From assembly GCA_050084515.1 (NCBI GenBank), contig CM114271.1, positions 10,354,001 to 10,418,000 on the forward strand: a DNA stretch of 64,000 bases. The letters are read 5' to 3'. Positions 1 through 64,000 of this stretch are shown piece by piece; within the stretch, counting starts at the first letter, position 1, and every line of letters starts with the position of its first letter. The notes under the pieces were generated by a model. The model saw nothing but the letters and a program-made list of their open reading frames with translations. It was not told where the DNA came from and did not search any database. The position numbers and the translations under genes are program-made. The stretch is from Blasia pusilla. Lineage: Eukaryota.

Positions 1-98
1 ATCCGACATCTCGGGATGAAGTTACACTCGAACAACCTGTTGACTCTCTATGCTATCAACGCGATAGAACTCTACCTACGTCAAAATAAGATGTGACA
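1..98. repeat. Terminal fragment of an LTR, same family as 46744-47404
   Basis: 1-98 (ATCCGACATCTCGGGATGAAGTTACAC...AATAAGATGTGACA) aligns by eye with 47307-47404 and ends in CA. Confidence 0.75.
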
Positions 99-130
99 AG
101 ACCCACAGGTACCCCACCAAGCACTAGTAC

Positions 131-1671
131 TGTAATGTACAACTCAAGGAAAAAAGATACTCTTTCTATCCAAAAGTATTAAGTTCGTTCCCAAGAGACC
201 ACTGTTTCTTGAGTAAAGAGAGATTTTCTTAAGAAATAACCAGAATCAACTCTTTCTTCCCTTAAAATGCTTCGCTAACTCTACTAACTCTAACTTCACG
301 AAAGTAAAGAAAAGATAAGACAATCTTATTTCCTCATAGAAAAGACTCTTCTCAAGTGTAGTGGAAGACTCTTGTGAACCTGCAATAACCAAGCTCCACG
401 AAGACCTTAAAGAGACCTCAAGAATGGCAGCTCACCCTACTTTCAGAACTAAATTTGTCATGGCAGGTTACTCACTGTCTAACAGCTTTCCTACGCTTCT
501 TCCTGATTATCTTCTGGAATTCTGAAACTACAAGACTCAACTCTCATTATTATTGCAGCCCAATAAGATCCACATTCACTTCCGCACCTCAGAAAGAATG
601 AAAGAAGACCCTTCTTCTACATCAAAGAGTGGAAAGAACTCAGAAGTAGTACAAGATTCAGAAAGTAAAAGACTCTTTAGCTTGGATCATCCCCCAACAA
701 AATCCTTACACTCTCACCAAGTCTGCTGGTAAACTCAAGATACACAAAACGGCATTGAGAAGTTCAAGATACAAGGGAAAACGATGATCCTCTCTCCTTC
801 TAATTGCTCTTTAAATAGTATTTACATTTCCGATTGGTCTTCCTGCTCTAATCTAGATTTCTAACTGCTAATCCTAACTCTTTGATTCCAATTCTCCAAC
901 CTTCCATCTTCCTAAGATTGTTCATTGTCTTGGCATTTCCTTTCCGCTCCCTTTTAAACGGCTGTAAATGCCGCGACTCTCCCTTTTATGGTTTCCAAAA
1001 CCGCCGTAATGATTCAGTCTTCACAGTCTTCGTGCTCTTCGCCATTCTTCGCAAAGACTCTTCCTAGTCTTTGTAGTCTTTCTCATTCCTATCCTATCTT
1101 CACGCGAAGACTCTTATCCTTCTGTGGGCGCGAAGAGTCATTACGCTCTTTCCTTCAGGTTTCTTCCAAGTATTCTCTATCTTTCTATTCCTCTTCTTAA
1201 TACTGTTGTCCACTTTTGTGAAGACTCTTTGACCTCTTCCGCTTCTTCCTCTTCCTTCTTTGAGTTCTTAGTCTTTGCTCTGAAGTCTTCGTCCTTCTTC
1301 TTGAGTCTTCGTACACAGTCTCTCTTCCATATTCTTTACAAAAGAAGCTTTCCCTTGTCTTTGTTGATGGTCTTTTACACCGTTCTTCTTGTGGTCTTCC
1401 TTGCGAAGCAACCGCGCTTCCTCTTCTAACTTCTTTTCCTATCTTTTCCTAGTTTTACACAATTCTTACTCTTCCAAGAGAGTCCTGAATCTTCTACCAT
1501 TTCTTGTCTTCTCATCAGAGTTCCGTCCATTACTCTTCCCACATAATTGCAGTAAAGGAAGACTCTTTACTTCTAGCAGTGAGTCTTTAGTCTTCACTTC
1601 ATAAAGACTTTACTATAATTCAGTACAAAAACATCAAAATTTCAAGATTCTCATAAGAGTGGGTTATCACA
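131..1671 (-). repeat. 3' LTR, about 1.54 kb
   Basis: Minus-strand termini TGTGATAACCCACTC...GTACATTACA match the solo LTR at 24075-25081. A PPT is adjacent. Confidence 0.9.
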
Positions 1672-1737
1672 TACCCCTTGACTCAAATGTGAGCCGTCTC
1701 GGCAAACATTCTAACCTATTCTACCTCTTCGCTACCT

Positions 1738-3849
1738 CTAAGGACTTCTGTCATCTGTTAACTCTACAATTTCAATGTCAAGAGGGGTTCGGCCATGTGT
1801 AGCCGACGGTCTGTTAACAAGATTTGGCGTGTTGTTCTTCATTCTCTCCCTCCAATTTTCTACTATCTTCGAAGAACTTAAAAAAAATTTTTGCACTCTT
1901 ACCTCCGAAGGTATAAAAGGCGCCATGGCCGGTTCTTGCAAACACGGCGGTTCTGCTACCTCAAGCAGTGCAGCAGTATGCATTTGTCTTTTCCAATAAT
2001 GGTCGACATAGCCCAATTCTTATGTGATCTGCGTGTCAAAATTCTCAACCTCCTCCGTAATTATGTCTTGGGCTTCTTTTGGTTCTTGCTGTACTTCCGC
2101 CCTAAGTTTCTGCTTTGCTTCCAACATCGTAATCTTCGTTGTGATTTGGCTCCACTGCGATATCAAATCATTGTTGGTCTGTTGGTGTTCGAGGATCATC
2201 TTCCCTTTCTTTGCGCTCTCCATCATCATACTGTGAAGACTAGCCTGGAGGAGATCAATTCGCTCTTGCAATTTCTCCATGTGCAGCAAACAAAGATTGT
2301 TGTAATTGTACAAAGAGTTGATCTGCCCCATGCTCGATATCCACTGCCAAGCTTTCCCACTGTCAAGCATTGCAAGCTTCGTACCTTGCTTCTACTAGCT
2401 CTACTTCTGCTCAGCTAAGAGACTTTTTAAGGTCTCCAATTTCAATTTCTTATGCCCGATTCTGGTTCTCCATTGACTCGTTGATCGTTTGCTGCAGTTG
2501 GACACGACGTAGGTTCCTGAGAAGTCCTATGTATTCTTGTGCCGCCGCATGGTTGGAAAAATTTTCCATCTTCTTCAGATCTTCAAGAACTGGCTCCGCA
2601 ACTTCTAAAAATGAAGTCAAATGTCGTAAGGTGGTGTGCAGAGGCTGCACAACCAAATTGTCTTGCAAACCGGCAGGAACAACCGCCAGTTCTACTGCTT
2701 CCGCCGCTACTATCTCCGCTGCCTCTTCCAATTCTTGACGGATTTCCATCCAAACCCTCTTAGGTTTTGGTACCTCAAGCGTTTGTGAGGGTGGCCGGGA
2801 CAAAGATCCTTCCGTCGGTCTCTGCCTAGTCCTTTGAACACTTTGCCATGTGGTTGATGGGGTTCAGTTGCTACCTCCCTTATACCTAAAGTAGACACTT
2901 TGGTGGGTCGCGGTCTTCGAATTGGAGTAGCTATGATCCACTCCGGAGACTCGTCGTTGATAACCTCCCCGACCTGTGAGTACAACCGAATTAAGAAAGG
3001 AGAGAGATACAACTTCTCCCCGGGTGTCAAAGCGGTTATCAAACTAAGTACATGGGCACAGACAAGAGCTGAAAAATCCACTCCTGGCTCTTCGATATGC
3101 AGATGCATGTTCCAAAGAGTGTAACATTGTTTGACAAGCTTGTTACTCATATAATATGTTCTACCAGGATTGAACAAGATCTGGTAAACCCTACAAAATT
3201 GTGCGAACAAGGGAGGACACAACATTTACGGCTTGTAGCCGTTCCTTCCTAATCGATCCTCTGTAACGCGACCAAGCTCTTCCAATTCTTCTTGTCGGAC
3301 AAGAGTGTCGTAGTCCAATTCTTGCTCAGGAGCCACGGGAAGCTCACACATGATGTGCCACAAGTTAGCAGACCACGAAGCCGGTTGCACTCAATACTTG
3401 TAACCCTTCTTCCCCAAATCAACGACCTTGGAACTTGAATGGAGCTTTGTGAGTAACGCCACCAATGATGGAGACCAATCTGCCCCAAAGAAGTGCCACA
3501 AGGAACGCTCCTTCAGGGCCTTGCGCAATGCCCTCAAAATCCCTCGTGCCGGATACACTCCGCATTTCATGAGCGCCATGTCTCCCTCTCTACACGAACT
3601 GGCATGCTTCCTTTGATTCTTGCAATACTAGTGCAAGTTTTCTTCGGTTGGATCTTGAGGTTCCTCCGGCTTCTTGCCATATGAAATGAGCGACAGCGCG
3701 CCCTTAGTCCAGCTCCTGAAGTGCCTAATAAACGCCAGTTTTACGTAACGGTCGTGCTCCTCGTAACGGCTTTTTGGATGTTTTATTTTTAGGTAGTGCG
3801 AAGACCAAGAACCCCAAAGACCAAGACTGCAAAGACCCAACAAACACAA
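1738..3849 (-). pseudogene. Degenerate extra ORF between integrase and PPT, function unknown, with a coiled-coil-like C-terminal part
   Basis: Chain of co-oriented minus-strand ORF fragments (3628-3849, 3391-3579, 2710-3225, 2450-2803, 2020-2370, 1738-2016). E/Q/L-rich helical segments. Confidence 0.6.
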
Positions 3850-4033
3850 CCAGAGACAAAGACTCCTATCTTAGGTTGCTTATGAGTCTTCACGATTCCT
3901 GGGGGGGTCGGAACTTCCCTGGTCTTGATTTCTTCGTTACCCCCTCCCTGAGCCTTTAGTTGGGTGCGTGGTATCTTCGCACATGCCTGCCATTCACTCT
4001 TGTTGGTAGTGCTTCTCCGCTTAATGTTCCTAA

Positions 4034-5110
4034 TTATAAAGATCCATTTTCAAATACCTCCAGGACCTGGTAAGGTCCCATCCAATTTAACTTTAGATTC
4101 CCTGGATATTTCAGGCGTCGATTGTCATAGAGCAAGACTAAATCCCCTCTTTGTATTGAGTGTGATCTCAGGTTTTTTTCATACCACTGCTTTCTTTGCA
4201 GCTGAATGGTCTTTGTATGGACCAGAGCAAGATGTCTTGCCTCCTCCATTGCAACCAAGTCCTTGTTCCTCCTTCCAATGACCGCCGACTCTTCTTCGTT
4301 TCTTTCTTCTTCCAGAATTTGGTAGGTGGGCACATCCCATTCGATTGGAACAAGGGATTGAATTCCATATGTCAAATAGAATGGTGTGTACCTTGTGGTT
4401 ACTTTCTCTGCTAAGTGATAGGCCCAGAGTGTAGCAGGAATCTTGGTATCCCAATGATATGCATAGGTGTCCGTCAGCCGATTGAAGAGTCTACAAATCA
4501 GCCCATTGGACTTCTCCATTAATCCATTGGCCTTGGGGTTGTACGAGGTTGTCTTACGGCGCTTGATTAGGAAGTGGTAGGTCAAAGCTTCAACCTTCTG
4601 GTTGAGTTCCCCGGTCGCTCACCAATTCCAGAGCACAGCCATATCTAGTAATAATCATTTCATACAAAAACTTGGCCACTACCTCACTCTCATCCTTTCG
4701 CGTTGCGACTGCTTCCACCATTTTGGTGCAATAATCCATAGCGATTAAAATATACTTCTGGCGTGTCTGTTGGGTGGCGAGTGAGATAGGACCCACAAAA
4801 TTGATACCCCAATTCTCAAAAGGGGTGAGGGGAAGAATAGGCACCAAAGGCCAACAAGAAGTCGCTGTCGGTCTTCCTACTCTTTGACAAGCATCACACT
4901 TTTGGATGAAGGATCTGACATCCCGATACATTGTGGGCCACCAATAGCGTGCGGCAAGGATTTTCTTGACAGTATTCCTAACTGCATAATGCCCTCCGAA
5001 ATCCTCCGAATGCATAGCAATAATCACCCGCAAAACTTCCTCCGTCTCCAAACACCCCTTCTATATTCTCCATCCGCACCAAGCTTGAATAACACATCAT
5101 GGCAGATCTC
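4034..5110 (-). pseudogene. Gypsy integrase (HHCC, rve core, GPY/F), disrupted
   Basis: H..GGHY...YWWP...CDACQ; WGINFVGPI; LVSDRGT; YNPKANGLME; WMGPYQV. Confidence 0.93.
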
Positions 5111-6800
5111 ATAAGGCCCTATCTTGTGCAAGAATACTGCCCATTCTTCTACTGTCATAGGAGTTGGAAAAGTAAGAGTGATTAGAAATCTTAGAATGTC
5201 TTCGTACGAAGATCTTCGCAGGTCCTCCTTGCTAATCAAGAACAACTTTTCGTCTGGAAAGTCATCTTCAAGGGTCTTTGTGAGATCGGTGTTTGGCGTC
5301 CTTAAGTATGACAGAAAGTCCGCATTGGTGTGGATCCTTCTTGCTCTTTTCACCACATCAAATGTAAACTCTTGTAACAAGAGAATCCACCTGGCAATTG
5401 TGCCGGACAAATCTGCTTTGACCATCAGGGCACGAAGCGCAAAATGATCGACATGAAAAACACAAGGGTATCCCAGCAAGTAATGCCAAAACTTCTTGCA
5501 AGAAAAAACCATGCCCAAGGCTTCCCTCTCCGTAGTAGTGTTATTCTGCTCTGCGACATAAAGTTTTTGCCCTGCATAATAGATAGGGTAATCCTTCTTC
5601 TTCTCATCTAGTTGACTTAGTACTACACCAATTGCAAACAACAAGGTGTCAACATACACTTGGAATACCTCGGTTCAATCCGGGGGACAAAGCACAAGAG
5701 CTGTCGTTAGTGCCTGCTTCGACTCCTCAAATGCCCTCTGACATGTTGGCAACCACTCCCATTCCTCGGTCTTCTTCAACAGGTTTGTTAGAGGCTTTAC
5801 CTTTAGTGCATAATCCTTGATGAATCGGAGGTAATACCCCACATGCCCCAGGAATCCCCTTAGCTCACGAAGATTCGTGGGAGCTTCTAACTCCAAAATT
5901 ATCTCCACCTTTGCCGTATCTACTTCAATACCGCGTGACAACACTCGATGCCCTAGTAGGATACCTTGTTTCATGGCAATGTAAGACTTCTTTAGGTGCA
6001 ACGATAGCTGCACTTCTCGGCATCAAGCCAGGGTTAGCTCTAGCTTTTGCAAATGATCTTTGGCCGAGCTGAAGACACAAAAGTAATCTAGGAAGCTCTC
6101 TATGAATCTTCGTAAATAGTCTTGGAAGATAGCAATCATCATTGTTTGGAAAGTGGACGAGGCATTACACAACCCAAAAGGCATCACCCGATAGGAAAAA
6201 GTACCCCAATCCGTGGTGAAGGTAGTCAGGGCTCGGTCCCTCTCTCTGATAGATACTTGATTGTAACCGAAATACCCGTCCAAGAAGATATAGCGTTCAT
6301 GGCCACCCACCTTATCTAAAATAGTGTCCGTAAAGGGTCAGGGGTGGTGATCCTTGAGGGTGGCCTCATTAAGCTTCCTATAATCTTGACATACTCGAAT
6401 CATCCCTGTCTGCTTCTTCGGAACAATGACTATGGAGGATACCCATTCACTACTGAGCACCAGATAGATGACTCTAGCTTCCAACCTCTGATCAATTTCT
6501 TCTTTGACCATTAAAGAATACTTGGGTTTAACCTATATTGACGCATTCGCACAAAAACTGCTTCAGGTTTCAAATCAATTCTATGCTCTCCATGCTTGGC
6601 TGGCACTCCTCTCATCTCATCCATGGTGTAGGCAAACATGTCAAGGTATATGAAAGAAAAGTTCGAAAGAAAAGTTTTATATTGTGAAAGTTCAGAAGCA
6701 GAAAAATCTGTGGATAGATGCAAAGCCTTAGTGTTAGTGATAAGGACTTCTTGGTAGTCTTTCTCTTGCACCATCTTCTCTGTGAACTGATATGTAGTGA
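5110..6800 (-). pseudogene. Gypsy reverse transcriptase and RNase H, disrupted
   Basis: FLDGYFGYNQV, YRVMPFGLCNA, FLDY(D), LRGFLGHVGYY; RNase H YVD..FAIGVVLSQ, TTEREALGMVF, VDH, ARWILLLQEF. Confidence 0.93.
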
Positions 6801-6900
6801 GCCCATCTGGCTCCTCTCCTGGAAAGGACTTACTCTATTCTAGCTATAAGTACTCTTCATCTATCTCATAACACCCCAAGTAGCACACATAGGACGAGGA

Positions 6901-7325
6901 CTATGTGTCAACTTCCGTGTCTTGATCCGAAGTATACCCCTCATTTGTGGCTGATGTCTCTCCTTGAGAAGGTCGAGATTTCCATGATAATTTCACCAAC
7001 TTCTTTGGGATATTGTAGGGTGCCTGGAAAGTAAATCTTTGTCTCTTCCAATCCATATTAACTTGAGCTCCATAGAGCCACGGTCTCCCAATAAGCAGGG
7101 GGTAACTGATGACTGTCAAAGGCTGAAGGACAAGGTAGTCCAACAGAAATAGCACTCCCCCTATCATGGTGGGGATCTGAATGAGTTGCCCCAAAGGTCG
7201 CTTGCGAGACTGGTCTGCAAAGCGTAAGTATTTAGTGGTAGGTTCATATTTAGTGTAACCCAAGGCTTGAGCAATTTTCTTTGTGAGGATGTTGATCCCG
7301 CTTTCGGAATCTATAGGGATCTTTT
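6901..7325 (-). pseudogene. Gypsy aspartic protease
   Basis: IDS(E)SGINI around 7290-7316, followed by YPLLIGRPWL. Confidence 0.8.
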
Positions 7326-7634
7326 TGTGGAAAATTGCTAAAGAAGCATAATTGGCGAGAAACAGCTCTCACAATCACACACCACCATGGAGAACAAAAT
7401 TTGCAATGAGAGAATGAGTGGAGGTTGGTCCCTTTCTCAATTATATAGGGTATGTCCAAGCAATCCTAACCCTAACCTTAACCATAGTCTCGAGTTAGAC
7501 TAATTATGATTAACTAACCCTAGTTAAGATAATCGCGCTTAACTGACTAACCAAGATTAAGCTTCCCTACTTCGTGTGAATACCAAATGTAGCAGTTCAC
7601 GTGTCTCATGAGATTGACTGTAACTCAATCTTCA
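7326..7634 (-). repeat. Copia 3' LTR, about 309 bp
   Basis: TG...CA bounded and adjacent to the PPT. The left boundary is where Gypsy protease homology stops. There is no second copy to confirm the boundary. Confidence 0.7.
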
Positions 7635-7649
7635 ATACTCCCCCTCAAG

Positions 7650-9128
7650 CTTATATCGATATCTCTAACGCCTAAATCAATTCTAAACATCTCAAACTTA
7701 TCTCTAAACAATGCCTTTGTAAAGATGTCAGCAATTTGTTGATCTGTACCTATATACACAAGATCTATTTCTCCTGCAAGTACTTTCTCTTATAAAATGA
7801 TAATACACCTCAACATGCTTCGTAGGAGCATGAAACACAAGGTTATTAGCAAGCTTGATGCTATTAATATTATCTGCATATATTACACTAGGTGCTAAGT
7901 TACTAAGACCAATCTAAACAAGTAATCGATGAAGCCACACTGCCTCACATGCTGCATTGGTTGCTCCTCTATACTCAGCCTCTGTTAAAGATAAAGCAAC
8001 TGTAGGTTGCTTCTTTGAAGCCTAACTTATAGCTGCGCTTCCCAAAGTAATTGAATAACAAGATGTGGAGTGTCAATCAGACACGCTTCCTGCCCAATCA
8101 GCATCTGTGAATCCCTGCAATTGAAAACTCGGAGAAGGATCAAATTGAAGCCCGAATTGAATAGAGAATTTCACATACGGCATAATCCTCCTCACAACAT
8201 CAAGGTGAGGTTTTCGAGGTGCTTGCATAAACTGGCTCAGTAGGCCAACAACATAGCTCAAATCTAGTCTGGTAATAGTTAGATAGATTAAACTTCAAAC
8301 CATGCGCCTGTACGTATTAGAATCTGCAAGCAACTCTCCTTCATCCACTCTTAGTTTCACACTCTAGTCCAATGGTATTGAGATTGGCTTACAAGCCGTC
8401 ATACCATATTGTGAAAGCATATGAAGAGCATATTGTCGTTGTAGTAACCACATGCTCTCTCCAACCTTGATAAACTCAATACCAAGGAAGTACTTGAGTT
8501 CTCCCAAGTGGTTCATATCAAATCCTGCTTGTAACTTAAGCTTGATTTGTTGTGCCATTTCTTCAGTACTCCCAGTAATCAGGAGATCGTCAACATACAA
8601 CACAATGAGAACCGTATGATCTTGTCCTCTCAAGACATATAACGAGGAGTTAGAATCACATACCCTAAAACCCAACTCTTGTAGGACGTATGAAATATTG
8701 CCATACCAAGCTTTTGGAGCTTGTTTGAGCCCTTATAGAGCTTTCTTCAACCTGCATACGCGAAATGGAAACTTAGGATACTCGTATCAAGGTGGTTGAG
8801 TCATATATACCTCCTCATATAGATCTCCATTCAAGAAAGCATTCTTGACATCCATGTGATGTAATCTCCACTTCTTACTTATTGCAATTGCAACCACGGT
8901 TCTCGTAGTCGCCATCTTTGCAATATGGCTAAATATTTCCTCATAGGCGATGCCATATTGTTGTGCATAGCCCTTAGCCACCAATCTCTCTTTGTATCTA
9001 TTAATTGTACCATCTTGATTGCGTTTGATTTTTTTAACCCATTTACAACCAATAGCTTCCTTACCGAAAGATATATCAACCAGCTCCCATGTCCGTTGAT
9101 GTCTTAATGCAGCAAGCTCTTCCTCCAT
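7650..9128 (-). pseudogene. Copia RT and RNase H, disrupted
   Basis: IGCKWV, RLVAKGY, HHMDVKNAFLNG, LYVDDLL, GFTDADWAG; RNase H TEAEY and QIADIFTKAL on the minus strand. Confidence 0.95.
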
Positions 9129-9457
9129 AGCTTCAATCCATTCGACTTTACTTGCACCTTCTTCAAAATAATTGAGCTCCTATTCTTGAAGGATAATCAT
9201 CATATATGCATGATTTCTCACAAGGAAATCTTCATTTATGAATCTATGAACTGGATACGTAACTCTACTTGATCTACGAAGTTGTTGTTCAAAGATAGAT
9301 GCCTCTCACACCTGACTCGAGCTCTGACTAGTGTCAACAGAATGAATATATAATCTTCCTGTCTATGGACTCACAGATTTAATTGATGAATTTAGGACCT
9401 TTCCTAATCGTGCACTAGTACTTGGGGAAGTTGAAGACAATGTTTGTTAGTTTGCAG

Positions 9458-10561
9458 TCACAGTCTCCCCCCTCCCCAAACAGACGAGTTTAGAGGTGGA
9501 ATAGGCTCAGATGGAGCATACCATGACTTTAGTTCATCAAAGAAAACATCTCGACTAATAATAAGCTGCCTAGAGGATGGAATGTAGCACTTATATCCCT
9601 TAGTTCCATCAGCATATCCAATGAAGATACATCTTCCAGACTTGGGGTCTAATTTTGTACGTCTCTCAGAAGGAATATGAGCATAACAAATACAGCCAAA
9701 TACTTTCAAGAAGGAAAAATCAGGTTTACTTCCTATGAAGACTTCGAATGGAGTTTTATCATGAACTTTTGCTGTTGGAGTTCGATTGATTAAAAAGGCT
9801 GCACATGCTACAGCCTCTGCCCAATATACCTTAGGCATGTTCTTCTCATTCACCATAGCTCGTGTCGCTTCAGCAATATGTCGATTCTTCCTCTGAGCCA
9901 CTCCATTTTGTTGTGGAGTGTAACGGCAAGTCACTTAACATTGGATGCCATTCTGACGTAAATAGTCATCAAACTCTGTTGAAAGATACTCTCCTCCTCC
10001 ATCACAACGCAATTTCAAAATGTGTTCTCTAGTCTGCTTCTCTACTAGAACTCTGAATGTTTGGAACACTGAGAATACGTCTGACTTGGCTTTCAAAAAG
10101 TATACCCATATATACCTAAAGAAGTCATTAATAAATGAAATAAAGTATTGGCAACCAATAAGGCTATAGTGTGATGATGTTCACACATCACTGTGGATCA
10201 ACTTCAATATCCTGGATGCTCTTCTACCTTTCTTTGGAAAAGGAAATCTAGTTTTTTTTCCAAATTGGCAAGAAGGACATACCTCTAACGTAGCAGGACT
10301 CGCTATTTTAGGGAGTCCTCTTACTATATTATATGATGAATGACTCTGTAATCTTTGAAGATTCATATGTCCAATTCTTTTATGCCATACATTTAGATCT
10401 GTGACTTGTCGGCCGGTTTGACCATACATTGTTGTTTGAATCTTTAGCATAGAAACATCTAATTTGAATATTCTACCAAATCTAGTTCCTTTGGCTATCG
10501 TAGTCTGGTCGTCCATTGTTTCAATGAAACAACCATCTACGTTAAACTTCACTTGATAACC
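9458..10561 (-). pseudogene. Copia GAG-pre-integrase and integrase, disrupted
   Basis: WHKRIGH...CPSCQFGK, LIHSDV, YTPQQNGVA, FGCICY, KGYKCY, ISRDVFFDE. Confidence 0.95.
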
Positions 10562-11729
10562 TGTAATGTCTAAGTGTTTCTTATTTACAGTCAATTGTAG
10601 AGTTTGATCCCCAAGAGGATCATTGTTGGATGAAAAGAGAGCATAAAGTGATGATTATGTTGTAAAAGTGTAATTGATTATGTAATTCAAATGTAGTATT
10701 TCAGTAATATCTTTCGATCCTTTTTAGTACCTATGTTTTCTTCTTCAATTCTCTCGAGTGGAGTTTAAAGTACGCTCAGGCAATTTGTTCTCTCGACATC
10801 TCGGAACCTCACAGAGACCTCAAGAATAAAACTGGCTTCTCCTACTTTCGGAACTCAACGTCAAGCAAAGGTTACTCTCTGTCAACAGATTTCATACAAC
10901 TTTATGTTGATTATTCCATTGATGAGAAAGGTTCGCCTGATTCACTCTTCACTCGGCAGACCCAAAAGGAATATTTAGACATAAGCATCGCACATCAGAA
11001 TGAATGAATGAATGCTTTACTACTCCATCAAGAATTGGAAGACTTCAAAGTATATACAAGCTCAAGAGGGTACAACTCTCTTGCTCGGACCATTCCTATA
11101 GCATAAGGACTTCATGAGCGAATGATGATAATAGCTTCTGTCCTGTTTCTTAAATATTCTCGAGAGGAGGAGCGTTTCTATGATCCGAAGCGTTCTTGAT
11201 GAAGTTGGTGTCTCTTCAATATCTGTAACTACGTAGATCTATGGTTCTCTTAGCTTTTCCTACGATCCCTATGAATCCGCGGTACAAAACTGTTCTAACT
11301 ACCAATTTGATACAAAGGGTCACGCCCTTTCCTAGTCTAATTGTTCTAACTACGTGTCGGTTCGAATCACAATTATGCTGAGCTTCGCTGCGCTAAATTT
11401 CCGGAGGACGAAGTTCTTCATTCTCTTCGTGCTTCGTGCTTCGCTCAAGAGCGAAGTACCTCATATACAGAGCTTCGTTGAGCTTCGTTAGACTTTGTTA
11501 AGCTTCGCTGATCTTCGCTGATCCTTTATACTTCTTTATAGCTTTTGATTCTCCTCTAAAGCAAATCCTTGATCTTCCATCTCTCTGCCTTGTCTTAGGA
11601 GCTTGGTGATTCACTTATTCTTCTTCATAATAATAGATAATCATAATCATAATCAAAATCATAATATACAAGAGTCTTCGTTGAATAAAAAGATATATTC
11701 TTCAAGATTACAAAATTGTGGGTATCACA
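10562..11729 (-). repeat. Solo LTR (1168 bp) inserted in Copia pol, TSD TAACC
   Basis: TG...CA ends. TAACC at 10557-10561 and 11730-11734. The Copia frame resumes across it. Reverse complement is homologous to 50613-51894. Confidence 0.93.
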
Positions 11730-11734
11730 TAACC

Positions 11735-12980
11735 CTATTCTACTATGTGTCCTACAGAGATCAAGTTTCTTGCAATGGTAGGAACATAGAGAACATTTCC
11801 AAGAGTAGAAAGACCATCTGATGTTATTGGAACTTTACCGGTATGCGTGATATGATGTTTAGTGTCATCTCTTGTGAGCACAATTGCCGGATCTTTCACT
11901 AGCTCCAAACTACTGAACCATGTAGCTTGTGAGGTCATATGATTTGATGCACTAGAGTCAATGTACCAATGTGCTGTTGAGTCTTTCTTGACCATGGCTC
12001 CCATATAATGAGTCATGACCAAGAGATGCTCCATTTGTGAATGTTGTTGTTCTTGGTATTGGTCTTGGTGTTATTGCTCCACATAGTTTTGTTGCTGTAA
12101 GGATCTTGTTCTCATATCTGCTTTCTTCTTGAGGCAAAACTTTGCATTGTGATCCTTTATCCCACAATAATTGCAAGATCCAAGCATCCTCTACTGACCT
12201 TGATCCCAACGATTTCCACCATCACCACCTTGTGATTATGTCTGGTATTGGTTCGTAGTTGATTGACTGACATTATATTGAGTGCCTCTTCCTCCATATG
12301 CTTGATATCCACCACGACCACGGAAGCTTCTGCCACGACCCCTGCCTCTGTTTGATCTATAACTTGCAAATAGCGCACTCTCTTGCACATTGACGAGCTA
12401 CCACTGCCTACTAGGCGCATCTCTTCACTGATTAACAGTGTGACTAACTCTTGAAAGGTTGGATACTTCTCTGTCACAGAGATAGAGATCTCAAAGGACT
12501 TGTAATCCTTTGGAAGGCCTTGAAGAGTGAACAAAATTAGATCATCATCTTCCTTTGTCACTCCAATGCTACTCAACTGATCAACAATATCTCTAATACT
12601 CAAAATATAATCATTGATGTTGTGCGATGCTTTCCTCACTTTGTTCATTTATGTTTCAATTGAAGCTTTACTGACCTTTGTAGATGTGTGGAACAGCTTT
12701 TCCAATGCATCCCAAGCCTCCTTCGGAATATCAAGATCTTGAATGTGACCTATCATTGGCAAATTGATCGTTATTGAAATGTAATGGATTACGTTCCTTG
12801 CGGGTTTGTTCCAGGCGCGAACATTCAAGTCTGTTGAATCATCTTCTGGCTTGACTTCATTACCTGTGACAAGCTCCCATAGTTCTTGACCATTGAGAAA
12901 TTATTTCATGCAAAACTTCCAGACATTGTAATTCTGCTTATCTAGCTTCTTGCGTGTGATTGCTGCTGAGGAATACTCCA
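11735..12980 (-). pseudogene. Copia gag (UBN2-type) and protease, disrupted
   Basis: WYIDSSASNHMT protease motif, NVLYVP...NLISV; gag KLDKQNYNVWKF at about 12915-12950 and LQGLPKDYKSF. Confidence 0.9.
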
Positions 12981-13499
12981 TGGCGAACGATTTCTCTCAC
13001 AAAAATGTAATTTCATGCTCTCTACTGCTCCAATTGAAGCACATGCCACTCCTATACAAAAATCGACTTGAAATTTTCCAAAATTGATCAACCGTATGAA
13101 TGAATTAGTCAAAATTGGCCTGTAGAGAGCAAATTGCACAACTTTTCTTCACCAATTGCACTTTCCTACACTGAAATTGCTATTGCAGGAGCTCAGAATG
13201 TCAGAATCAAATGATTTTGGATGCGTTGGAAAGCTCTCAACAAGCTCTACAAGACAATTAAAACAAGTCTTTGACACCATTGTAACCGCTACGGACCTAG
13301 ATGCCTAAATCGACCGGGAAAGCTCTAAAAAATGCTCCAAAGTTTTATCACCGTCAAAGCTCCACCTGAAATCTGCACCCACTAAGCTCTAAACAAAATT
13401 TCCTTCTCCCAAACTAAAATTGTGCCTACTCTTGCCTCTCTTCTCTCCTGAAACACGAAGAATTTCAAGTGATGTTCTCCTATCGCTCTAATACCATGT

Positions 13500-15995
13500 A
13501 CGGCAAAGTTTGCCAACACTACATGGACCTAAGAGCAAGGAGATTGAGATGCTCGGGAAGGAACCAAGAAACAAGGAGAAGATTTGAGAAGGCAAGGACT
13601 CAAGAATGGAGACCAAGGGCTAAGAATCAAGGATGCCGTGAGTCAAGCAAAAAAAGCAGAGAGATGAACCAATGATTGACTCCGAGCCAGAGGAGGAGAA
13701 AGCGACTCCAGAAGCACCAAGCCCTACACATGAGAATATCCCACACGCGAATCTTTCCACGGGGCCTTTGGCTCCAAACTCAAGTGACATGGACTTCTAT
13801 GTCTCGATGATGGACTTGATGACTAAGCAAATGATCCAATGGAGAAAGGGGTCGTTGAGCTCGAGTGGGACGGAGCTTCTAGTTCTGGTAAGAAGCTTTG
13901 TAAGAAGAATTTTCCAACACCATTCACAGGAATGGGGCGGTCTCGGAAAGTGAAGGAGTCCTTAACAGAGTTGGAACTCTACTTCGAGGCGCAAAGGGCT
14001 AAGGAGCAGGACAAAGAGATCATGGCGGTCATGGTCCAAAAGGATCACACACTCCAATGGTGGACAACTCATTGCAAAGAACATCTAGGTCTTGGAATAG
14101 CTCTTAGTTGGAAGGATTTCAAGGTGTTGATTGGCGACCGATTCACTCTGGAGTACCAAGAGTTTTGCAATGGCTTGGAGTTGGTATGGTGCAACAAAGT
14201 GGGTCCCTAAGCGCTTATGTGTGAGAGTTCACTGCAAAAATGAACTCGATCCCAAAGATGGATGAGTTTGCAAAGAAGGTGGTCTTCTTAAGTGGACTAA
14301 GTCGAGCGCACACAAGACCCTCTTTCGGATGCCTGAGCTACCGAAGACCTGCGCGGAACTTTTGAAGCTGGCGGAGCAAATAGGGGATGACGAAGTCCAA
14401 GTCCAAAGACCTTTCAAGAAAATTGTATGTAGTAGTGCATGGCAGTGAGTAGTTTCTCACATGCGTAGGATGCAGGTGAAGAGGAGAGACAAGGAGTATT
14501 TGAGGTGAGAGCTTGTATTTGGATAAAGCACCTAGAACAGGACCAAGTGTTGAAGTACTAACATTTGGGCTCGTGCTAGCGTTGGTAGGGCAGATCCCTC
14601 TGTCTTGGAGCTTGGGATGATCTCAATCCTAAGTGCAGAAGGGAACTTAGTGACATGCCTAAGTCGAATACAAGAGTGACCCAAAAGTAGTATGACTTAT
14701 AGACCACGTAAACATGTGAGATGTTACACGTAGTGAGCAAATGAAGTGTTAGGTTGCAAACTTAGTAAGCTTATTTCATAGGTTAGATTAGTTCAGTAGA
14801 ACTAATCTAGGCTTAGCAAAGTGGAGATGCTAATGATGCTAATTGTTGCAAGCAATAACCTAAGACTTAAGCCAAAAGAGGAATTGCTAGTTAGCTACCA
14901 TAACGCAAGTTGATATCAAGGGGTCAACTTCCCACAAAGAACTTGACATTAAAAGGTTTGCATTTATGAGGTCATCAATCTCTAAAGAGGGGTGAGTGTT
15001 GCGACCCTCATAACCAAAGGAACGCCAAGCAGAACATCAGACCTTTAGCGGGCTGACGCTAGGATGGTTGCGCTTTAGAGGGGTCTCGTGAAAGAGTTGC
15101 AAGAGACAAAATGTGCGAATAGAGTTTATGCATTTCATGCATTTTTGGTCGTGACCAGGAAACTTGGATAAATGTGAACCAAGACTTAGAAGGAGTCGAG
15201 TCTAGGAAAGTTGGTTGCTAAAGAGATGAGAATTGGATTTGGAAGGCGACTAGCGTTTGGGGTTTTGACTCTATTTTGGACCATAACGTTTAGTCCTAAG
15301 ATGTGTTTGGGATAAGTAAGGTGGCATTGGAAAGCTTATGAGATGCCAATTCCAATGCACAAAGATCTTAGCAAATGCATAAGCACATGCGCTAGGCTGA
15401 GAAACTTCCCGAAATGGACTATATATGGGGGGAGTTATCTTGAGGGCCGAAAAGAGGGGTCCGACTATCTTTTTCCCAAAGTTAGGGGGAGGGCATAGAT
15501 CCCTAGAAGTACTAGCAAGGGGGAGTGTCTCCAAGGATGCTTGGGACCCAAACCCCACTTTGGGGCGCCATAGGGCGGCTCAAGGGCACGGAATGGAGCG
15601 CGAGTTTGGTGTTGGGACTCGGAACCCAAACTTGATCCAAGGGAGTGGAGTTCAAACGCCACACTTGGATTCCAACCTGCGATTAGGGATTCATTTGAGA
15701 TCCATTGGACAGTTGGGACCTTCAGGCGTGCAAATGCCGTTTGAGGTGCGTGGACTAACTAGAAAGTGTGTCCCAAGTCTTGAGAGACTTGGTTGTGTTG
15801 TAAAGCAAGAAACTATGAAGGTTGAGCTTGATCAGAGGCCGAGTCGAGAGCTTGGTGAGTTGGAGCATTGGTTGACCCACAACCGACTAACTTGAGTGCG
15901 TGTTTGATTGCAAATCACCAATGAGAGCGTATTCTACTAAACGCATGCTTCCACAACTCTAAAGATTGACATTCAAGGAGAGTAGGCGCACGAGA
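13500..15995 (+). mobile_element. Gypsy-type LTR element remnant with gag only, plus PPT and 3' LTR
   Basis: Retrotransposon gag-like ORFs at 13672-14420 (LELYFEAQ...LQWW...SWKDFKVLIGDRFT). No pol. PPT AAAGAGGGGTGAG precedes TG at 14997. Confidence 0.75.
14997..15995 (+). repeat. 3' LTR (about 1.0 kb), same family as the solo LTR at 48477-49508
   Basis: Starts TGTTGCGACCCTCATAACC and ends GTAGGCGCACGAGA, matching the reverse complement of 48477-49508. Confidence 0.85.
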
Positions 15996-16519
15996 GTAAT
16001 GAAGACTAAAAGAAACCCGAAGACTTTTTAGATAGGAAAGGGGTAGTTTGGAAAGAAAAGACAAAATGATTGGGGAAAAAGATACAATGTTTGAACTAAA
16101 AAATTTAGCGGGATTATCATAAAACCAAGATAGAGCATTGATTAGGAAGTTAGCAAGATCCCAAGAAACATCTTGGTAAGAAGAGTCATTTCATATCTCA
16201 AGAAAGGATCTTGTTAAAACTAGTATTTAAAAATAATCTAAGAAGAAAGAATCATCATTTGGATAAGCGGACAATTATGCTGCGAGAATGATCCGAGCTT
16301 AGGAGAGAGTAGCATCTTAAGCTTTTACATTGTTAAAGCCCCATGTGTCTTTAATGAAAGAGATTTTTTTTTTCCATTTTTCCATTCAGAAGTGTGGAGT
16401 TGTAAATTTTGCATCCTATTGTCTTTGCAAAATGCGAGAGATGTATGAAGTTGGATTCATGAGAAAGAGGGAAAGTTCAGTGTGTATGATGTATGAAACT
16501 AGTTAGACATAGAGTAGTC

Positions 16520-19500
16520 GAGGCGCGGTAAGAGGACAGGAAGAGAGGAAACTTCCTCCAACCCAAAGAGATATTGTTTTGAAGAGAGTTTCCGTTGGGT
16601 CAAAGAGAGGAAGCTTTTTTATGAACAAATTTTTCAATTTTGATCTCTGTGCTTAGTCACTTCCTCAAATTGGTTTGTCCTTTTCTCCATTATGGCAACC
16701 CGTCTGAATCTGAAGGGTTGCAACTTGCATATAATTAAACAAACTGAAAAATCATTGGAACCAAAATTGTGGAACAAATCCCTTTGTCTATCCAAGGTCT
16801 GAAAAAGATTCAACATTTTTCCTTTTCTGATTAGAATCCAAGATTATAGTGAAAATTCTTGCACTTCAAAGTACAATATAAGACCTCATGTTGCATCCTC
16901 ATAGTGGTTTGTTTAGGATACTTCGCACTTCTTTGAGCAACAAAATTGGTTGATGGATTCCTACTCCTACCTCTAACTCTCTTAAAACTACAAGCAACAT
17001 ATAGTACATGTGCTTACAAGGGAAATACCTTTTCCCACTCGTCTCTCTTTGGACAAAGTCATCATAGGAACATGTGGGAAAGCAACAGATGGGTACCACA
17101 TACACCCCTATGACACTTGAACTTACAATATTGTTCCTAATCCAATACATCCTTCCTATTCCATTGACACTATGAACGTCTTTTGTGGCGATGATTTCCA
17201 TGTTTGCCTCTCGAGATGATGCGATTCGCTTTGCTCTTTCCACCGTTGGCCTACACATTCTATTTCTCTTCACTCCATCTATTCACTTGAACATAAATAG
17301 TGGATTGAGATCATCCACTTCTCCGGATACATGTTGACATCAATCTTAGGTTAGATCCAAAATGCGAAGGTCTCTGTAATGCGAACATGTTCCGAACTCA
17401 CTCTGTCTACAAGTCTGAACCCGACACTTGTAAGATTTTCCACTTCCTTGTGAGTGCAATCGGTACTTGCAACAATGGGCCGAATCGTAGGGATATTCCT
17501 TGGAGCTCCAATGGCAGTCAGATAAGACTTTCGGAATGCCCATGATTCATTTGGGCATAAGAAGTACTTCAATTGATCCCCTGTCTTGGTAAAACGATAA
17601 AATGTTTTCATCCCCAAGAAGCCTAGCAGTGGTCCTCTAGTCCTTGTACAATTCTTATTCAAGAAATTACTGCATGCTCTCCTAATGCCATTAGATCTCG
17701 CCTTGCAAGTGGGTCCACGTCTAGGGTTTCTTCGAGACATATGCCACTTATTCAGATTCCAATCCACCTCAATGACCGAAATCCCATATTGTTGAACTGA
17801 CCCTGAGACTAGATGTTGGGAAGTCCTAGCTATAGAAGCAATTTGAAATAAGACATTCATTGATTTTGGAGAAGTTACTTCAACTCAAATTTGGGAGCAA
17901 TCTAGTATCTTCCAATATTTGGGCGGGGTAATTTCATCATCCAAATCAATCACCGGGTTCGGTCCTCGGTGCTGACGTTTGACTTGCCTAGAGTCAAGAT
18001 ACTTATTTGGTCTCCAAGAGTCTTGCTCAGAATGCTCTACTACCATCTATATGGGAGGTCTTAAAACACGCCCACGAATGTCCCCACTAATGTGGACATC
18101 TTTTTCGAGAGGAATTCCGACTACGCATCAATTGAACGATTCCACATACAATTTCTCATCACAAGATCTCACAACGGCCCTAACATAGAGCTCGTAAATT
18201 GAAGGGCCCTTTCCTTTGGTTGTGCCTTTTGTGCGGAAGATATGGGATATTGCATATTGTAGCATTGCCCTTGCCTGGTCTTGTTGGCATACCTCCACGA
18301 GTGAAACTTTTTGGCATGCTTGTGATGACCTCCATGAGGAATGAACACTCTCGGATCCACTTGTGTTTGGGCACATGGCATTTTCATAAATGTGAAATTC
18401 TTGTAGAGACAAAAATGTAAGAAGGGAACGGAAAAAGTTCTCTAAGCGAAGAAAATTCCAACTCGTCGGAACTCAACGGGTTGCAAGTAGGAGGCATCCT
18501 AGGACTGTCTATGTGCAACCTGTCGCATTCCAACGGGTTTGCAATAGGAGGTCCGCCCCGGAAAATCCATGTGCAACCCGTCGGATTCTGACGGGTTGCA
18601 TCACAAAAGAATCTCCAATTGCAACCAGACCAAATCCGACAGGTTTCCAGTAGGAGGAAAGTTTTCTCTACAATTTCTTTGTGCAAGTTGTTGTAGTCTG
18701 ACGGGTTGGAAGAAAAATTTTCCCCAAATTTCAAACTTTCAACGTGTCGATTTCCGACATGTTGCAAGAAGTGTTGACAGGGCAAAACTTGCAACCTTTC
18801 GGAATCCGACGGGTTGGAAAGAAGTGCAACTTACAACCCGTCAGAATCTGACGGGGTTGCAGAATGAGTAAACTTGCATACTTGGAACTTGCATACTTAT
18901 CGAGATCCTACGGGTTGTAGACTAATGCAACCTGTTGTAATCCGACGGATTGTAGATAGATGCACCTTGCAACCCGTAAAAAATTGACGATTTGCAGATT
19001 GAGTAAACTTCCACACTTGGAACTTGCTACCCGTCGGGATTCGACGGGTTGCAGACAGATGCATCTTGCAACCCGTCGAAAATTGACAATTTGCAGACTT
19101 AGTATACTCTCACACTTGGAACTTGCAACCCGTCCGGATCCGACACGTTGTACACTGATGCAACCAATTGGGTTCCGACAGGTTACACACTGAGGCAACC
19201 AGTCATTTCCGATGGATTGCTTGGCTTCTGAGGTTTGAAATTCCTCATGTTTCGAGGGGTTGCAACCTTGCATTTTGACCACATTTTTTTTCAAGAGTTT
19301 CTTCATATGAGCTGGAAAGGAGAAAATTGTGAACTCACCTGACGCATGAATTTTCCCCATTGTCTCATACATACATTCCACCAATTGAGCCAAGAACACA
19401 ACTCTTTGTATTTCCCCTCAATTGCATGCTTCCTCCACCATCCATGAAGTTCTTCTTGGTACTCCATGGCTTGTTTTAAGGTTTTGTTGTCCTTGCAGCG

Positions 19501-20280
19501 TTGGAGTAGAGCAACATGTTGTGTTCTCTTATTCTCCTTGATGCAAGATTTGGTGCAGCAAGTTACAGACTCTTGCCAATGGAAAGCATCCGACCTCTCC
19601 CTCTCTGGTTGAACTTCTCCACCCCATAACACTTTCTTGATAGCAATCCATCCTGATTGTGCATTGTCCGCCATGAACCCATAAATTTCAGGAGGTGACC
19701 TTTTGTTTTCCTTCACCACCTCCAATAAGAGTAACCATCACATCTTCAAACTTCCAACATCTTCTGCTTTTACCTCACAGAAAAAAATGGTTTTGAGTCC
19801 CTTCTCCATATGGTCGTAAACGTGCGCACCCATGGTCAACCATCCATTCAGCACCCTGTAGCAAATATCAAAGCTTACCCAGCTGCCAAAAAGATCTTCT
19901 CATTCCCTCATTCTATCAATAAGGTCGAGGCCACTAGACGGCCCTGTAGTAGACATTTTGAAGACATAAGCTCTCGATCCCTCGCCTCCCTGGCCCATGA
20001 ATTGCCATCTCTGAATAAATGGAAATCTGGAGTTAGCCTTGATCTTGGCAATGGCATCCATTTCGGCCGTCTTTCCATTAAGTACTCGTATTTGACACAG
20101 CAAGTTCTTGAAGCATTCAGGATCAACAAAAAAATACGAGATTTTCCCATAGTTGTGTCTCCTCAGCACTCATGATCTCGCCCTGGCCAAGGATTCCAAG
20201 CAATTGTTCACAATTTTATGATGTTGTTGTCAATTTAATCACTCCAGGCTTTGATCCCAAAGAATTTCTTTATACCCACT
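16520..20280 (-). mobile_element. Mutator-like (MULE) DNA transposon with a decayed, intron-containing transposase and C-terminal SWIM zinc finger
   Basis: GFMADNAQSGW..I (MULE DDE region, 19303-19725), PNTSGSESVHSSW (18128-18412) and SWIM CS(C)DDF...CKHMYY (16899-17273). The 3' end is shared with the copy at 33.2 kb. Boundaries are approximate. Confidence 0.8.
18455..19265. repeat. Array of about 16 degenerate palindromic ~29-bp repeats (TGCAACCCGTCGGAWTCYGACGGGTTGCA) with variable spacers
   Basis: Best copy is 18572-18600. Others start at about 18457, 18513, 18620, 18682, 18738, 18790, 18832, 18890, 18926, 18968, 19025, 19067, 19124, 19159 and 19194. Confidence 0.9.
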
Positions 20281-20866
20281 AGAAGGAAATAGGTGATTTT
20301 AGAACTCGAGTATTTACAACTATGTCATATAGCACTAGTTTTACAACTAGAAATCCTAAAATTACTAACATGTAATCATCTAGTCGTAGTATGTCACTAA
20401 GCATGTCAGCTAATTTAAACTTTGTAATTAGGAATAAAGAATATTTAGAATGAAATGATTTTATATTATATTTTATGGCATGGAAATGAAGTTAACTAGA
20501 TCTAGTCCTCTTAACTATATGTAGTTGATTTGTATTAACTAATAGTACATGACTTGTATAAACTAAGAATAATGATAAATTGGTTAATATTTCATTAATA
20601 AGTGCATAAATTACATAGAAATATAAGTAATAGTTGTAGTCATAAATTGAAAAAAAAAACCAGAAATAACAGAAGACCCAAGTGGCCTATGCCACTTGGG
20701 TCTTCTTCTTTGAGAAAAAAATAATTGCGGGAGTCAAATTTGCAAAGAGACAAGTTTCAAAGCATTTGTTCTCTAAACCTTGTCTCGATCAAATCCTACG
20801 CGTGAAAGCATTTTGTGGCACACACGCTTGTTACCGATGCTCATGTATGGTTGTAGGGCTTAGGAA

Positions 20867-21000
20867 GGTCCGAGGTTGAGCATTTTGCGTTGTGAAAAAT
20901 TAAAGGCTGCAGTGAGACGTAGAGAGTTATGGTCGAGGTTGAGCATTTTGCGTTGTGAAAAATTGAAGGCAACAATGCGAGCGTGCGGCGTAGAGAGTTT
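20867..21000 (+). repeat. Tandem duplication of a ~63-bp unit
   Basis: CGAGGTTGAGCATTTTGCGTTGTGAAAAATT occurs at about 20871 and about 20934. Confidence 0.85.
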
Positions 21001-21121
21001 TAGTCTCAAAGGAGCATATACTATTGAGGGAGATATGGCTCTCTGTCATCGTCATTGTAAGCTACTTCCCAAGTGTTTTCTTTGTTGTTGCGCTCCTTGT
21101 AGTTCAATATTCTCGAGAGAT

Positions 21122-21303
<182 letters not shown>

Positions 21304-21562
21304 GCAACACTGTCCCAAATTATTCAGAGAACTATCAGAACTCTCATAGTCTTCCAACTCTTTGACAGATTCAACCGTACCCACAGTTCTCTGAATTTAG
21401 CTGAGAGAACTCACCTAGCTTTGAAACTCTCAAATAACCTCCGCATTACCAACATAGCTCTGAATTCCCCAAAGTCATAATTTTTGATAAATGTTGACCA
21501 TCGCAACAATCATTGCCCATTTTCCCTTCCAATTCCTCCTCCGAATTCTTCTCCTACTAAAC

Positions 21563-21670
<108 letters not shown>

Positions 21671-22366
21671 CGCATCTTTTTCCAATCTCGTTTTTTGCCA
21701 TAGCCTACTTTTGCGAAATGAAAAAATTTCAAGGACTCACCTGACTGAAGTGATTGAAGGCATAGCATGTCACATCATCAATAAGCTTTTCAACCATTGA
21801 ATGACTTATAGCTTACAATAGAGTACAAACTATGTTTCTTTATTTTATGTAGGAGACATATATTTTTTATAATTTTTGTCCTTGCTGTTTCATAGAGGTG
21901 ATTATGCCTCATAGATGCTCGTAGCCCAAAGCTAGAAAAGGTTATGTATCTCGTGCGATACAAAGTGCGACTCTTCACCATAAGAAATCCGCTTGACAGT
22001 TGAGACCATAGGGCTTGCAATAACTAAACCTTCAATACAACGAGATGGGTCATTTGTTATTCTCACAACACCTTCTATAAGGTTTGTTTAATTTTCAAAG
22101 GATTTTTTTGGGTGTCTATGGTCAATAAGTATCATATCAATGTTAAAACTACTAGAAAATGCAATAGCTTTGAGGAATGAATGTAGGTTGGTAAATGTGT
22201 TAAACACTTATGGTGTTACCAACTAGCTACATCACCAAATGTCCTTACTCTATTCTTTTTCTAACTAATGTTCAAAATATATTTGCAAATGTTTATATAG
22301 ACAGTGGTTGGAATTGAGCAAGGAGCACTTAATAGGACACATTGATTACAAGAGTCACATTTTCTC

Positions 22367-25300
22367 TTGGGAAGTACCACAAGCTTAAGCCAAAGTATAA
22401 ATCTGCCAAGTCAATTTTCAGGTCTGAAAATTCAAACATCAGAAAATTATCATGCTAGAGCATACACCAATGTGCCAAAGTTGAGTCTTACTGACCCACT
22501 ACAAATTGCATTGCATGATGATAAGTTATGGCAAAGAGATAAGGAGGCAGCAAAGATCCTTGGGTTGAAAAAACTCAGATGTCCACGTAATGAATGCAAA
22601 GGGATGAGAATGAGAATGCTACCTGTTATAGAGAAGCACCTTATAATGTATAATAGGTACCCTCTAAACAGAATTTGGAAGAACATTGATGAATATGATT
22701 CATCAGATGATGAGTGCAGGTCTGTATTTTCAAGACATAAGAACATTAACATAGACAAGAGTACTCGAGAGCTCGATGTTGATTGCAATGTCAGGATTTC
22801 CATCCCATCTGCCATAGTTCTTGATGAAAATTTAGAGGTTCATAATATGATCAATGAAGCCTTTCATCAATTTGACTCTGAGCACGTAGAGGACCCCTTG
22901 ATGAAGACCAACGTATTGCTCGCGTAAATGAAGATAGTAGTCCTTCTGAGATAGGAGATGATGAACAAAAATTAGGATGAACTGAGGAAGATTGGGTAGC
23001 TAATGTTAAGGTATTACGAGAGGCATGTCGCCCTTTATTCACGGGAAGCAAGAGTAGTATATTAGCATTCACGATGGTGTTCTTGAATATTTGTGATGCC
23101 CACAACATCCCAAATGTTGCTGTTGATGAGATTTTGAAATTCTTGAGTTTAAAAATCCTTCCAAGTGACAACCATGTCCCTAAGAACCACTTTGCATCAA
23201 AGAAACTCATCAGAAAGCTTAGACTTAATTATATCCAAATCCACACTTGTCCCAATGGTTGTATGTTATTCCATGGTGCATACAAAGACCTAGTTGCATG
23301 TACCAAGTGCAAAGCACCGAGGCTCAAGGAGGTGGGGAAGAGTAAAGTGGCATTGACGATGCTTCGACATTTCCCTATAATTCCAAGGTTGAAGCGCATG
23401 TATAGATGCAAAATGATTGGTGAACATATGACTTGGGCCTAAAAAAAAAGAGTACATATGGCTTGGTGAGGCACACAAAGGATTGTAAGAAATGGAAGGA
23501 AATTGACTGCCAATGGCCTGATTTCATGAGTGAGCCTCGAAACTGTAGATTTGGTTGGGCATTGGATGGAGTTAATCCTTTCAGTAACAAGAATAGCATA
23601 TGGTCTACCTGATCTGTAGTCTTGGTCAATTACAATTTTCCCCCTTGGTTATGTACCAAGAAGTTCTTCCTCCAATTGGCTCTTATAATACATGGGAAAG
23701 AATCTGTGAGTTCAAAAAACCTAGATGTTTACCTTTCTCCACTTATTAATGAGTTACAAATATTTTGGACACGGATCACTGCTTTTGACATTAGTGGTAT
23801 AGAAGGAAGTAGAAAGTTCCATCTTCGAGCCATGATCATATGGACAATAAGTAACTACCTAGAGTTGGGTATTGTCTCTAGCCAAGCCACTAAAGGCAAA
23901 TTAGGATGCGTTGTGTGTGGGCCAAATGTTGATTCTTCCTATTCTAAACCATTGCATAAACCCACATTTCAAGGCCATCGACGTTACAAAGAAAGAAACC
24001 ATCCATACAGAAATAGAAAAGTTTCCCATCATTTCAATTCTTAGTGGAGACCCGTTCCCCTCCAAGGCAAGTATTGTAATAATCCACTCTTGTAAGAATT
24101 TTGTATTTTGGATGGTTTTTGTACAAAAATAGGTAAAAGTCTTTAGGAAGGAAGACTGAAGTTGAAGATTTCGTAGAAGATTGTAAATATGAATAGAGGG
24201 AGAGAAATAGTTGGAAGAGTACTTGATAAGGCTAGTTAATGAAACTCCATTGAGAAGGCAAGGAGATTGGAAGATCAGGGAAGTGTCTTGGAGGAGTAAA
24301 AACCGCTCTAAAGATTGTAAACGAAGACCGAAGAGCAAAGACTGTGAACAAAAAACGAAGATCAAAGAGTCTTTGCGAAGATAGGATTACAAAGATAGGA
24401 TAGCAAAGATAAAAACTACAAAGACTGTGAAGATCGCGAAGATCGCGAAGACTGTGAAGACTGAACCGTTGCGGCGGTTTCAGAAGCCGAAAATGGAGCG
24501 GCGGAGCGGTTTAAAGGGAGCAGAAATGAAATTCCAGGATATGGGGATAATCCAAGCTAAAGAGTCTTTTACTTTCTAATTCTTTCCACTCTTTGATGTA
24601 GAAGAAGAGTCTTCTCTCATGCTTTCTAATGTGCGGAACTGAATGCGGATCCTATTGGGCTGTAGTAGATATGGGAGTTGAGTCTTGTAGTTTAGGAATT
24701 CCAGAAGATAATCAGGATGAAGCATAGAAAAGCTATTAGACACTGAGTAACTTGCCATGACACATTCAGTTCTGAAAGTAGGATAAGCTGCCATTCTTGA
24801 GATCTCTTTGAGGTCTTCGTTGGAGCTTTGTTATTCAAAGATTTGCAAGAGTCTTTGTCTGCACTTGAGAAAAGTCTTTTCCGAAAGGGAAGAAAACCAT
24901 TTTATTCTTTTGTACTTGTAAGACAGTGTAGTTGTCATTGTCAGCAAAAATCATTGAAGAAGGAGTTATTCTTGTTATTTATTATAAAACCTCTCTTTAC
25001 TCAGGAAATAGTGGTCTCTTGGGAACGAACTTAGTACTTTGCGATAGAAAGAGTATCTTTTTCCTTGGGTTGTACATTACAAGTATCTAGTGTTGATATA
25101 CTAGATTGGGCTGAGTTGAAAAGAGCATATGATAGCAAGCCAAAGACAAGGTTACGGAGAGGTGGAGAAGCCCTTATTGATCCATACAAGAAGACCAGGG
25201 TGTCACGACGGAGCATTTTGTTTGATCTACGTTAGTGGAAGGTAACACTTAGAACCTCGTCAATGAAACTATTTTCCATTATTCATTTTGTTCATTTGTA

Positions 25301-27056
25301 TGCATCCTATGATGGTTTATTGATTGTGAAAATTTTAGCTGATTATTTTCTGAATAATTATATTCTTTGGTTTTTTTCAAGACTTACTAATTCAAAATAC
25401 ATTAGATTTGATGCATTGCAAAAAAAAATGTAGCAGAAAATACCCTCAAGATCCTATTTGGTTCAAAGAAGAAGGATTCCATACAGGTATTTGACAACAT
25501 CTTTGGTTGCAAGCCCATCCGGGTAGAGTTGGGGCTAAGTTCAAACCTAGAGCAGATTATGTGTTAAGTCCATAAGAGATCAAAGTATTCAATGCAAGGG
25601 TAGAATCACTTTAAGTTCCAAGTGGATATGCAGGTGCATTAAAAAATACCTTTTAAGAAATAAATTAGGTAGTCTGAAGTCTCATGATCTCCACATATTC
25701 ATGCAACAACTTCTGACTTATTTCTTACAGGTTCTCTTGAAAACTCCTATGAGAATGACCATCATGGGCATGTCGTGAGTTTTTCGACATCTTTGCGTGA
25801 AAAATTGGGATCGCCCCATTTTGCTTCTTTGAAAGAGGATATGGCAACTACTTTGTGCCTTATGGAAGTCCACTTACACCCCTCTTTCTTTGATGTCATG
25901 ATTCATCTCATGGTTCATGTGGTGGAAGAGCTCGATATATGTAGTCCAGTTGGTTATAGGTGGATGTACCCTATTGAGTGCTATTTGGGGGTGTTAAAAG
26001 GTTATGTCTGATCTCGTGCTCAATCAGAAGGATGTATGGCTGAAGGGTATATCCTTGATGAGGCCCTAAGGTTAATTACAGAGTAAATGCAAGATTACAA
26101 TGTGGTGGAAACAAGGCTTTGGGATGCTTCTGAGGAGCAAGGTGTGATTGGCAAAGTTTTGGAAGGGGCACACCTCAAGTGTCAGTTAACTGCTGAACTT
26201 GTAGTTGTGGCCCATGAGTATGTATTGCAAAATACGGAATGCTTCACTAGTCGGATGGAGTAAGTTATAACAATTCATTCCCTTCATTCAAGTTCTAACA
26301 TTCTTTACTTAGTACGATTGTATCGTTGATACTTTGGTGAGCTAAAAAGATAAAAGAAGAGATCGCCAAAGGTAACAAGGTAGATGAAGTAGTTCTGAAG
26401 TTGTCAGTGCCTCCATCGCTCTCATATCTATCTTTTAAGAGAATGAAAGCATATGGAAATCACTATAGGGTGGAGGACGGTAGCTTGTAGTCTACATATG
26501 ACTCAGGTATAGCATCTATATTTCTATCACCAACATCTGACCAAGATAAATCTCTTAGTCAAATCCTTACTTGGGCATCCTTGTAGATATTTTGCATTTA
26601 GATTATGGCACATTGGATGAGCGCATTATGCTTATGAGAGGCAATTGGGTTCAATCATCCGAGAATAGGCCTGATGCTACAATGATGCATGATGAAAATG
26701 GTTTTCTCTTGGTAGACTTTAAGAGATTCCTACCGGTTAACTCAGATTGTTTTTTTTTTCATAGCCAAGTCTAACAAGTATTTTATGCACTTGTTGAGGA
26801 ATGACTTGGTTGGAAAGTAGTTATGCAAAAAGCTGCCCGATCTTGACGAGTCGTTGGGGGAAGGCTAGACATGTACATTGATGATCATATGGACCTAGGG
26901 GAGATGAGGGCTTCAACAAGCTTGGAAATGGAAGTGCCAGATATTTCCCTAGTTGGTGCAATCCTCTTATCAAATGCTGAATTAGCTCTAGCCTCTAGAG
27001 AATTTAAGACCAATGAAGAATTAGTTGAATGTTCTGAAGACAACAATGAGATCTGA
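22367..27056 (+). pseudogene. CACTA/EnSpm TnpD-like transposase (Tnp2/Transposase_21 type), decayed and interrupted by a solo LTR
   Basis: IHTCPNGCMLF...C.KC..PR, RHFPIIPRLKRMY, ALDGVNPF, NYNFPPWLC.K, DVYLSPLINELQ..W, LKSHDLHIFMQ, FFDVMIHL.VH...RWMYPIE. Confidence 0.9.
24075..25081 (+). repeat. Solo LTR (1007 bp) of the family at 131-1671, TSD AGTAT
   Basis: TGTAATAATCCACTC...GTACATTACA, with AGTAT at 24070-24074 and 25082-25086. Confidence 0.95.
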
Positions 27057-27376
27057 AGTAGCTCTAATAGTGAGTAAGGAAGTGTATATTGTAATACACT
27101 AATAGGCATCACCTATGTAGATCAAATCAAATGCATGATCTAGGTATTATATATGAGTTTTCTTATAATATTTGGATGCTTATTGATGAGTTCTTTGGTG
27201 GGTTATTGTTCAAGGTCTTGTGTATGCCTTTATATTGAGGTTTATATGGATACCTCAACCTCATGTTTTCGTAACCTTATCTTCATCAAAAATTACTAAT
27301 TTGAAGTTATGGGCATACCTTTGCTTATGCACTATGTGGTTCAACTTTTTGTGGAAATCTCATGCGCTGTGGGTTT

Positions 27377-30250
27377 TTTTTTTCAGGATGCAGATTATAG
27401 AGTCAAGTGGGAAACCAGAGTGGAATAGCGGAGATAATCTAACAACTTCTGTATCCAAAGTTGGAACAAATGATGTAGGAACATTATTGTCCAAAGGGGA
27501 GGAAAATGTAGAGTACTTCGGGCTATGAGACGACAGGTGTGAAAGAGTGAGAGCAGCAACACGTCTCCTTGCTTCCAAGTGGAGGTTTGACTCACCTTTG
27601 ATCTTTTGCAAAGTTTCATCCTTCTAGTTATTTTACACTATAATGTATATTAGTGAATACATGTTTGGAATAATTCCATGAGTTTTTCTACTGTTATATA
27701 GTTGCATATCCCTGGATTGTATGCTCTATACGTACTTGGGCATCTGACATTTTTTTGTATTACATATTGGTTTGTAGGTTAGTATTTCCAGAGGAGATAC
27801 CTAAAGCCAAGGCAAGCATAATACATGCTAAAAGAAGGTCACATACATCAACACCTAAAGTCCAGTTTACTCGCCACCAGTGCTTACAATTGAAGATGGA
27901 GGAATCCGGGTCTTCACATGGTGAAGACAAGTTTCATAGCAATGGTTCACAATCAGACCCACGATTCGATGTTAATCTAGAGAAATCAAGCCCTGAACCC
28001 TCACAGTTTGCTCGAGCAAGCACCTCCAAGTCTCCTCTCAAGATCAACAAGCGTCGTAAACCTGGAGATGAATGTGGAAGATTCCTCCTATCCTTTATCC
28101 TAATATGGTGGTCTATGTATCTCACTCTTAACTTTGTAGTTAATAGAGTTGCATCTACATGAATATATGTTCAAGAATGTGCTAACATATTTCTTTTTTT
28201 GTTGTGTAGGGAAAGAGTCTAGCCAAAATATGTGAGGAAAATCAAGCAAATTACCCTCCTACTGCATACCCTTGGCCTTATCTCGACTATCATCCAACAT
28301 TTCACATGCCACCCTACTGGCCATCCTCAATACCAGGTTAGGGAATTCAATGATTACTTCTTGAGGTCAATCTCTTTACATGCATGTTATACTTTGAATA
28401 AAATCTTATCTAATACTATTATGTTTTGTTTAGCAGGGTCTGTTCCTCCAAGTTTGGTCCCACGTGGAAAATTTTATCCACCCCACCCATCACAAGGATT
28501 CTATGTACCAAAACCTACTCACCCATCAGAAGGAGTTCATGAGTGAAGAGACCATCAAACTCCACTTGGTAAGTTATAGGGAAATGCATGACATAATGAT
28601 ATAACATTCTATCTAACGTACTCGACACATGCAATTTATGCCTTTACAAATCCTAATTGTTTCTAGATCTTATATCTTCATCTAACTTCTCATTTTATAT
28701 TTGTAGACTCATTTGTTAAGCATATGCATCGCAAGGATGAGTATGAGAAGTAGAAGGCATCCACCAAGCAGCAAGAGCGTGCAAGGCTAAAACATATTAT
28801 AGAGGTCACTTCAAGGGTGAGATTATTTACGGATATGAGGGAAAAAGAGAATGGCATGATGATGTCAAGGCAAGTGTTCATCGCCACTTGGACCTTAGTA
28901 TAGTTGATGTTAGTAAAAAATCTGAGCAAGACTAGAGAACAATCCGTAGAGAGATAGAAAATTGCTATGAGTATGTTGGCGGTGAACGTAGTGACAGGTT
29001 TTGGCGTGTTTGTCTTCAAGATTTGATGAAATCTGAAAGGGCCCGCTTGAAGAAGCTTTGGGTAGAGAAAGGGTCACTTTCTTAATGTGCTTGTCCTTTG
29101 GAAGTGAATCCATGAACTTGGCAATCATTGAAGACCTATTGGTTGTCACCTGCACGACAACAAAAATCTGAAAGAATGAAGGCCAATAGATCTAAGGTCG
29201 AGAACCCAAATCCTAATGGTAGAAGAGGGTTTTCTGGACAAAAAATATGTTTGTAAGTAATCTAATCTTAGAACCTTCATGATTTACTTTTGGTTATGAG
29301 ATTATTGTGTGCCATAACCTTAGAATGTGAATTTCAGGTTTTTGAATCAGGTTTAGTTAATATTTTACTTGATTATTTCCATGTAGAAGAAGGAGCGGGG
29401 AACTTCACCCACTATACAAGAGATGCAAGAGTCTTTGAGTACCCCAAAAGTAGACCCAAGCCAAAAATCTATCAGCAATAAGGTACGATTGTGATAATAA
29501 GTCTGGGATTGGATGTGTGATTACAATTGAATCTTTTTAGATATGTTATTTTTGTGGTGCCATGTCGAGTTGGTCTTTGTATGTTTTTCTATGTTTATAG
29601 TACATGTCTTGTCTCTTCTATATGCTACACATCTCCTTTACCTTGTGCATGTGAGTGTTTATTTTAGTGGTAGACATTCCTTCTTATTTTTTCTCTTAGA
29701 TCTCTTCTCCTCAAAAACATTTTTGACCTGATTTTTTTCATAGGTTTGTAGTACTTGGCTTGCTATGTAGCTTCTATATTGTGTGATTATCATTTGATTT
29801 GTGTTTTTTAATGATATACTATTTGTTTCCTCTTGGTATTGGTGTATAGAGTATATGCTTGAGTGGTTTAGTTACTAGTTATGTACCTTATTATCGATGC
29901 ACGCACCTTTTTTTAATGCAGAGTTCTACGACAAGTTTGACCCATAGGATAGATGCCATGGAGGAAGAAAGCGCATCGACAAAGAAGGATATTATTGACA
30001 TCGAGGAGAACATTGCTCATATCATGGCAATGTTGTAAAAAATGACTCAGGCAGTGCCTCATAACACCACATATACTCATCCAGAAGTGTTAGTTCCAGC
30101 TAGAAGTCCTTTTCCTCCATATGTTCCCAAGGATATGAATCTTCCCTTAGCATCAAAATCAAAAGAAGATCCAAGAGACGCTAAATGGATTTAGAAGGGA
30201 ACTCTATAGGCAATTTAAGTCCTTTTCTTACTGATGATATTGGGAGCAAT
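27377..30250 (+). pseudogene. Probable CACTA second gene (TnpA/Ptta-like), multi-exon and decayed
   Basis: Lies downstream of TnpD with GT..AG intron-like T-rich segments. YWLSPARQQKSERMKANRSKV at about 29137-29200 resembles Ptta/En-Spm ORF2 proteins. Confidence 0.5.
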
Positions 30251-32109
30251 GTGGAGGTGATAGAGAAGAGTACAATTGAGCCTACTATTTATCACGACTT
30301 TTTAGGATAGATCAAAGAGATCTGATAGAGTGCCTTCACGAGTAGAGGAGAACATGCTCAAGAGTTCAAGGATGACTTGTTGCGGTCTCGGGAAACTTGA
30401 GAGAGCAGGTTTTCCCTTCGTTTCGGCTCATTTGGAGCCATATAGAGAAACTTACTATTTTGGGTAAGTTTATGTGTTTGGTAGAGTTGAATTTCCACTT
30501 TGGGAAGCGGACCTTGACCCGCTATAGCAAGTCAAGAGCCAAGGAGGTGACCTGCAAGCATAGGTTACCAAGGAGAGAGCTTGGGAGAGCGAAGGGGGTA
30601 TACCTCAAGGAGAGAGAGCTTGAGAGCTTATTCTCTCTTTGTTGAACCTCTTGGCATGAGGCGACGGAGCTATGGTCTTGCTTGCCTTGTGTGTGTAACC
30701 CAAGTCTCTCATTGAGAGTGGGTTTGGTTTGACATTGAGGGAGACATGTGAGAGTGCACACATTTGAGAGCTATGGTGTTGAGAGAGATTGGATCTTGAT
30801 TTACAAAGACAAAATGAGAGGGTGAGAGAGATTCATGGGGGAGCTCGCTGGTTGCTCGATGTTTGGTGCAGGTTGGGGACCATGTTCCCGGCTTCATGGC
30901 TCATGGGAGTGCTCATGAGAGCAAGAGTCGCGGTATTTTGACGTTTGTGTGGCGATTTTCTGTGTGAGAGAGTGGCGCGCGGAAGCGCTGCTCAATTTCT
31001 GATAGGGATTGATTAAGGGGGCAGGTTGCCCCATGTTCGTGCTTTAAGGAGTATCATGTAGCTTGCTGATTTTTATTTTCACAGGTTTTATATTTTTGTT
31101 GGGAGAAATTAGCACGGAAGCGCTGCCAAATTTTGTGAAGGAGAAAGAGATATTGGGCTTTATGACAGTCCCCATCAATTTTTATGGGATTGTCCGATTC
31201 AAAATATTTTTTAACGTTGTTGTAGAATGTGAAGCTGTGCATGCTCTGCAATTGACAATGCATAATTGGGAGTTGCGAGAAAAAAATATGGCCGATTTTG
31301 CAAACTGCCAATTTTCATGGTAAAAACGGCCAAACCCTAACTGCCTGGTGACAACGCCGTCGTTGGCAGCGTCATCATCGTCCGCGCCGTTGCCGTCCGT
31401 GTCATCGCCCTTTTCCGCCATGGCCGCTGCCTCTACCACCGCCACTTATCGCCGTCACCGCCATTGGTTGCCGTGCTGCTGTCATTTGCCGTTATCATCG
31501 CCAGCGCCTCTACTGCCACCACTTGTCACAGCCGTCACTACCGCCGCCACTATTAGTTGCCGTTGCCGCCGTCAACACAAGTTACCACCGTTGTTCAAGT
31601 CAACGGCTTGTCACCAATGGCAAGTAGGGCGGCCGCTGCCGTACTTGTTGAGTCTTTATGAGTCATTGCCACTCGTTAACTCCCAACTTTGACAATGTGA
31701 CCTTTTTGGATTCATGAGATCATGGGCTATGTTGTGATTGGTAGCCGCTTGACGACGATTGAGTACTATGCCGTGACGCCCGTAGCCGCAATGCGCCACC
31801 AATTGCCGTGTCGTTTTGTGCTGATGCTGAGAGCATCGATGATATATGGGTTTAGGGGACATCGACCTGTGTGGGATGTCCAGAGTTGAGGATGGTTTGT
31901 CGATGAGATGATAGATCAATTGATTTGCCGGACCACGCCGCTTGTTGCCGCACAACACACGTCTCAGTGAGAGAGGGTAGATTGAGTGCCGCATGTTCAG
32001 TTTGAGGGATTACTCACAAGATTGAGAGTGATTGTGTGAGAGGGGCACCGGGGTCATCACGGTATCCTTTCAGGATTTTGAGAGGCAAGCTAGTGGACTT
32101 AAGACTAGC

Positions 32110-33190
32110 TATGGAGGGTTTACCCGGAGTGGTGCGAGGTTTTGAGGGTCTCCACGTGAGAGACCACCTCGATCTCCTTCTATGTCGACTTCAGACAAGG
32201 GGGAGCATGTAGAGAAGTGTGTTAGTGGTCCACCATACACATTGAGTGGTCCTATCAGTTGGGCGTACGAGATGGACGACCAAGGTAGAGGGCCGCATAG
32301 GTTTTTGGATACTGTAGGCACTATAGAGCTACATGACTTCATTGCGGAGTTTAGGAGTTGGTGTGACTCATAGCGGGCTAGGAACTCTAGAGAGTTCAAC
32401 CCGTTTACAGTATGGAACGGTATGTTCCAGCATTTAGAGGGGGCGCCCATGATGATTACCATGAGTTCTCCCACAGATATGCTCAGGAGATTGAGGCATG
32501 GCGACTCTACTATGACCCACACTATGTGTCATGGACGGAGCCGTTCCCAGGTGAGGAGGAGGAGTCAGGAGAGGCTACTTCCTCTTCCACTAGTGATGTT
32601 TTAGGAGGGGTAACTCGCACTAGAGCAGTTGCACCGTCTAGTTGGGTTTGTCTCAAGTTGAGTTCTTTGCTGAGTTGAGGACGAGCTACCAGGGGGTACG
32701 AATGGAGAATTTGCGGAGCATCCATGACTTCCAGAGGCGCCTAGGTGAGAGTTTGCGTGAGGCTAACACTCGCTTGTGCCAGTTGATCAACGTCACTCAG
32801 GGGTGACAGAGGCTTAGGCTATCTAGTCATGGTACGCAATGTTGGACCGAACCCTGCGGACACGGGTGCGGAAGGGGATTCTTCTTATGGACACCTCCCC
32901 TACGTTGAGAGATGTTTTTAGGACTTCCAAGAACATTGAGCGCAACATGGCGGAGGAGAGCGTAGCCACCATGGGTTCTGGGCGAGAGCGGTCACGATTG
33001 CCTGTACCACTAGTGCACAAACGTGGATTCCAAGATAGGTTGACTCTGACACCGCGAGCACAGGGAGGATACCGGGAGGCCGTGCCACAAAGACCCGCGC
33101 CTTCATATGCGGCTTAGCAGCAACCGCCTACAATTACTTGTTGGTCATGTGGCGGAGCCCATCGTCAGCGCGATTGCACTTGTTACGGTT
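32110..33190 (+). pseudogene. Gypsy-type gag with CCHC zinc knuckle, truncated paralogue of the gag at 41020-42090
   Basis: GGFTRSGARF start, EFRSWCD...FNPFTVW, LRTRVRKGILLMDTSPTLRDVF, CWSCGGAHRQRDC at 33138-33176. All are mirrored in the 41-42 kb copy. Confidence 0.85.
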
Positions 33191-33204
33191 ATACACGTGT
33201 GCCT

Positions 33205-34434
33205 TAGCATCGGGGAGGAGATAGAGGAGAGGAAGAGAGGAAGAGAGGAAGAGAGGAGACAGGAGACAGGAAACTACCTTTAACCCAAAGTGATACTTTT
33301 TTTTAAGAGAGTTTCCTGTGATTTGAAGAGAGTTTCCATTGGGTTGAAGAGAGGAAACTTTTTTGTGAATTTTTTTGCACTTTTGTTCTCAATGCTTAGG
33401 CACTCCCACAGTTTTTTTTTCCTCTTCTACATTTTGGCAACCCATCTGAATACGACGGGTTGCAATTTGCACAAAATTTAAAAAACTGAAAAATTTGTAG
33501 AATCATAAATGTGGAACAAATCACTTTTTCCATCCAAGGTCTCGAAAAAATCTATCATTCGCCCTGGGCTGAATAGATTTCAAGCTGAAAGTGAAGGTTC
33601 TGGCAAATGAAAGTACAATCTAAGACCTCATTTTGCATCCTCAAAGTGGTTTGTTTAAAATACTTTGCACTTCTTTGAGGGAAAAAATTGGTTGGTGGAT
33701 TCCTACTCCTACCTCCGACTCTCTTAAAACTACAAGCAACACATAGTTCATGTGCTTACAAGGGAATACCTTTTCCCACTTGTCTCTCTTTGGACAAAGT
33801 CATCACAGGAACATGTGGGAAAGCAACAGATGTGCACCACATATACCCCTGTGACACTTGAATTTACAGTGTTGTTCTTGACCCAATACATCCTTCCTAT
33901 TCCACTGCCACTCTGAACATCTTTTGTGGCAATGATTTCCATGTTTGCCTCACGAGCTGATGCAGTTCTCTTTGCTCTCTCCACCGTTGGCCTACACATT
34001 CTGTTTCTCTTCATCCCATTTCTAGACTCAAATAGAAATAGTGGATTGAGATCATCCACCTTCTTCGGGTACATGTTGACATCAATCTTGGGTTGAATAC
34101 AAAATGCAAAGGTCTCTGTAATGCGAACATGCTCCAAACTTCCTCCGTCTACGATTCTAAAACTGACACTTGTAAGATTGTCCACTTTGTCCTGAGTGCA
34201 ATTCGTACCTGCGGCAATGGGCCAAATCGTGGGGGTATTCCCTGGAGCTCCAATGGCAGCCGAATAAGACTTTCGGAAGAAATACTTAAATTGATCCTCG
34301 GTCCTCGTGAAACGATCAAAGGTTTTGAGTCCCCAAAATCCAGGCAATGGTCGTCTAGTCCTTATACAGTTGTTATTTAGGAAAGTGCCGCATGTTCTCC
34401 TAATGCCATCAGATCCTGCCCTACAAGTGGGCTT
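33205..34434 (-). mobile_element. Second, 5'-truncated copy of the MULE/SWIM element
   Basis: ORF 33748-34347 is highly similar to 16899-17700 (MKRNRMCRPTVERAKR...CCFPTCSCDDF). The subterminal sequence matches 16530-16900. Confidence 0.88.
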
Positions 34435-35061
34435 GGGGAGGACAGTGTATGTATACCTCCTACATCACCTACGAAGTTTTGGAATCGAAAACCCCTAACT
34501 TATAATTGTAAAATTCTTTAGTAACCCCTAACTTACTTTAAAAATGCTAATTTAAAAAAATTATGACCCCTATATTTTGTTAAGTAAATTTTTGTCTTTG
34601 ATTTGTTTAGGGGCTTTAAAGTAAAGATAAGTTTACCTTCACGTGGCGGACTTGTGTTGTTGCACTTGATAACAGTCTTCACGTTCAGGGATATCCACCA
34701 CCACTGCCAAACATAGTAACTTTAGCACTTATGACGAAGAGGAATTGAACCTCACAATGAGCAAGATGCTCACTTGTCAAGACCCGTCATCCCCCTAACC
34801 TATTCCATCCCAAAAATATCCTATCATAATCTCAAAAAATTACTTCACACTATAACATGCACATCACTTGGCAAAAGATGACTTGATGCGGATGTAATCA
34901 TTGACCACTTGTAAATCACCATTATCCAATTCATATATCCTAGATGTAAGACTTGGCTTCATGGAAAAACTCACATTAGAAATTACCATTTTAATATCAA
35001 TATATTGACCATCACATGCATCATTTGTGAACAAGGTGTTGCTCTTACCTAAGCGTCGATA

Positions 35062-37120
35062 TCAATTGCACAATATTTGACAAACATTACTTGTCTGCCC
35101 ATCTTTTGGGACAGGCCGGTCCAAAAGATCAATAGGAGATCTACATCTACCCCATTGACTACCATATTTCTGTTTGATGAATAGAATGAAACCTAACCAA
35201 AATTCATTTGTAGGGACTATCCTATTCTCATCGAGTTCTTTTTGTTTTCTCTTCTTTGACTTACTTGATCTAGTAGAAGGGCCCACTTGTGTAGTAGATT
35301 AAAAAAAATAGCTATATCACTTCCAATGTCAACATAACAAGTTAGAAAATCTGGATAAGTTGGTTCTTTTACCTTACCTGTAGTGTAATATGTTTTCTGT
35401 GACATACGTGTTAGCCTATCTTTAGAAATGAAGGATTGCACGTCCAATCATTCACCAAAGTAGACTTGAAGTATACTCTGCCCTCAAAGGCCATAGTAGG
35501 CACAACTCAACAAAGAACTTAATCAGTACACTCTTGCAGAATTAAACAGAATACATGCCTTACCTCATGTCCTAAAGTTTATGTCTCTATGGATGGATCG
35601 TTACCTACATCTTCGGCGAAGTACTCACCAATCACTCTAGAATCAAAGGAGGCTTGTGCATCACTTTCCCACACATCAAGACTATTCAAATCATTTGACA
35701 TTGGATCATCAACTTTTATTTCATCAACACTAGAATCCTCGAGCAGAAAAGGGCCTAATTTTGGTCTGTGTTCTATGAATTCCTCAGAGTCATCACATGC
35801 AATTGCCTCATTCATAACAACAAAATCAAGCCACGTCTCTACCTCCACATCCTATTGATGCAACCACCATCGCCTCTGAGCTACTGGCAAAGAAGACCTA
35901 GGGGACATATTCAACCTGATCAATATTGATTTTGCTTCATCCAAACCCTCCTTAAGGGCATCAACTACTAGCTCATTTGTCTCAATCAATGAATAATCAA
36001 AGAAGTTAGGAGCATCTTCTCCTACACTATAACGAATGGAGTGTTCCCCACACATGATCTTGCTATGGGTGAGACCGGCCAATCTTTAATCCTTGTGGTC
36101 CAAACTCCAAGCCATCTAGTCTATTCAATCCCACTGCACTATCCAACAAAGACCCAAAATCATAATTGCATTCATGGCCACTCATTCCACCTACCTTGTT
36201 GAAGAAGATCTCACAACGATGAGATCTTAGGAGGTGAAATGGAACTTGCAAGTATTGATATTTGTCATTGAAATCACACGTTAGTAATACAATAAAATGG
36301 CAAGACATGTTGATATCATGGAAAGCTTGCACTGATATCATGTTCTTCTCTGTCACAGATCCTACACTCTCTGTCACAAAATGATCACCATGTCTTAGCC
36401 AAAGTCTCCAGAGTCAAAAGATCCACGACACTTTAGATGCCAAAACTACACGAATTCTCAAGTCATGCTTATGTGAGAAGAAAATATCAATGTAATCACC
36501 ACAAACCTCCAAGTACAGTTGGGTCCCAAGGCTTCTGTCATGACGAACATCCATTCTCTCAAACATATCCTGCAAGCATGGTTGCACTCTCTTTGAAGCA
36601 ATTTGTTGAGGCCCAGCCCAATTCTGCATGTCAGTCCTATTCACATCATCCCACTTCAAGCCATGTTCATGAATTTTGTAGTGGTTATAGACATTTGTGA
36701 CATATGAAAAAGATGCATGTTGATCTCCAAGGATACAAGTAGCTGAGCATCTATCCAATGGATTAATTGCTTTCTTCCCATTGTGAGGTGCATCCCGGTC
36801 TCCAACACCATATAGATCACCATTAGGCAGGACACAGACATAATACTGTCATCCTTCCTACACCACAAAGTACCTAGGTGTAGTAGAGTTAACACCCATG
36901 TAATCCTCCATCATTAGTTTTCTAGGATGGGCATCTTCGCCACTGGCATGTCCTGATACAGGCCCGACATCACCTCAAAAATACTCATCCCACATTGCTT
37001 TCAACAATTGCCAATGTTCTCTCACCCACTCTACAGTGAACTTGTTACACATGGTAGTAACATAGATGGCCAATTTAGGCATAGACGCATGAACATGATT
37101 AACACTGATAACTCTAGTAT
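35062..37120 (-). pseudogene. P-element/THAP9-like DDE transposase, decayed
   Basis: Manual minus-strand translation gives CNKF...GP.SGHAS(D/G)ED..RKLM, DRDAPHNGKKAINPL (D-x2-H motif), DMQNW, GTQLYL...YIDIF, and SHRCEIFF..VGG, which resembles the P-type QD.LE.FF. Confidence 0.6.
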
Positions 37121-37121
37121 A

Positions 37122-37290
37122 CCGGACTTCTTTTTAAGTGTCTATAATGAAGTGACTGCGTAAGCAACAGAATAAAAATAGATGGAATAAACACATTGAA
37201 AATGCATGACTATAGAAAAACTACGAAAGCTACATTTCTCTATTAATAAACACAAGTTCAAGGCATTGAAACTATATGTCTCCTCTACTG
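37122..37290 (+). repeat. ~170-bp dispersed duplication, partner at 38256-38423
   Basis: CCGGACTTCTTTTTAAGTGTCTA...GAAACTATATGTCTCCTCTAC occurs at both sites. Confidence 0.9.
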
Positions 37291-37310
37291 TCTGCTCTAC
37301 AATCAGTACT

Positions 37311-37875
37311 ACTTAATGAGTACAATCAGTCTCTCTAAGGTTGATATCTCTGCACAATACTGGATCTCTTGTTCCAAATTCAAAACACACATAGCAAGAG
37401 CATATGTTGGTCACACCAAAATTGTTCAACACCTTCAGTACCCTTGATTCATTGCCCAAAGTTGTTGCCACTGGGTAAGTAATGTCTAATGGAGATCCCA
37501 ATCAGGTAAAATAGATGGTGTGGTGAAGAGTTCGAGAAACCCGTCGCTACAGGCCATGGGGTCTATGGTCACAAGGCTACAACAAGAATAACTTAATGAG
37601 TACAATCAATCTCTCTGAGGCTAATATCTCTATTCAATACTCGATCTCTTGTACAAAATTCAAAACACACATAGTAAGAGCATATGCTGGTCACACTAGA
37701 ATTGTTCAACACCTTAGGCACCTTGATTCATTGCCCAAAGCTGTTGCCATTGGGTAAGTAATGTCTATTGGAGATCCCAATCAGGTGATGGTGTGGTGAA
37801 GAGTTCCAACAAATCAATATCAGATGTGAGGGGGTCTAAAGTTACAAGGATACAACAAGCACTACTCAATGAGTA
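37311..37875 (+). repeat. Tandem duplication of a ~280-bp unit
   Basis: ACTTAATGAGTACAATCA...GGAGATCCCAATCAGGT starts at 37311 and 37591; the start of a third unit appears at about 37864. Confidence 0.9.
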
Positions 37876-39259
37876 AAATTACTCACCACAAGTGTTTCCC
37901 AAGTGCAAAGAGAAAACTTTATCTCAATAGATATGTGGTAGTACTGACGTATAGTATGGTGCAAATCCGATCCAAATTTTTTTTTTGTTTAAAGGTGATC
38001 ACAAATAATGTATACAGTAATATATTGAATTTCTTAAAGATGGCAACGCAAGAGTAAGGAGTTATTTGAAAACATACTTGTAAGGATGTTGACAATGTTG
38101 CAGAGTCGCACGTCTCAATAAACCGAGGTTGAGTCCTATGCATAACATGCTGGAAGTTTTTAGAAACACTCATAAGTTAAGCATGATTTGTGGAAATAAC
38201 ATGATTAGTAGCAATGAGGCCTCACAATATGACAGGTTGAAATGTTGTGTGCAAGCCGGACTTCTTTTTAAGTGTCTACAATGAAGCGATTGCGTAAACA
38301 ACAGAAAAAAAATATATGGAACAAACACATTGAAAATGCAGGATTATAGCAAAACTACAAAAACTACACTTCTCTATTAATAAACACAAGTCAAGGCATT
38401 GAAACTATATGTCTCCTCTACTTTTTGCTCTACTCCATTGAGCTATGTAGGTTATTTCAATTCTATGAATAGGCCACTCTCTCTCTCCCGAAGTATCAAG
38501 AGATACATCTTCCTGGCAGCAAGCCTTTTGCCTCTTCTCACACGTCAAGCAACCCAACTTGATCGGCCTCTAGTTGTGATTTCAACACATATCCTGTCTC
38601 GAAGCCCTCCACCTTGCCAAAGCTTCTCGATCGGCCTGTATTTTTGGAAGCTCGAAGCCCTTCGCCCAGCCAAAGCTCCTCGCCATTTCTCACACATTGA
38701 AGCCTAACCAATGTTTCTCAATTGGCCTCAACAACTACTTCCCGCCGTGCAGGTTCATCTTTCCCGCCTAGTCCGATCCCCTTTCTTAGGTTTTTCTCTT
38801 GGCAAAGTGCGCTCGTAGGTTCAGTGACACAAAACTGGGGTTTTTTTTTAGTTCGGAGAATTAAAGCATATCCATAATACCTTACCCCATAAGAAAAACC
38901 AGAGTTGATATATGGACCAATACACAATTGACACATGTAGTTTCGAGTATAATCCAAAAAATCCCCCTTACTTTCTTGGACATCTTCCGTGTATTCCCGG
39001 AGAATAAATCATGCCCTATTGTTTTTATAGGTGTAGTCGTAAATAAAAAATACCCTTAAGTTCTTCCACAATGCTTTAAAAGTCTTCCCCGGAATCCAAT
39101 TAAAAAACCCTATACTTTGTTGTACGTGATGTGTATATTCCGCAGAAGTGAGACCCCTCGAGTGTTAGCCACAGAGTTAGTGGAGTTGAGGGAGGCATGA
39201 GATCTTAAGTTCTGATTCAGGAGAGCCCTCCCAAGAGGCAATTTGGAGCAGAGCGGCGA

Positions 39260-40360
39260 AGTGGGAATCGGAATTGAAGTTTTGGTTCACCAGCACGGGC
39301 CAAGTCACCTAAAGGGCACGGCATGGCACGGTGTGGCAAGGGTGATAAGGATCTGCAAAAGGGATTTGGAACTCAAGTTCCATTTCGAGCACAATTAAGC
39401 CAAGGCATGGTTCAACTACATGGTGGTCATCTTGATGGCGTAGCAAAGATCACGGGGCGGGAGTGACAAGGAAGCAAGGAGGATTTGGAACTCAAGTTCC
39501 AATTCTACCTGAGTTGGAGAACAGTGGAGCATCTCAACTGCAGTTGACTACTACAACGTGGCACAATGCGGCGGCATAGGGAAGTGAAGTGAGGAGGCAG
39601 TTGGAACTTCAATTCCAATTCCGCTCTTCAGTTGTGAGTCTTCTCTACAGGGAGGTGGGGAGGATAGGAAGGAGAAAATTAGAACTCTAGTTCCCATTCC
39701 ACTCCTCAGTTGTGTTGGGTTCTCTCTACATGGAGGTGGAGAGGATAGTGAAGGCAATAAGAACTCAAGTTCTGATCCCTTTGGCGCGACCCAAGAAGTG
39801 AGGTCGGCGATACTCCCAATTTCAGCACAGCATCTAGAGGAAGAAGAGAAGAATTGGAACTCAAGTTTCCATTCCGGGGATTCTCAAGTGGGGCGCGGCT
39901 TTTCTTCAAGTGCAGCAAGAGGAAGAAGGAAGAATCGGAACTGTGCTTCCTATTCTGTGGCTTGTTCAAGTGGGCGCGGCTCTTTCTATCAGGTGCGGCG
40001 CGACGCAGCTTATGAAGCAGAGAGGAAGGAGTGAGCAATTGGAACTTAAGTTCCAATTCCATCATTTGGCTGTGAAGTTAGGAAAGAAGGAGTGAGCCAA
40101 GAGCATTTGGAACTGAAGTTCCAATTCGGTACTCTTTCAGGTGAAGGAATTTCATACGTCCAAGTTTCAAGCGAGTTGGAAAAGCGGCGCAACAATCACA
40201 ACCTAAGTTCCCATTGGGATGGTCCGTAGCCCGTTTCTATCCCGAGGTAGTCTCTTTTGGTGCGGGCAAGAATCGGAACTGAAGTTCCCATTCCCACCTT
40301 AGTCTCCAGTAGATTTGGCGTTTGTGGCGCGGCGCAAATCAGAACTGAAGTTCCAATTCA
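39260..40360. repeat. Spaced array of about 13 quasi-palindromic motifs TGGAACTNAAGTTCCA
   Basis: Copies at about 39269, 39367, 39486, 39602, 39681, 39761, 39855, 39936, 40040, 40108, 40200, 40274 and 40341. Confidence 0.85.
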
Positions 40361-41019
40361 CATGTGAGTTTGGCGCAGCAAAGCATGGCGGAGAAGTGAG
40401 TGGGAGGTGAGGCGGGTGAATCATGGGTACTCGAGGCAGGAGAGGTGTCGAAGGTGAGAGTGGATGTGAGAGGCGTTGAAGGCACCAGAAGCCATCTTGC
40501 TGGCGGCAAGATGGCTTGCTGGCGGCATCTTGTTGGCGGCAAGATGGCGGGCGTCAGGACTTGGCAAGCTGATGTTGATCCAATTCAGCATAACTTCTAG
40601 GTCACCCATCCCAATTCTATTCCTCTAGAGTGTGCTTAACTGGAGAGTTCTTTTGCATGTTGTGTTACCAACACACCCATAAGGAAGTGATGGAATTCAC
40701 TTACCTTGCTGCTTATGGAGATGTTTGAGGGGTGATCTTTGGATGACACACATTGTGGATTAGTGCATTGCTGAGTGCACAGCACTACCGCGACTATTGT
40801 AGAGAACTTGGTGGGATGGATGTATACCACACTAGTTGGGAGTGACTTAGTGTGCGGGCTATTTGCCACGTGTTGATCTCAAGTGAGATAAGTGGGGGCG
40901 TGTCCACAGTTTGGGCATTGTCTAGTGCAGAGCTAGTGGCTCGGGAGTGAGTCATAGTAATTTGCAAGTTTCACCACTGCGCATCCACAAAGTATTGGGG
41001 AGTGTGGTAGTGGTAGAAG

Positions 41020-42090
41020 TGGTGGAGGATCTACACGGAGTCGGGCTAGGTATCGAGGGGTCCCACACAAGGAACCACCTCAGCCACGAGTTGTAGTTTC
41101 TCCGGAGGTGACATGAGCGGATTCGGAGTTACTCGAGAGGCCATAGAGTGTCGCGAGTGTTGCCACACCGTTGTTGTGGGACATGGATGATCGCAATACG
41201 TATGGGTCCACGAGGGGACCCCAACGGTTCTCAAGCATGGTGAGAACCATCCAGTTGGATGATTTTATGTATGATTTTGATAGTTGGTGCGATGCACAGA
41301 GGATGCAGAACTAGAAGAGATTCAACCCCTTTATGGCGTGGAAGGGACTTTTTCAGCATCTAGAGGGCCCTCCCATGGATGATTATCACAAGTTTTGGAT
41401 TCTTCATGATGCAAAGATCGAGGTGTGGAGACTATTTTGGTCTCTAGGATGTGTGTCCCTCACAGGGTGTGCGATGTATGATATGGCGGTTGTAGTAGCA
41501 CCTACTAACTGCACAGAGGAGACACTTGGAGGAGTTGTCGACCCGAGTCTTACGAGTGTGACCAGCCACGTTCAACCCGTTGTTTGAGTTCTTTCGAGAG
41601 TTGGGGAGGAACTATCAGGGGGTGAGGACCAACAAGCTGAAGTTGATTCATAAGTTTCAGCAGAGAGCGGGACAGAGTCTTTGAGAGGCCTATGCATGGC
41701 TCCGACGGTTGATCACAGAGACTCAAGGTGTGACGGAGAGGCAAGCGGTTCAATTCTGATATGGGATGCTAGAACTCAAGTTGCGGAAGAGAGTGCGAGA
41801 TGCAACTCTCTTACATGTTAGCTCACCTACTCTCAAGTCTGTCTTTTTGTTGGCAAAGCGTATTGAGCTCAACATACTTGAGGAGAGAATTTTGACGACA
41901 TGCGTGTCACCTTTGAGGGAGACAATACGAGTGACGGTGTCTCCATCAGTGCCACAATGCACTTCTCAAGATAGAGTCATGGGACCGAGGGCTACAAGAG
42001 GATACCGGGAGCCAGGACCAGTTCAGTCATATGCTGGGCAGTAGGGCTCAGGAAATTTTTGTTGGACATGTGAAGGATCACATTGTCAGC
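41020..42090 (+). pseudogene. gag with CCHC zinc knuckle, decayed
   Basis: FNPFMAWKGLFQHLEGPPMDDY, LRKRVRDATLLHVSSPTL, CWTCEGSH(C)QQDC at about 42060-42098. Confidence 0.85.
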
Positions 42091-42949
42091 AAGATTGTAG
42101 ATAGTAGAGTGGAGTAGGCAACACCATCAACTGTATATGAGGCGGCCCAAGGGAGGCCACCCTTACCTTAGTGTGAGCAGTGCCAGAGATATGGGCACAC
42201 ACGTGAGAGATGTTTCGAGCTCCACCTCGAGGTGCGCCTAGAGGGAGGTCGAGGTACGTGGAGGTGGCAGAGAACAAGGTGTAGGAGGTCAAGGACGTGG
42301 TGGAGGCAGGACCTCACCACTTGCCAAAGCGAATGTAGCATTTGCATGAGAGGCAGCTCTGGCGAGGATTTCTCAATTGGAGCAACGCCTTGAGGATATG
42401 ATGGCCCAACAGGCATCCACATCAAGTGCAGGGGCACGTTGACTTATGGATTGGCTCAAGCCTAGAATATGGTGGGAGATCTAGGAGGTATGGGATTTTT
42501 GTGCAACACCGCACAGGTGGATGCAGATACAGTGGTTACGAGAGGCGCGGTGAGAGCTTCTGAGCCACGAGGATCTGATGTGGAGTTGGATTCCTAGAGG
42601 GGAATGGCTGGCAGGTAGGCTAGACTTCCCCAATCTTTCACATTGTCGGAGGCTCTTTGGACCCCATCGATGGTCCCTAGACGGCCTTTGCGGAGTTTTG
42701 TTGTCATAGATGCGGATGCAGTTAGAGGAGCGGGTGAGGCGAGTACCTCTACCAGGCCTATGCAACATTCGACATGGCCTAGTACTGGCACGTTACGAGA
42801 GATGGCGACAGCTTTGTGTAGCATCCCACTATTTACGGCCTGAGATTTTTTGATATGTGGAGGTTGACCAATTGATGTTTTCCGGTTGGCGGCGACGCTC
42901 TGTGAGAGTGATGAGTTTGGTTCTTCTATTGCTCTTTGGACCCCATCGA

Positions 42950-43230
42950 TGGGATTGCGGAAGTGTGAGATCACTCCATGTCCATTCCAAATTCATACTT
43001 CACTGGGAGGCACATACCCGACACAGTTCATGACTTGCAATGAGATTGGAGTGAGGATTCAACCCAATCATCCTATGGATAGTGCGATGGTATGGACAAG
43101 AGGGGTTGTGACACCGGCCAAGTCTTATGATGTTTTGGTAGGGGCTACCTTATTTTATCCTCTAGGGTTCACACTTGAATTTTGGGAGGAGACATTCTCC
43201 TATCGACCAGGTTGGCAGTCGGGTGAGGGA
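42950..43230 (+). pseudogene. C-terminal half of a retropepsin-type protease; catalytic DSG/DTG not seen
   Basis: VVTPAKSYDVLVGATLFYPLGFTLEFWEE resembles the 'YDvLlG..L..lg..lD' retropepsin C-terminal motif. It sits directly after gag. Confidence 0.6.
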
Positions 43231-43599
43231 CAAGCCAGTCAGCTACCCGTGCAGTATGCACGGAGACTTGATGGTTTACTCCGAGGGTCAACAACAGTTA
43301 TTGTGGCACATTATGTTTTTGGCATGGAGATTTATAAGAGGGAAATGGTGATGCAAAGGATATTCCTATAGAGGATAGTCCTGAGGAGTGGCATGCGATG
43401 ACGAGCGTGGCTACATTTGATGGCGATACTTCTTCAGCTTTGTGGGGTATGAGAATCGATTTGCAGAGGAGAGCAGAAGAGCTTGTAAGGTAGGCATGGA
43501 GCCAAGCCTATGCTCTAGAGTTAGACGGGACATAGTTACCACGTGCTCTTGGAGTGGAGACGTTGACACCCTTGGACATCACACCGATTGTGTGGCAGT

Positions 43600-44530
43600 A
43601 TCCCAAGGAGGGTGTACATATACTAGATCTCTTTGGAGGGATTAGTACAGCGTTAGTTGTAGTGTTGCAAGCCAGAGTATGAGTACAGCAGTACTTGTAT
43701 ATTTGGAGGGATGAGACTGCACACAGAGTCTCATTACGTCATGTGTCGAGACTAGTCCAGCAATATCCTCAGTTATTGCTAGTGTTTGCAGTTAGGGGAT
43801 ATCAGCATGTATTGGAGGCTGACATTTCGTTGTTGGGGGTGCCAGATCTGCATAGGGTTGGTCTGATACACTTGGTGGTTGCAGGGTGGCCATGTTAGGG
43901 TCATTCTTTGGCGGGTCGTGGACTTGGTTGCAAGACCCGAGGTTGGCCATGTTTTGGCAGATGTTGCGAATTCTTTGACACTTGCAGACTACCCAACGAT
44001 GTTCTCCAACTTGCATTTTGGAGAACGTCCCACTGTTAGGTGACACTTGAGCCCGAGTGATGGCGAGTGTAGATAAGGTGCGGTTGTGGATAGGACCGGC
44101 AGTGATGTTGGATGTAGCAAGTGTTGGATCGTGCGCACACCGTCCATGATTGTGGTGGACTAACCTTTTACCATCTGAGTTATTGAGATGGGCTTATGAT
44201 GGAGTCGAGAGACCATCACTACTTATAGTGGATGCAATCTTGGATCCATGGTGGTGATCTCAGGTTATTACTCGTGATGATGTACCACCGTTAGCAGTCG
44301 CCAATTGTGTGGGCCAGCAGAGGGCAACATTGCCTACATTGGTGAGTTTCCCGTCATCTCATGCTTTTCATCGGGGAGGACCAGGCATGATATGGGATGA
44401 CCACGCAGGTACACTGGTGGAGCCCAACGCCGATGAGCGAGAATGAGCTATGGGGTTCTCTACAAGTATGACGGCGGTGCCTATGGTGGCAGAGGCATCC
44501 CGCAGACATGTATTGGGTCATGCTCTGGAC
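43600..44530 (+). pseudogene. DNMT3-like DNA (cytosine-5) methyltransferase catalytic domain, with 7 stops and one frameshift
   Basis: Motif I ILDLFGGIST (43620-43649). Motif IV LVVAGWPC*GHSLAG (about 43872-43916). Motif VI ILENV (44015-44029). Motif VIII AHRP*LWWTNL (44135-44167). Motifs IX-X ERE*AMGF..SMTAV....SRRHVLGHALD (about 44435-44530). Confidence 0.92.
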
Positions 44531-45159
44531 TATCTTACTCGGGTGTTCAATCTTGGTTTGGCTGAGTAGCAACAGATGCGAGAGGTGTTTATGACATTAC
44601 GTCCACTTTGCAATGCAATGACTACCGGGATGGGTGAGACACTCCCTGGGGGCGCGATGGTGATGGAGAGGCATCCACGGACTTCATGGGACATGTCAAA
44701 AGAGCATAGAGAGATGAGAGTTCATTTCGCTGATGTAGGACATAGTGGAGTACCTAGAGAGTTGGTGTCTGATTTGGGAGCGCATGTTGCTGCTCCAGAG
44801 GTTGCTAGTTAGTAACCACCACCCTCCTCTTCTCCAAAGGTCACGAGAGAGATTGCAGCGCGGTGGCATGGTGAGAGTGATGAGGAGATAGTTTCGGGTT
44901 GGCACATATCTGCCTATTTGTGTCTGTTAGCTATGTTAGGTCAGTAGGAGGCATCCACCCCAGGAGGGAGGTTAGATGGTGAGTCCTCACATCTAGATGC
45001 TAGTGAGGAGTTGATAGGAACTGGAGACATCCACGATGATGAGATGGTCTTGGAGTACCTGCGCATTGGTGTCTTAGTAGCATGGTGGGTGCTAGAGAGC
45101 GGGAGGAGGATCAAGTGGGAGGGGAAGCATGTGCTTTGAGTTTGGGAGGATGGACGAGT

Positions 45160-46260
45160 GCGGATGGTGCTGCATCCTTTGCAGCGAGCACGAGTTGTGT
45201 GACAAGCTCACGAGGAGTTAGGGCATTTCAAGTCAAGCGTACGTATAGCTTGATTCAGATCAAGTATTGGTGGCATGGTATATATACTGATGTTCAGCAG
45301 TTTGTAGCCAGATGCATTGTACGTGATAGGGTACGGGCATCGTTCAATGCTCCGATACCACACTTGCATCCTTTACCGACCATGGGATTAGGATATCCCT
45401 GGAGTTTAGACTTTGCAGGGCCTTTACCATTGACAGGATGCCATAGTTGGTATGTGTTGGTCATGGTGGAGCAATTCTCCAAGTGGATGAGTGAGTTGGT
45501 AGCATGTCCGAATAGGTCGAGTGAGGGAGCCGCTTATGCATTTCTTGATAGAGTGCTTAGTCATTTTGGCATACCAGCAAAGTTGTTGACAGACGAGGAA
45601 ACAGATTTTAGGCGTGACTTTAAGGCTTTGTGTGATCAGGCACGGATAGATCATTGTACAACTTCTCAAGATCATCTAGAGGCAGATGGTTATGCAAAGA
45701 GAGTTGTGCAGACGAGGAAGAGAGGATTGCGCAAGTATGGACTACAGAGAGGACACTTGGGAGATTGGGACCTATAGTTGTCGTGGTTGGAAATGGGTTA
45801 CCGCTTCAGTCGGCAGGCATCCTTGGCATCATTTTCATCGTATTTCTTGCTCTAAGGGAGAGAGCCAGAGTTATTGTCATCGATTCGACAAGATGTGGTT
45901 GAGGTACTTGACCTTGAAAATCCACACGTATGGATGCAAGCGTGTTCTAAGTGGGCTAAGCTCTTTTGGAGAGTCATGCCTATGGTGTTTGAGAACCTGG
46001 CTATCGCTCAACATCGCGATACTCTAAGATACACAACTACGCATGGAGGAGGCTATCGACCAGGGATTCGGTGATTCCATCATGGCAATTATGTCTACCT
46101 ATAGCAGACACCGCCAATGACCTTGGACGTGATGGCAGGATGTACTATTCTACGAGTGCGAGAGATTTTACCTTCAGGAGTCCTTGTTTTAGAGGGTCGT
46201 TATGATACCGTTTGAAAAGATCATCTGCGTAACTGTGCACCATGTCATGGTCTGAACGTG
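45160..46260 (+). pseudogene. Gypsy integrase, decayed
   Basis: AHEELGHF..KRTY...YWW...C; WSLDFAGPLP; LTD; EADGYAKRVVQT. Confidence 0.92.
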
Positions 46261-46306
46261 GATGGGGATTGATCTGAGCTTGACAGTTATTCCTGTAGGC
46301 TTGAGA

Positions 46307-46444
46307 TGCATGTTGTGTGGGTCTGCCAGAGGCATAGCCACGATGCTAGTTTGTGATGGGTGTTCTCGAGGATGGCATATGTCGTGTTTGACGCCGCCTC
46401 TTGACTTGGTTCCTCAAGGACATTGGCTTTGTCCCATATGTTCA
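46307..46444 (+). CDS. PHD finger (C4HC3) at the integrase C-terminus
   Basis: CMLCGSARGIATMLVCDGCSRGWHMSCLTPPLDLVPQGHWLCPIC has all eight zinc ligands plus the conserved W. Confidence 0.95.
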
Positions 46445-46625
46445 TAGGTGTGATAGGTACATATAAGATGACTCTTGATGTTATGGATTGCAAGAAGGTG
46501 ACTAACAATGGAATGACATAGCACCCGACCTCTTGATCTTAGCACCGAAAAGGTGCATAGCATTTATACTTGTTTTGTTGGCTATCTGGAGTTAGAGGGA
46601 CCTAACCACCAACTAGGGGGGCGAC

Positions 46626-46741
46626 TGAGGTTGTCCGATTGTTCATGTGTAGAGATATTAGGATTCATATCTAGATGGATCTTAGACATGTGTGTGCATG
46701 ATAACCGAAGTACCTTGGCAGCGATGTGTATTCGCACGACA
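46626..46741 (+). repeat. Short 3' LTR remnant, homologous to about 47987-48100
   Basis: Follows the PPT. GGTTGTCC.AT.GTTCATGTGTAGAGAT...GCACGACA is shared with the copy ending at 48100. Confidence 0.7.
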
Positions 46742-46743
46742 AC

Positions 46744-47404
46744 TGTTATGGTAGAAGAGGCGTAGGGTGAGATAGTATCAAGGTTGTCGTCTTCATACAC
46801 ATCGCTACAAAACCCACATTGCTGGTCACATCTACATACCACACAACAGCGATCTTCCCCAACATACGGGTATATCCACACATAAATGAAACATACTCAT
46901 GCATATACACTGGGATCCCACAACAAAATCAACGGCTCACCTGGCCTAAAACTCCACTCATGAATCTACATCGGCATATCAAACCACATCCACCCTCTTT
47001 TATGAGGGAATCCAGACGCTAGCACCCACCCTAACTCATACAGACCCACACATGTCTATGCAAGAGAGGCACTCCTAAGGCTCAACATGAGAAAGATGGC
47101 TTGAGAAAGCCATCTCTCTCACTTTTATATGCTTGGGAAGAACCGAAAAGCTCTTCCCCCAAAAAAAGCCCTACCAACGGTAACCTACGTGCATAGGTTA
47201 TCGGGTGACCGTTGACTCGGTCAATGAGTCACCTGACGGACTAAAACCAAAATATGGAAATTTCCATAAACAACATTCCTGACGCAATAGACCTATTTCC
47301 AACCTCATCCGACATCTTGGGACAAAGTTACACCCAAACAATGCGTTGACTCTCTATGTCGTTGACGCGATAGAACTCTACCTACGTCGAAATAAGATAG
47401 TACA
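46744..47404. repeat. Probable solo LTR (about 660 bp), same family as 1-98; no TSD seen
   Basis: TG...CA ends, with the right end homologous to window positions 1-98. Confidence 0.65.
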
Positions 47405-48100
47405 AGGCCTTAGAGGGGTCTTGTACTTCCCTATTTTGAGAGGTCACATGTGACCTGCTCTTAGGAGATGACCTACGAGTGTAGGTCCCCCTTCCCTTTA
47501 TGAGGAGTGGAAACCTTGGAAAGGTTGACCTTCCCAGCCATGGATGACTCCACTTGGACCTATAGGGTCATGGGTTAGTTGGTAGTTGGTCTCATGAGGG
47601 GACCACATGTGTAGTTCTTAGGGAGCTAGTATGGATGTACTATAGGTGGGTAGTGACCTACTAGGAGGGAGGTGACCTTTGTGTATAGGTCACCCATGGA
47701 GGTGCCCAGGGGGGTATACTTCGGCTGAGGCTCATTTGGGGCTCATCTCCTTAGGATTGCAGACCCTTGTTGGGATTCGTGATACAGTACGGCTTGCATG
47801 TATTGAGCCTGGATTCTCTCTTGAATAATGGGCTAGGAGCGATCAATAAGTAAGATCACACATTTTGGGAATCCTTGTGTATACTTTCTCTTGCTGTTAC
47901 ACCAGGGTGTATCTGAATCATGAGTATGGTTGTTTGGATGAAGCACGGTTGATTGCAGATTTCATCAGAGTTTACATGGCATATTGGGGTTGTCCAATCG
48001 TTCATGTGTAGAGATGTTAGGATTCATAGCTAGATGGATCTTAGACATGTGTGTGCATGACAGCCGATGTATGTTGGCATCGATGTATATTTGCACGACA
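47405..48100 (+). repeat. LTR fragment of the DNMT-element family, abutting a LINE endonuclease
   Basis: The last ~115 bp match 46626-46741 and end in ...GCACGACA. Confidence 0.6.
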
Positions 48101-48476
48101 TTGGCGACCTTGATCCACATGAAGTATTTCTTATCATCAATGTCGGCTATGGAGATAAAAGGTTGTAACCATGGTGCTACCAAGCATGTCAAGCCACCGT
48201 GTCCTTTTTTGTTGCTATTTGTGAGTGAGTTGTGGATAGCTAAGACCTACAAGTCCTCTGTATTAGGAATGCGGTTGGAATCATGTTCATGTGTTTCAAC
48301 AAAAAAGATAAGGTCCAATTTTGTTTCCAAATATGTAATGCCATTACCTCTGGACTAGAATGGTCCTCCATAATTGTGAATAACTGCGTGAATGGATGGG
48401 TTGATAATATCCTTCCTATCCACCATTCCTTATAGAGAGGTCTTGTCAAGGAGGTTTGTCACCTCCAAGGCCTGGT

Positions 48477-49508
48477 TGTCGTGCGCCTACTCTCCTTGAA
48501 CGTTAATCTTGTTTGTTGCGGAAGCGTGCGTTCAGTAGGTCACGCTCTCAACGCTGATCTGCATCCAAACACGCACTTCGGTTAGTCGGGTCTTGGATCA
48601 ATCAGCGGGATTACTTTCCGAGTTCTCGTCTCGGACTCTCTCTTCAAGCTCAACCTTCCTAGTTTTGCGGTTTCCAACACGGGCAAGTCTCGAAAGACTT
48701 GGGATAGACTTTCAGTCGGTTCGGGAACTCAAACGGCGTTTAGCGCCTAGCGGTTCCAACTGTCCGATGAACACCCAATGAGTTCCTCACCAAGACTCGC
48801 ACGAAGTGAATCTCGGGTTGGAATCCAAGTGTGGCGTACAAAGTCCACTCCCTTGGATCAGGTTTGGGTTTCGGGTTTCCGCGCCAAACTCCCGTTTCAT
48901 CCCGTGCCTCTGAAACGCCGTTTGGCACCCAAAGTGGGGTTTCGTTTCCCGAGACATCTCAGAGAAGGTACTCCCCTTACTAGTACTTCTGGGGATCTCC
49001 GGGGGCCCCCTAAATTTAGGGAAAGACACCCGGGCCTCTCCAATTGGCCCTCAACCCGATTGCTCTCTGAATCGTTTTTGGCCAATATCTCAGCCTGTAC
49101 TTATGCGTTTGCTGAGATCTTTGGTGCGTTGGAAGCATCTTGAGATCATCTTTCCAACGCGCCCTTACTTGTCCCAAACGCATCTTGGAGCTCAACGTTA
49201 TGGTCCTAAACACAGTCAGATTTTCCCAAACGCTAGTCATGTTCCAAACTGGTTCTCACCTCTTTGCCAACCAACCTCCAAGACTCAACTCATCTCAAGT
49301 CTCGGCTCGCGTTTGGGTCTAGGTTTCCTGGTCGCGACCACTAACGCATGAAATGCACAACTCTGTTCCGCGTTTCGTCTCTTAGACTTTTCCAAGAGAC
49401 TCTTCGAAACGCCTCTCCAAAGCGCAAACCTCGCGGCGTGAGTTCCTTTGAGTTCTGATGTTTCGTTTGGCGCGTATTTGGTGTTGTTTGGTTATGAGGG
49501 TCGCGACA
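48477..49508 (-). repeat. Solo LTR (1032 bp), TSD CTGGT
   Basis: TGTCG...CGACA termini, with CTGGT at 48472-48476 and 49509-49513. Homologous to 14997-15995. Confidence 0.93.
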
Positions 49509-50612
49509 CTGGTTCTCAGTTGTAGAATTGCTAATTCCCTAGTTGGAATCCAAGTTTTTGCTCACTGCCCCTCTTGGTGCATAGTTGTGTCTTCTAGGTA
49601 CTCATGTCGTGGCCTTTCCTTCCCTGAGTTCATTCCAAAGACCGTTGTTGCGGGCAGCTAGAACCTTCTCTCTTTCAATAGCGAGTGCTGCTCTTTGCTT
49701 GGTGGTCAGATCTAGGAAGATACGGATAGTGGATCCTTTAAGGATTTCTTTAATGCAAAGGATGGCCAACCTCATTTCCATCGCTGGTCCCCGTTGTGAG
49801 GGATCAAATTATACCAACATTGGTGCTGGTCAGTCCCCTATTCCTTTCCCAAGTCTGATCCCTGTGAAGGTGACTGCTGGTGTGACCCCCTAGAGTTGTG
49901 AAGACCTTCTCTTGCCAAAGTGAATTCCAGTTTTCTTCCTTGGTAAAGTGCAGTCCCATGATAACTAAATTGAGTTCCTTGGTTTTCCTATCCTGGAATT
50001 CTAGGACCTTATCTGATTCTTCTTTTGTTACCTCTTTGGCTACCTGTGTTGCAACCTTAGTGATTTGTGTTGTGGACGTATGCTTGCCCAATATTTATGT
50101 CCGGGTTCTAACAGGATTTGCAAGGTTGTTCTTAGTTAAACGATACTCTTGCATTACCTTCCCAAGCTGAGTGTTATCCTATTTGAAACACGCAACTAAG
50201 TCCTTCTTCAATTGTAGGTTCTCGGCCCTCAAAGTGACCAGCTCTAATTCCAGAGTTGTCTTTTGAGCCGTCCATTCGAGGAGGTTTGATTCCTTGCTGG
50301 ACATCCATCTACCCTGCTCTTCTTTTGCTGCTTCCATCATTGTATTCCATGCCAGCATCTAGCACGCCTGAAAGCTTTCCCATTTTCCTTCTAGTTCAGA
50401 GAACCGATTGGTGATGGATGCCACTTCCAGATATGGTATAACCTCTGTTGAATGTGTGAGAGCTGCGTGTAGTCATTCCCAGTCACACTGCCTCATTTTT
50501 TCCTAACATAGTGGCGAGAGTTTGATGTGATCAATTTGCGTGAACCATTTGATCTCACTGATCGTCCATTCTCCCTACTCTTCGTCTACTTGTGGGAACG
50601 ATCCTTGATACT

Positions 50613-51894
50613 TGTGAAACCCACAATTTTGTACTTTTGAAGAATTACATCTTTTTATTCAAAGAAGACTTGTATGTACTCTATGATTTTGATATTATGG
50701 TTATGGAGAAGAAAGAGTAAGATTAAAGTGAATCACAAAGCTCCAAGGACGAGCAGAGAGATATAAAATAAAGGATTTGCCTGAGAGGAGAGGAGAATAC
50801 AATAACGAAGTCTAAAGACCCAGCAAGAAGCTTCGAAAAGAGAAGGAAGCTATGTTAAGAACTTGTGTATGTAGTGCTTCACTCTTGAACGAAGCATGAA
50901 GAAGAAGAAGAGAAAGAAGTACTTCGCTCTTGAACGAAGCACGAAGAATGAAGCCCCTGGAACAAGAACAAAGAATGAAGCGCTTCGCCTTCAGATCAAG
51001 ACAAAGAGCTTTGTCCTCAAGCAAAGAAAAAGAGGTCCAGACTTAGTAGTGAAGCGAAGCTAAGACTAACAATGATTTCAAGCGACACATAGTTAGAACA
51101 ATTAGAATAGGAAAAGGCGCAACTTTGTGTATCAGATAGGTAGTTAAGACAATTTTGTTCTGCGGATTCATAGGGATCTTAGGAAAAGAGAAGAGCACCA
51201 TAGATCTAAGTAGTTACAAATATTGAAGAGACACCGGCTTCATCTAGAACGCTTCAAATCTTTGGATCACTCCTACTTCAAAGAATATTTAAGAAACATG
51301 CAAGTGGCTATCATCATCATTCTCTTACGAAATCCTCATGCTGTAGGAATGGTCCGAGCAAGGGAGTAGCACCCTCTTGAGCTTGTATAACACTTTGAAG
51401 CTTTCTCATTCTTGATGGAGTACTAAAGAACTCATTCCTTCATTCTGATGTGCGATGCTTATGTCTGCATATTATTTTTGGGTCTGCACAGTAAAGAGTG
51501 AATCAGGCGAACCTTTATCATCAGTGGAATAATCAACATGGAGTTGTAGGAAATCTGTTTGACAGAGAGTAGCCTGCCGAGACGGATTGAATTCCGATAG
51601 TAGGAGAAGCCAACTTCCTTGTTGAGATCTCTGTGAAGTTTCTTGATGTCGAGAGAAAATTTACCTGAGCGGGTTGTCAACTCCACTAGAGAGAATTGAG
51701 AAAAGAAACCTTGGTACTAAGAAAGATCCGAAGATATTGATAAAACATTGAATCTAAATTATTCCACTTGAATACAACTATTACCAGAGAATTGTAATTT
51801 TGATCTCTCTTTCCACCAAACAATGATCCTCTTGGGGATCGAACTCATTAAATTCTTGTAAAAAGATCAATTCTGTTACTCATTGTACATTACA
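50613..51894 (+). repeat. Solo LTR (1282 bp), TSD ATACT
   Basis: TGTGAAACCCACAATTTTG...GTACATTACA, with ATACT at 50608-50612 and 51895-51899. Homologous to 10562-11729. Confidence 0.95.
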
Positions 51895-52621
51895 ATACTG
51901 GTCGTGTCTTGGACCTCCTCCGGCGAGGTTTCAAACGCTGGTTGTTCTGTGGTAGTCATGAGTGGAGTGTTCACTCGATGTATTGGTCTATGTTTTCATG
52001 CATTGGGAATGGGGGAAAAAATTAGATAGGGTGTGCTTTTTTCTAGAGAAAACACAACCACGTCTATGGAGAGGTACGAAAGGGATGTCAGAGCACGAGA
52101 ATTGTCTCAACATCCCTAGATTTTTCCCGTTCCATAGTTAGGTAGGGTCATCCAGGGAGGTGGAGCCAGATTTTTCTGGGAGCTCATGGTCCCTGAGTAG
52201 AGAGAAGGGTTTGAAGTAGGGAGACTCTAAAAATGGGGTTGTAATTTGACAGAAATGTTGCGAGGTGGACGAGCTCTAAGAGAACTCAGAGTTATGGAGA
52301 AAGAGACAAGTGGAACATGGAAAGCAATTCAAAATCTTGAACAATCCGTTCTTTCTTGTGGCAAATAGGGTCGCCCAAGGATGTAGATGCAGATTGTGCA
52401 AAAATATCTTGATCCATGAATCCAAATACGATTTCACCGACTGAAATCTCACAAAACTAAGAAGAAGAGAGACAAGGAAAAGGGTCGAGCTAGAAAATCA
52501 TGTCAAAAACTTGTTCAATCTATTTTTTCCTTTGGTAGACCAAGTCACCCAAGGCAGTAGAAGCAACTTGTGCAAAAATTGGATGAGGGACTAGTTCGAT
52601 TTTGCAGCCTGAAGAAACTAG

Positions 52622-55600
52622 TCAATAAAGTAAAAAACGACAGTGCGGCCCATACAACGTGTTTGTACGGAGCTTCCAAGTGTCAACCAAGAAACTCTTC
52701 ACCACACCATCTACTTTACGTGATTGGGATCCCCAATAGACATTACTTACCAGTGCAACAACTTTGGGCAATGAATCAAGGCTACTGAATGTGTTGAACA
52801 GTTCTGGAGCTACCAACTTAGCAATATCAGCATATGCTCTTGCTCTGTGTGTTGTGAATTTTGCGCAGGAGACCAAGTAATGACTAGAGGTTTCATCCCC
52901 ATCGTCACACAAGGCGCAAGAGTTTAGTTGTGTTCCCATCCTACTTTTCTTATGGTTCAAGGGGATTGCTCTTGTTCTGAACTTGAACTTGAGCCGGGTT
53001 TCCAAGCAAGGGGTTCCCCACAAATAGTTCTTCACTTCTGCCTTCTCGAGATATACCGTCAAAAGAGAGAGCTCAGAAATTTTCATGGCTTCCTCCATGT
53101 TGTTATGCTATGAGTGTTTGCCCACTGCTTTGGTTATGGTATCCACGAATGCTTTCTCATCTTGCTCCCACAATTCAGGCCCTGTTGGGAGCTTGGATGC
53201 TTGCACAATCTCTTGAACCTTTTTCGTCCAAGATTTGGCCTGCTTTACGGGTCTTCTTTGGGTCCAAGTTTTCCCATTACCTCTTTAGGATAGCGATGGG
53301 AGTCCATTGTCTCCAACTGTCTCCACCATTTCAACTTGGTGATGTCATGTCTATCCTCCAAAGGATCCACACCTAGTTCTCACATCAACTCGGGTTGTTC
53401 GTGATGGAGTTGACATCATACCCCGAAATGCCTTCACCTGCACAGCTTCAAGCCTATCCCTTTGTTTGATGTTGGCATCCCACATTCTTGCCCCATATTC
53501 CAACAAAGGACGAATGGTATGAAAAATGATAGAGCGCTTTACTTCTGATGTGATATCTCGGTAGTGTAGGAATCTGGACAGATTGTTCACCTTCTTGTGG
53601 CCTTTCTCAGTAGTCTTCTTAATGTGCGCATCCCACATGCAATCTTCCGAGAATTCAATGCCCTGATAGGTGTATGTAGCCCTATAGGGGATCTCTTGTT
53701 TGCTCCAATACCACTGTCGGTCTTGGTCCTCCTCCTTGCCATTGAAAATCATCACACTGCACTTCAGTACATTTTCCTCCATGCCCCACATGTCATACCA
53801 GATTTTCGTTAGGGAGATCATCTCTTGGAGTTTCTCTCCTATTTCCTCGAGGCCACCAAAGTCATCAGCAAACATGAGAGCAACAAAAAAGTTGTTGCTC
53901 ACCCGTATGCCTAGTCCACTATCCTCCATTTCTTCCAATAGGGAATTCATGAAAATGTTGAGGAGGGTGGGGGAGAGCAGGCATCCTTGAGCCACTCCTT
54001 GCTTGATGTCAAATGTCCCACTCTTTTGGCCATTCACCAAAACTCTACTCCTTGTGTTTTGGTACATCTTCTCCACCACCCTCCACATTTTCCCTCTCAG
54101 CATTGCCTTCCACAAGCTATAAGATAGCCCGTCACGCCATACAGTGTCACATGCCTTCTTGAGATCCAAGAAGAAGCAATAGGTGGGTTTTCCCTCTTTT
54201 TTCCTACCTTGGATAATCTAACTGAAGGTGAAGATGTGATCCACGCATCCTCGGGCTTGCCAAAAGCTAGCCTGCCATTCCTTGATGACAGAATTATCCT
54301 CCAGGTACACAGAGATCCTATTGTTGAGTATACGGCAGAGGAGCTTCCCGACTACACTCAGCAATGTAATACCCCTGTAGTTTCCAGGGTCTTCTCGCTC
54401 ACCCTTCTTGAAGAGGTTCACGATGACTCCCACCCGCCATCTTTGTGGGATTACTTATGCCCGCCAGACCAGGTTGAAAAGACTCACTAGAGAACGAGCC
54501 ATAGAAGCATCGCCATACTTCAACAACTCATTCACAAGCTCATCACCACCGCCTGCTTTTGTGGTTCACAAGTTCTTTGATCGTTGCTCCCACCAAAGCC
54601 CTGGAGAACCAATTGTTATATGGGTTGCCAAACTCAACCTCATCATCTACCTTCTCCCGTTGTATCTTAACAAAATCCTCCACCACCCTCTCGAAGTTCT
54701 GCTCTTCAAGGGAGCGGGCTTCCTGCCTAACTCCTTTAATGGTCTTCCAACACATGTCAGATCTGTTGAGCCGTGGTCATCATTCCACTGTCTTTTCTCT
54801 TCAAGGCCTTTACGTCATTTTTGTCCCTAGCTTTGCTCAATTTTTGCACTCCCATCTAGAACTTATTGTTGATTCTCAGTGAAATTCTCATTGATGGATA
54901 AGTATGTCGCTTGGTTCAACTTCTTCTTGTGCATGCATACAAGAAGAGGGGTTTCCTTGCATAGGGCCACATACTCTGTCCACAAGGATGCATCATCCCT
55001 AGCTTTGGCACTTGTTACATACGCTTTCCTTCGTTTGGCAATGGCTGCCTTGAGTTCTTAGGACCATCATTTGACGACTCTGCCGCATATTATCTATTTC
55101 CTACCATCAGCAATCTCGGCGGCATCTATCACTCCACGCTCCCACCATGCCAACACCATGTCCACAGTTATTCTTGTGAACCCAAAGGTCTTGATGGTAG
55201 ATTCAATGAAAATGTCAAATGCCAAGAGATTTTCTTCCAGCTTGCTAATGTACACCTTCTTGTTGCCCTCATCTTGGAAGTCCTCTATCCTCCATTTCTT
55301 GATCACTCTCTTCACTGGTTTGGTCGAGCATTTTAGCCTTTGCTACAACTCTGTCCAAACGAATGAATGATTTGATCTTCCAATGTCTGTCGCATCCACT
55401 GTGATCTTCCCACTACGTGTAGAGTTCCTCATCCACAGCTATGAATTCCACAATGGGGCTTTCATTCTCCTTGAAGTTGACCCTAGTCCACGCCGGGGAG
55501 CCCACCTTATGCCTATCCTTCAGTGCCATCAGTTGAAGTTCCCTCAACATCGTGATCAGCCGTGTGCCATTGCCATTCACTCTCACATCTCCAAACATCC

Positions 55601-56168
55601 CGATCTCCGCTTGGGGATTAGTGCCTTGCTCCACCCAACTGTTGAAGTCTCCCAGCAAGACTACGTTCCCTTTTGTCTGGAACCCAAGGCAATCAATTTT
55701 CACACTATCAAACGATGCCTCTATTACAGGAGCAGATTCACTGTTTGTAGGCATGTAAATACACCCAATATACATATCCGGCAAGTTGCACTCTGCTTGA
55801 ACTTTGACCCATATGCTGTGTTCATACTCGAGCCCTGTGTTGATGATCTCACACCTATCCACCATGAAGTCTCTGATGAAGAACCCGACACCCTTCATAC
55901 CTCTATTGTTGTCCTCCTGGATGCTGCACATCTTTCCAAACCATGCATAGTGTGGTACATTGGGTATCTCCATTAACTTGGTTTCCCAAGTTTCCTGACC
56001 ACCGCATATATGCATTTGATTTTTCAGCAAAGCTTTAGCAACCTCCAGCTGTTTCATTGCATGGGTCAGTCCACATAAGTTCCAGGTACCCAAACGGAGA
56101 CCTCTCACTAAGTGGGTTGGGGGTCGGCGGGCACGCTTTTGGCATAGGTGTGGCTGCTCTTGCAACAT
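52622..56168 (-). mobile_element. Non-LTR retrotransposon ORF2 (APE endonuclease, RT, C-terminal CCHC), decayed
   Basis: GTWNLCGL, QETW, LLGDFNS; KGEREDPGNYRGITLLS, DLKKACDTVWR, GVAQGCLLSP, FADD; CALC...ETSSHYLVSC. Confidence 0.92.
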
Positions 56169-56207
56169 GGAACCTCTTCATGTGCAAGCTCTTCATCGTT
56201 GGTTCCT

Positions 56208-56209
<2 letters not shown>

Positions 56210-56253
<44 letters not shown>
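56210..56253 (+). repeat. (GA)n microsatellite
   Basis: Directly visible. Confidence 0.98.
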
Positions 56254-56257
<4 letters not shown>

Positions 56258-56601
56258 CCAAGTATTTTAGCAAGATAGACCTAAGGCAAGGGTATTACCA
56301 AATCCAAATTGCAATTGTGGCATACACCAACCAATGTGACCCAGACAAGGTCATTTGGTTGGATTTGTAATCTTCTATATAAGATACATCCAAGATTTTT
56401 CCAAGGTTGCTAGACCGCTCTATGACTTGACACGGAAAGTAATGGTGTTTTGATAGTTCGAGGAGTGTTAGGAGGCATTTGAGCTACTACAGTTTCTAGT
56501 CATAAACTCTCTTGTACTCAAGCTGCCAAAAATTGGGGTCCCAACCGAAGTTTGGACCAATGCATCTAATTTTGCGATTGGGGGAATACCCAACCAAGCG
56601 G
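56254..56601 (+). pseudogene. Heavily deleted Gypsy RT/RNase H fragment
   Basis: SKYFSKIDLRQGYYQIQI, then FYIRYIQDFSKVARPLYDLT and WTNASNFAIG. Confidence 0.75.
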
Positions 56602-57878
56602 TGTCGTGTCGAGAATCTTTCTTCGAGCAAGGGCGGGCCTTCTAGCTGCGGTAGATGCGGTCGATGCAAGGTGAACTCTCTAATAAGTTCTCCTTTTTCA
56701 ATACAAAATTATGATGTACACTCTCCATTCTCTCACGACAAGTATCACGAATGGAAGTGTCGAGGCGATCACTTCTTCGTAACATCGGACCCCGAAATTC
56801 CTAACTATAAAATCCCTATAAACTATTTTACGTTTGTACACGAGGAAGATAGCACCACTAGTGTTAAACCCTACTTGAGCAGGCCTATTGACATCCATGG
56901 ATCGCTATATAAGGACATACAAAGTACAATCCCATGTCCTTCCATATGTGACGATAGGAAGAATCACCGGAGTTGGAGATTGCATGACCTGGTTCATGAA
57001 CGCCTCCCCAAAGTGATAAACTAAATAGCGAGTGAACCAGTGCCTATCTACAAAGAGTACCTTGACATGGTAAGGATTGAGGAAAGGAAAGTCGGGCACA
57101 GCTCGTGCTCCACCCCTATCCATGCTTGACAGACATTCTCTACTCTCCTCAAGAATGGGTTTTGGCGGAGTTATTCTCCCAAGAGGGGTAATCCACTCTC
57201 ATTGGGAAAGTAACAAGCCAAAACATCCGCTATTTTAGTATGACTAAACTCTTCTACGGTGACAAACCTCTCATCCCCCCCACACACACGCACCACACTC
57301 TAGAAACTTCTCGAAGAATAGACCATGATCAAGTTACTCTCCCAAGAGGGGTGATCCACTCTCATTGGAAGAGCAAGCAATCCCAAAGCCATACACTCAA
57401 GAGAGACACGAGAGACTCAAGATGTGGAATAGAAGGTAATGAACCCTTGAAGGTCCCTCCTCTTTATATACTCACAAGGGATCCACAAGAGTACGAAATA
57501 GAGCTTATCTTATCTTGTGCCACATGGCTTCCTCTCAAGGCTTAGCCAATCACATTTTGACACAAGTAGATTTCCTCTTATCTCTTCCAAAATATCCTCT
57601 TTTACCCACATGATATTTTCCAAATTACCCCAACTAACCTAGCCACCAACCAAGACTACTTTTGCTTTTCATTAAAGCAACTACTTTACTTTTATAAAGT
57701 CCATCTTTTATGTATTACCTCCTTTTCCTAAAGTTGGGCCCGCATAAAAGAAGCACCATAAAGAGGTTTAAACATAAGAATCTCCTTTTTCTAAGCCAAT
57801 TTACTTAATACTAATGAAACTCTATCTAACACTTAATGACGAAGGAGTTTACACACTGATTGATTTTACTATACGACA
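56602..57878 (-). repeat. 3' LTR (1277 bp)
   Basis: TGTCGT...ACGACA termini. The first 183 bp are identical to 63818-64000. Confidence 0.93.
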
Positions 57879-57971
57879 TTACCCCCTCCAAACCTGCACA
57901 TCCTCCGATGTGTGCCGAAAACATCAAGACTTCTTGCTATAGACTTACTTATGTTTTGCCTCTAGACACAT

Positions 57972-60960
57972 TCAATCGAAATCAAGAAATCCTTCACGTC
58001 TACGGAAAATCTTGACCCTTTTTCCTGCAATGGGCAGCTTGAGAATTGTGCCATCTAGTTCACGTAGTTTGTAAGTGGCATTGTCAAAAGCAAAGACTAC
58101 AACATATGGACCAAACCAACGACGTGCAAACTTCTTAATTGTACTATGTTGGTTGTCAAGGCTGTTGTCGTGCACCAAGACCCAATCTCCTTCTCTTATC
58201 GGCTCCTTCCGAAGTCGATGAGTTTTGTCGAAGCGCTCCTTATTTTTCAACCTTGCTTCCTTCATTCGACTAACGCTTCGCAATATCCTCTTCCCCCCGC
58301 TCTAGTGCTTTGCATTCGAAGTGCTAGGAGCTCTTCCCTATTGAGCCCGTCTTCCCACGACAAACCCATCCAAGTGGGTATATCTCCTTCTGCTGGCATT
58401 ATCGGCTTTTGACCTGTCATCAACTCTGTAGGCATGAACCCTGTAACGGTGTTGTGAGTGGTTCTATCTGCCCATAAAGCAAATGGAAGTAATCTAGGCC
58501 AATCACCATAACGATCTCCACACGCCTTTACCAATGCTTGAATGATTGGCGGATGTCCCATTTCGCTCTTGCCGTTTGCCTCCGGATTCATGGAGGTTGT
58601 TAATCTCAACTGGACTCCATATCTCCTGAAGAACTCTCGTGCTTCCTCCGCATTCAACTCACCTCTATCTGCACGGATTCTCCCGACACTCCCATATCTA
58701 GCAACAATATCCTCTAGAATAAAACGACATATAGGCTCTGTTGTTTTAGCCCGTAAAGCCCTCCCTTCTACAAAGTTGGACAACTCTTCTCATGCTAGGA
58801 CCAGGTAACGCATTCCCCAAAGACCTAGTGGCATAGCAACTAGATCTTTAACCCATTGATGATGAATAGACAAAGGATACGTCGATTTAAGTCCATCTCT
58901 CACTCTGATTTTTGATTAAAACTGACATTCAACACACGACCCAACATATCTCTCAACATCCTTATATAGGCCTTTCCACCAATACCTCTCTTTTATCTTG
59001 GTGAAAGTTGCCCAAGTACCTCTGTGACCTGCCCATAAAGAATTGTGGAATTCTTTGAGCACTTCCATTTTTGTCCCATTGTCATCCACCACCCTCAAGG
59101 GCATTCCATCTTTCCTCTTTGGCCTTTTCCAAAGATATCCATCTTGTAGTAGATAGCCATACGCCTTGTGCCGAATCTCCTTGAAGAACTTTTCTGTCCA
59201 CCCTCCATCTCTTTGCAGAGTGCTTAAATAGCGCCCAATTTCTTTTAACCTGCCCTCATACAAATCCTCTTTGAAGGCTAGAACATCCTCTATGCCACCT
59301 CGTTCTTGAGATAACACTTGCCACACATGTGCATCATCCTCATCTATCTCAATTGCCTCCATATCTTCTTCTTGACTAAATCTAGCTCTAGACAACATGT
59401 CAGCTACTGAGTTCTCTTTCCCAGCTATATGCTTCAATTGTGGATTCAAGGACCTAATGTAGGCTATCCAACGTAGCATGGCTATATCTGGAGTCGTACA
59501 ATTCGCAATCATACCTAACAAAGGTAGAAAATCAACCTCAAGCAATACATAGGCTCCCATAAGATACTCCTTCTCAGCTTTCATTGTAGTTACAACTCCC
59601 CAAAGCTCCCTCTTTACCTGAGGATATCTCTCTGCTGCGTTAAAGTAAGTGTACGAGCTCCAAACCTTGTCGCAAATCTTCTTCCTTCCGCGTCATCCTG
59701 CCCAACTGCCCATCCGATAGCAATAGGGCTAGTGTCCACTGTGATGATAATAGGTCGTCCGCATTCGTAGCTCATTTGTCGTAGAACTGGTGGCGACTTC
59801 AATGCCTCCTTCAACTGCATCATTGCTGCTCTTTGCTTCTTCTCCCAAGTGAACTTCTTCTTCTTTCTCAACAACTCATACAAAGGATCAGATATGTGGC
59901 CAAAATGAGGAATCCACACCGATAGAACACACAAGCTCCTAAAACCTTCTCACTTCGGTGGCGTTTTAGCATTCTCGTATCCTCCCAATGACATCAACTT
60001 TTTCTTTGGATTTGGTTTTTCGCCAAAGTCTCCACAAAGATGACCCACTACCACGATCCGAGGAACCCCAAAGCACTTTTCTCCGTAAAGAGTAAGATTG
60101 ACTGTTCTAGTCTTGTTAGGATCATATCCACATCTCGAATATGATTAGACACAAACTTTCTACACCCATCTTTCACAACCCTCTCAATCCTATCTTCTAT
60201 TGCACACCCCTTTATAGGGATATCATCTACAAAAGGAATGGTTTTCTCAGAATGAAATCTCTCAAGATCTTATTCATTGCACTCTACATGTGAGTGACAG
60301 AATTTGTTGCTCCTTGAGGTAATGTGCACATTCTTACAAGCCCAAGTGGAGTGCGCATAGTGGTAATATCTCTACTCTCTGTAGCTAATTGGAATTGATC
60401 ATATCCCGAGTGCAAATCTCCTATAGAATAGATAGCACGGGCTGCAAAAGCTTCTGCGACTTCATCTATTCTAGGCCCTGCTCCCATATTTCGAATGGTT
60501 ACCTTATTTGCCGGTTGCATATCTTGAATGAACAGGAGAGCTCCTGATTTCTTCGGGCATGTGAACCATCGACTCGAGTAAGGCCCCATAGATGGCTTTA
60601 GAATACCCATCTGCATCTTCTCCTTCAATAACTCAATCAGCTTGGGAATCATAGCTCGTGGTAATCTGGTATGGGTTTCAAATCCCAAGGCACATGTGGA
60701 ATGTGAAAATTACCATCGGTGCCACCACACTCGTGTCTACACAACCAATTTCTTGTGTAGTAAAAGAGAAAGCCTTACCATGTCTCCTTAACATCTCGAA
60801 AGCATTTTCTTTCAATTTCGTGAGAAACTCACCCCTCCGATTTGCAGACGATCTAGCGTCTCTTCGTGAACTTGTGTCCTATCTTCTTGACATCCCATGC
60901 AGACTTGGCTCCATTGATGCACGTTCTACTTGTCTCCCACAACCCTCTGGTAGTTGAGTA
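57972..60960 (-). pseudogene. Gypsy RT, RNase H and integrase, frameshifted
   Basis: DLHSGYDQF, LPQGATNS, FVDD (about 60223-60234), VDTSPIAIG, H..AGHRG...YWW..C..C, RADRGE, NPEANGKSE, WFGPYVV. Confidence 0.93.
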
Positions 60961-61474
60961 GCCATTGGTTTCACCTTCCAGGGCCCTTTGTCTTGTATTT
61001 TGTGTGCACTTGTGCCTCCATGGGATGTTAAATCGGACTCAAACCCGTGCCCATCCGCTTCCTTCTCCGTAGATTCATATTCATTTTCTCCTTCCATGAA
61101 CCTTGATATCTCTTCATGCAACTCACGGGAGTGAATTGCAATCACACTTCTATCGAGCGAATCGATGTTCATCTGGTTAAACACCTCTTCAAGACTATCT
61201 CCAAAACCCTCTTCTTCATACATCCCACTAATGAACTCTTCATCTAATAGAACACCCTCACATTTTAACAAACCCTCCTTTTTTTTTATAAAACGTCTTT
61301 TCTTTTCATTCATTTCTTTCATCATTTGGAATCTACTAGACCACGAAGAAAAACATTGAGAAAACCCACACCTAAACATATATGATTCTTCCCCCTCTAC
61401 TAGCGGAAGACTCTTTCTTTTCTCTGCACCCCCATATTCCCGCTCTATAGGAGTGCTAACTAAAAATCCGAAAA

Positions 61475-63750
61475 CTATTTCTCTACCTTCATAGGACCAT
61501 CTCTCAACTTCTCTCTATTCCTTTCATGACCTACAAATGCAGAAGGAATTGAACTGATCTTGTTCCATCGACTTCTAATACGGGCATAATGAGACCCATC
61601 ATCCATGACTTTGGTCTCCATTCTAGATGCTGTGATGTAAGGTTGCCCAAGAATCACAGGATAAGCAGCTCCATTCTGAACAAAGAAATTTTGCTCAATC
61701 AACACATCTCCGATACGAGTTTTGACGGATGGACAAGCACCATAGAGTTCACCTTTTTGGTTGTTAGCCGCTCGTAGTACCCATCCATGCCCTGTATCAA
61801 TTGGCCACATCCCTTTGTCGTACACACTTCGCGACATGATGTTGATCTCCGAACCATGATCAACGAGAGCCATAACTGACTCTTGAAGAGAGCCAAGTCG
61901 AACTCTAGCCTCCGTCGTTGCACGCGCCCAATATGATCGAGAATAGTGTCCACCATTATGCCTTTCTTCACCTTGTTCTGTCAAGGCTTCTCCTACTCTC
62001 GCCTCTTTTCCTTGTAAGTCAAGCTTTTGTCCAAACACTTGGCAAAGCTCTTCATCTTCTTCTTCTGTGATGTCAGTATCCAAAGCTCTCACCATCACCA
62101 TATCTGCAGTCATCTGCCTCTTCCTTTTGATCACATCTATGATCAACTCATGAAAGTCACGTTTGGCTATGCCCAAGACTTCCCTCAAAGAAAACTCTAT
62201 TTTCGCATCCAAAATCCTCTCCTCAAGAATCTCCTTTAAATTCGTGCTTGTCTCGATATCAGACTGCAGCTTGTATGTAGGAGTTTTACCCTTGGTCTTC
62301 TGAGGAGACCTCAATTCGTTCTCCTTTGTCCCTCCTTCTTTGACATGAGAATCCCTCACAGATTCAAATATGGAAGGTCCTTCTTCTCTTGATGGCTGCG
62401 CCTCCGGTTGTCCTTTTCTTCTTAAGATCCTTGCTCTTCTTGCGGCTTCCTCAGCATCAACACCATCATTGTCGCGTCTCCTCTTCTCCTCCACACTAGC
62501 ATCTTGCCAACTCACATGTTTCTCTTGTGCTAGGTATGCTTTAACACACCCAGCTTCCACTGGATCATCCCATCCAGTCAGATGACGGATAGTCTCTGCC
62601 CCTCGTATCATAACTTCTCGAGGAAATTCTAATGATTCACTTTTAGCTCTGAGATACAATAGGCGCTTCAATTTTCTTTGCAAAGGTGTCGAGAATCTAA
62701 TGTCGAGTGGCAACTCCTACTTGACTTCTCACTAATCCTTTCATACCTCCTCTACCAAAGTTGGTATTCAACGGCATACCGGTCTGCGTCGAATGAATCT
62801 TCCCATCTTTGAAGTTTACTATTCCATTTCTAAGAGCTTTGAAAATTCCTCACATTCTCGGCGTTGATGCTCAACACTATCACACCATATACATCTTCTC
62901 ACAAAGTTCTTACTTGTTGAAGGAGCACCAACACTAGGATTCCTATCAAGTTTAAGCTCAGCCATTTCTACTCTCAACTCTCTCAAACCTTTCACCAACT
63001 CATCAATGGTAGAATCTTCAAGCTTTGCTGGCATGGGCTTAGGCAATGGATTTGAAATTGGTCCTCCGACTTGAATACTGTGGTTCTACCTCTACTTCGA
63101 CTTTGCTTTGTGAGGATAGCAACAGCTTCTTCCACTTTCTTCCAATTATTGCTGACACCTCCTTCTTCATTCTTGTCCGCCAACATTATGAAAAGCTTGT
63201 CCTCCAAATTCTCATCTGCCACCTCAAGGAATAACTCGGTTTTCCTCAAGTCTAGAGTTGCCCTTTCAGAAGGAGAAAGCTGAAAAAACCGCTTCTCAAA
63301 CTCACGCAACAACTCATTTGGAGTCATTCCCTTCCCTGGACGTTGCTCTATCCATTCTAGAAAACTCCTCTTAGTCATCCAATCCACATCATCATCGAAG
63401 AATTCTCCTTTCAAAGAATCGTCGTACTCCTCCCATGAGGTTGGATTTTCTGCTCTCAACTTCTTTACTTGACTACGGATCTCTGGTATTATAGCTAACT
63501 CAAAACTTGACACCATATCACCTTCGGGTACACGATTTACCTCCATCTCACAGACGTACTCTCGAACATACTTGGTGATGTTCCTGCCATCAAATCTCCC
63601 CAACTTCTTCACAATCGCTTGGAGAGCCCTTGTTGATCTTTGCTCTCCGATGTGAACTCCTCCTTGTTGGCTCAACAATGTTGTCAAAGTTCGGAGAAGA
63701 TCCTCAGCTCCCTCAGTTCCCATTGATGAAGTACTCCCAAAATTAGTCAT
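61475..63750 (-). pseudogene. Gypsy gag (CCHC) and aspartic protease, frameshifted
   Basis: FDGRNITKY, CIWCDSVEHQRREC, ALVDHGSEINIM, VILGQPY. Confidence 0.92.
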
Positions 63751-63817
63751 CTTGATAAGACTCCAACTTGCAAACACAAACTACCGCCTCAAAGAGCTCT
63801 CACTGGAAGCACCATTT

Positions 63818-64000
63818 TGTCGTGTCGAGAATCTTTCTTCGAGCAAGGGCGGGCCTTCTAGCTGCGGTAGATGCGGTCGATGCAAGGTGAACTCTCTAAT
63901 AAGTTCTCCTTTTTCAATACAAAATTATGATGTACACTCTCCATTCTCTCACGACAAGTATCACGAATGGAAGTGTCGAGGCGATCACTTCTTCGTAACA
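63818..64000 (-). repeat. 5' LTR (partial)
   Basis: Identical to 56602-56784 and adjacent to the PBS. Confidence 0.95.

What the first reader, a model, noticed from the sequence alone, without database searches (positions are those of the whole stretch)
43600..44530. DNMT3-like cytosine methyltransferase embedded in a Gypsy polyprotein between protease and integrase
Seen: translating through 7 stops and one frameshift (near 43930) gives C5-MTase motifs in canonical order: I (LDLFGGI), IV (AGWPC*GHS.AG), VI (ILENV), VIII (AHRP*LWWTNL) and IX-X (ERE*AMGF...RRHVLG). The ORF track shows only a 67-aa piece, so standard annotation would miss it. Established: motifs VIII and IX-X match the DNMT3 pattern (AHRARYFWGNL; ERxFGFP...RQxLLG). 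From memory, retrotransposon capture of DNMTs has been reported in dinoflagellates and a charophyte alga, but it is not a standard land-plant Gypsy feature. Inference: this family encoded its own de novo methyltransferase, perhaps to methylate its cDNA or insertion site.
Basis: partly seen in the sequence, partly recalled or inferred. Interest (0 to 1): 0.92.

Follow-up and report, generated by a model that had tools for sequence, protein, structure and literature searches.

The report
Dead retrotransposon copy carrying DNMT3-like methyltransferase
This is a broken, old copy of a plant jumping gene whose family carries its own DNA-methylating enzyme, a kind already described in a green alga and here seen with close relatives in liverworts and a moss.

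Summary
Read through 7 stops and a 1-base loss at 43928, window 43590-44575 (+) encodes a C5 cytosine methyltransferase domain with motifs I, IV, VI, VIII, IX and X in canonical order. Pfam PF00145 does not hit the window's own pieces. The domain does match 700 protein clusters (best E 2e-71). Many are Ty3/Gypsy polyproteins that score PF00145 above cutoff. A profile of the family hits DNMT3A/B/C first in the PDB (E 2e-22). A modelled relative folds like DNMT3A.

The nearest relatives (54-62% identity) are Calypogeia, Marchantia and Sphagnum proteins. A Klebsormidium nitens protein that fits the published KnitGypsy-Dnmt3 is a homologue with the same domain order.

The native order is gag-PR-DNMT, a stop, then RT-RNaseH-INT-PHD. 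This copy lost about 480 residues (RT and RNase H) at about 44852, so DNMT sits next to integrase only by deletion. It also has at least 8 frame changes and no detectable LTRs, so it is a pseudogene.

Verdict: a new, dead member of the known streptophyte Gypsy-DNMT3 kind. The searched papers place that kind only in an alga; here its closest relatives are bryophyte proteins. What the enzyme does for the element is inferred, not shown.

The parts
41186..42100 (+). gag-like N-terminal part of ORF1 (decayed, several frames)
   Evidence: blastx colinear with Marchantia P0157 residues 5-329 (41201-41464 at 57% identity; 41568-42098 at 42%) and with Sphagnum P0159. No Pfam hit in the window itself.
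42172..42234 (+). CCHC zinc-knuckle remnant of gag (CEQCQRYGHTRERC)
   Evidence: Seen in the ORF at 42172-42393. Aligns to P0157 349-369 at 57%. Relatives P0040 and P0048 score Pfam zf-CCHC. No Pfam hit in the window.
42946..43260 (+). aspartic-protease-like region (PR)
   Evidence: blastx to the PR regions of P0048 (957-1060, E 4.5e-13), P0007 (1043-1143) and P0066 (E 4.7e-21). Those regions score gag-asp_proteas or Asp_protease_2 in relatives. No Pfam hit for the window ORF 42868-43371.
43590..43928 (+). DNMT domain, N-terminal half (motifs I and IV), frame 43482+3k; stops at 43680 and 43896
   Evidence: The stop at 43896 replaces the Q of the catalytic PCQ motif (Q in 114 of 129 relatives).
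43928..44575 (+). DNMT domain, C-terminal half (motifs VI, VIII, IX, X), frame 43481+3k; one base lost at 43928/9; stops at 43976, 44048, 44147, 44255, 44444, 44567
   Evidence: 62% identity to Calypogeia P0156 over 320 aligned residues.
44576..44815 (+). C-terminal tail of ORF1, ending in TAG TAA at 44810-44815
   Evidence: Aligns to the tails of Calypogeia P0156 (to 44725) and Marchantia P0157 (to 44701). Both proteins end about 30 residues further on. Stops read.
44816..44852 (+). remnant of the start of ORF2 (pol), in the same frame as ORF1, up to the deletion junction
   Evidence: 31 contigs of run X3 follow the window to 44852 and then diverge with a consensus (agreement 0.87). By my hand translation, with the last window base, it reads TWEPVIGPRL. 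Sphagnum P0159 reads ETWEPLIGPKL before its RT. The ORF2-type proteins P0205, P0206, P0209 and P0210 carry WEP near their N-termini.
44853..45225 (+). RNase H-to-integrase linker of pol; RT and RNase H (about 480 residues) are missing before it
   Evidence: blastx: window 44825-45229 aligns to residues about 494-634 of ORF2-type proteins, whose RNase H ends at 473-479. No RVT or RNase H Pfam hit in 41001-50002 (+).
45226..46266 (+). integrase (H2C2 zinc finger about 45229-45321, rve core about 45400-45666, C-terminal region), with stops
   Evidence: Pfam Integrase_H2C2 E 1.1e-7 and rve E 3.2e-9 on ORF 45043-45777. 59-65% identity to RT-RH-INT-PHD proteins P0204-P0208 and 48% to Klebsormidium P0200.
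46307..46447 (+). PHD finger at the C-terminus of pol, followed by the stop codon
   Evidence: Pfam PHD E 4.3e-11. The nearest solved sequences are CHD4, KDM5B, KDM5A, PHF12 and DPF3 PHD fingers. The PHD sits in the same place in 63 of 203 relatives.

Best explanation
Window 41186-46447 (+) is an old, dead copy of a Ty3/Gypsy retrotransposon family of the green lineage that encodes its own DNMT3-type cytosine-5 DNA methyltransferase.

In the lineage closest to this copy the element has two reading frames:
- ORF1 is gag (CCHC knuckle), aspartic protease and DNMT.
- ORF2 is RT, RNase H, integrase and a C-terminal PHD finger.

This copy lost RT and RNase H in a single deletion of about 1.4-1.5 kb at about 44852. 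It then accumulated stops, mostly where relatives have arginine, so most likely CGA to TGA, together with frame changes. It can neither move nor make a methyltransferase.

Inferred working of intact members (not shown):
- The DNMT is made as the tail of the gag-PR polyprotein and released by the protease, so it travels with the particle.
- It methylates the newly made cDNA or the new insertion de novo.
- The integrase-attached PHD finger tethers integration to chromatin with unmodified H3 tails, much as chromodomains do in chromoviruses.

The confidence given is for the identity and anatomy. The inferred mechanism alone I put at about 0.3-0.4.
For: Shown:
- Motifs and breaks as described.
- Homology to 700 clusters, best E 2.1e-71.
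- PF00145 above its 22-bit cutoff in 9 of 15 relatives scanned: P0007, P0030, P0040, P0048, P0156, P0157, P0158, P0160 and P0010.
- The family profile A1 hits DNMT3A/B/C first in the PDB, E 2.3e-22 to 1.6e-16. Next come a 'DNA methyltransferase' chain (4onj, recalled as tobacco DRM) at 4e-12 and M.HhaI at 1e-9. No DNMT1 or chromomethylase is among the 58 hits.
- The AF2 model of relative P0012 has pLDDT 93.2. Its best Foldseek match is DNMT3A, E 1.3e-20, TM 0.71/0.80.
- The structure neighbours in the ESM Atlas are animal DNMT3A clusters, TM 0.73.
- The window is colinear with Marchantia P0157 from 41201 to 44701, and with ORF2-type proteins from about 44830 to 46444.
- In the trees the window joins Calypogeia and Marchantia at 100*.
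- Klebsormidium P0200 reads PR-DNMT-RT-RH-INT. It matches the profile at E 6.9e-84 and the window halves at 5.9e-34 (DNMT) and 4.5e-87 (INT).
- 38 columns are >=90% conserved in 129 relatives, including the C of PCQ, the EN of ENV and AHR.R.
- Other copies exist. 1,919 to 12,840 short contigs per run lie on 41000-47500 in 4 runs, covering all 30 bins. The listed pieces over the DNMT differ at about 12-15% of their letters.
- CpG o/e is 0.54-0.56 and TpG+CpA o/e is 1.3-1.4.

Inferred: packaging of the DNMT with gag, self-methylation, and the PHD reading of H3K4me0. The last rests on my recall of what CHD4, KDM5A/B, DPF3, PHF21A and AIRE PHD fingers bind.
Against: - The window's own pieces get no PF00145 hit at E<=10. 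Piece B has no PDB sequence hit at all.
- No LTR pair, PBS or target-site duplication was found, so the element's ends are undefined.
- Only one copy lies in the window and no genome is held. I could not show an intact copy in the same host, nor whether the RT-RH deletion is private to this copy.
- The two adjacent in-frame stops between ORF1 and ORF2 could be decay rather than the native arrangement. Some relatives are single fused ORFs (P0187, P0040, P0200).
- The only published activity test of the closest known relative (KnitGypsy-Dnmt3 domain in yeast) gave no methylation, called inconclusive by the authors.
- No tree with reference DNMT1, CMT, DRM or DNMT5 sequences was built here.
Confidence: 0.87

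Rival explanations
1. The RT/RNase H-less form is not a private accident. It would be a non-autonomous subfamily (gag-PR-DNMT-INT-PHD) that spreads using RT supplied in trans by full-length relatives.
For: ORF1 and the remaining pol stay in one frame across the junction. The family is multi-copy in four runs. Of the 203 fetched relatives, 21 read DNMT-INT or DNMT-INT-PHD with nothing upstream, though most are probably truncated type-B proteins.
Against: 31 contigs of run X3 continue past 44852 into the start of the RT region. No listed contig bridges the junction as the window has it (table 8; the list is truncated). All close ORF2-type relatives carry RT and RNase H.
Confidence: 0.15
2. The locus is a chance juxtaposition of two truncated elements: a gag-PR-DNMT element cut at about 44852, next to the 3' half of a different INT-PHD Gypsy element.
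For: No LTRs bound the unit. Summed contig depth over 45340-47500 is several-fold higher than over gag-PR-DNMT in all four runs, although the tool warns that such depth cannot rank parts of a gene.
Against: The reading frame is continuous across the junction. The right side starts just after RNase H of the same kind of pol. The INT is closest to bryophyte and streptophyte proteins of the DNMT-bearing lineage: Calypogeia P0229 70%, Sphagnum P0159 64% (the same gene model as its DNMT), Klebsormidium P0200 48%. Full-length P0187 shows PR-DNMT-RT-RH-INT-PHD in one protein.
Confidence: 0.07
3. The domain is a one-off fragment of a host DNMT3 gene captured by, or lying beside, this single copy.
For: No PF00145 hit on the window sequence. 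Only one copy in the window.
Against: The domain is colinear with gag-PR upstream and pol downstream in relatives from Marchantia, Calypogeia, Sphagnum, Klebsormidium, Closterium and Scenedesmus, and in many unnamed contigs. Other diverged copies of the DNMT part exist in four sequencing runs. No intron-like interruptions are seen.
Confidence: 0.01
4. In intact family members the domain does not methylate DNA. It might act on RNA, or serve as a non-catalytic DNA or chromatin binder or a decoy for host silencing factors.
For: The KnitGypsy-Dnmt3 domain gave no DNA methylation in yeast. The stretch between motifs VIII and IX is longer than in DNMT3A: 57 profile positions against 36 residues.
Against: The catalytic motifs (C of PCQ, EN of ENV, AHR.R) are >=90% conserved in 129 relatives. 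The closest sequences and folds are DNA-methylating DNMT3A/B/C; DNMT2 scores only E 4e-6. SymbioDIRS-Dnmt3 domains, a separate capture, do methylate CG in yeast. Human DNMT3B also failed in that same assay.
Confidence: 0.15

Closest known systems
KnitGypsy-Dnmt3 of Klebsormidium nitens (de Mendoza et al. 2018, PMC5890265; passages and section 9 read)
   Same: A non-rearranged Dnmt3-type domain inside the polyprotein of a Ty3/Gypsy element of a streptophyte. A K. nitens protein (P0200, KFL_009030040) is a homologue (profile E 6.9e-84; window DNMT half E 5.9e-34 and INT E 4.5e-87). It has the order PR-DNMT-RT-RH-INT, which is also the native order inferred here.
   Different: The window copy belongs to a separate, well-supported clade with liverwort and moss proteins. 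Its DNMT is 36% identical to P0200 over its C-terminal half. Its lineage has a PHD finger after the integrase and, apparently, a stop between DNMT and RT. P0200 shows no PHD, though it is a partial protein. I could not confirm from the paper that P0200 is one of their copies, because supplements are closed. The DIRS-like repeat structure they report could not be examined here.
Chlorophyte-type Gypsy-DNMT elements (e.g. 'pol' of Scenedesmus sp., P0075/P0155)
   Same: Homologous DNMT, integrase and C-terminal PHD finger.
   Different: The domain order is RT-RH-DNMT-INT-PHD. The 20 such rows sampled form one side of a 99* branch, apart from the PR-DNMT-RT type. I found no paper describing them.
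SymbioDIRS-Dnmt3 and SymbioLINE-Dnmt of Symbiodinium (PMC5890265)
   Same: Retrotransposons that carry a cytosine DNMT in their coding region. SymbioDIRS-Dnmt3 is also Dnmt3-type and methylates CG de novo in yeast.
   Different: A different element class (DIRS with tyrosine recombinase; LINE), a different host lineage, and an independent capture according to the authors.
Host DNMT3A/3B/3C of animals (solved structures)
   Same: The closest solved sequences and folds. The motif order is canonical and colinear with DNMT3A residues 13-209 and 245-288 of chain 2qrv_A.
   Different: 22-24% identity. No PWWP or ADD domains were found in the window's + frames or in the 15 relatives scanned. The domain is embedded in a retrotransposon polyprotein.
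Chromoviruses (Gypsy elements with an integrase-linked chromodomain) and other PHD-bearing transposons
   Same: A histone-reader module fused to the C-terminus of the integrase. PHD fingers in retrotransposons are called widespread in PMC6673714 and a common accessory domain in Chlamydomonas TEs in PMC8557442.
   Different: One relative (P0164) is listed with both PF00385 and PF00628.
EpiLTRs (bioRxiv 10.64898/2026.05.21.726589; passages read)
   Same: LTR elements that assemble several epigenetic modules in one unit.
   Different: Those carry a DAM adenine methyltransferase, a DNMT4-like DNMT and a chromodomain. The authors state that this capture is distinct from the streptophyte Gypsy-DNMT3.

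Membership tests
C5 cytosine methyltransferase (Pfam PF00145 DNA_methylase) | Conserved motifs I (FxGxG), IV (PCQ), VI (ENV), VIII (RxR), IX and X in order | tested here: met
   all are present in order in the window read-through. The Q of PCQ and the second R of motif VIII are replaced by stops. Motif names and patterns are recalled, not taken from a tool.
C5 cytosine methyltransferase (Pfam PF00145 DNA_methylase) | PF00145 hit above the gathering score on the sequence itself | tested here: not met
   No hit at E<=10 for 43590-43949 or 43931-44560, nor in the three full + frames of 41001-50002. In intact relatives the Pfam match mostly covers profile positions about 38-157. In the window that stretch is split by the stop at 43896 and the frameshift at 43928. 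Short relatives that hold only motifs VI-X also get no hit (P0001-P0003).
C5 cytosine methyltransferase (Pfam PF00145 DNA_methylase) | PF00145 above the gathering score in demonstrable homologues | tested here: met
   9 of 15 relatives scanned pass (27.1-48.9 bits against a cutoff of 22). P0055 scores 20.1, below the cutoff. P0001, P0002, P0003, P0129 and P0159 get none.
C5 cytosine methyltransferase (Pfam PF00145 DNA_methylase) | Methyltransferase fold | tested here: met
   For relative P0012 (36-41% identical to the window domain): AF2 pLDDT 93.2 and pTM 0.91. Foldseek gives 316 PDB matches at E<=0.001, best DNMT3A at 1.3e-20. The window copy itself was not folded.
DNMT3 class | Closest to DNMT3 among characterised DNMT classes | tested here: met
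   Profile A1 against the PDB: the first 29 of 58 distinct sequences are DNMT3A/B/C (E 2.3e-22 to 1.6e-16). Next come 4onj at 4.2e-12, M.HhaI at about 1e-9, DRM2 at about 1e-8 and DNMT2 at about 4e-6. No DNMT1 or CMT chain appears. Foldseek and the Atlas agree.
DNMT3 class | Non-permuted motif order (unlike plant DRM) | tested here: met
   Colinear with DNMT3A. The DRM chains match the N-terminal profile positions 46-178 with their C-terminal residues about 226-352, as expected for a permuted enzyme.
DNMT3 class | Placement inside the DNMT3 clade in a tree with DNMT1, CMT, DRM, DNMT2, DNMT5 and DNMT6 references | not tested
   No reference sequences could be fetched by name. The claim leans on PMC5890265, which calls the K. 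nitens TE copies 'Dnmt3-related' and 'a more divergent clade'.
DNMT3 class | Host-type companion reader domains (PWWP and ADD in animals; a DUF in land plants, per PMC12344493) | tested here: not met
   No such Pfam hits in the window's + frames or in the 15 relatives scanned. It is therefore a DNMT3-type catalytic domain, not a host DNMT3 orthologue.
Ty3/Gypsy LTR retrotransposon | gag with CCHC knuckle and an aspartic protease | tested here: inconclusive
   Both are recognisable only by alignment to relatives and by eye (CEQCQRYGHTRERC). Pfam gives no hit in the window, but does in relatives.
Ty3/Gypsy LTR retrotransposon | RT and RNase H followed by integrase (Gypsy order) | tested here: not met
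   The window has no RT or RNase H because they are deleted. Relatives have RT-RH-INT in Gypsy order. Integrase H2C2 and rve are present in the window.
Ty3/Gypsy LTR retrotransposon | Flanking LTRs, PBS/PPT, target-site duplication | tested here: not met
   No direct repeat pair flanks 41186-46447. The recalled tRNA-iMet PBS motif gives 8 matches against 5.19 expected, none upstream of gag.
Streptophyte Gypsy-DNMT3 (KnitGypsy-Dnmt3 kind) | Dnmt3-type domain inside a Gypsy polyprotein, homologous to the K. nitens element, with the same domain order | tested here: met
   (P0200). The order PR-DNMT-RT-RH-INT is inferred for the window's lineage.
Streptophyte Gypsy-DNMT3 (KnitGypsy-Dnmt3 kind) | DIRS-like arrangement of terminal repeats (legend of Fig. 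4c, PMC5890265) | not testable with these tools
   No terminal repeats are detectable in this decayed copy. Contigs of relatives could not be fetched.

The most novel reading that the evidence does not exclude
The Gypsy-DNMT3 capture is not a Klebsormidium peculiarity. It is an old, green-lineage-wide clade with two architectures: PR-DNMT-RT-RH-INT-PHD in streptophytes and RT-RH-DNMT-INT-PHD in chlorophytes. The clade has persisted into land plants (liverworts, a moss and the host of this window). In the land-plant lineage the DNMT3-type enzyme sits at the end of the gag-protease ORF. It would therefore be made and packaged at gag-like levels and would methylate the element's own cDNA or insertion. 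Meanwhile an integrase-linked PHD finger that reads unmodified H3 would steer integration into silent chromatin, making a self-silencing 'stealth' toolkit.
Probability: 0.3. Interest if true: 0.7.

Novelty: new member of a known kind. Interest (0 to 1): 0.45.

Why it matters
DNA methylation is the host's main weapon against transposons, so a transposon family that carries its own de novo methyltransferase is a paradox worth explaining. In the papers I could search, the only described plant-lineage case is from the alga Klebsormidium nitens, and its function is still unknown.

This window is itself a dead copy. Together with its named relatives in Marchantia, Calypogeia, Sphagnum, Closterium and Scenedesmus, it indicates that the family is much wider and older than 'the K. 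nitens lineage'. The family reaches land plants, including a genetically tractable model (Marchantia). It pairs the DNMT with a PHD reader on the integrase.

That makes the open question of what a transposon gains from methylating DNA testable in a model bryophyte. It also warns annotators that some 'DNMT' genes in bryophyte gene sets are transposon ORFs.

Tried and rejected
- Pfam on the window's own DNMT pieces and on three full + frames gave no PF00145.
- phmmer of piece B against PDB sequences gave 0 hits at E<=10. Piece A gave only non-significant DNMT3A hits.
- tblastn of the element's parts against the window found no second copy. There was only a weak hit of the integrase to another element at 58562-59008 (-).
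- LTR search: the repeat finder and a sensitive self-blastn of 30000-56000 gave no pair flanking the element.
- PBS motif (recalled): no better than chance.
- The search for related loci on metagenome contigs failed three times because the machine gave no answer. ORF1/ORF2 junctions and the ends of intact relatives could therefore not be read at the DNA level.
- The look-up of sequencing runs listed no RNA holder. No listed contig bridges the 44852 junction as the window has it (the list is truncated).
- Literature search was badly framed (min_terms 1) and returned irrelevant papers.
- Gene-identifier search found 0 papers.
- PMC11982613, PMC8616336 and PMC12344493 (passages only) do not describe bryophyte TE-DNMTs.
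- PMC9487137 was seen only in a listing.
- Supplements of PMC5890265, which may list the K. nitens copy identifiers and the DNMT tree, were not seen.
- Rejected: bridging the frameshift with a custom four-letter code. It was not needed, so the two frames were searched separately.
Full report
**1. The observation**

- In the frame of codons 43482+3k: VWQYPKEGVHILDLFGGIST... (motif I) and ...LVVAGWPC*GHSLAGRGLG (motif IV).
- In the frame 43481+3k: LQDPR..., ILENV (VI), GSCAHRP*LWWTNL (VIII), PNADERE*AMGF (IX) and RRHVLGHALD (X).
- Seven stops lie within 43600-44530: 43680, 43896, 43976, 44048, 44147, 44255 and 44444. An eighth lies at 44567.
- The frames join by re-reading base 43928, which means one base was lost. 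Relatives read GRGKGLQDPR where the window reads GRGLG|LQDPR.

At five or six of the seven stops the codon is TGA where relatives have arginine. One is TAG at the glutamine of the catalytic PCQ motif. Together with CpG o/e of 0.54-0.56 and a TpG+CpA excess, this is the usual decay signature of methylated DNA.

**2. Is it a methyltransferase?**

The direct tests fail. Pfam gives no PF00145 hit on either piece at E<=10, nor on the three long frames. phmmer against PDB sequences gives nothing for the C-terminal piece. For the N-terminal piece it gives six DNMT3A chains at E about 1.3-1.5, which is not significant.

The indirect tests are decisive.
- The read-through of 43931-44812 matches 700 clusters at E<=1e-3 in 1.84 billion representatives, with 370 at <=1e-10 and a best E of 2.1e-71.
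- Of 15 relatives scanned, 9 score PF00145 above its cutoff.
- In those relatives the Pfam match mostly covers only profile positions about 38-157. In the window this stretch is cut by a stop and the frameshift, which explains the miss.
- Short intact relatives that hold only motifs VI-X also get no Pfam hit.
- Across 129 relatives with a nearly full domain, 38 columns are >=90% conserved. They include the catalytic Cys, EN of ENV and AHR.R. The window keeps 35 of them.

**3. Which class?**

- A profile of 21 family members (A1) hits DNMT3A/B/C as the first 29 of 58 PDB sequences (E 2.3e-22 to 1.6e-16). It aligns colinearly with the catalytic domain.
- The next hits are a 'DNA methyltransferase' chain (4onj, recalled as tobacco DRM) at 4e-12, matched in permuted position, and M.HhaI at 1e-9. 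No DNMT1 or chromomethylase chain appears.
- An AlphaFold2 model of relative P0012 (pLDDT 93.2, pTM 0.91) finds only DNMT3A/B/C in all 37 listed Foldseek rows. The best is E 1.3e-20 with TM 0.71/0.80.
- The ESM Atlas structure neighbours of the Calypogeia domain are animal DNMT3A clusters at TM 0.73.
- I built no tree with reference DNMT classes.
- No PWWP or ADD domain accompanies the domain. It is therefore a DNMT3-type catalytic domain, not a host DNMT3 orthologue.

**4. What it sits in**

Upstream, the window is colinear in seven blastx segments, with six frame changes, with Marchantia protein P0157 (Mp_8g17980, 1248 aa) from 41201 to 44701. That protein covers gag, a CCHC knuckle, an aspartic-protease region and the DNMT.

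The Marchantia and Calypogeia proteins end about 30 residues beyond their alignments. That is where the window has TAG TAA at 44810-44815.

Downstream, the window aligns from about 44830 to 46444 with about 1040-residue proteins that read RT-RNaseH-INT-PHD (59-65% identical in the integrase). The alignment covers only their residues from about 494 on, which lie just after RNase H.

No RT or RNase H is detectable in 41001-50002.

Contigs from a public run follow the window to 44852 and then diverge (31 contigs, agreement 0.87). By my hand translation the divergent consensus reads TWEPVIGPRL. Sphagnum P0159 reads ETWEPLIGPKL just before its RT, and four of the ORF2-type proteins carry WEP near their N-termini.

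So this copy lost about 480 residues (RT and RNase H) in one deletion at about 44852. 'DNMT between protease and integrase' is a consequence of that deletion.

The integrase scores Pfam H2C2 and rve, and the C-terminal PHD finger scores E 4.3e-11.

No LTR pair, PBS or target-site duplication could be found. The window holds only this one copy.

**5. The family**

By local phmmer with domain segments of two relatives, all 203 fetched proteins carry the DNMT.
- 68 have RT and/or RNase H just upstream of the DNMT (type B). Of these, 43 read RT-RH-DNMT-INT-PHD in full.
- 30 have PR upstream and/or RT downstream (type A). One of them, P0187, reads PR-DNMT-RT-RH-INT-PHD in full.
- 21 read DNMT-INT(-PHD) with nothing upstream.
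- 84 hold the DNMT alone.

The set is biased by how it was fetched and includes some members of the same clusters.

Named members:
- Calypogeia fissa, Marchantia polymorpha and Sphagnum fallax.
- Klebsormidium nitens KFL_009030040, Closterium sp. and Scenedesmus sp. 'pol'.

Trees of the DNMT domain:
- The window joins Calypogeia and Marchantia at 100*. This holds in FastTree with 145 rows, where Sphagnum joins too, and in IQ-TREE quick with 49 rows.
- The 20 type-B rows sampled form one side of a 99* branch.
- In one search, seven rows labelled A had no flanking domain and were labelled from the earlier tree. Only the statement about the B rows is independent of that labelling.
- No outgroup was available, so no rooting is claimed.

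Four coded public runs (two coded organisms, three studies) hold thousands of short contigs 85-99% like the element. They cover all 30 bins, including several listed pieces over the DNMT. The family is therefore multi-copy there and the DNMT is not private to this locus.

**6. How it most likely works**

Shown:
- Intact relatives keep the catalytic motifs.
- The DNMT is part of the element's coding region.
- In the nearest lineage the DNMT ends the gag-protease ORF.
- The integrase carries a PHD finger whose closest solved relatives are CHD4, KDM5B, KDM5A, PHF12, DPF3, ATXR5, PHF21A, AIRE and UHRF1 fingers.

Inferred:
- The DNMT is released by the protease and travels with the particle or pre-integration complex.
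- It methylates the new cDNA or insertion de novo, as de Mendoza et al. proposed for DIRS elements.
- The PHD finger reads unmodified H3 tails (my recall of what those fingers bind). It would tether integration to silent chromatin, as chromodomains do.

The window copy does none of this.

The only published activity test of the nearest known relative (the KnitGypsy-Dnmt3 domain in yeast) detected no methylation. The authors call this inconclusive, since human DNMT3B failed too.

**7. Comparison with what is known, and novelty**

PMC5890265 (abstract, section 9 and passages read) describes Dnmt3 inside the Pol of a Gypsy element of K. nitens. It calls this an independent acquisition 'in the K. 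nitens lineage'. Its main text mentions no bryophyte or chlorophyte copies.

Two later texts refer to it as the streptophyte case (passages read).

Searches for the Marchantia gene identifiers, for DNMT3+Gypsy+bryophyte+retrotransposon, for retrotransposon+DNMT3+Marchantia+Gypsy and for names of the kind found no paper that reports such elements in land plants. Subscription journals and supplements were not searchable.

The finding is therefore a new, dead member of a known kind. The wider points may be new: bryophyte and chlorophyte members, two architectures, the PHD partner and the placement in ORF1. They rest on database proteins rather than on this window.

**8. Verdict**

- Identity as a decayed Gypsy-DNMT3 copy: about 0.85-0.9.
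- Mechanism of the family: inferred, about 0.3-0.4.
- Interest: 0.45.

Noticed in passing
window 44810-44852; proteins P0156, P0157, P0166-P0180, P0204-P0210: The nearest lineage seems to have two ORFs. About 1250-1440-residue gag-PR-DNMT proteins end shortly after the DNMT. About 1040-residue RT-RH-INT-PHD proteins start just before a WEP motif. In the window the two parts are in the same frame, separated by TAG TAA and 12 codons. This would fit stop-codon read-through, but could also be decay. Other relatives (P0187, P0040, P0200) are single fused ORFs.
   Followed up: partly
proteins P0030, P0055, P0075 and others: A second architecture, RT-RH-DNMT-INT-PHD, dominates the fetched relatives (43 full-length of 203). 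It includes Scenedesmus 'pol' proteins of 3225 and 4177 residues. Its DNMT domains form one well-supported group, apart from the PR-DNMT-RT type.
   Followed up: partly
window 46425-47500, especially 46579 and 46624: In all four runs many contigs begin or stop matching at 46579 and 46624, each with a shared loose-end consensus. Summed contig depth downstream of the PHD finger is very high. A 116-nt repeat at 46626-46741 recurs at 47985-48100 (89%). The 3' side of the element is broken up by another abundant repeat.
   Followed up: no
window 56602-56784 and 63818-64000; ORFs on the minus strand between them: A 183-nt direct repeat, 100% identical and cut by the window's end, brackets minus-strand ORFs. 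These show Integrase_H2C2 and RNase H (58916-59692) and DUF4100 (61475-62716). It looks like a young, separate LTR element.
   Followed up: partly
window 16674-17713 and 33416-34431: Four colinear direct-repeat blocks (79-88% identical) lie about 16.7 kb apart. They may be the LTRs of a very large old element, or a segmental duplication.
   Followed up: no
window 53351-54217 (-) and 55413-56177 (-): ORFs with RVT_1 (E 1.3e-17) and with Exo_endo_phos (E 1.4e-4, below the Pfam cutoff). They look like a LINE-type element on the minus strand, just downstream of the finding.
   Followed up: no
window 5024-5674 (-); 18926-19123: A Gypsy-type RNase H ORF (E 3.3e-24) and a 99-nt tandem duplication (82% identical). 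The whole window looks like nested transposon debris, with CpG o/e of 0.54.
   Followed up: no
protein P0164: One type-B relative is listed with both a chromodomain (PF00385) and a PHD finger (PF00628) besides the DNMT. That would be three chromatin-related modules in one polyprotein.
   Followed up: no

Follow-up and report, generated by a model that had tools for sequence, protein, structure and literature searches.

In chromoviruses, a chromodomain sits at the C-terminus of the integrase, the position that is held by a PHD finger in the element described here, and Gao and colleagues are said to have reported in 2008 that the chromovirus chromodomain directs insertion to heterochromatin. PHD fingers read the histone H3 tail and the state of its lysine 4 (K4), and the ADD domain of animal DNMT3A, DNMT3B, and DNMT3L is a PHD-like reader of H3K4me0. 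The Chlamydomonas element REM1 is reportedly a Gypsy element with a PHD finger, in a description attributed to Perez-Alegre and colleagues in 2005.

Other combinations of this kind are in print. The domains of Gypsy-7a_cRei include a PHD finger (Craig et al. 2022, PMC9940879), and PHD fingers commonly serve as accessory domains in transposons of C. reinhardtii (Craig et al. 2021). KnitGypsy-Dnmt3 of Klebsormidium nitens has a DNMT3-type domain in a Gypsy retrotransposon (de Mendoza et al. 2018, PMC5890265; the main text of that paper contains no occurrence of "PHD"), and a preprint uses the label "streptophytes (Gypsy-DNMT3)" (10.64898/2026.05.21.726589). The EpiLTRs of the same preprint combine an adenine methyltransferase, a DNMT4-related cytosine methyltransferase, and a chromodomain. 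The Hydra element Ginger1-9_HM, a DNA transposon of the cut-and-paste type, encodes a Ulp1 protease domain (Bao et al. 2010, PMC2836005).

Both ingredients of the element analyzed here, a PHD finger and a DNMT3 in green-lineage Gypsy elements, have been published separately. Because Gypsy elements with a PHD finger and streptophyte Gypsy elements with a DNMT3 are already in print, the finding is less novel than was first presented. A full-text search, covering few subscription journals and no supplements, returned no text in which a Gypsy element combines a PHD finger and a cytosine methyltransferase and no text that describes this Gypsy family in bryophytes; the membership of bryophytes is new relative to these searchable texts. 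Here, we analyze an element copy in a stretch of 64,000 nucleotides from Blasia pusilla (the window), in which an original prediction had joined a PHD finger to a retrotransposon integrase.

Results

A dead element copy encodes a complete PHD finger

The prediction placed a complete C4HC3 PHD finger after an integrase, and this was borne out. The stop-to-stop open reading frame at 46256-46447 (+), of 63 residues, scored 43.1 bits against the Pfam PHD profile PF00628 (E 4.3e-11, cut-off 24), with ORF residues 18-62 spanning the whole profile (positions 1-47 of 47). All eight zinc ligands (C18, C21, C33, C36, H41, C44, C59, and C62) were found at canonical spacing, and the frame closes with a stop codon at 46445-46447. 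An AlphaFold2 model built on an alignment with 12 relatives had a mean pLDDT of 79.1; its 10-residue blocks averaged 88-91 from residue 31 onward and 75-80 within residues 11-30. With this model as the query, Foldseek found 50 matches in the PDB at E ≤ 0.001. Those listed at the top (ranks 1-50, with gaps) are either PHD fingers or PHD-containing proteins; the crystal structures among the matches superpose with an rmsd of 0.6-1.4 Å over 46-50 columns, and the model fits solved PHD fingers at 0.6-1.2 Å over 47-49 columns. Profile, ligands, and fold all agree, and we conclude that the PHD domain is real.

When relatives were aligned to the window by tblastn, they formed one collinear series on the plus strand, running from gag to PHD (Table 1). 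Positions 41201-46625 are best explained as a copy, dead and with an internal deletion, that belongs to a Ty3/Gypsy-type family of LTR retrotransposons found in bryophytes. The zinc knuckle pattern CxxCxxxGHxxxxC of gag is visible directly in the window translation. The stretch at 42931-43251 pairs with residues 685-791 of P0047, overlapping and continuing downstream of the Asp_protease_2 match of that protein (residues 663-711). In the methyltransferase region, we could locate the motifs FGG (43623-43640), PC (43881-43898), ENV (44021-44038), and an RxR-type LWWTNL (44150-44167). Pfam returned no match for the window protease, methyltransferase, or gag, either in 3333-residue read-through frames (stops as X), where only PHD and Integrase_H2C2 matched, or in 600-residue pieces of them, where only the integrase did. 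These three regions were placed by tblastn to relatives because they are too broken for Pfam. The H2C2 zinc domain and the DDE core of a Gypsy integrase are both present in the window: the integrase ORF at 45043-45777 matched rve (PF00665, E 3.2e-9) and Integrase_H2C2 (PF17921, E 1.1e-7), and a CAPCH motif closes the integrase at 46234-46248.

The Gypsy order of gag, protease, reverse transcriptase (RT), RNase H, and integrase is broken in the window, where RT and RNase H are absent. Residues 1-501 of P0008, which are RT and RNase H by Pfam, have no counterpart, and 105 nucleotides between 44752 and 44858 stand in place of the roughly 500 residues of RT and RNase H in relatives. Since P0047, P0008, P0009, and P0013 keep the order that is missing here, we take the window copy to be a deleted member of their family. 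The copy is dead and no part of it is functional, because its 1633 aligned codons contain 28 in-frame stops, because its frame changes at least eight times, and because a stop codon directly follows the catalytic Pro-Cys of its methyltransferase.

Table 1. Features of the element copy in the window, with the alignments and matches that place them
Feature	Position	Strand	Basis
gag (capsid-like), decayed	41201-42098	+	tblastn to Marchantia P0015 residues 5-314, 47-56% identity; two frames, 4 stops
gag CCHC zinc knuckle	42172-42255	+	tblastn to P0015 residues 334-360, 61% identity
Aspartic protease region	42946-43308	+	tblastn to P0015 residues 653-772, 48% identity, 0 stops
DNMT3-like cytosine-5 methyltransferase, decayed	43299-44752	+	tblastn to P0015 residues 777-1263, 50-53% identity; two frames, 11 stops
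Deletion junction, RT and RNase H lost	44753-44857	+	P0015 alignment stops at 44752; P0008 resumes at 44858 (residue 502)
Integrase: N-terminal region, H2C2, DDE core, C-terminal domain	44858-46266	+	Pfam and tblastn to P0001, 45-70% identity, 8 stops, one frame change
Frameshift between integrase and PHD	46267	+	integrase frame stops at 46266, PHD frame opens at 46268
Linker, C4HC3 PHD (C18-C62, 46307-46441), and stop	46268-46447	+	56-61% identity to the PHDs of P0008 and P0001
3' untranslated region, possible polypurine tract and end of internal region (tentative)	46448-46625	+	G6 run at 46616-46621

The PHD finger continues the integrase in relatives

In the window, the integrase ends in frame 1, at the equivalent of P0008 residue 968, and the PHD opens in frame 2, at the equivalent of residue 970. 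The two are thus contiguous, with one homologue residue absent between them, and lie one base out of frame. The placing of the PHD within the same element therefore stands as regards its position, which is collinear with relatives to within one residue, although the reading frame in this copy is interrupted.

Using the integrase ORF at 45043-45777 as the query, we found 14 homologues in the protein collection with 62-73% identity, the named ones coming from two liverworts, Riccia sorocarpa and Calypogeia fissa, and from a moss, Sphagnum fallax. PF00628 is present in 8 of the 14, and the remaining six all end upstream of the CAPCHLP/CHLP motif. In all eight close homologues that reach the integrase C-terminus, the integrase continues in frame into the PHD, the point that the prediction had named for checking in intact copies. 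P0001, P0008, P0009 (a complete ORF from a transcriptome assembly), and P0013 terminate 1-6 residues past the PHD.

A wider search for longer proteins, with the integrase-PHD part of P0008, gave 196 matches at E ≤ 1e-10, of which 120 are listed. Precomputed Pfam matches place PF00628 in 116 of these 120; three of the four others fit a C4HC3 regular expression, and the last, P0077, ends 27 residues past the CHLP motif. The named wider homologues are chlorophytes (Haematococcus, Tetrabaena, Pleodorina, Chlamydomonas reinhardtii, C. eustigma, Monoraphidium, and Scenedesmus). In 106 of the 120 PHDs of relatives, 19 residues separate the CHL motif from the first cysteine of the PHD. We conclude that the integrase-PHD layout is the norm in a large green-algal and bryophyte Gypsy family rather than a one-off, and the best explanation for the PHD is an ancestral in-frame C-terminal extension of the family integrase. 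A separate insertion as the source of the PHD is rejected, given a junction that is collinear to within one residue and a conserved spacer of 19 residues. Loss of the PHD, a PHD out of frame, and a separate insertion were not seen in the relatives.

To place the window copy, 130 integrase rows were compared in a quick FastTree run without bootstrap. The window falls within a set of 17 rows (SH-like support 96) that otherwise comprises seven DNMT-RT-IN proteins and nine partial proteins without a detected methyltransferase (four RT-IN-type, three IN, and two IN-PHD, the named ones bryophyte); its nearest row is P0001, at 71% identity. Separately, residues 600-1033 of P0008 fell into one ESM Atlas cluster (score 0.95; PHD, rve, and H2C2) with 80 members, the commonest phylum being Mollusca, which we record as a lead only.

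The PHD finger resembles readers of the unmodified H3 tail

Among the matches listed, the nearest solved PHDs by sequence are those of CHD4, KDM5B and KDM5A (PHD1), PHF12, DPF3, and KMT2D, with ATXR5, PHF21A, BAZ2A/B, UHRF1, and AIRE among further ones. By their entry titles, the fold matches include "ATXR5 PHD in complex with histone H3", the UHRF1 PHD with the unmodified H3 N-terminal tail, the BAZ2A PHD with an unmodified H3K4 peptide, and the ORC1b BAH-PHD with an unmodified H3 peptide; DPF3, DPF2, and MOZ are also among them. No ING, BPTF, or TAF3-type entry occurs among the sequence or fold matches listed.

H3K4me3-reading PHDs have an aromatic-cage Trp two residues before the zinc-binding His. 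This residue is Gly in the window (SRGWH) and in 113 of 118 family PHDs, and by this rule the window finger falls outside the H3K4me3 readers. The H3 groove of the nearest solved readers is lined by an Asp after Cys3 and a Met before it; the Asp is present in the window and 110 of 118 family PHDs, and the Met occupies the third position ahead of Cys3 in the window and 103 of 118. KDM5-type readers have acidic residues between Cys2 and Cys3, near the H3 tail. At least two acidic residues lie in this interval in 93 of 118 family PHDs, but the window has none and the listed bryophyte PHDs at most one, so specificity may differ. As judged from these residues and matches, the window PHD is a putative reader of the unmodified H3 tail, which fits the H3K4me0 idea.

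We lean, by a modest degree, toward the reading that the PHD serves as a chromatin tether on the integrase and biases insertion, by analogy with the chromovirus chromodomain. In active copies, the PHD would tie the integration complex to nucleosomes via the unmodified H3 N-terminal tail. Insertion would then be biased to chromatin without H3K4 methylation, in the way that the chromovirus chromodomain is said to lead to heterochromatin, and the DNMT3-like domain could subsequently methylate the element's own DNA.

The PHD could instead work without histones, for example by binding a host factor or DNA, or by acting in nuclear import or in the assembly of the intasome, in which case its likeness to H3 readers would be mere descent from a captured host PHD. 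PHD fingers are common accessories in unrelated transposons (CR1 LINEs, Rehavkus, Chlamys PLEs, and Ginger1-9_HM), and the paucity of acidic loop residues in the window and listed bryophyte PHDs would suit such a role. Set against this, the putative H3-groove residues have been kept across the family and the closest structures by fold are H3-tail complexes, and we consider a role without histones quite unlikely. The tether on the integrase remains our preferred reading of the PHD.

A DNMT3-like domain is encoded together with the PHD finger

The pairing of the PHD with a methyltransferase, also part of the prediction, was confirmed at the level of domains. The methyltransferase region of the window aligns to that of Marchantia P0015, which has a PF00145 match and whose solved-structure matches are DNMT3A/B/C in 25 of 25 cases, so that a DNMT3-type domain lies inside the polyprotein. 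With the methyltransferase region of a Sphagnum protein as the query, we found 29 proteins, many from Marchantia polymorpha, and PF00145 is present in 25 of them. Single polyproteins carry both domains: in P0047 (2358 aa), the protease is followed by DNMT (953-1137), RT (1443-1596), RNase H (1660-1789), integrase (1925-2090), and PHD (2300-2344). The domain order in the window is that of P0047 minus RT and RNase H, and Marchantia P0026 joins protease, DNMT, RT, RNase H, and the integrase N-terminus in one protein. The best explanation is a family polyprotein in the order gag, protease, DNMT3-like, RT, RNase H, integrase, PHD.

Precomputed Pfam matches to a methyltransferase are found in only 25 of the 120 listed relatives. 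By BLASTP against the methyltransferase regions of P0015 and P0040 (E ≤ 1e-5), a DNMT-like region is present in 118 of the 120, and 112 have this region together with a C4HC3 match. Among 161 proteins, the domain orders include RT-DNMT-IN-PHD (106) and DNMT-RT-IN-PHD (5). We searched the 120 listed relatives for motif IV with the regular expression G[WGS][PE]C[QN] and found GWECQ in 49, GWPCQ in 13, GSECQ in 2, and no match in 56. A motif IV match is missing from 54 of the 118 proteins with a DNMT-like region, and the PHD is kept in 54 of the 56 motif-less proteins listed. In C. reinhardtii P0100, which aligns to the Marchantia methyltransferase with 25% identity (E 5e-18), the motif IV region is missing and the PHD is present. 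Many DNMT-like regions of relatives look degenerate from their sequences, and since motif-less relatives keep the PHD, the PHD is retained where the methyltransferase looks inactive.

These data bear on a tighter coupling of the two domains, in which the PHD would sense H3K4me0 and direct or license the element's DNMT3-like enzyme, as ADD does in animal DNMT3; methylation of the element, or of its landing site, would then be confined to suitable chromatin. Such a coupling is attractive because PHD and methyltransferase have stayed together throughout the clade (both are present in 112 of the 120 relatives listed, and in both domain orders). The methyltransferase is DNMT3-like and the nearest solved PHDs are readers of unmodified H3; moreover, in the RT-DNMT-IN-PHD order the methyltransferase adjoins integrase and PHD, and one mature protein could hold both. 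In the window family, however, the methyltransferase lies between protease and RT, about 1000 residues from the PHD in the bryophyte-type polyprotein, and the two would probably belong to different mature proteins. No allosteric interface can be inferred, and the relatives that keep a PHD beside a methyltransferase with no motif IV match, P0100 among them, argue further against the coupling. We judge it to be improbable.

Taken as a whole, the DNMT3-like domain and the integrase-fused PHD might together be a chromatin module that is conserved in an ancient Gypsy clade spanning chlorophytes and bryophytes. In such a module, the PHD would read the unmodified H3 tail to place the copy and the methyltransferase would mark the copy, a transposon-borne logic like that of ADD-DNMT3 that is independent of the host enzyme and was kept through two domain orders. 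We offer this composite tentatively and regard it as rather doubtful; the tether on the integrase, as one part of it, keeps the standing given above.

The stop-free PHD frame is compatible with chance

The prediction had drawn attention to a PHD frame free of stops among decayed neighbors. The description is correct but carries no significance: at the element's rate of one stop per 58 codons (28 in 1633), a 59-codon stretch escapes with a probability of about 0.36. Moreover, identity to the nearest relative, P0001, is 61% for the PHD versus 70% for the adjoining integrase, and the integrase ORF at 45043-45777 is also stop-free, over 244 codons. The stop-free state is no evidence that the PHD has been preserved. 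That the host exapted the PHD frame as a small chromatin-reader gene at this locus, as a run of 63 open codons in an otherwise decayed element might suggest, is rejected as very unlikely given the chance of escape, the lower conservation of the PHD than of the integrase, an integrase ORF that is equally "preserved", and a PHD ORF without start codon context or promoter evidence.

The ends of the copy and other copies of the family

A repeat search and blastn at word sizes 9 and 7 detected no LTR pair, and 38000-41250 showed no similarity to 46440-50500; no target-site duplication was found for the window copy either. For these two reasons, the ends of the copy are undefined, and it is probably truncated or old. 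The only repeat found there, of 116 nucleotides and starting with TG, has copies at 46626 and 47985. As for the claim that the PHD precedes a polypurine tract, the G6 run about 170 nucleotides past the stop is a plausible candidate, although no LTR pair was found to go with it.

Five of nine sequencing runs contain part of the stretch, and no RNA run is listed among these five. We placed contigs from four public runs (X1-X4, two organisms) on 43300-46700 at ≥80% likeness, and obtained 1696 (X1), 5727 (X2), 10936 (X3), and 1192 (X4) contig pieces with 80-99% likeness. Such thousands of pieces indicate that the family is high-copy in those two organisms. In the four runs, the contigs of most other copies depart from the window sequence after 46620-46624. 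This departure, just past the G6 run, fits a boundary of the internal region near there, tentatively, with an LTR that is different or missing in the window copy. At 46267, the position of the frameshift, an inserted T was seen in run X3 only among the indel rows listed, at a depth of 18.8 of 40.4.

Discussion

The element shares one or more features with each of the described systems. With KnitGypsy-Dnmt3, as that element is described in the main text of its report, it has in common a DNMT3-type domain inside a Gypsy polyprotein in the streptophyte lineage. The methyltransferase of the Klebsormidium element is reported to have been expressed in yeast, a host free of DNA methylation. The two differ in host: KnitGypsy-Dnmt3 is from Klebsormidium, whereas the relatives of the window element are bryophyte (Marchantia, Riccia, Calypogeia, and Sphagnum), and no Klebsormidium sequence was among the matches of our sequence searches.

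REM1 and Gypsy-7a_cRei of Chlamydomonas, to the extent that the passages on them describe their domains, are likewise green-lineage Gypsy elements with a PHD finger in pol. C. reinhardtii P0100 is a homologue, with 47% identity over integrase and PHD and with its PHD after the integrase. The algal relatives differ from the window clade in two respects. Their order is RT, RNase H, DNMT-like, integrase, PHD, whereas the window clade has the methyltransferase before RT; and a tail of at least 100 residues follows the PHD in algal relatives (108 of 120 PHDs), whereas the PHD is terminal in the window clade. The passages on Chlamydomonas PHD-Gypsy elements in the texts that treat them mention no DNMT-like domain.

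To chromoviruses, the likeness would be that of a histone-tail reader that closes a Gypsy integrase at its C-terminus and likely takes part in the choice of insertion site. The differences are a PHD in place of the chromodomain and a likely ligand that is the unmodified H3 tail rather than H3K9me; Pfam scans gave no match to the chromodomain profile PF00385 in the window or in relatives. The ADD-DNMT3 enzymes of animals are similar in that a zinc-finger H3-tail reader, here putative, is encoded with a DNMT3-type catalytic domain. In the element, by contrast, the reader is a canonical single PHD that lies about 1000 residues away, on the integrase, and there is no ADD or PWWP domain. EpiLTRs, as presented in the preprint, are also LTR retrotransposons that join a DNA methyltransferase to a chromatin-reader domain, but the window family has a DNMT3-like enzyme and a PHD. 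Ginger1-9_HM, in its published description, has a PHD C-terminal to a Gypsy-like integrase and, unlike the window family, is without RT, gag, and methyltransferase.

If the PHD steers integration, this would be a second, independent case, after chromoviruses, of a Gypsy integrase that uses a histone reader to find its landing sites, and the mark that it reads would differ from that of the chromovirus chromodomain. Because nearly all relatives keep a DNMT3-like region, the family is a natural system in which a reader and a writer of repressive chromatin occur together, and why a transposon carries both is open to study. Marchantia, which has many copies of the family (seen in the M. polymorpha gene models P0015, P0016, and P0026) and is genetically tractable, offers a place to pursue this. 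For annotation, PHD or methyltransferase models beside an integrase or RT in bryophyte and green-algal genomes are parts of transposons, not host epigenetic regulators.

The 3′ region of the studied copy

Aligning contigs from four public sequencing runs to 43300–46700 of the window, we found that coverage was deepest in a 46-nt stretch (46579–46624) that includes the G6 run, a possible polypurine tract, and ends just past it. In other copies, as seen in the contigs, this stretch is flanked on either side by sequence unlike the window, and loose ends of the consensus were observed there repeatedly in all four runs. Immediately 3′ of the G6 run and the tetranucleotide CGAC, the first of two 116-nt direct repeats opens with TG. 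This pair could represent the start of an LTR and a fragment of a second LTR.

Repeats and Gypsy sequences elsewhere in the window

The tandem repeat is part of a larger region of degenerate repeats (approximately 39200–40400) just 5′ of the gag of the studied element. Separately, an isolated second gag fragment of the same family is present, in which three frames match residues 9–314 of P0015 (the Marchantia homologue, spanning gag to the DNMT3-like region) at 40–60% identity; its DNA is 58.5% identical to that of 41213–42097, and it is not followed by any pol sequence. The 183-nt repeats, the second of which is truncated by the window end, together with the pol sequence that they enclose, probably constitute a young LTR element of a family other than the one studied. 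The RT, RNase H, and integrase remnant is from a Gypsy family distinct from the one studied.

Repeats and retroelement sequences in the window
Feature	Position	Strand	Description
Gypsy RT, RNase H, integrase remnant	4578–6529	−	28–36% identity to the family studied
Second gag fragment	32269–33201	+	
Tandem repeat	39836–39996		period 81 nt, 2 copies, 80% matches
Direct repeat	46626–46741 and 47985–48100		116 nt, 89% identity, 1359 nt apart
Dispersed repeat, unclassified	47307–47406		100 nt, 84% identity to 1–100
Direct repeat pair	56602–56784 and 63818–64000		183 nt each, 100% identity, 7216 nt apart
Distantly related Gypsy pol	58391–60096	−	22–28% identity to the family studied

Domain composition of relatives

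Among the 120 listed relatives (of 196 integrase–PHD search matches, E ≤ 1e-10; for example, the 2358-residue polyprotein P0047), a crude pattern for the DNMT-like motif IV gave Glu-Cys (GWECQ) in 49, Pro-Cys (GWPCQ) in 13, and neither in a further 56. In the Glu-Cys form, glutamate takes the place of the conserved proline of this catalytic motif, which is an unusual change. Animals, too, may commonly have integrase–PHD fusions: in an ESM Atlas cluster of 80 proteins (PHD in 99%, rve in 94%, Integrase_H2C2 in 66%), Mollusca was the most frequent recorded phylum.

Most algal-type relatives extend beyond the PHD finger, with a tail of at least 100 residues following 108 of 120 PHD fingers and approximately 270–335 residues in P0040, P0050, P0106, and P0110. 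The tails that were read directly have common motifs (DPWxGTG … TSPWF) resembling those of a SAM-dependent methyltransferase, and P0040 gave a weak, sub-threshold match to the D12 N6-adenine DNA methyltransferase family PF02086 (E 0.16, 12.1 bits, cut-off 22). If the tail methyltransferase is real, algal-type elements would combine cytosine and adenine methyltransferases with a PHD finger.
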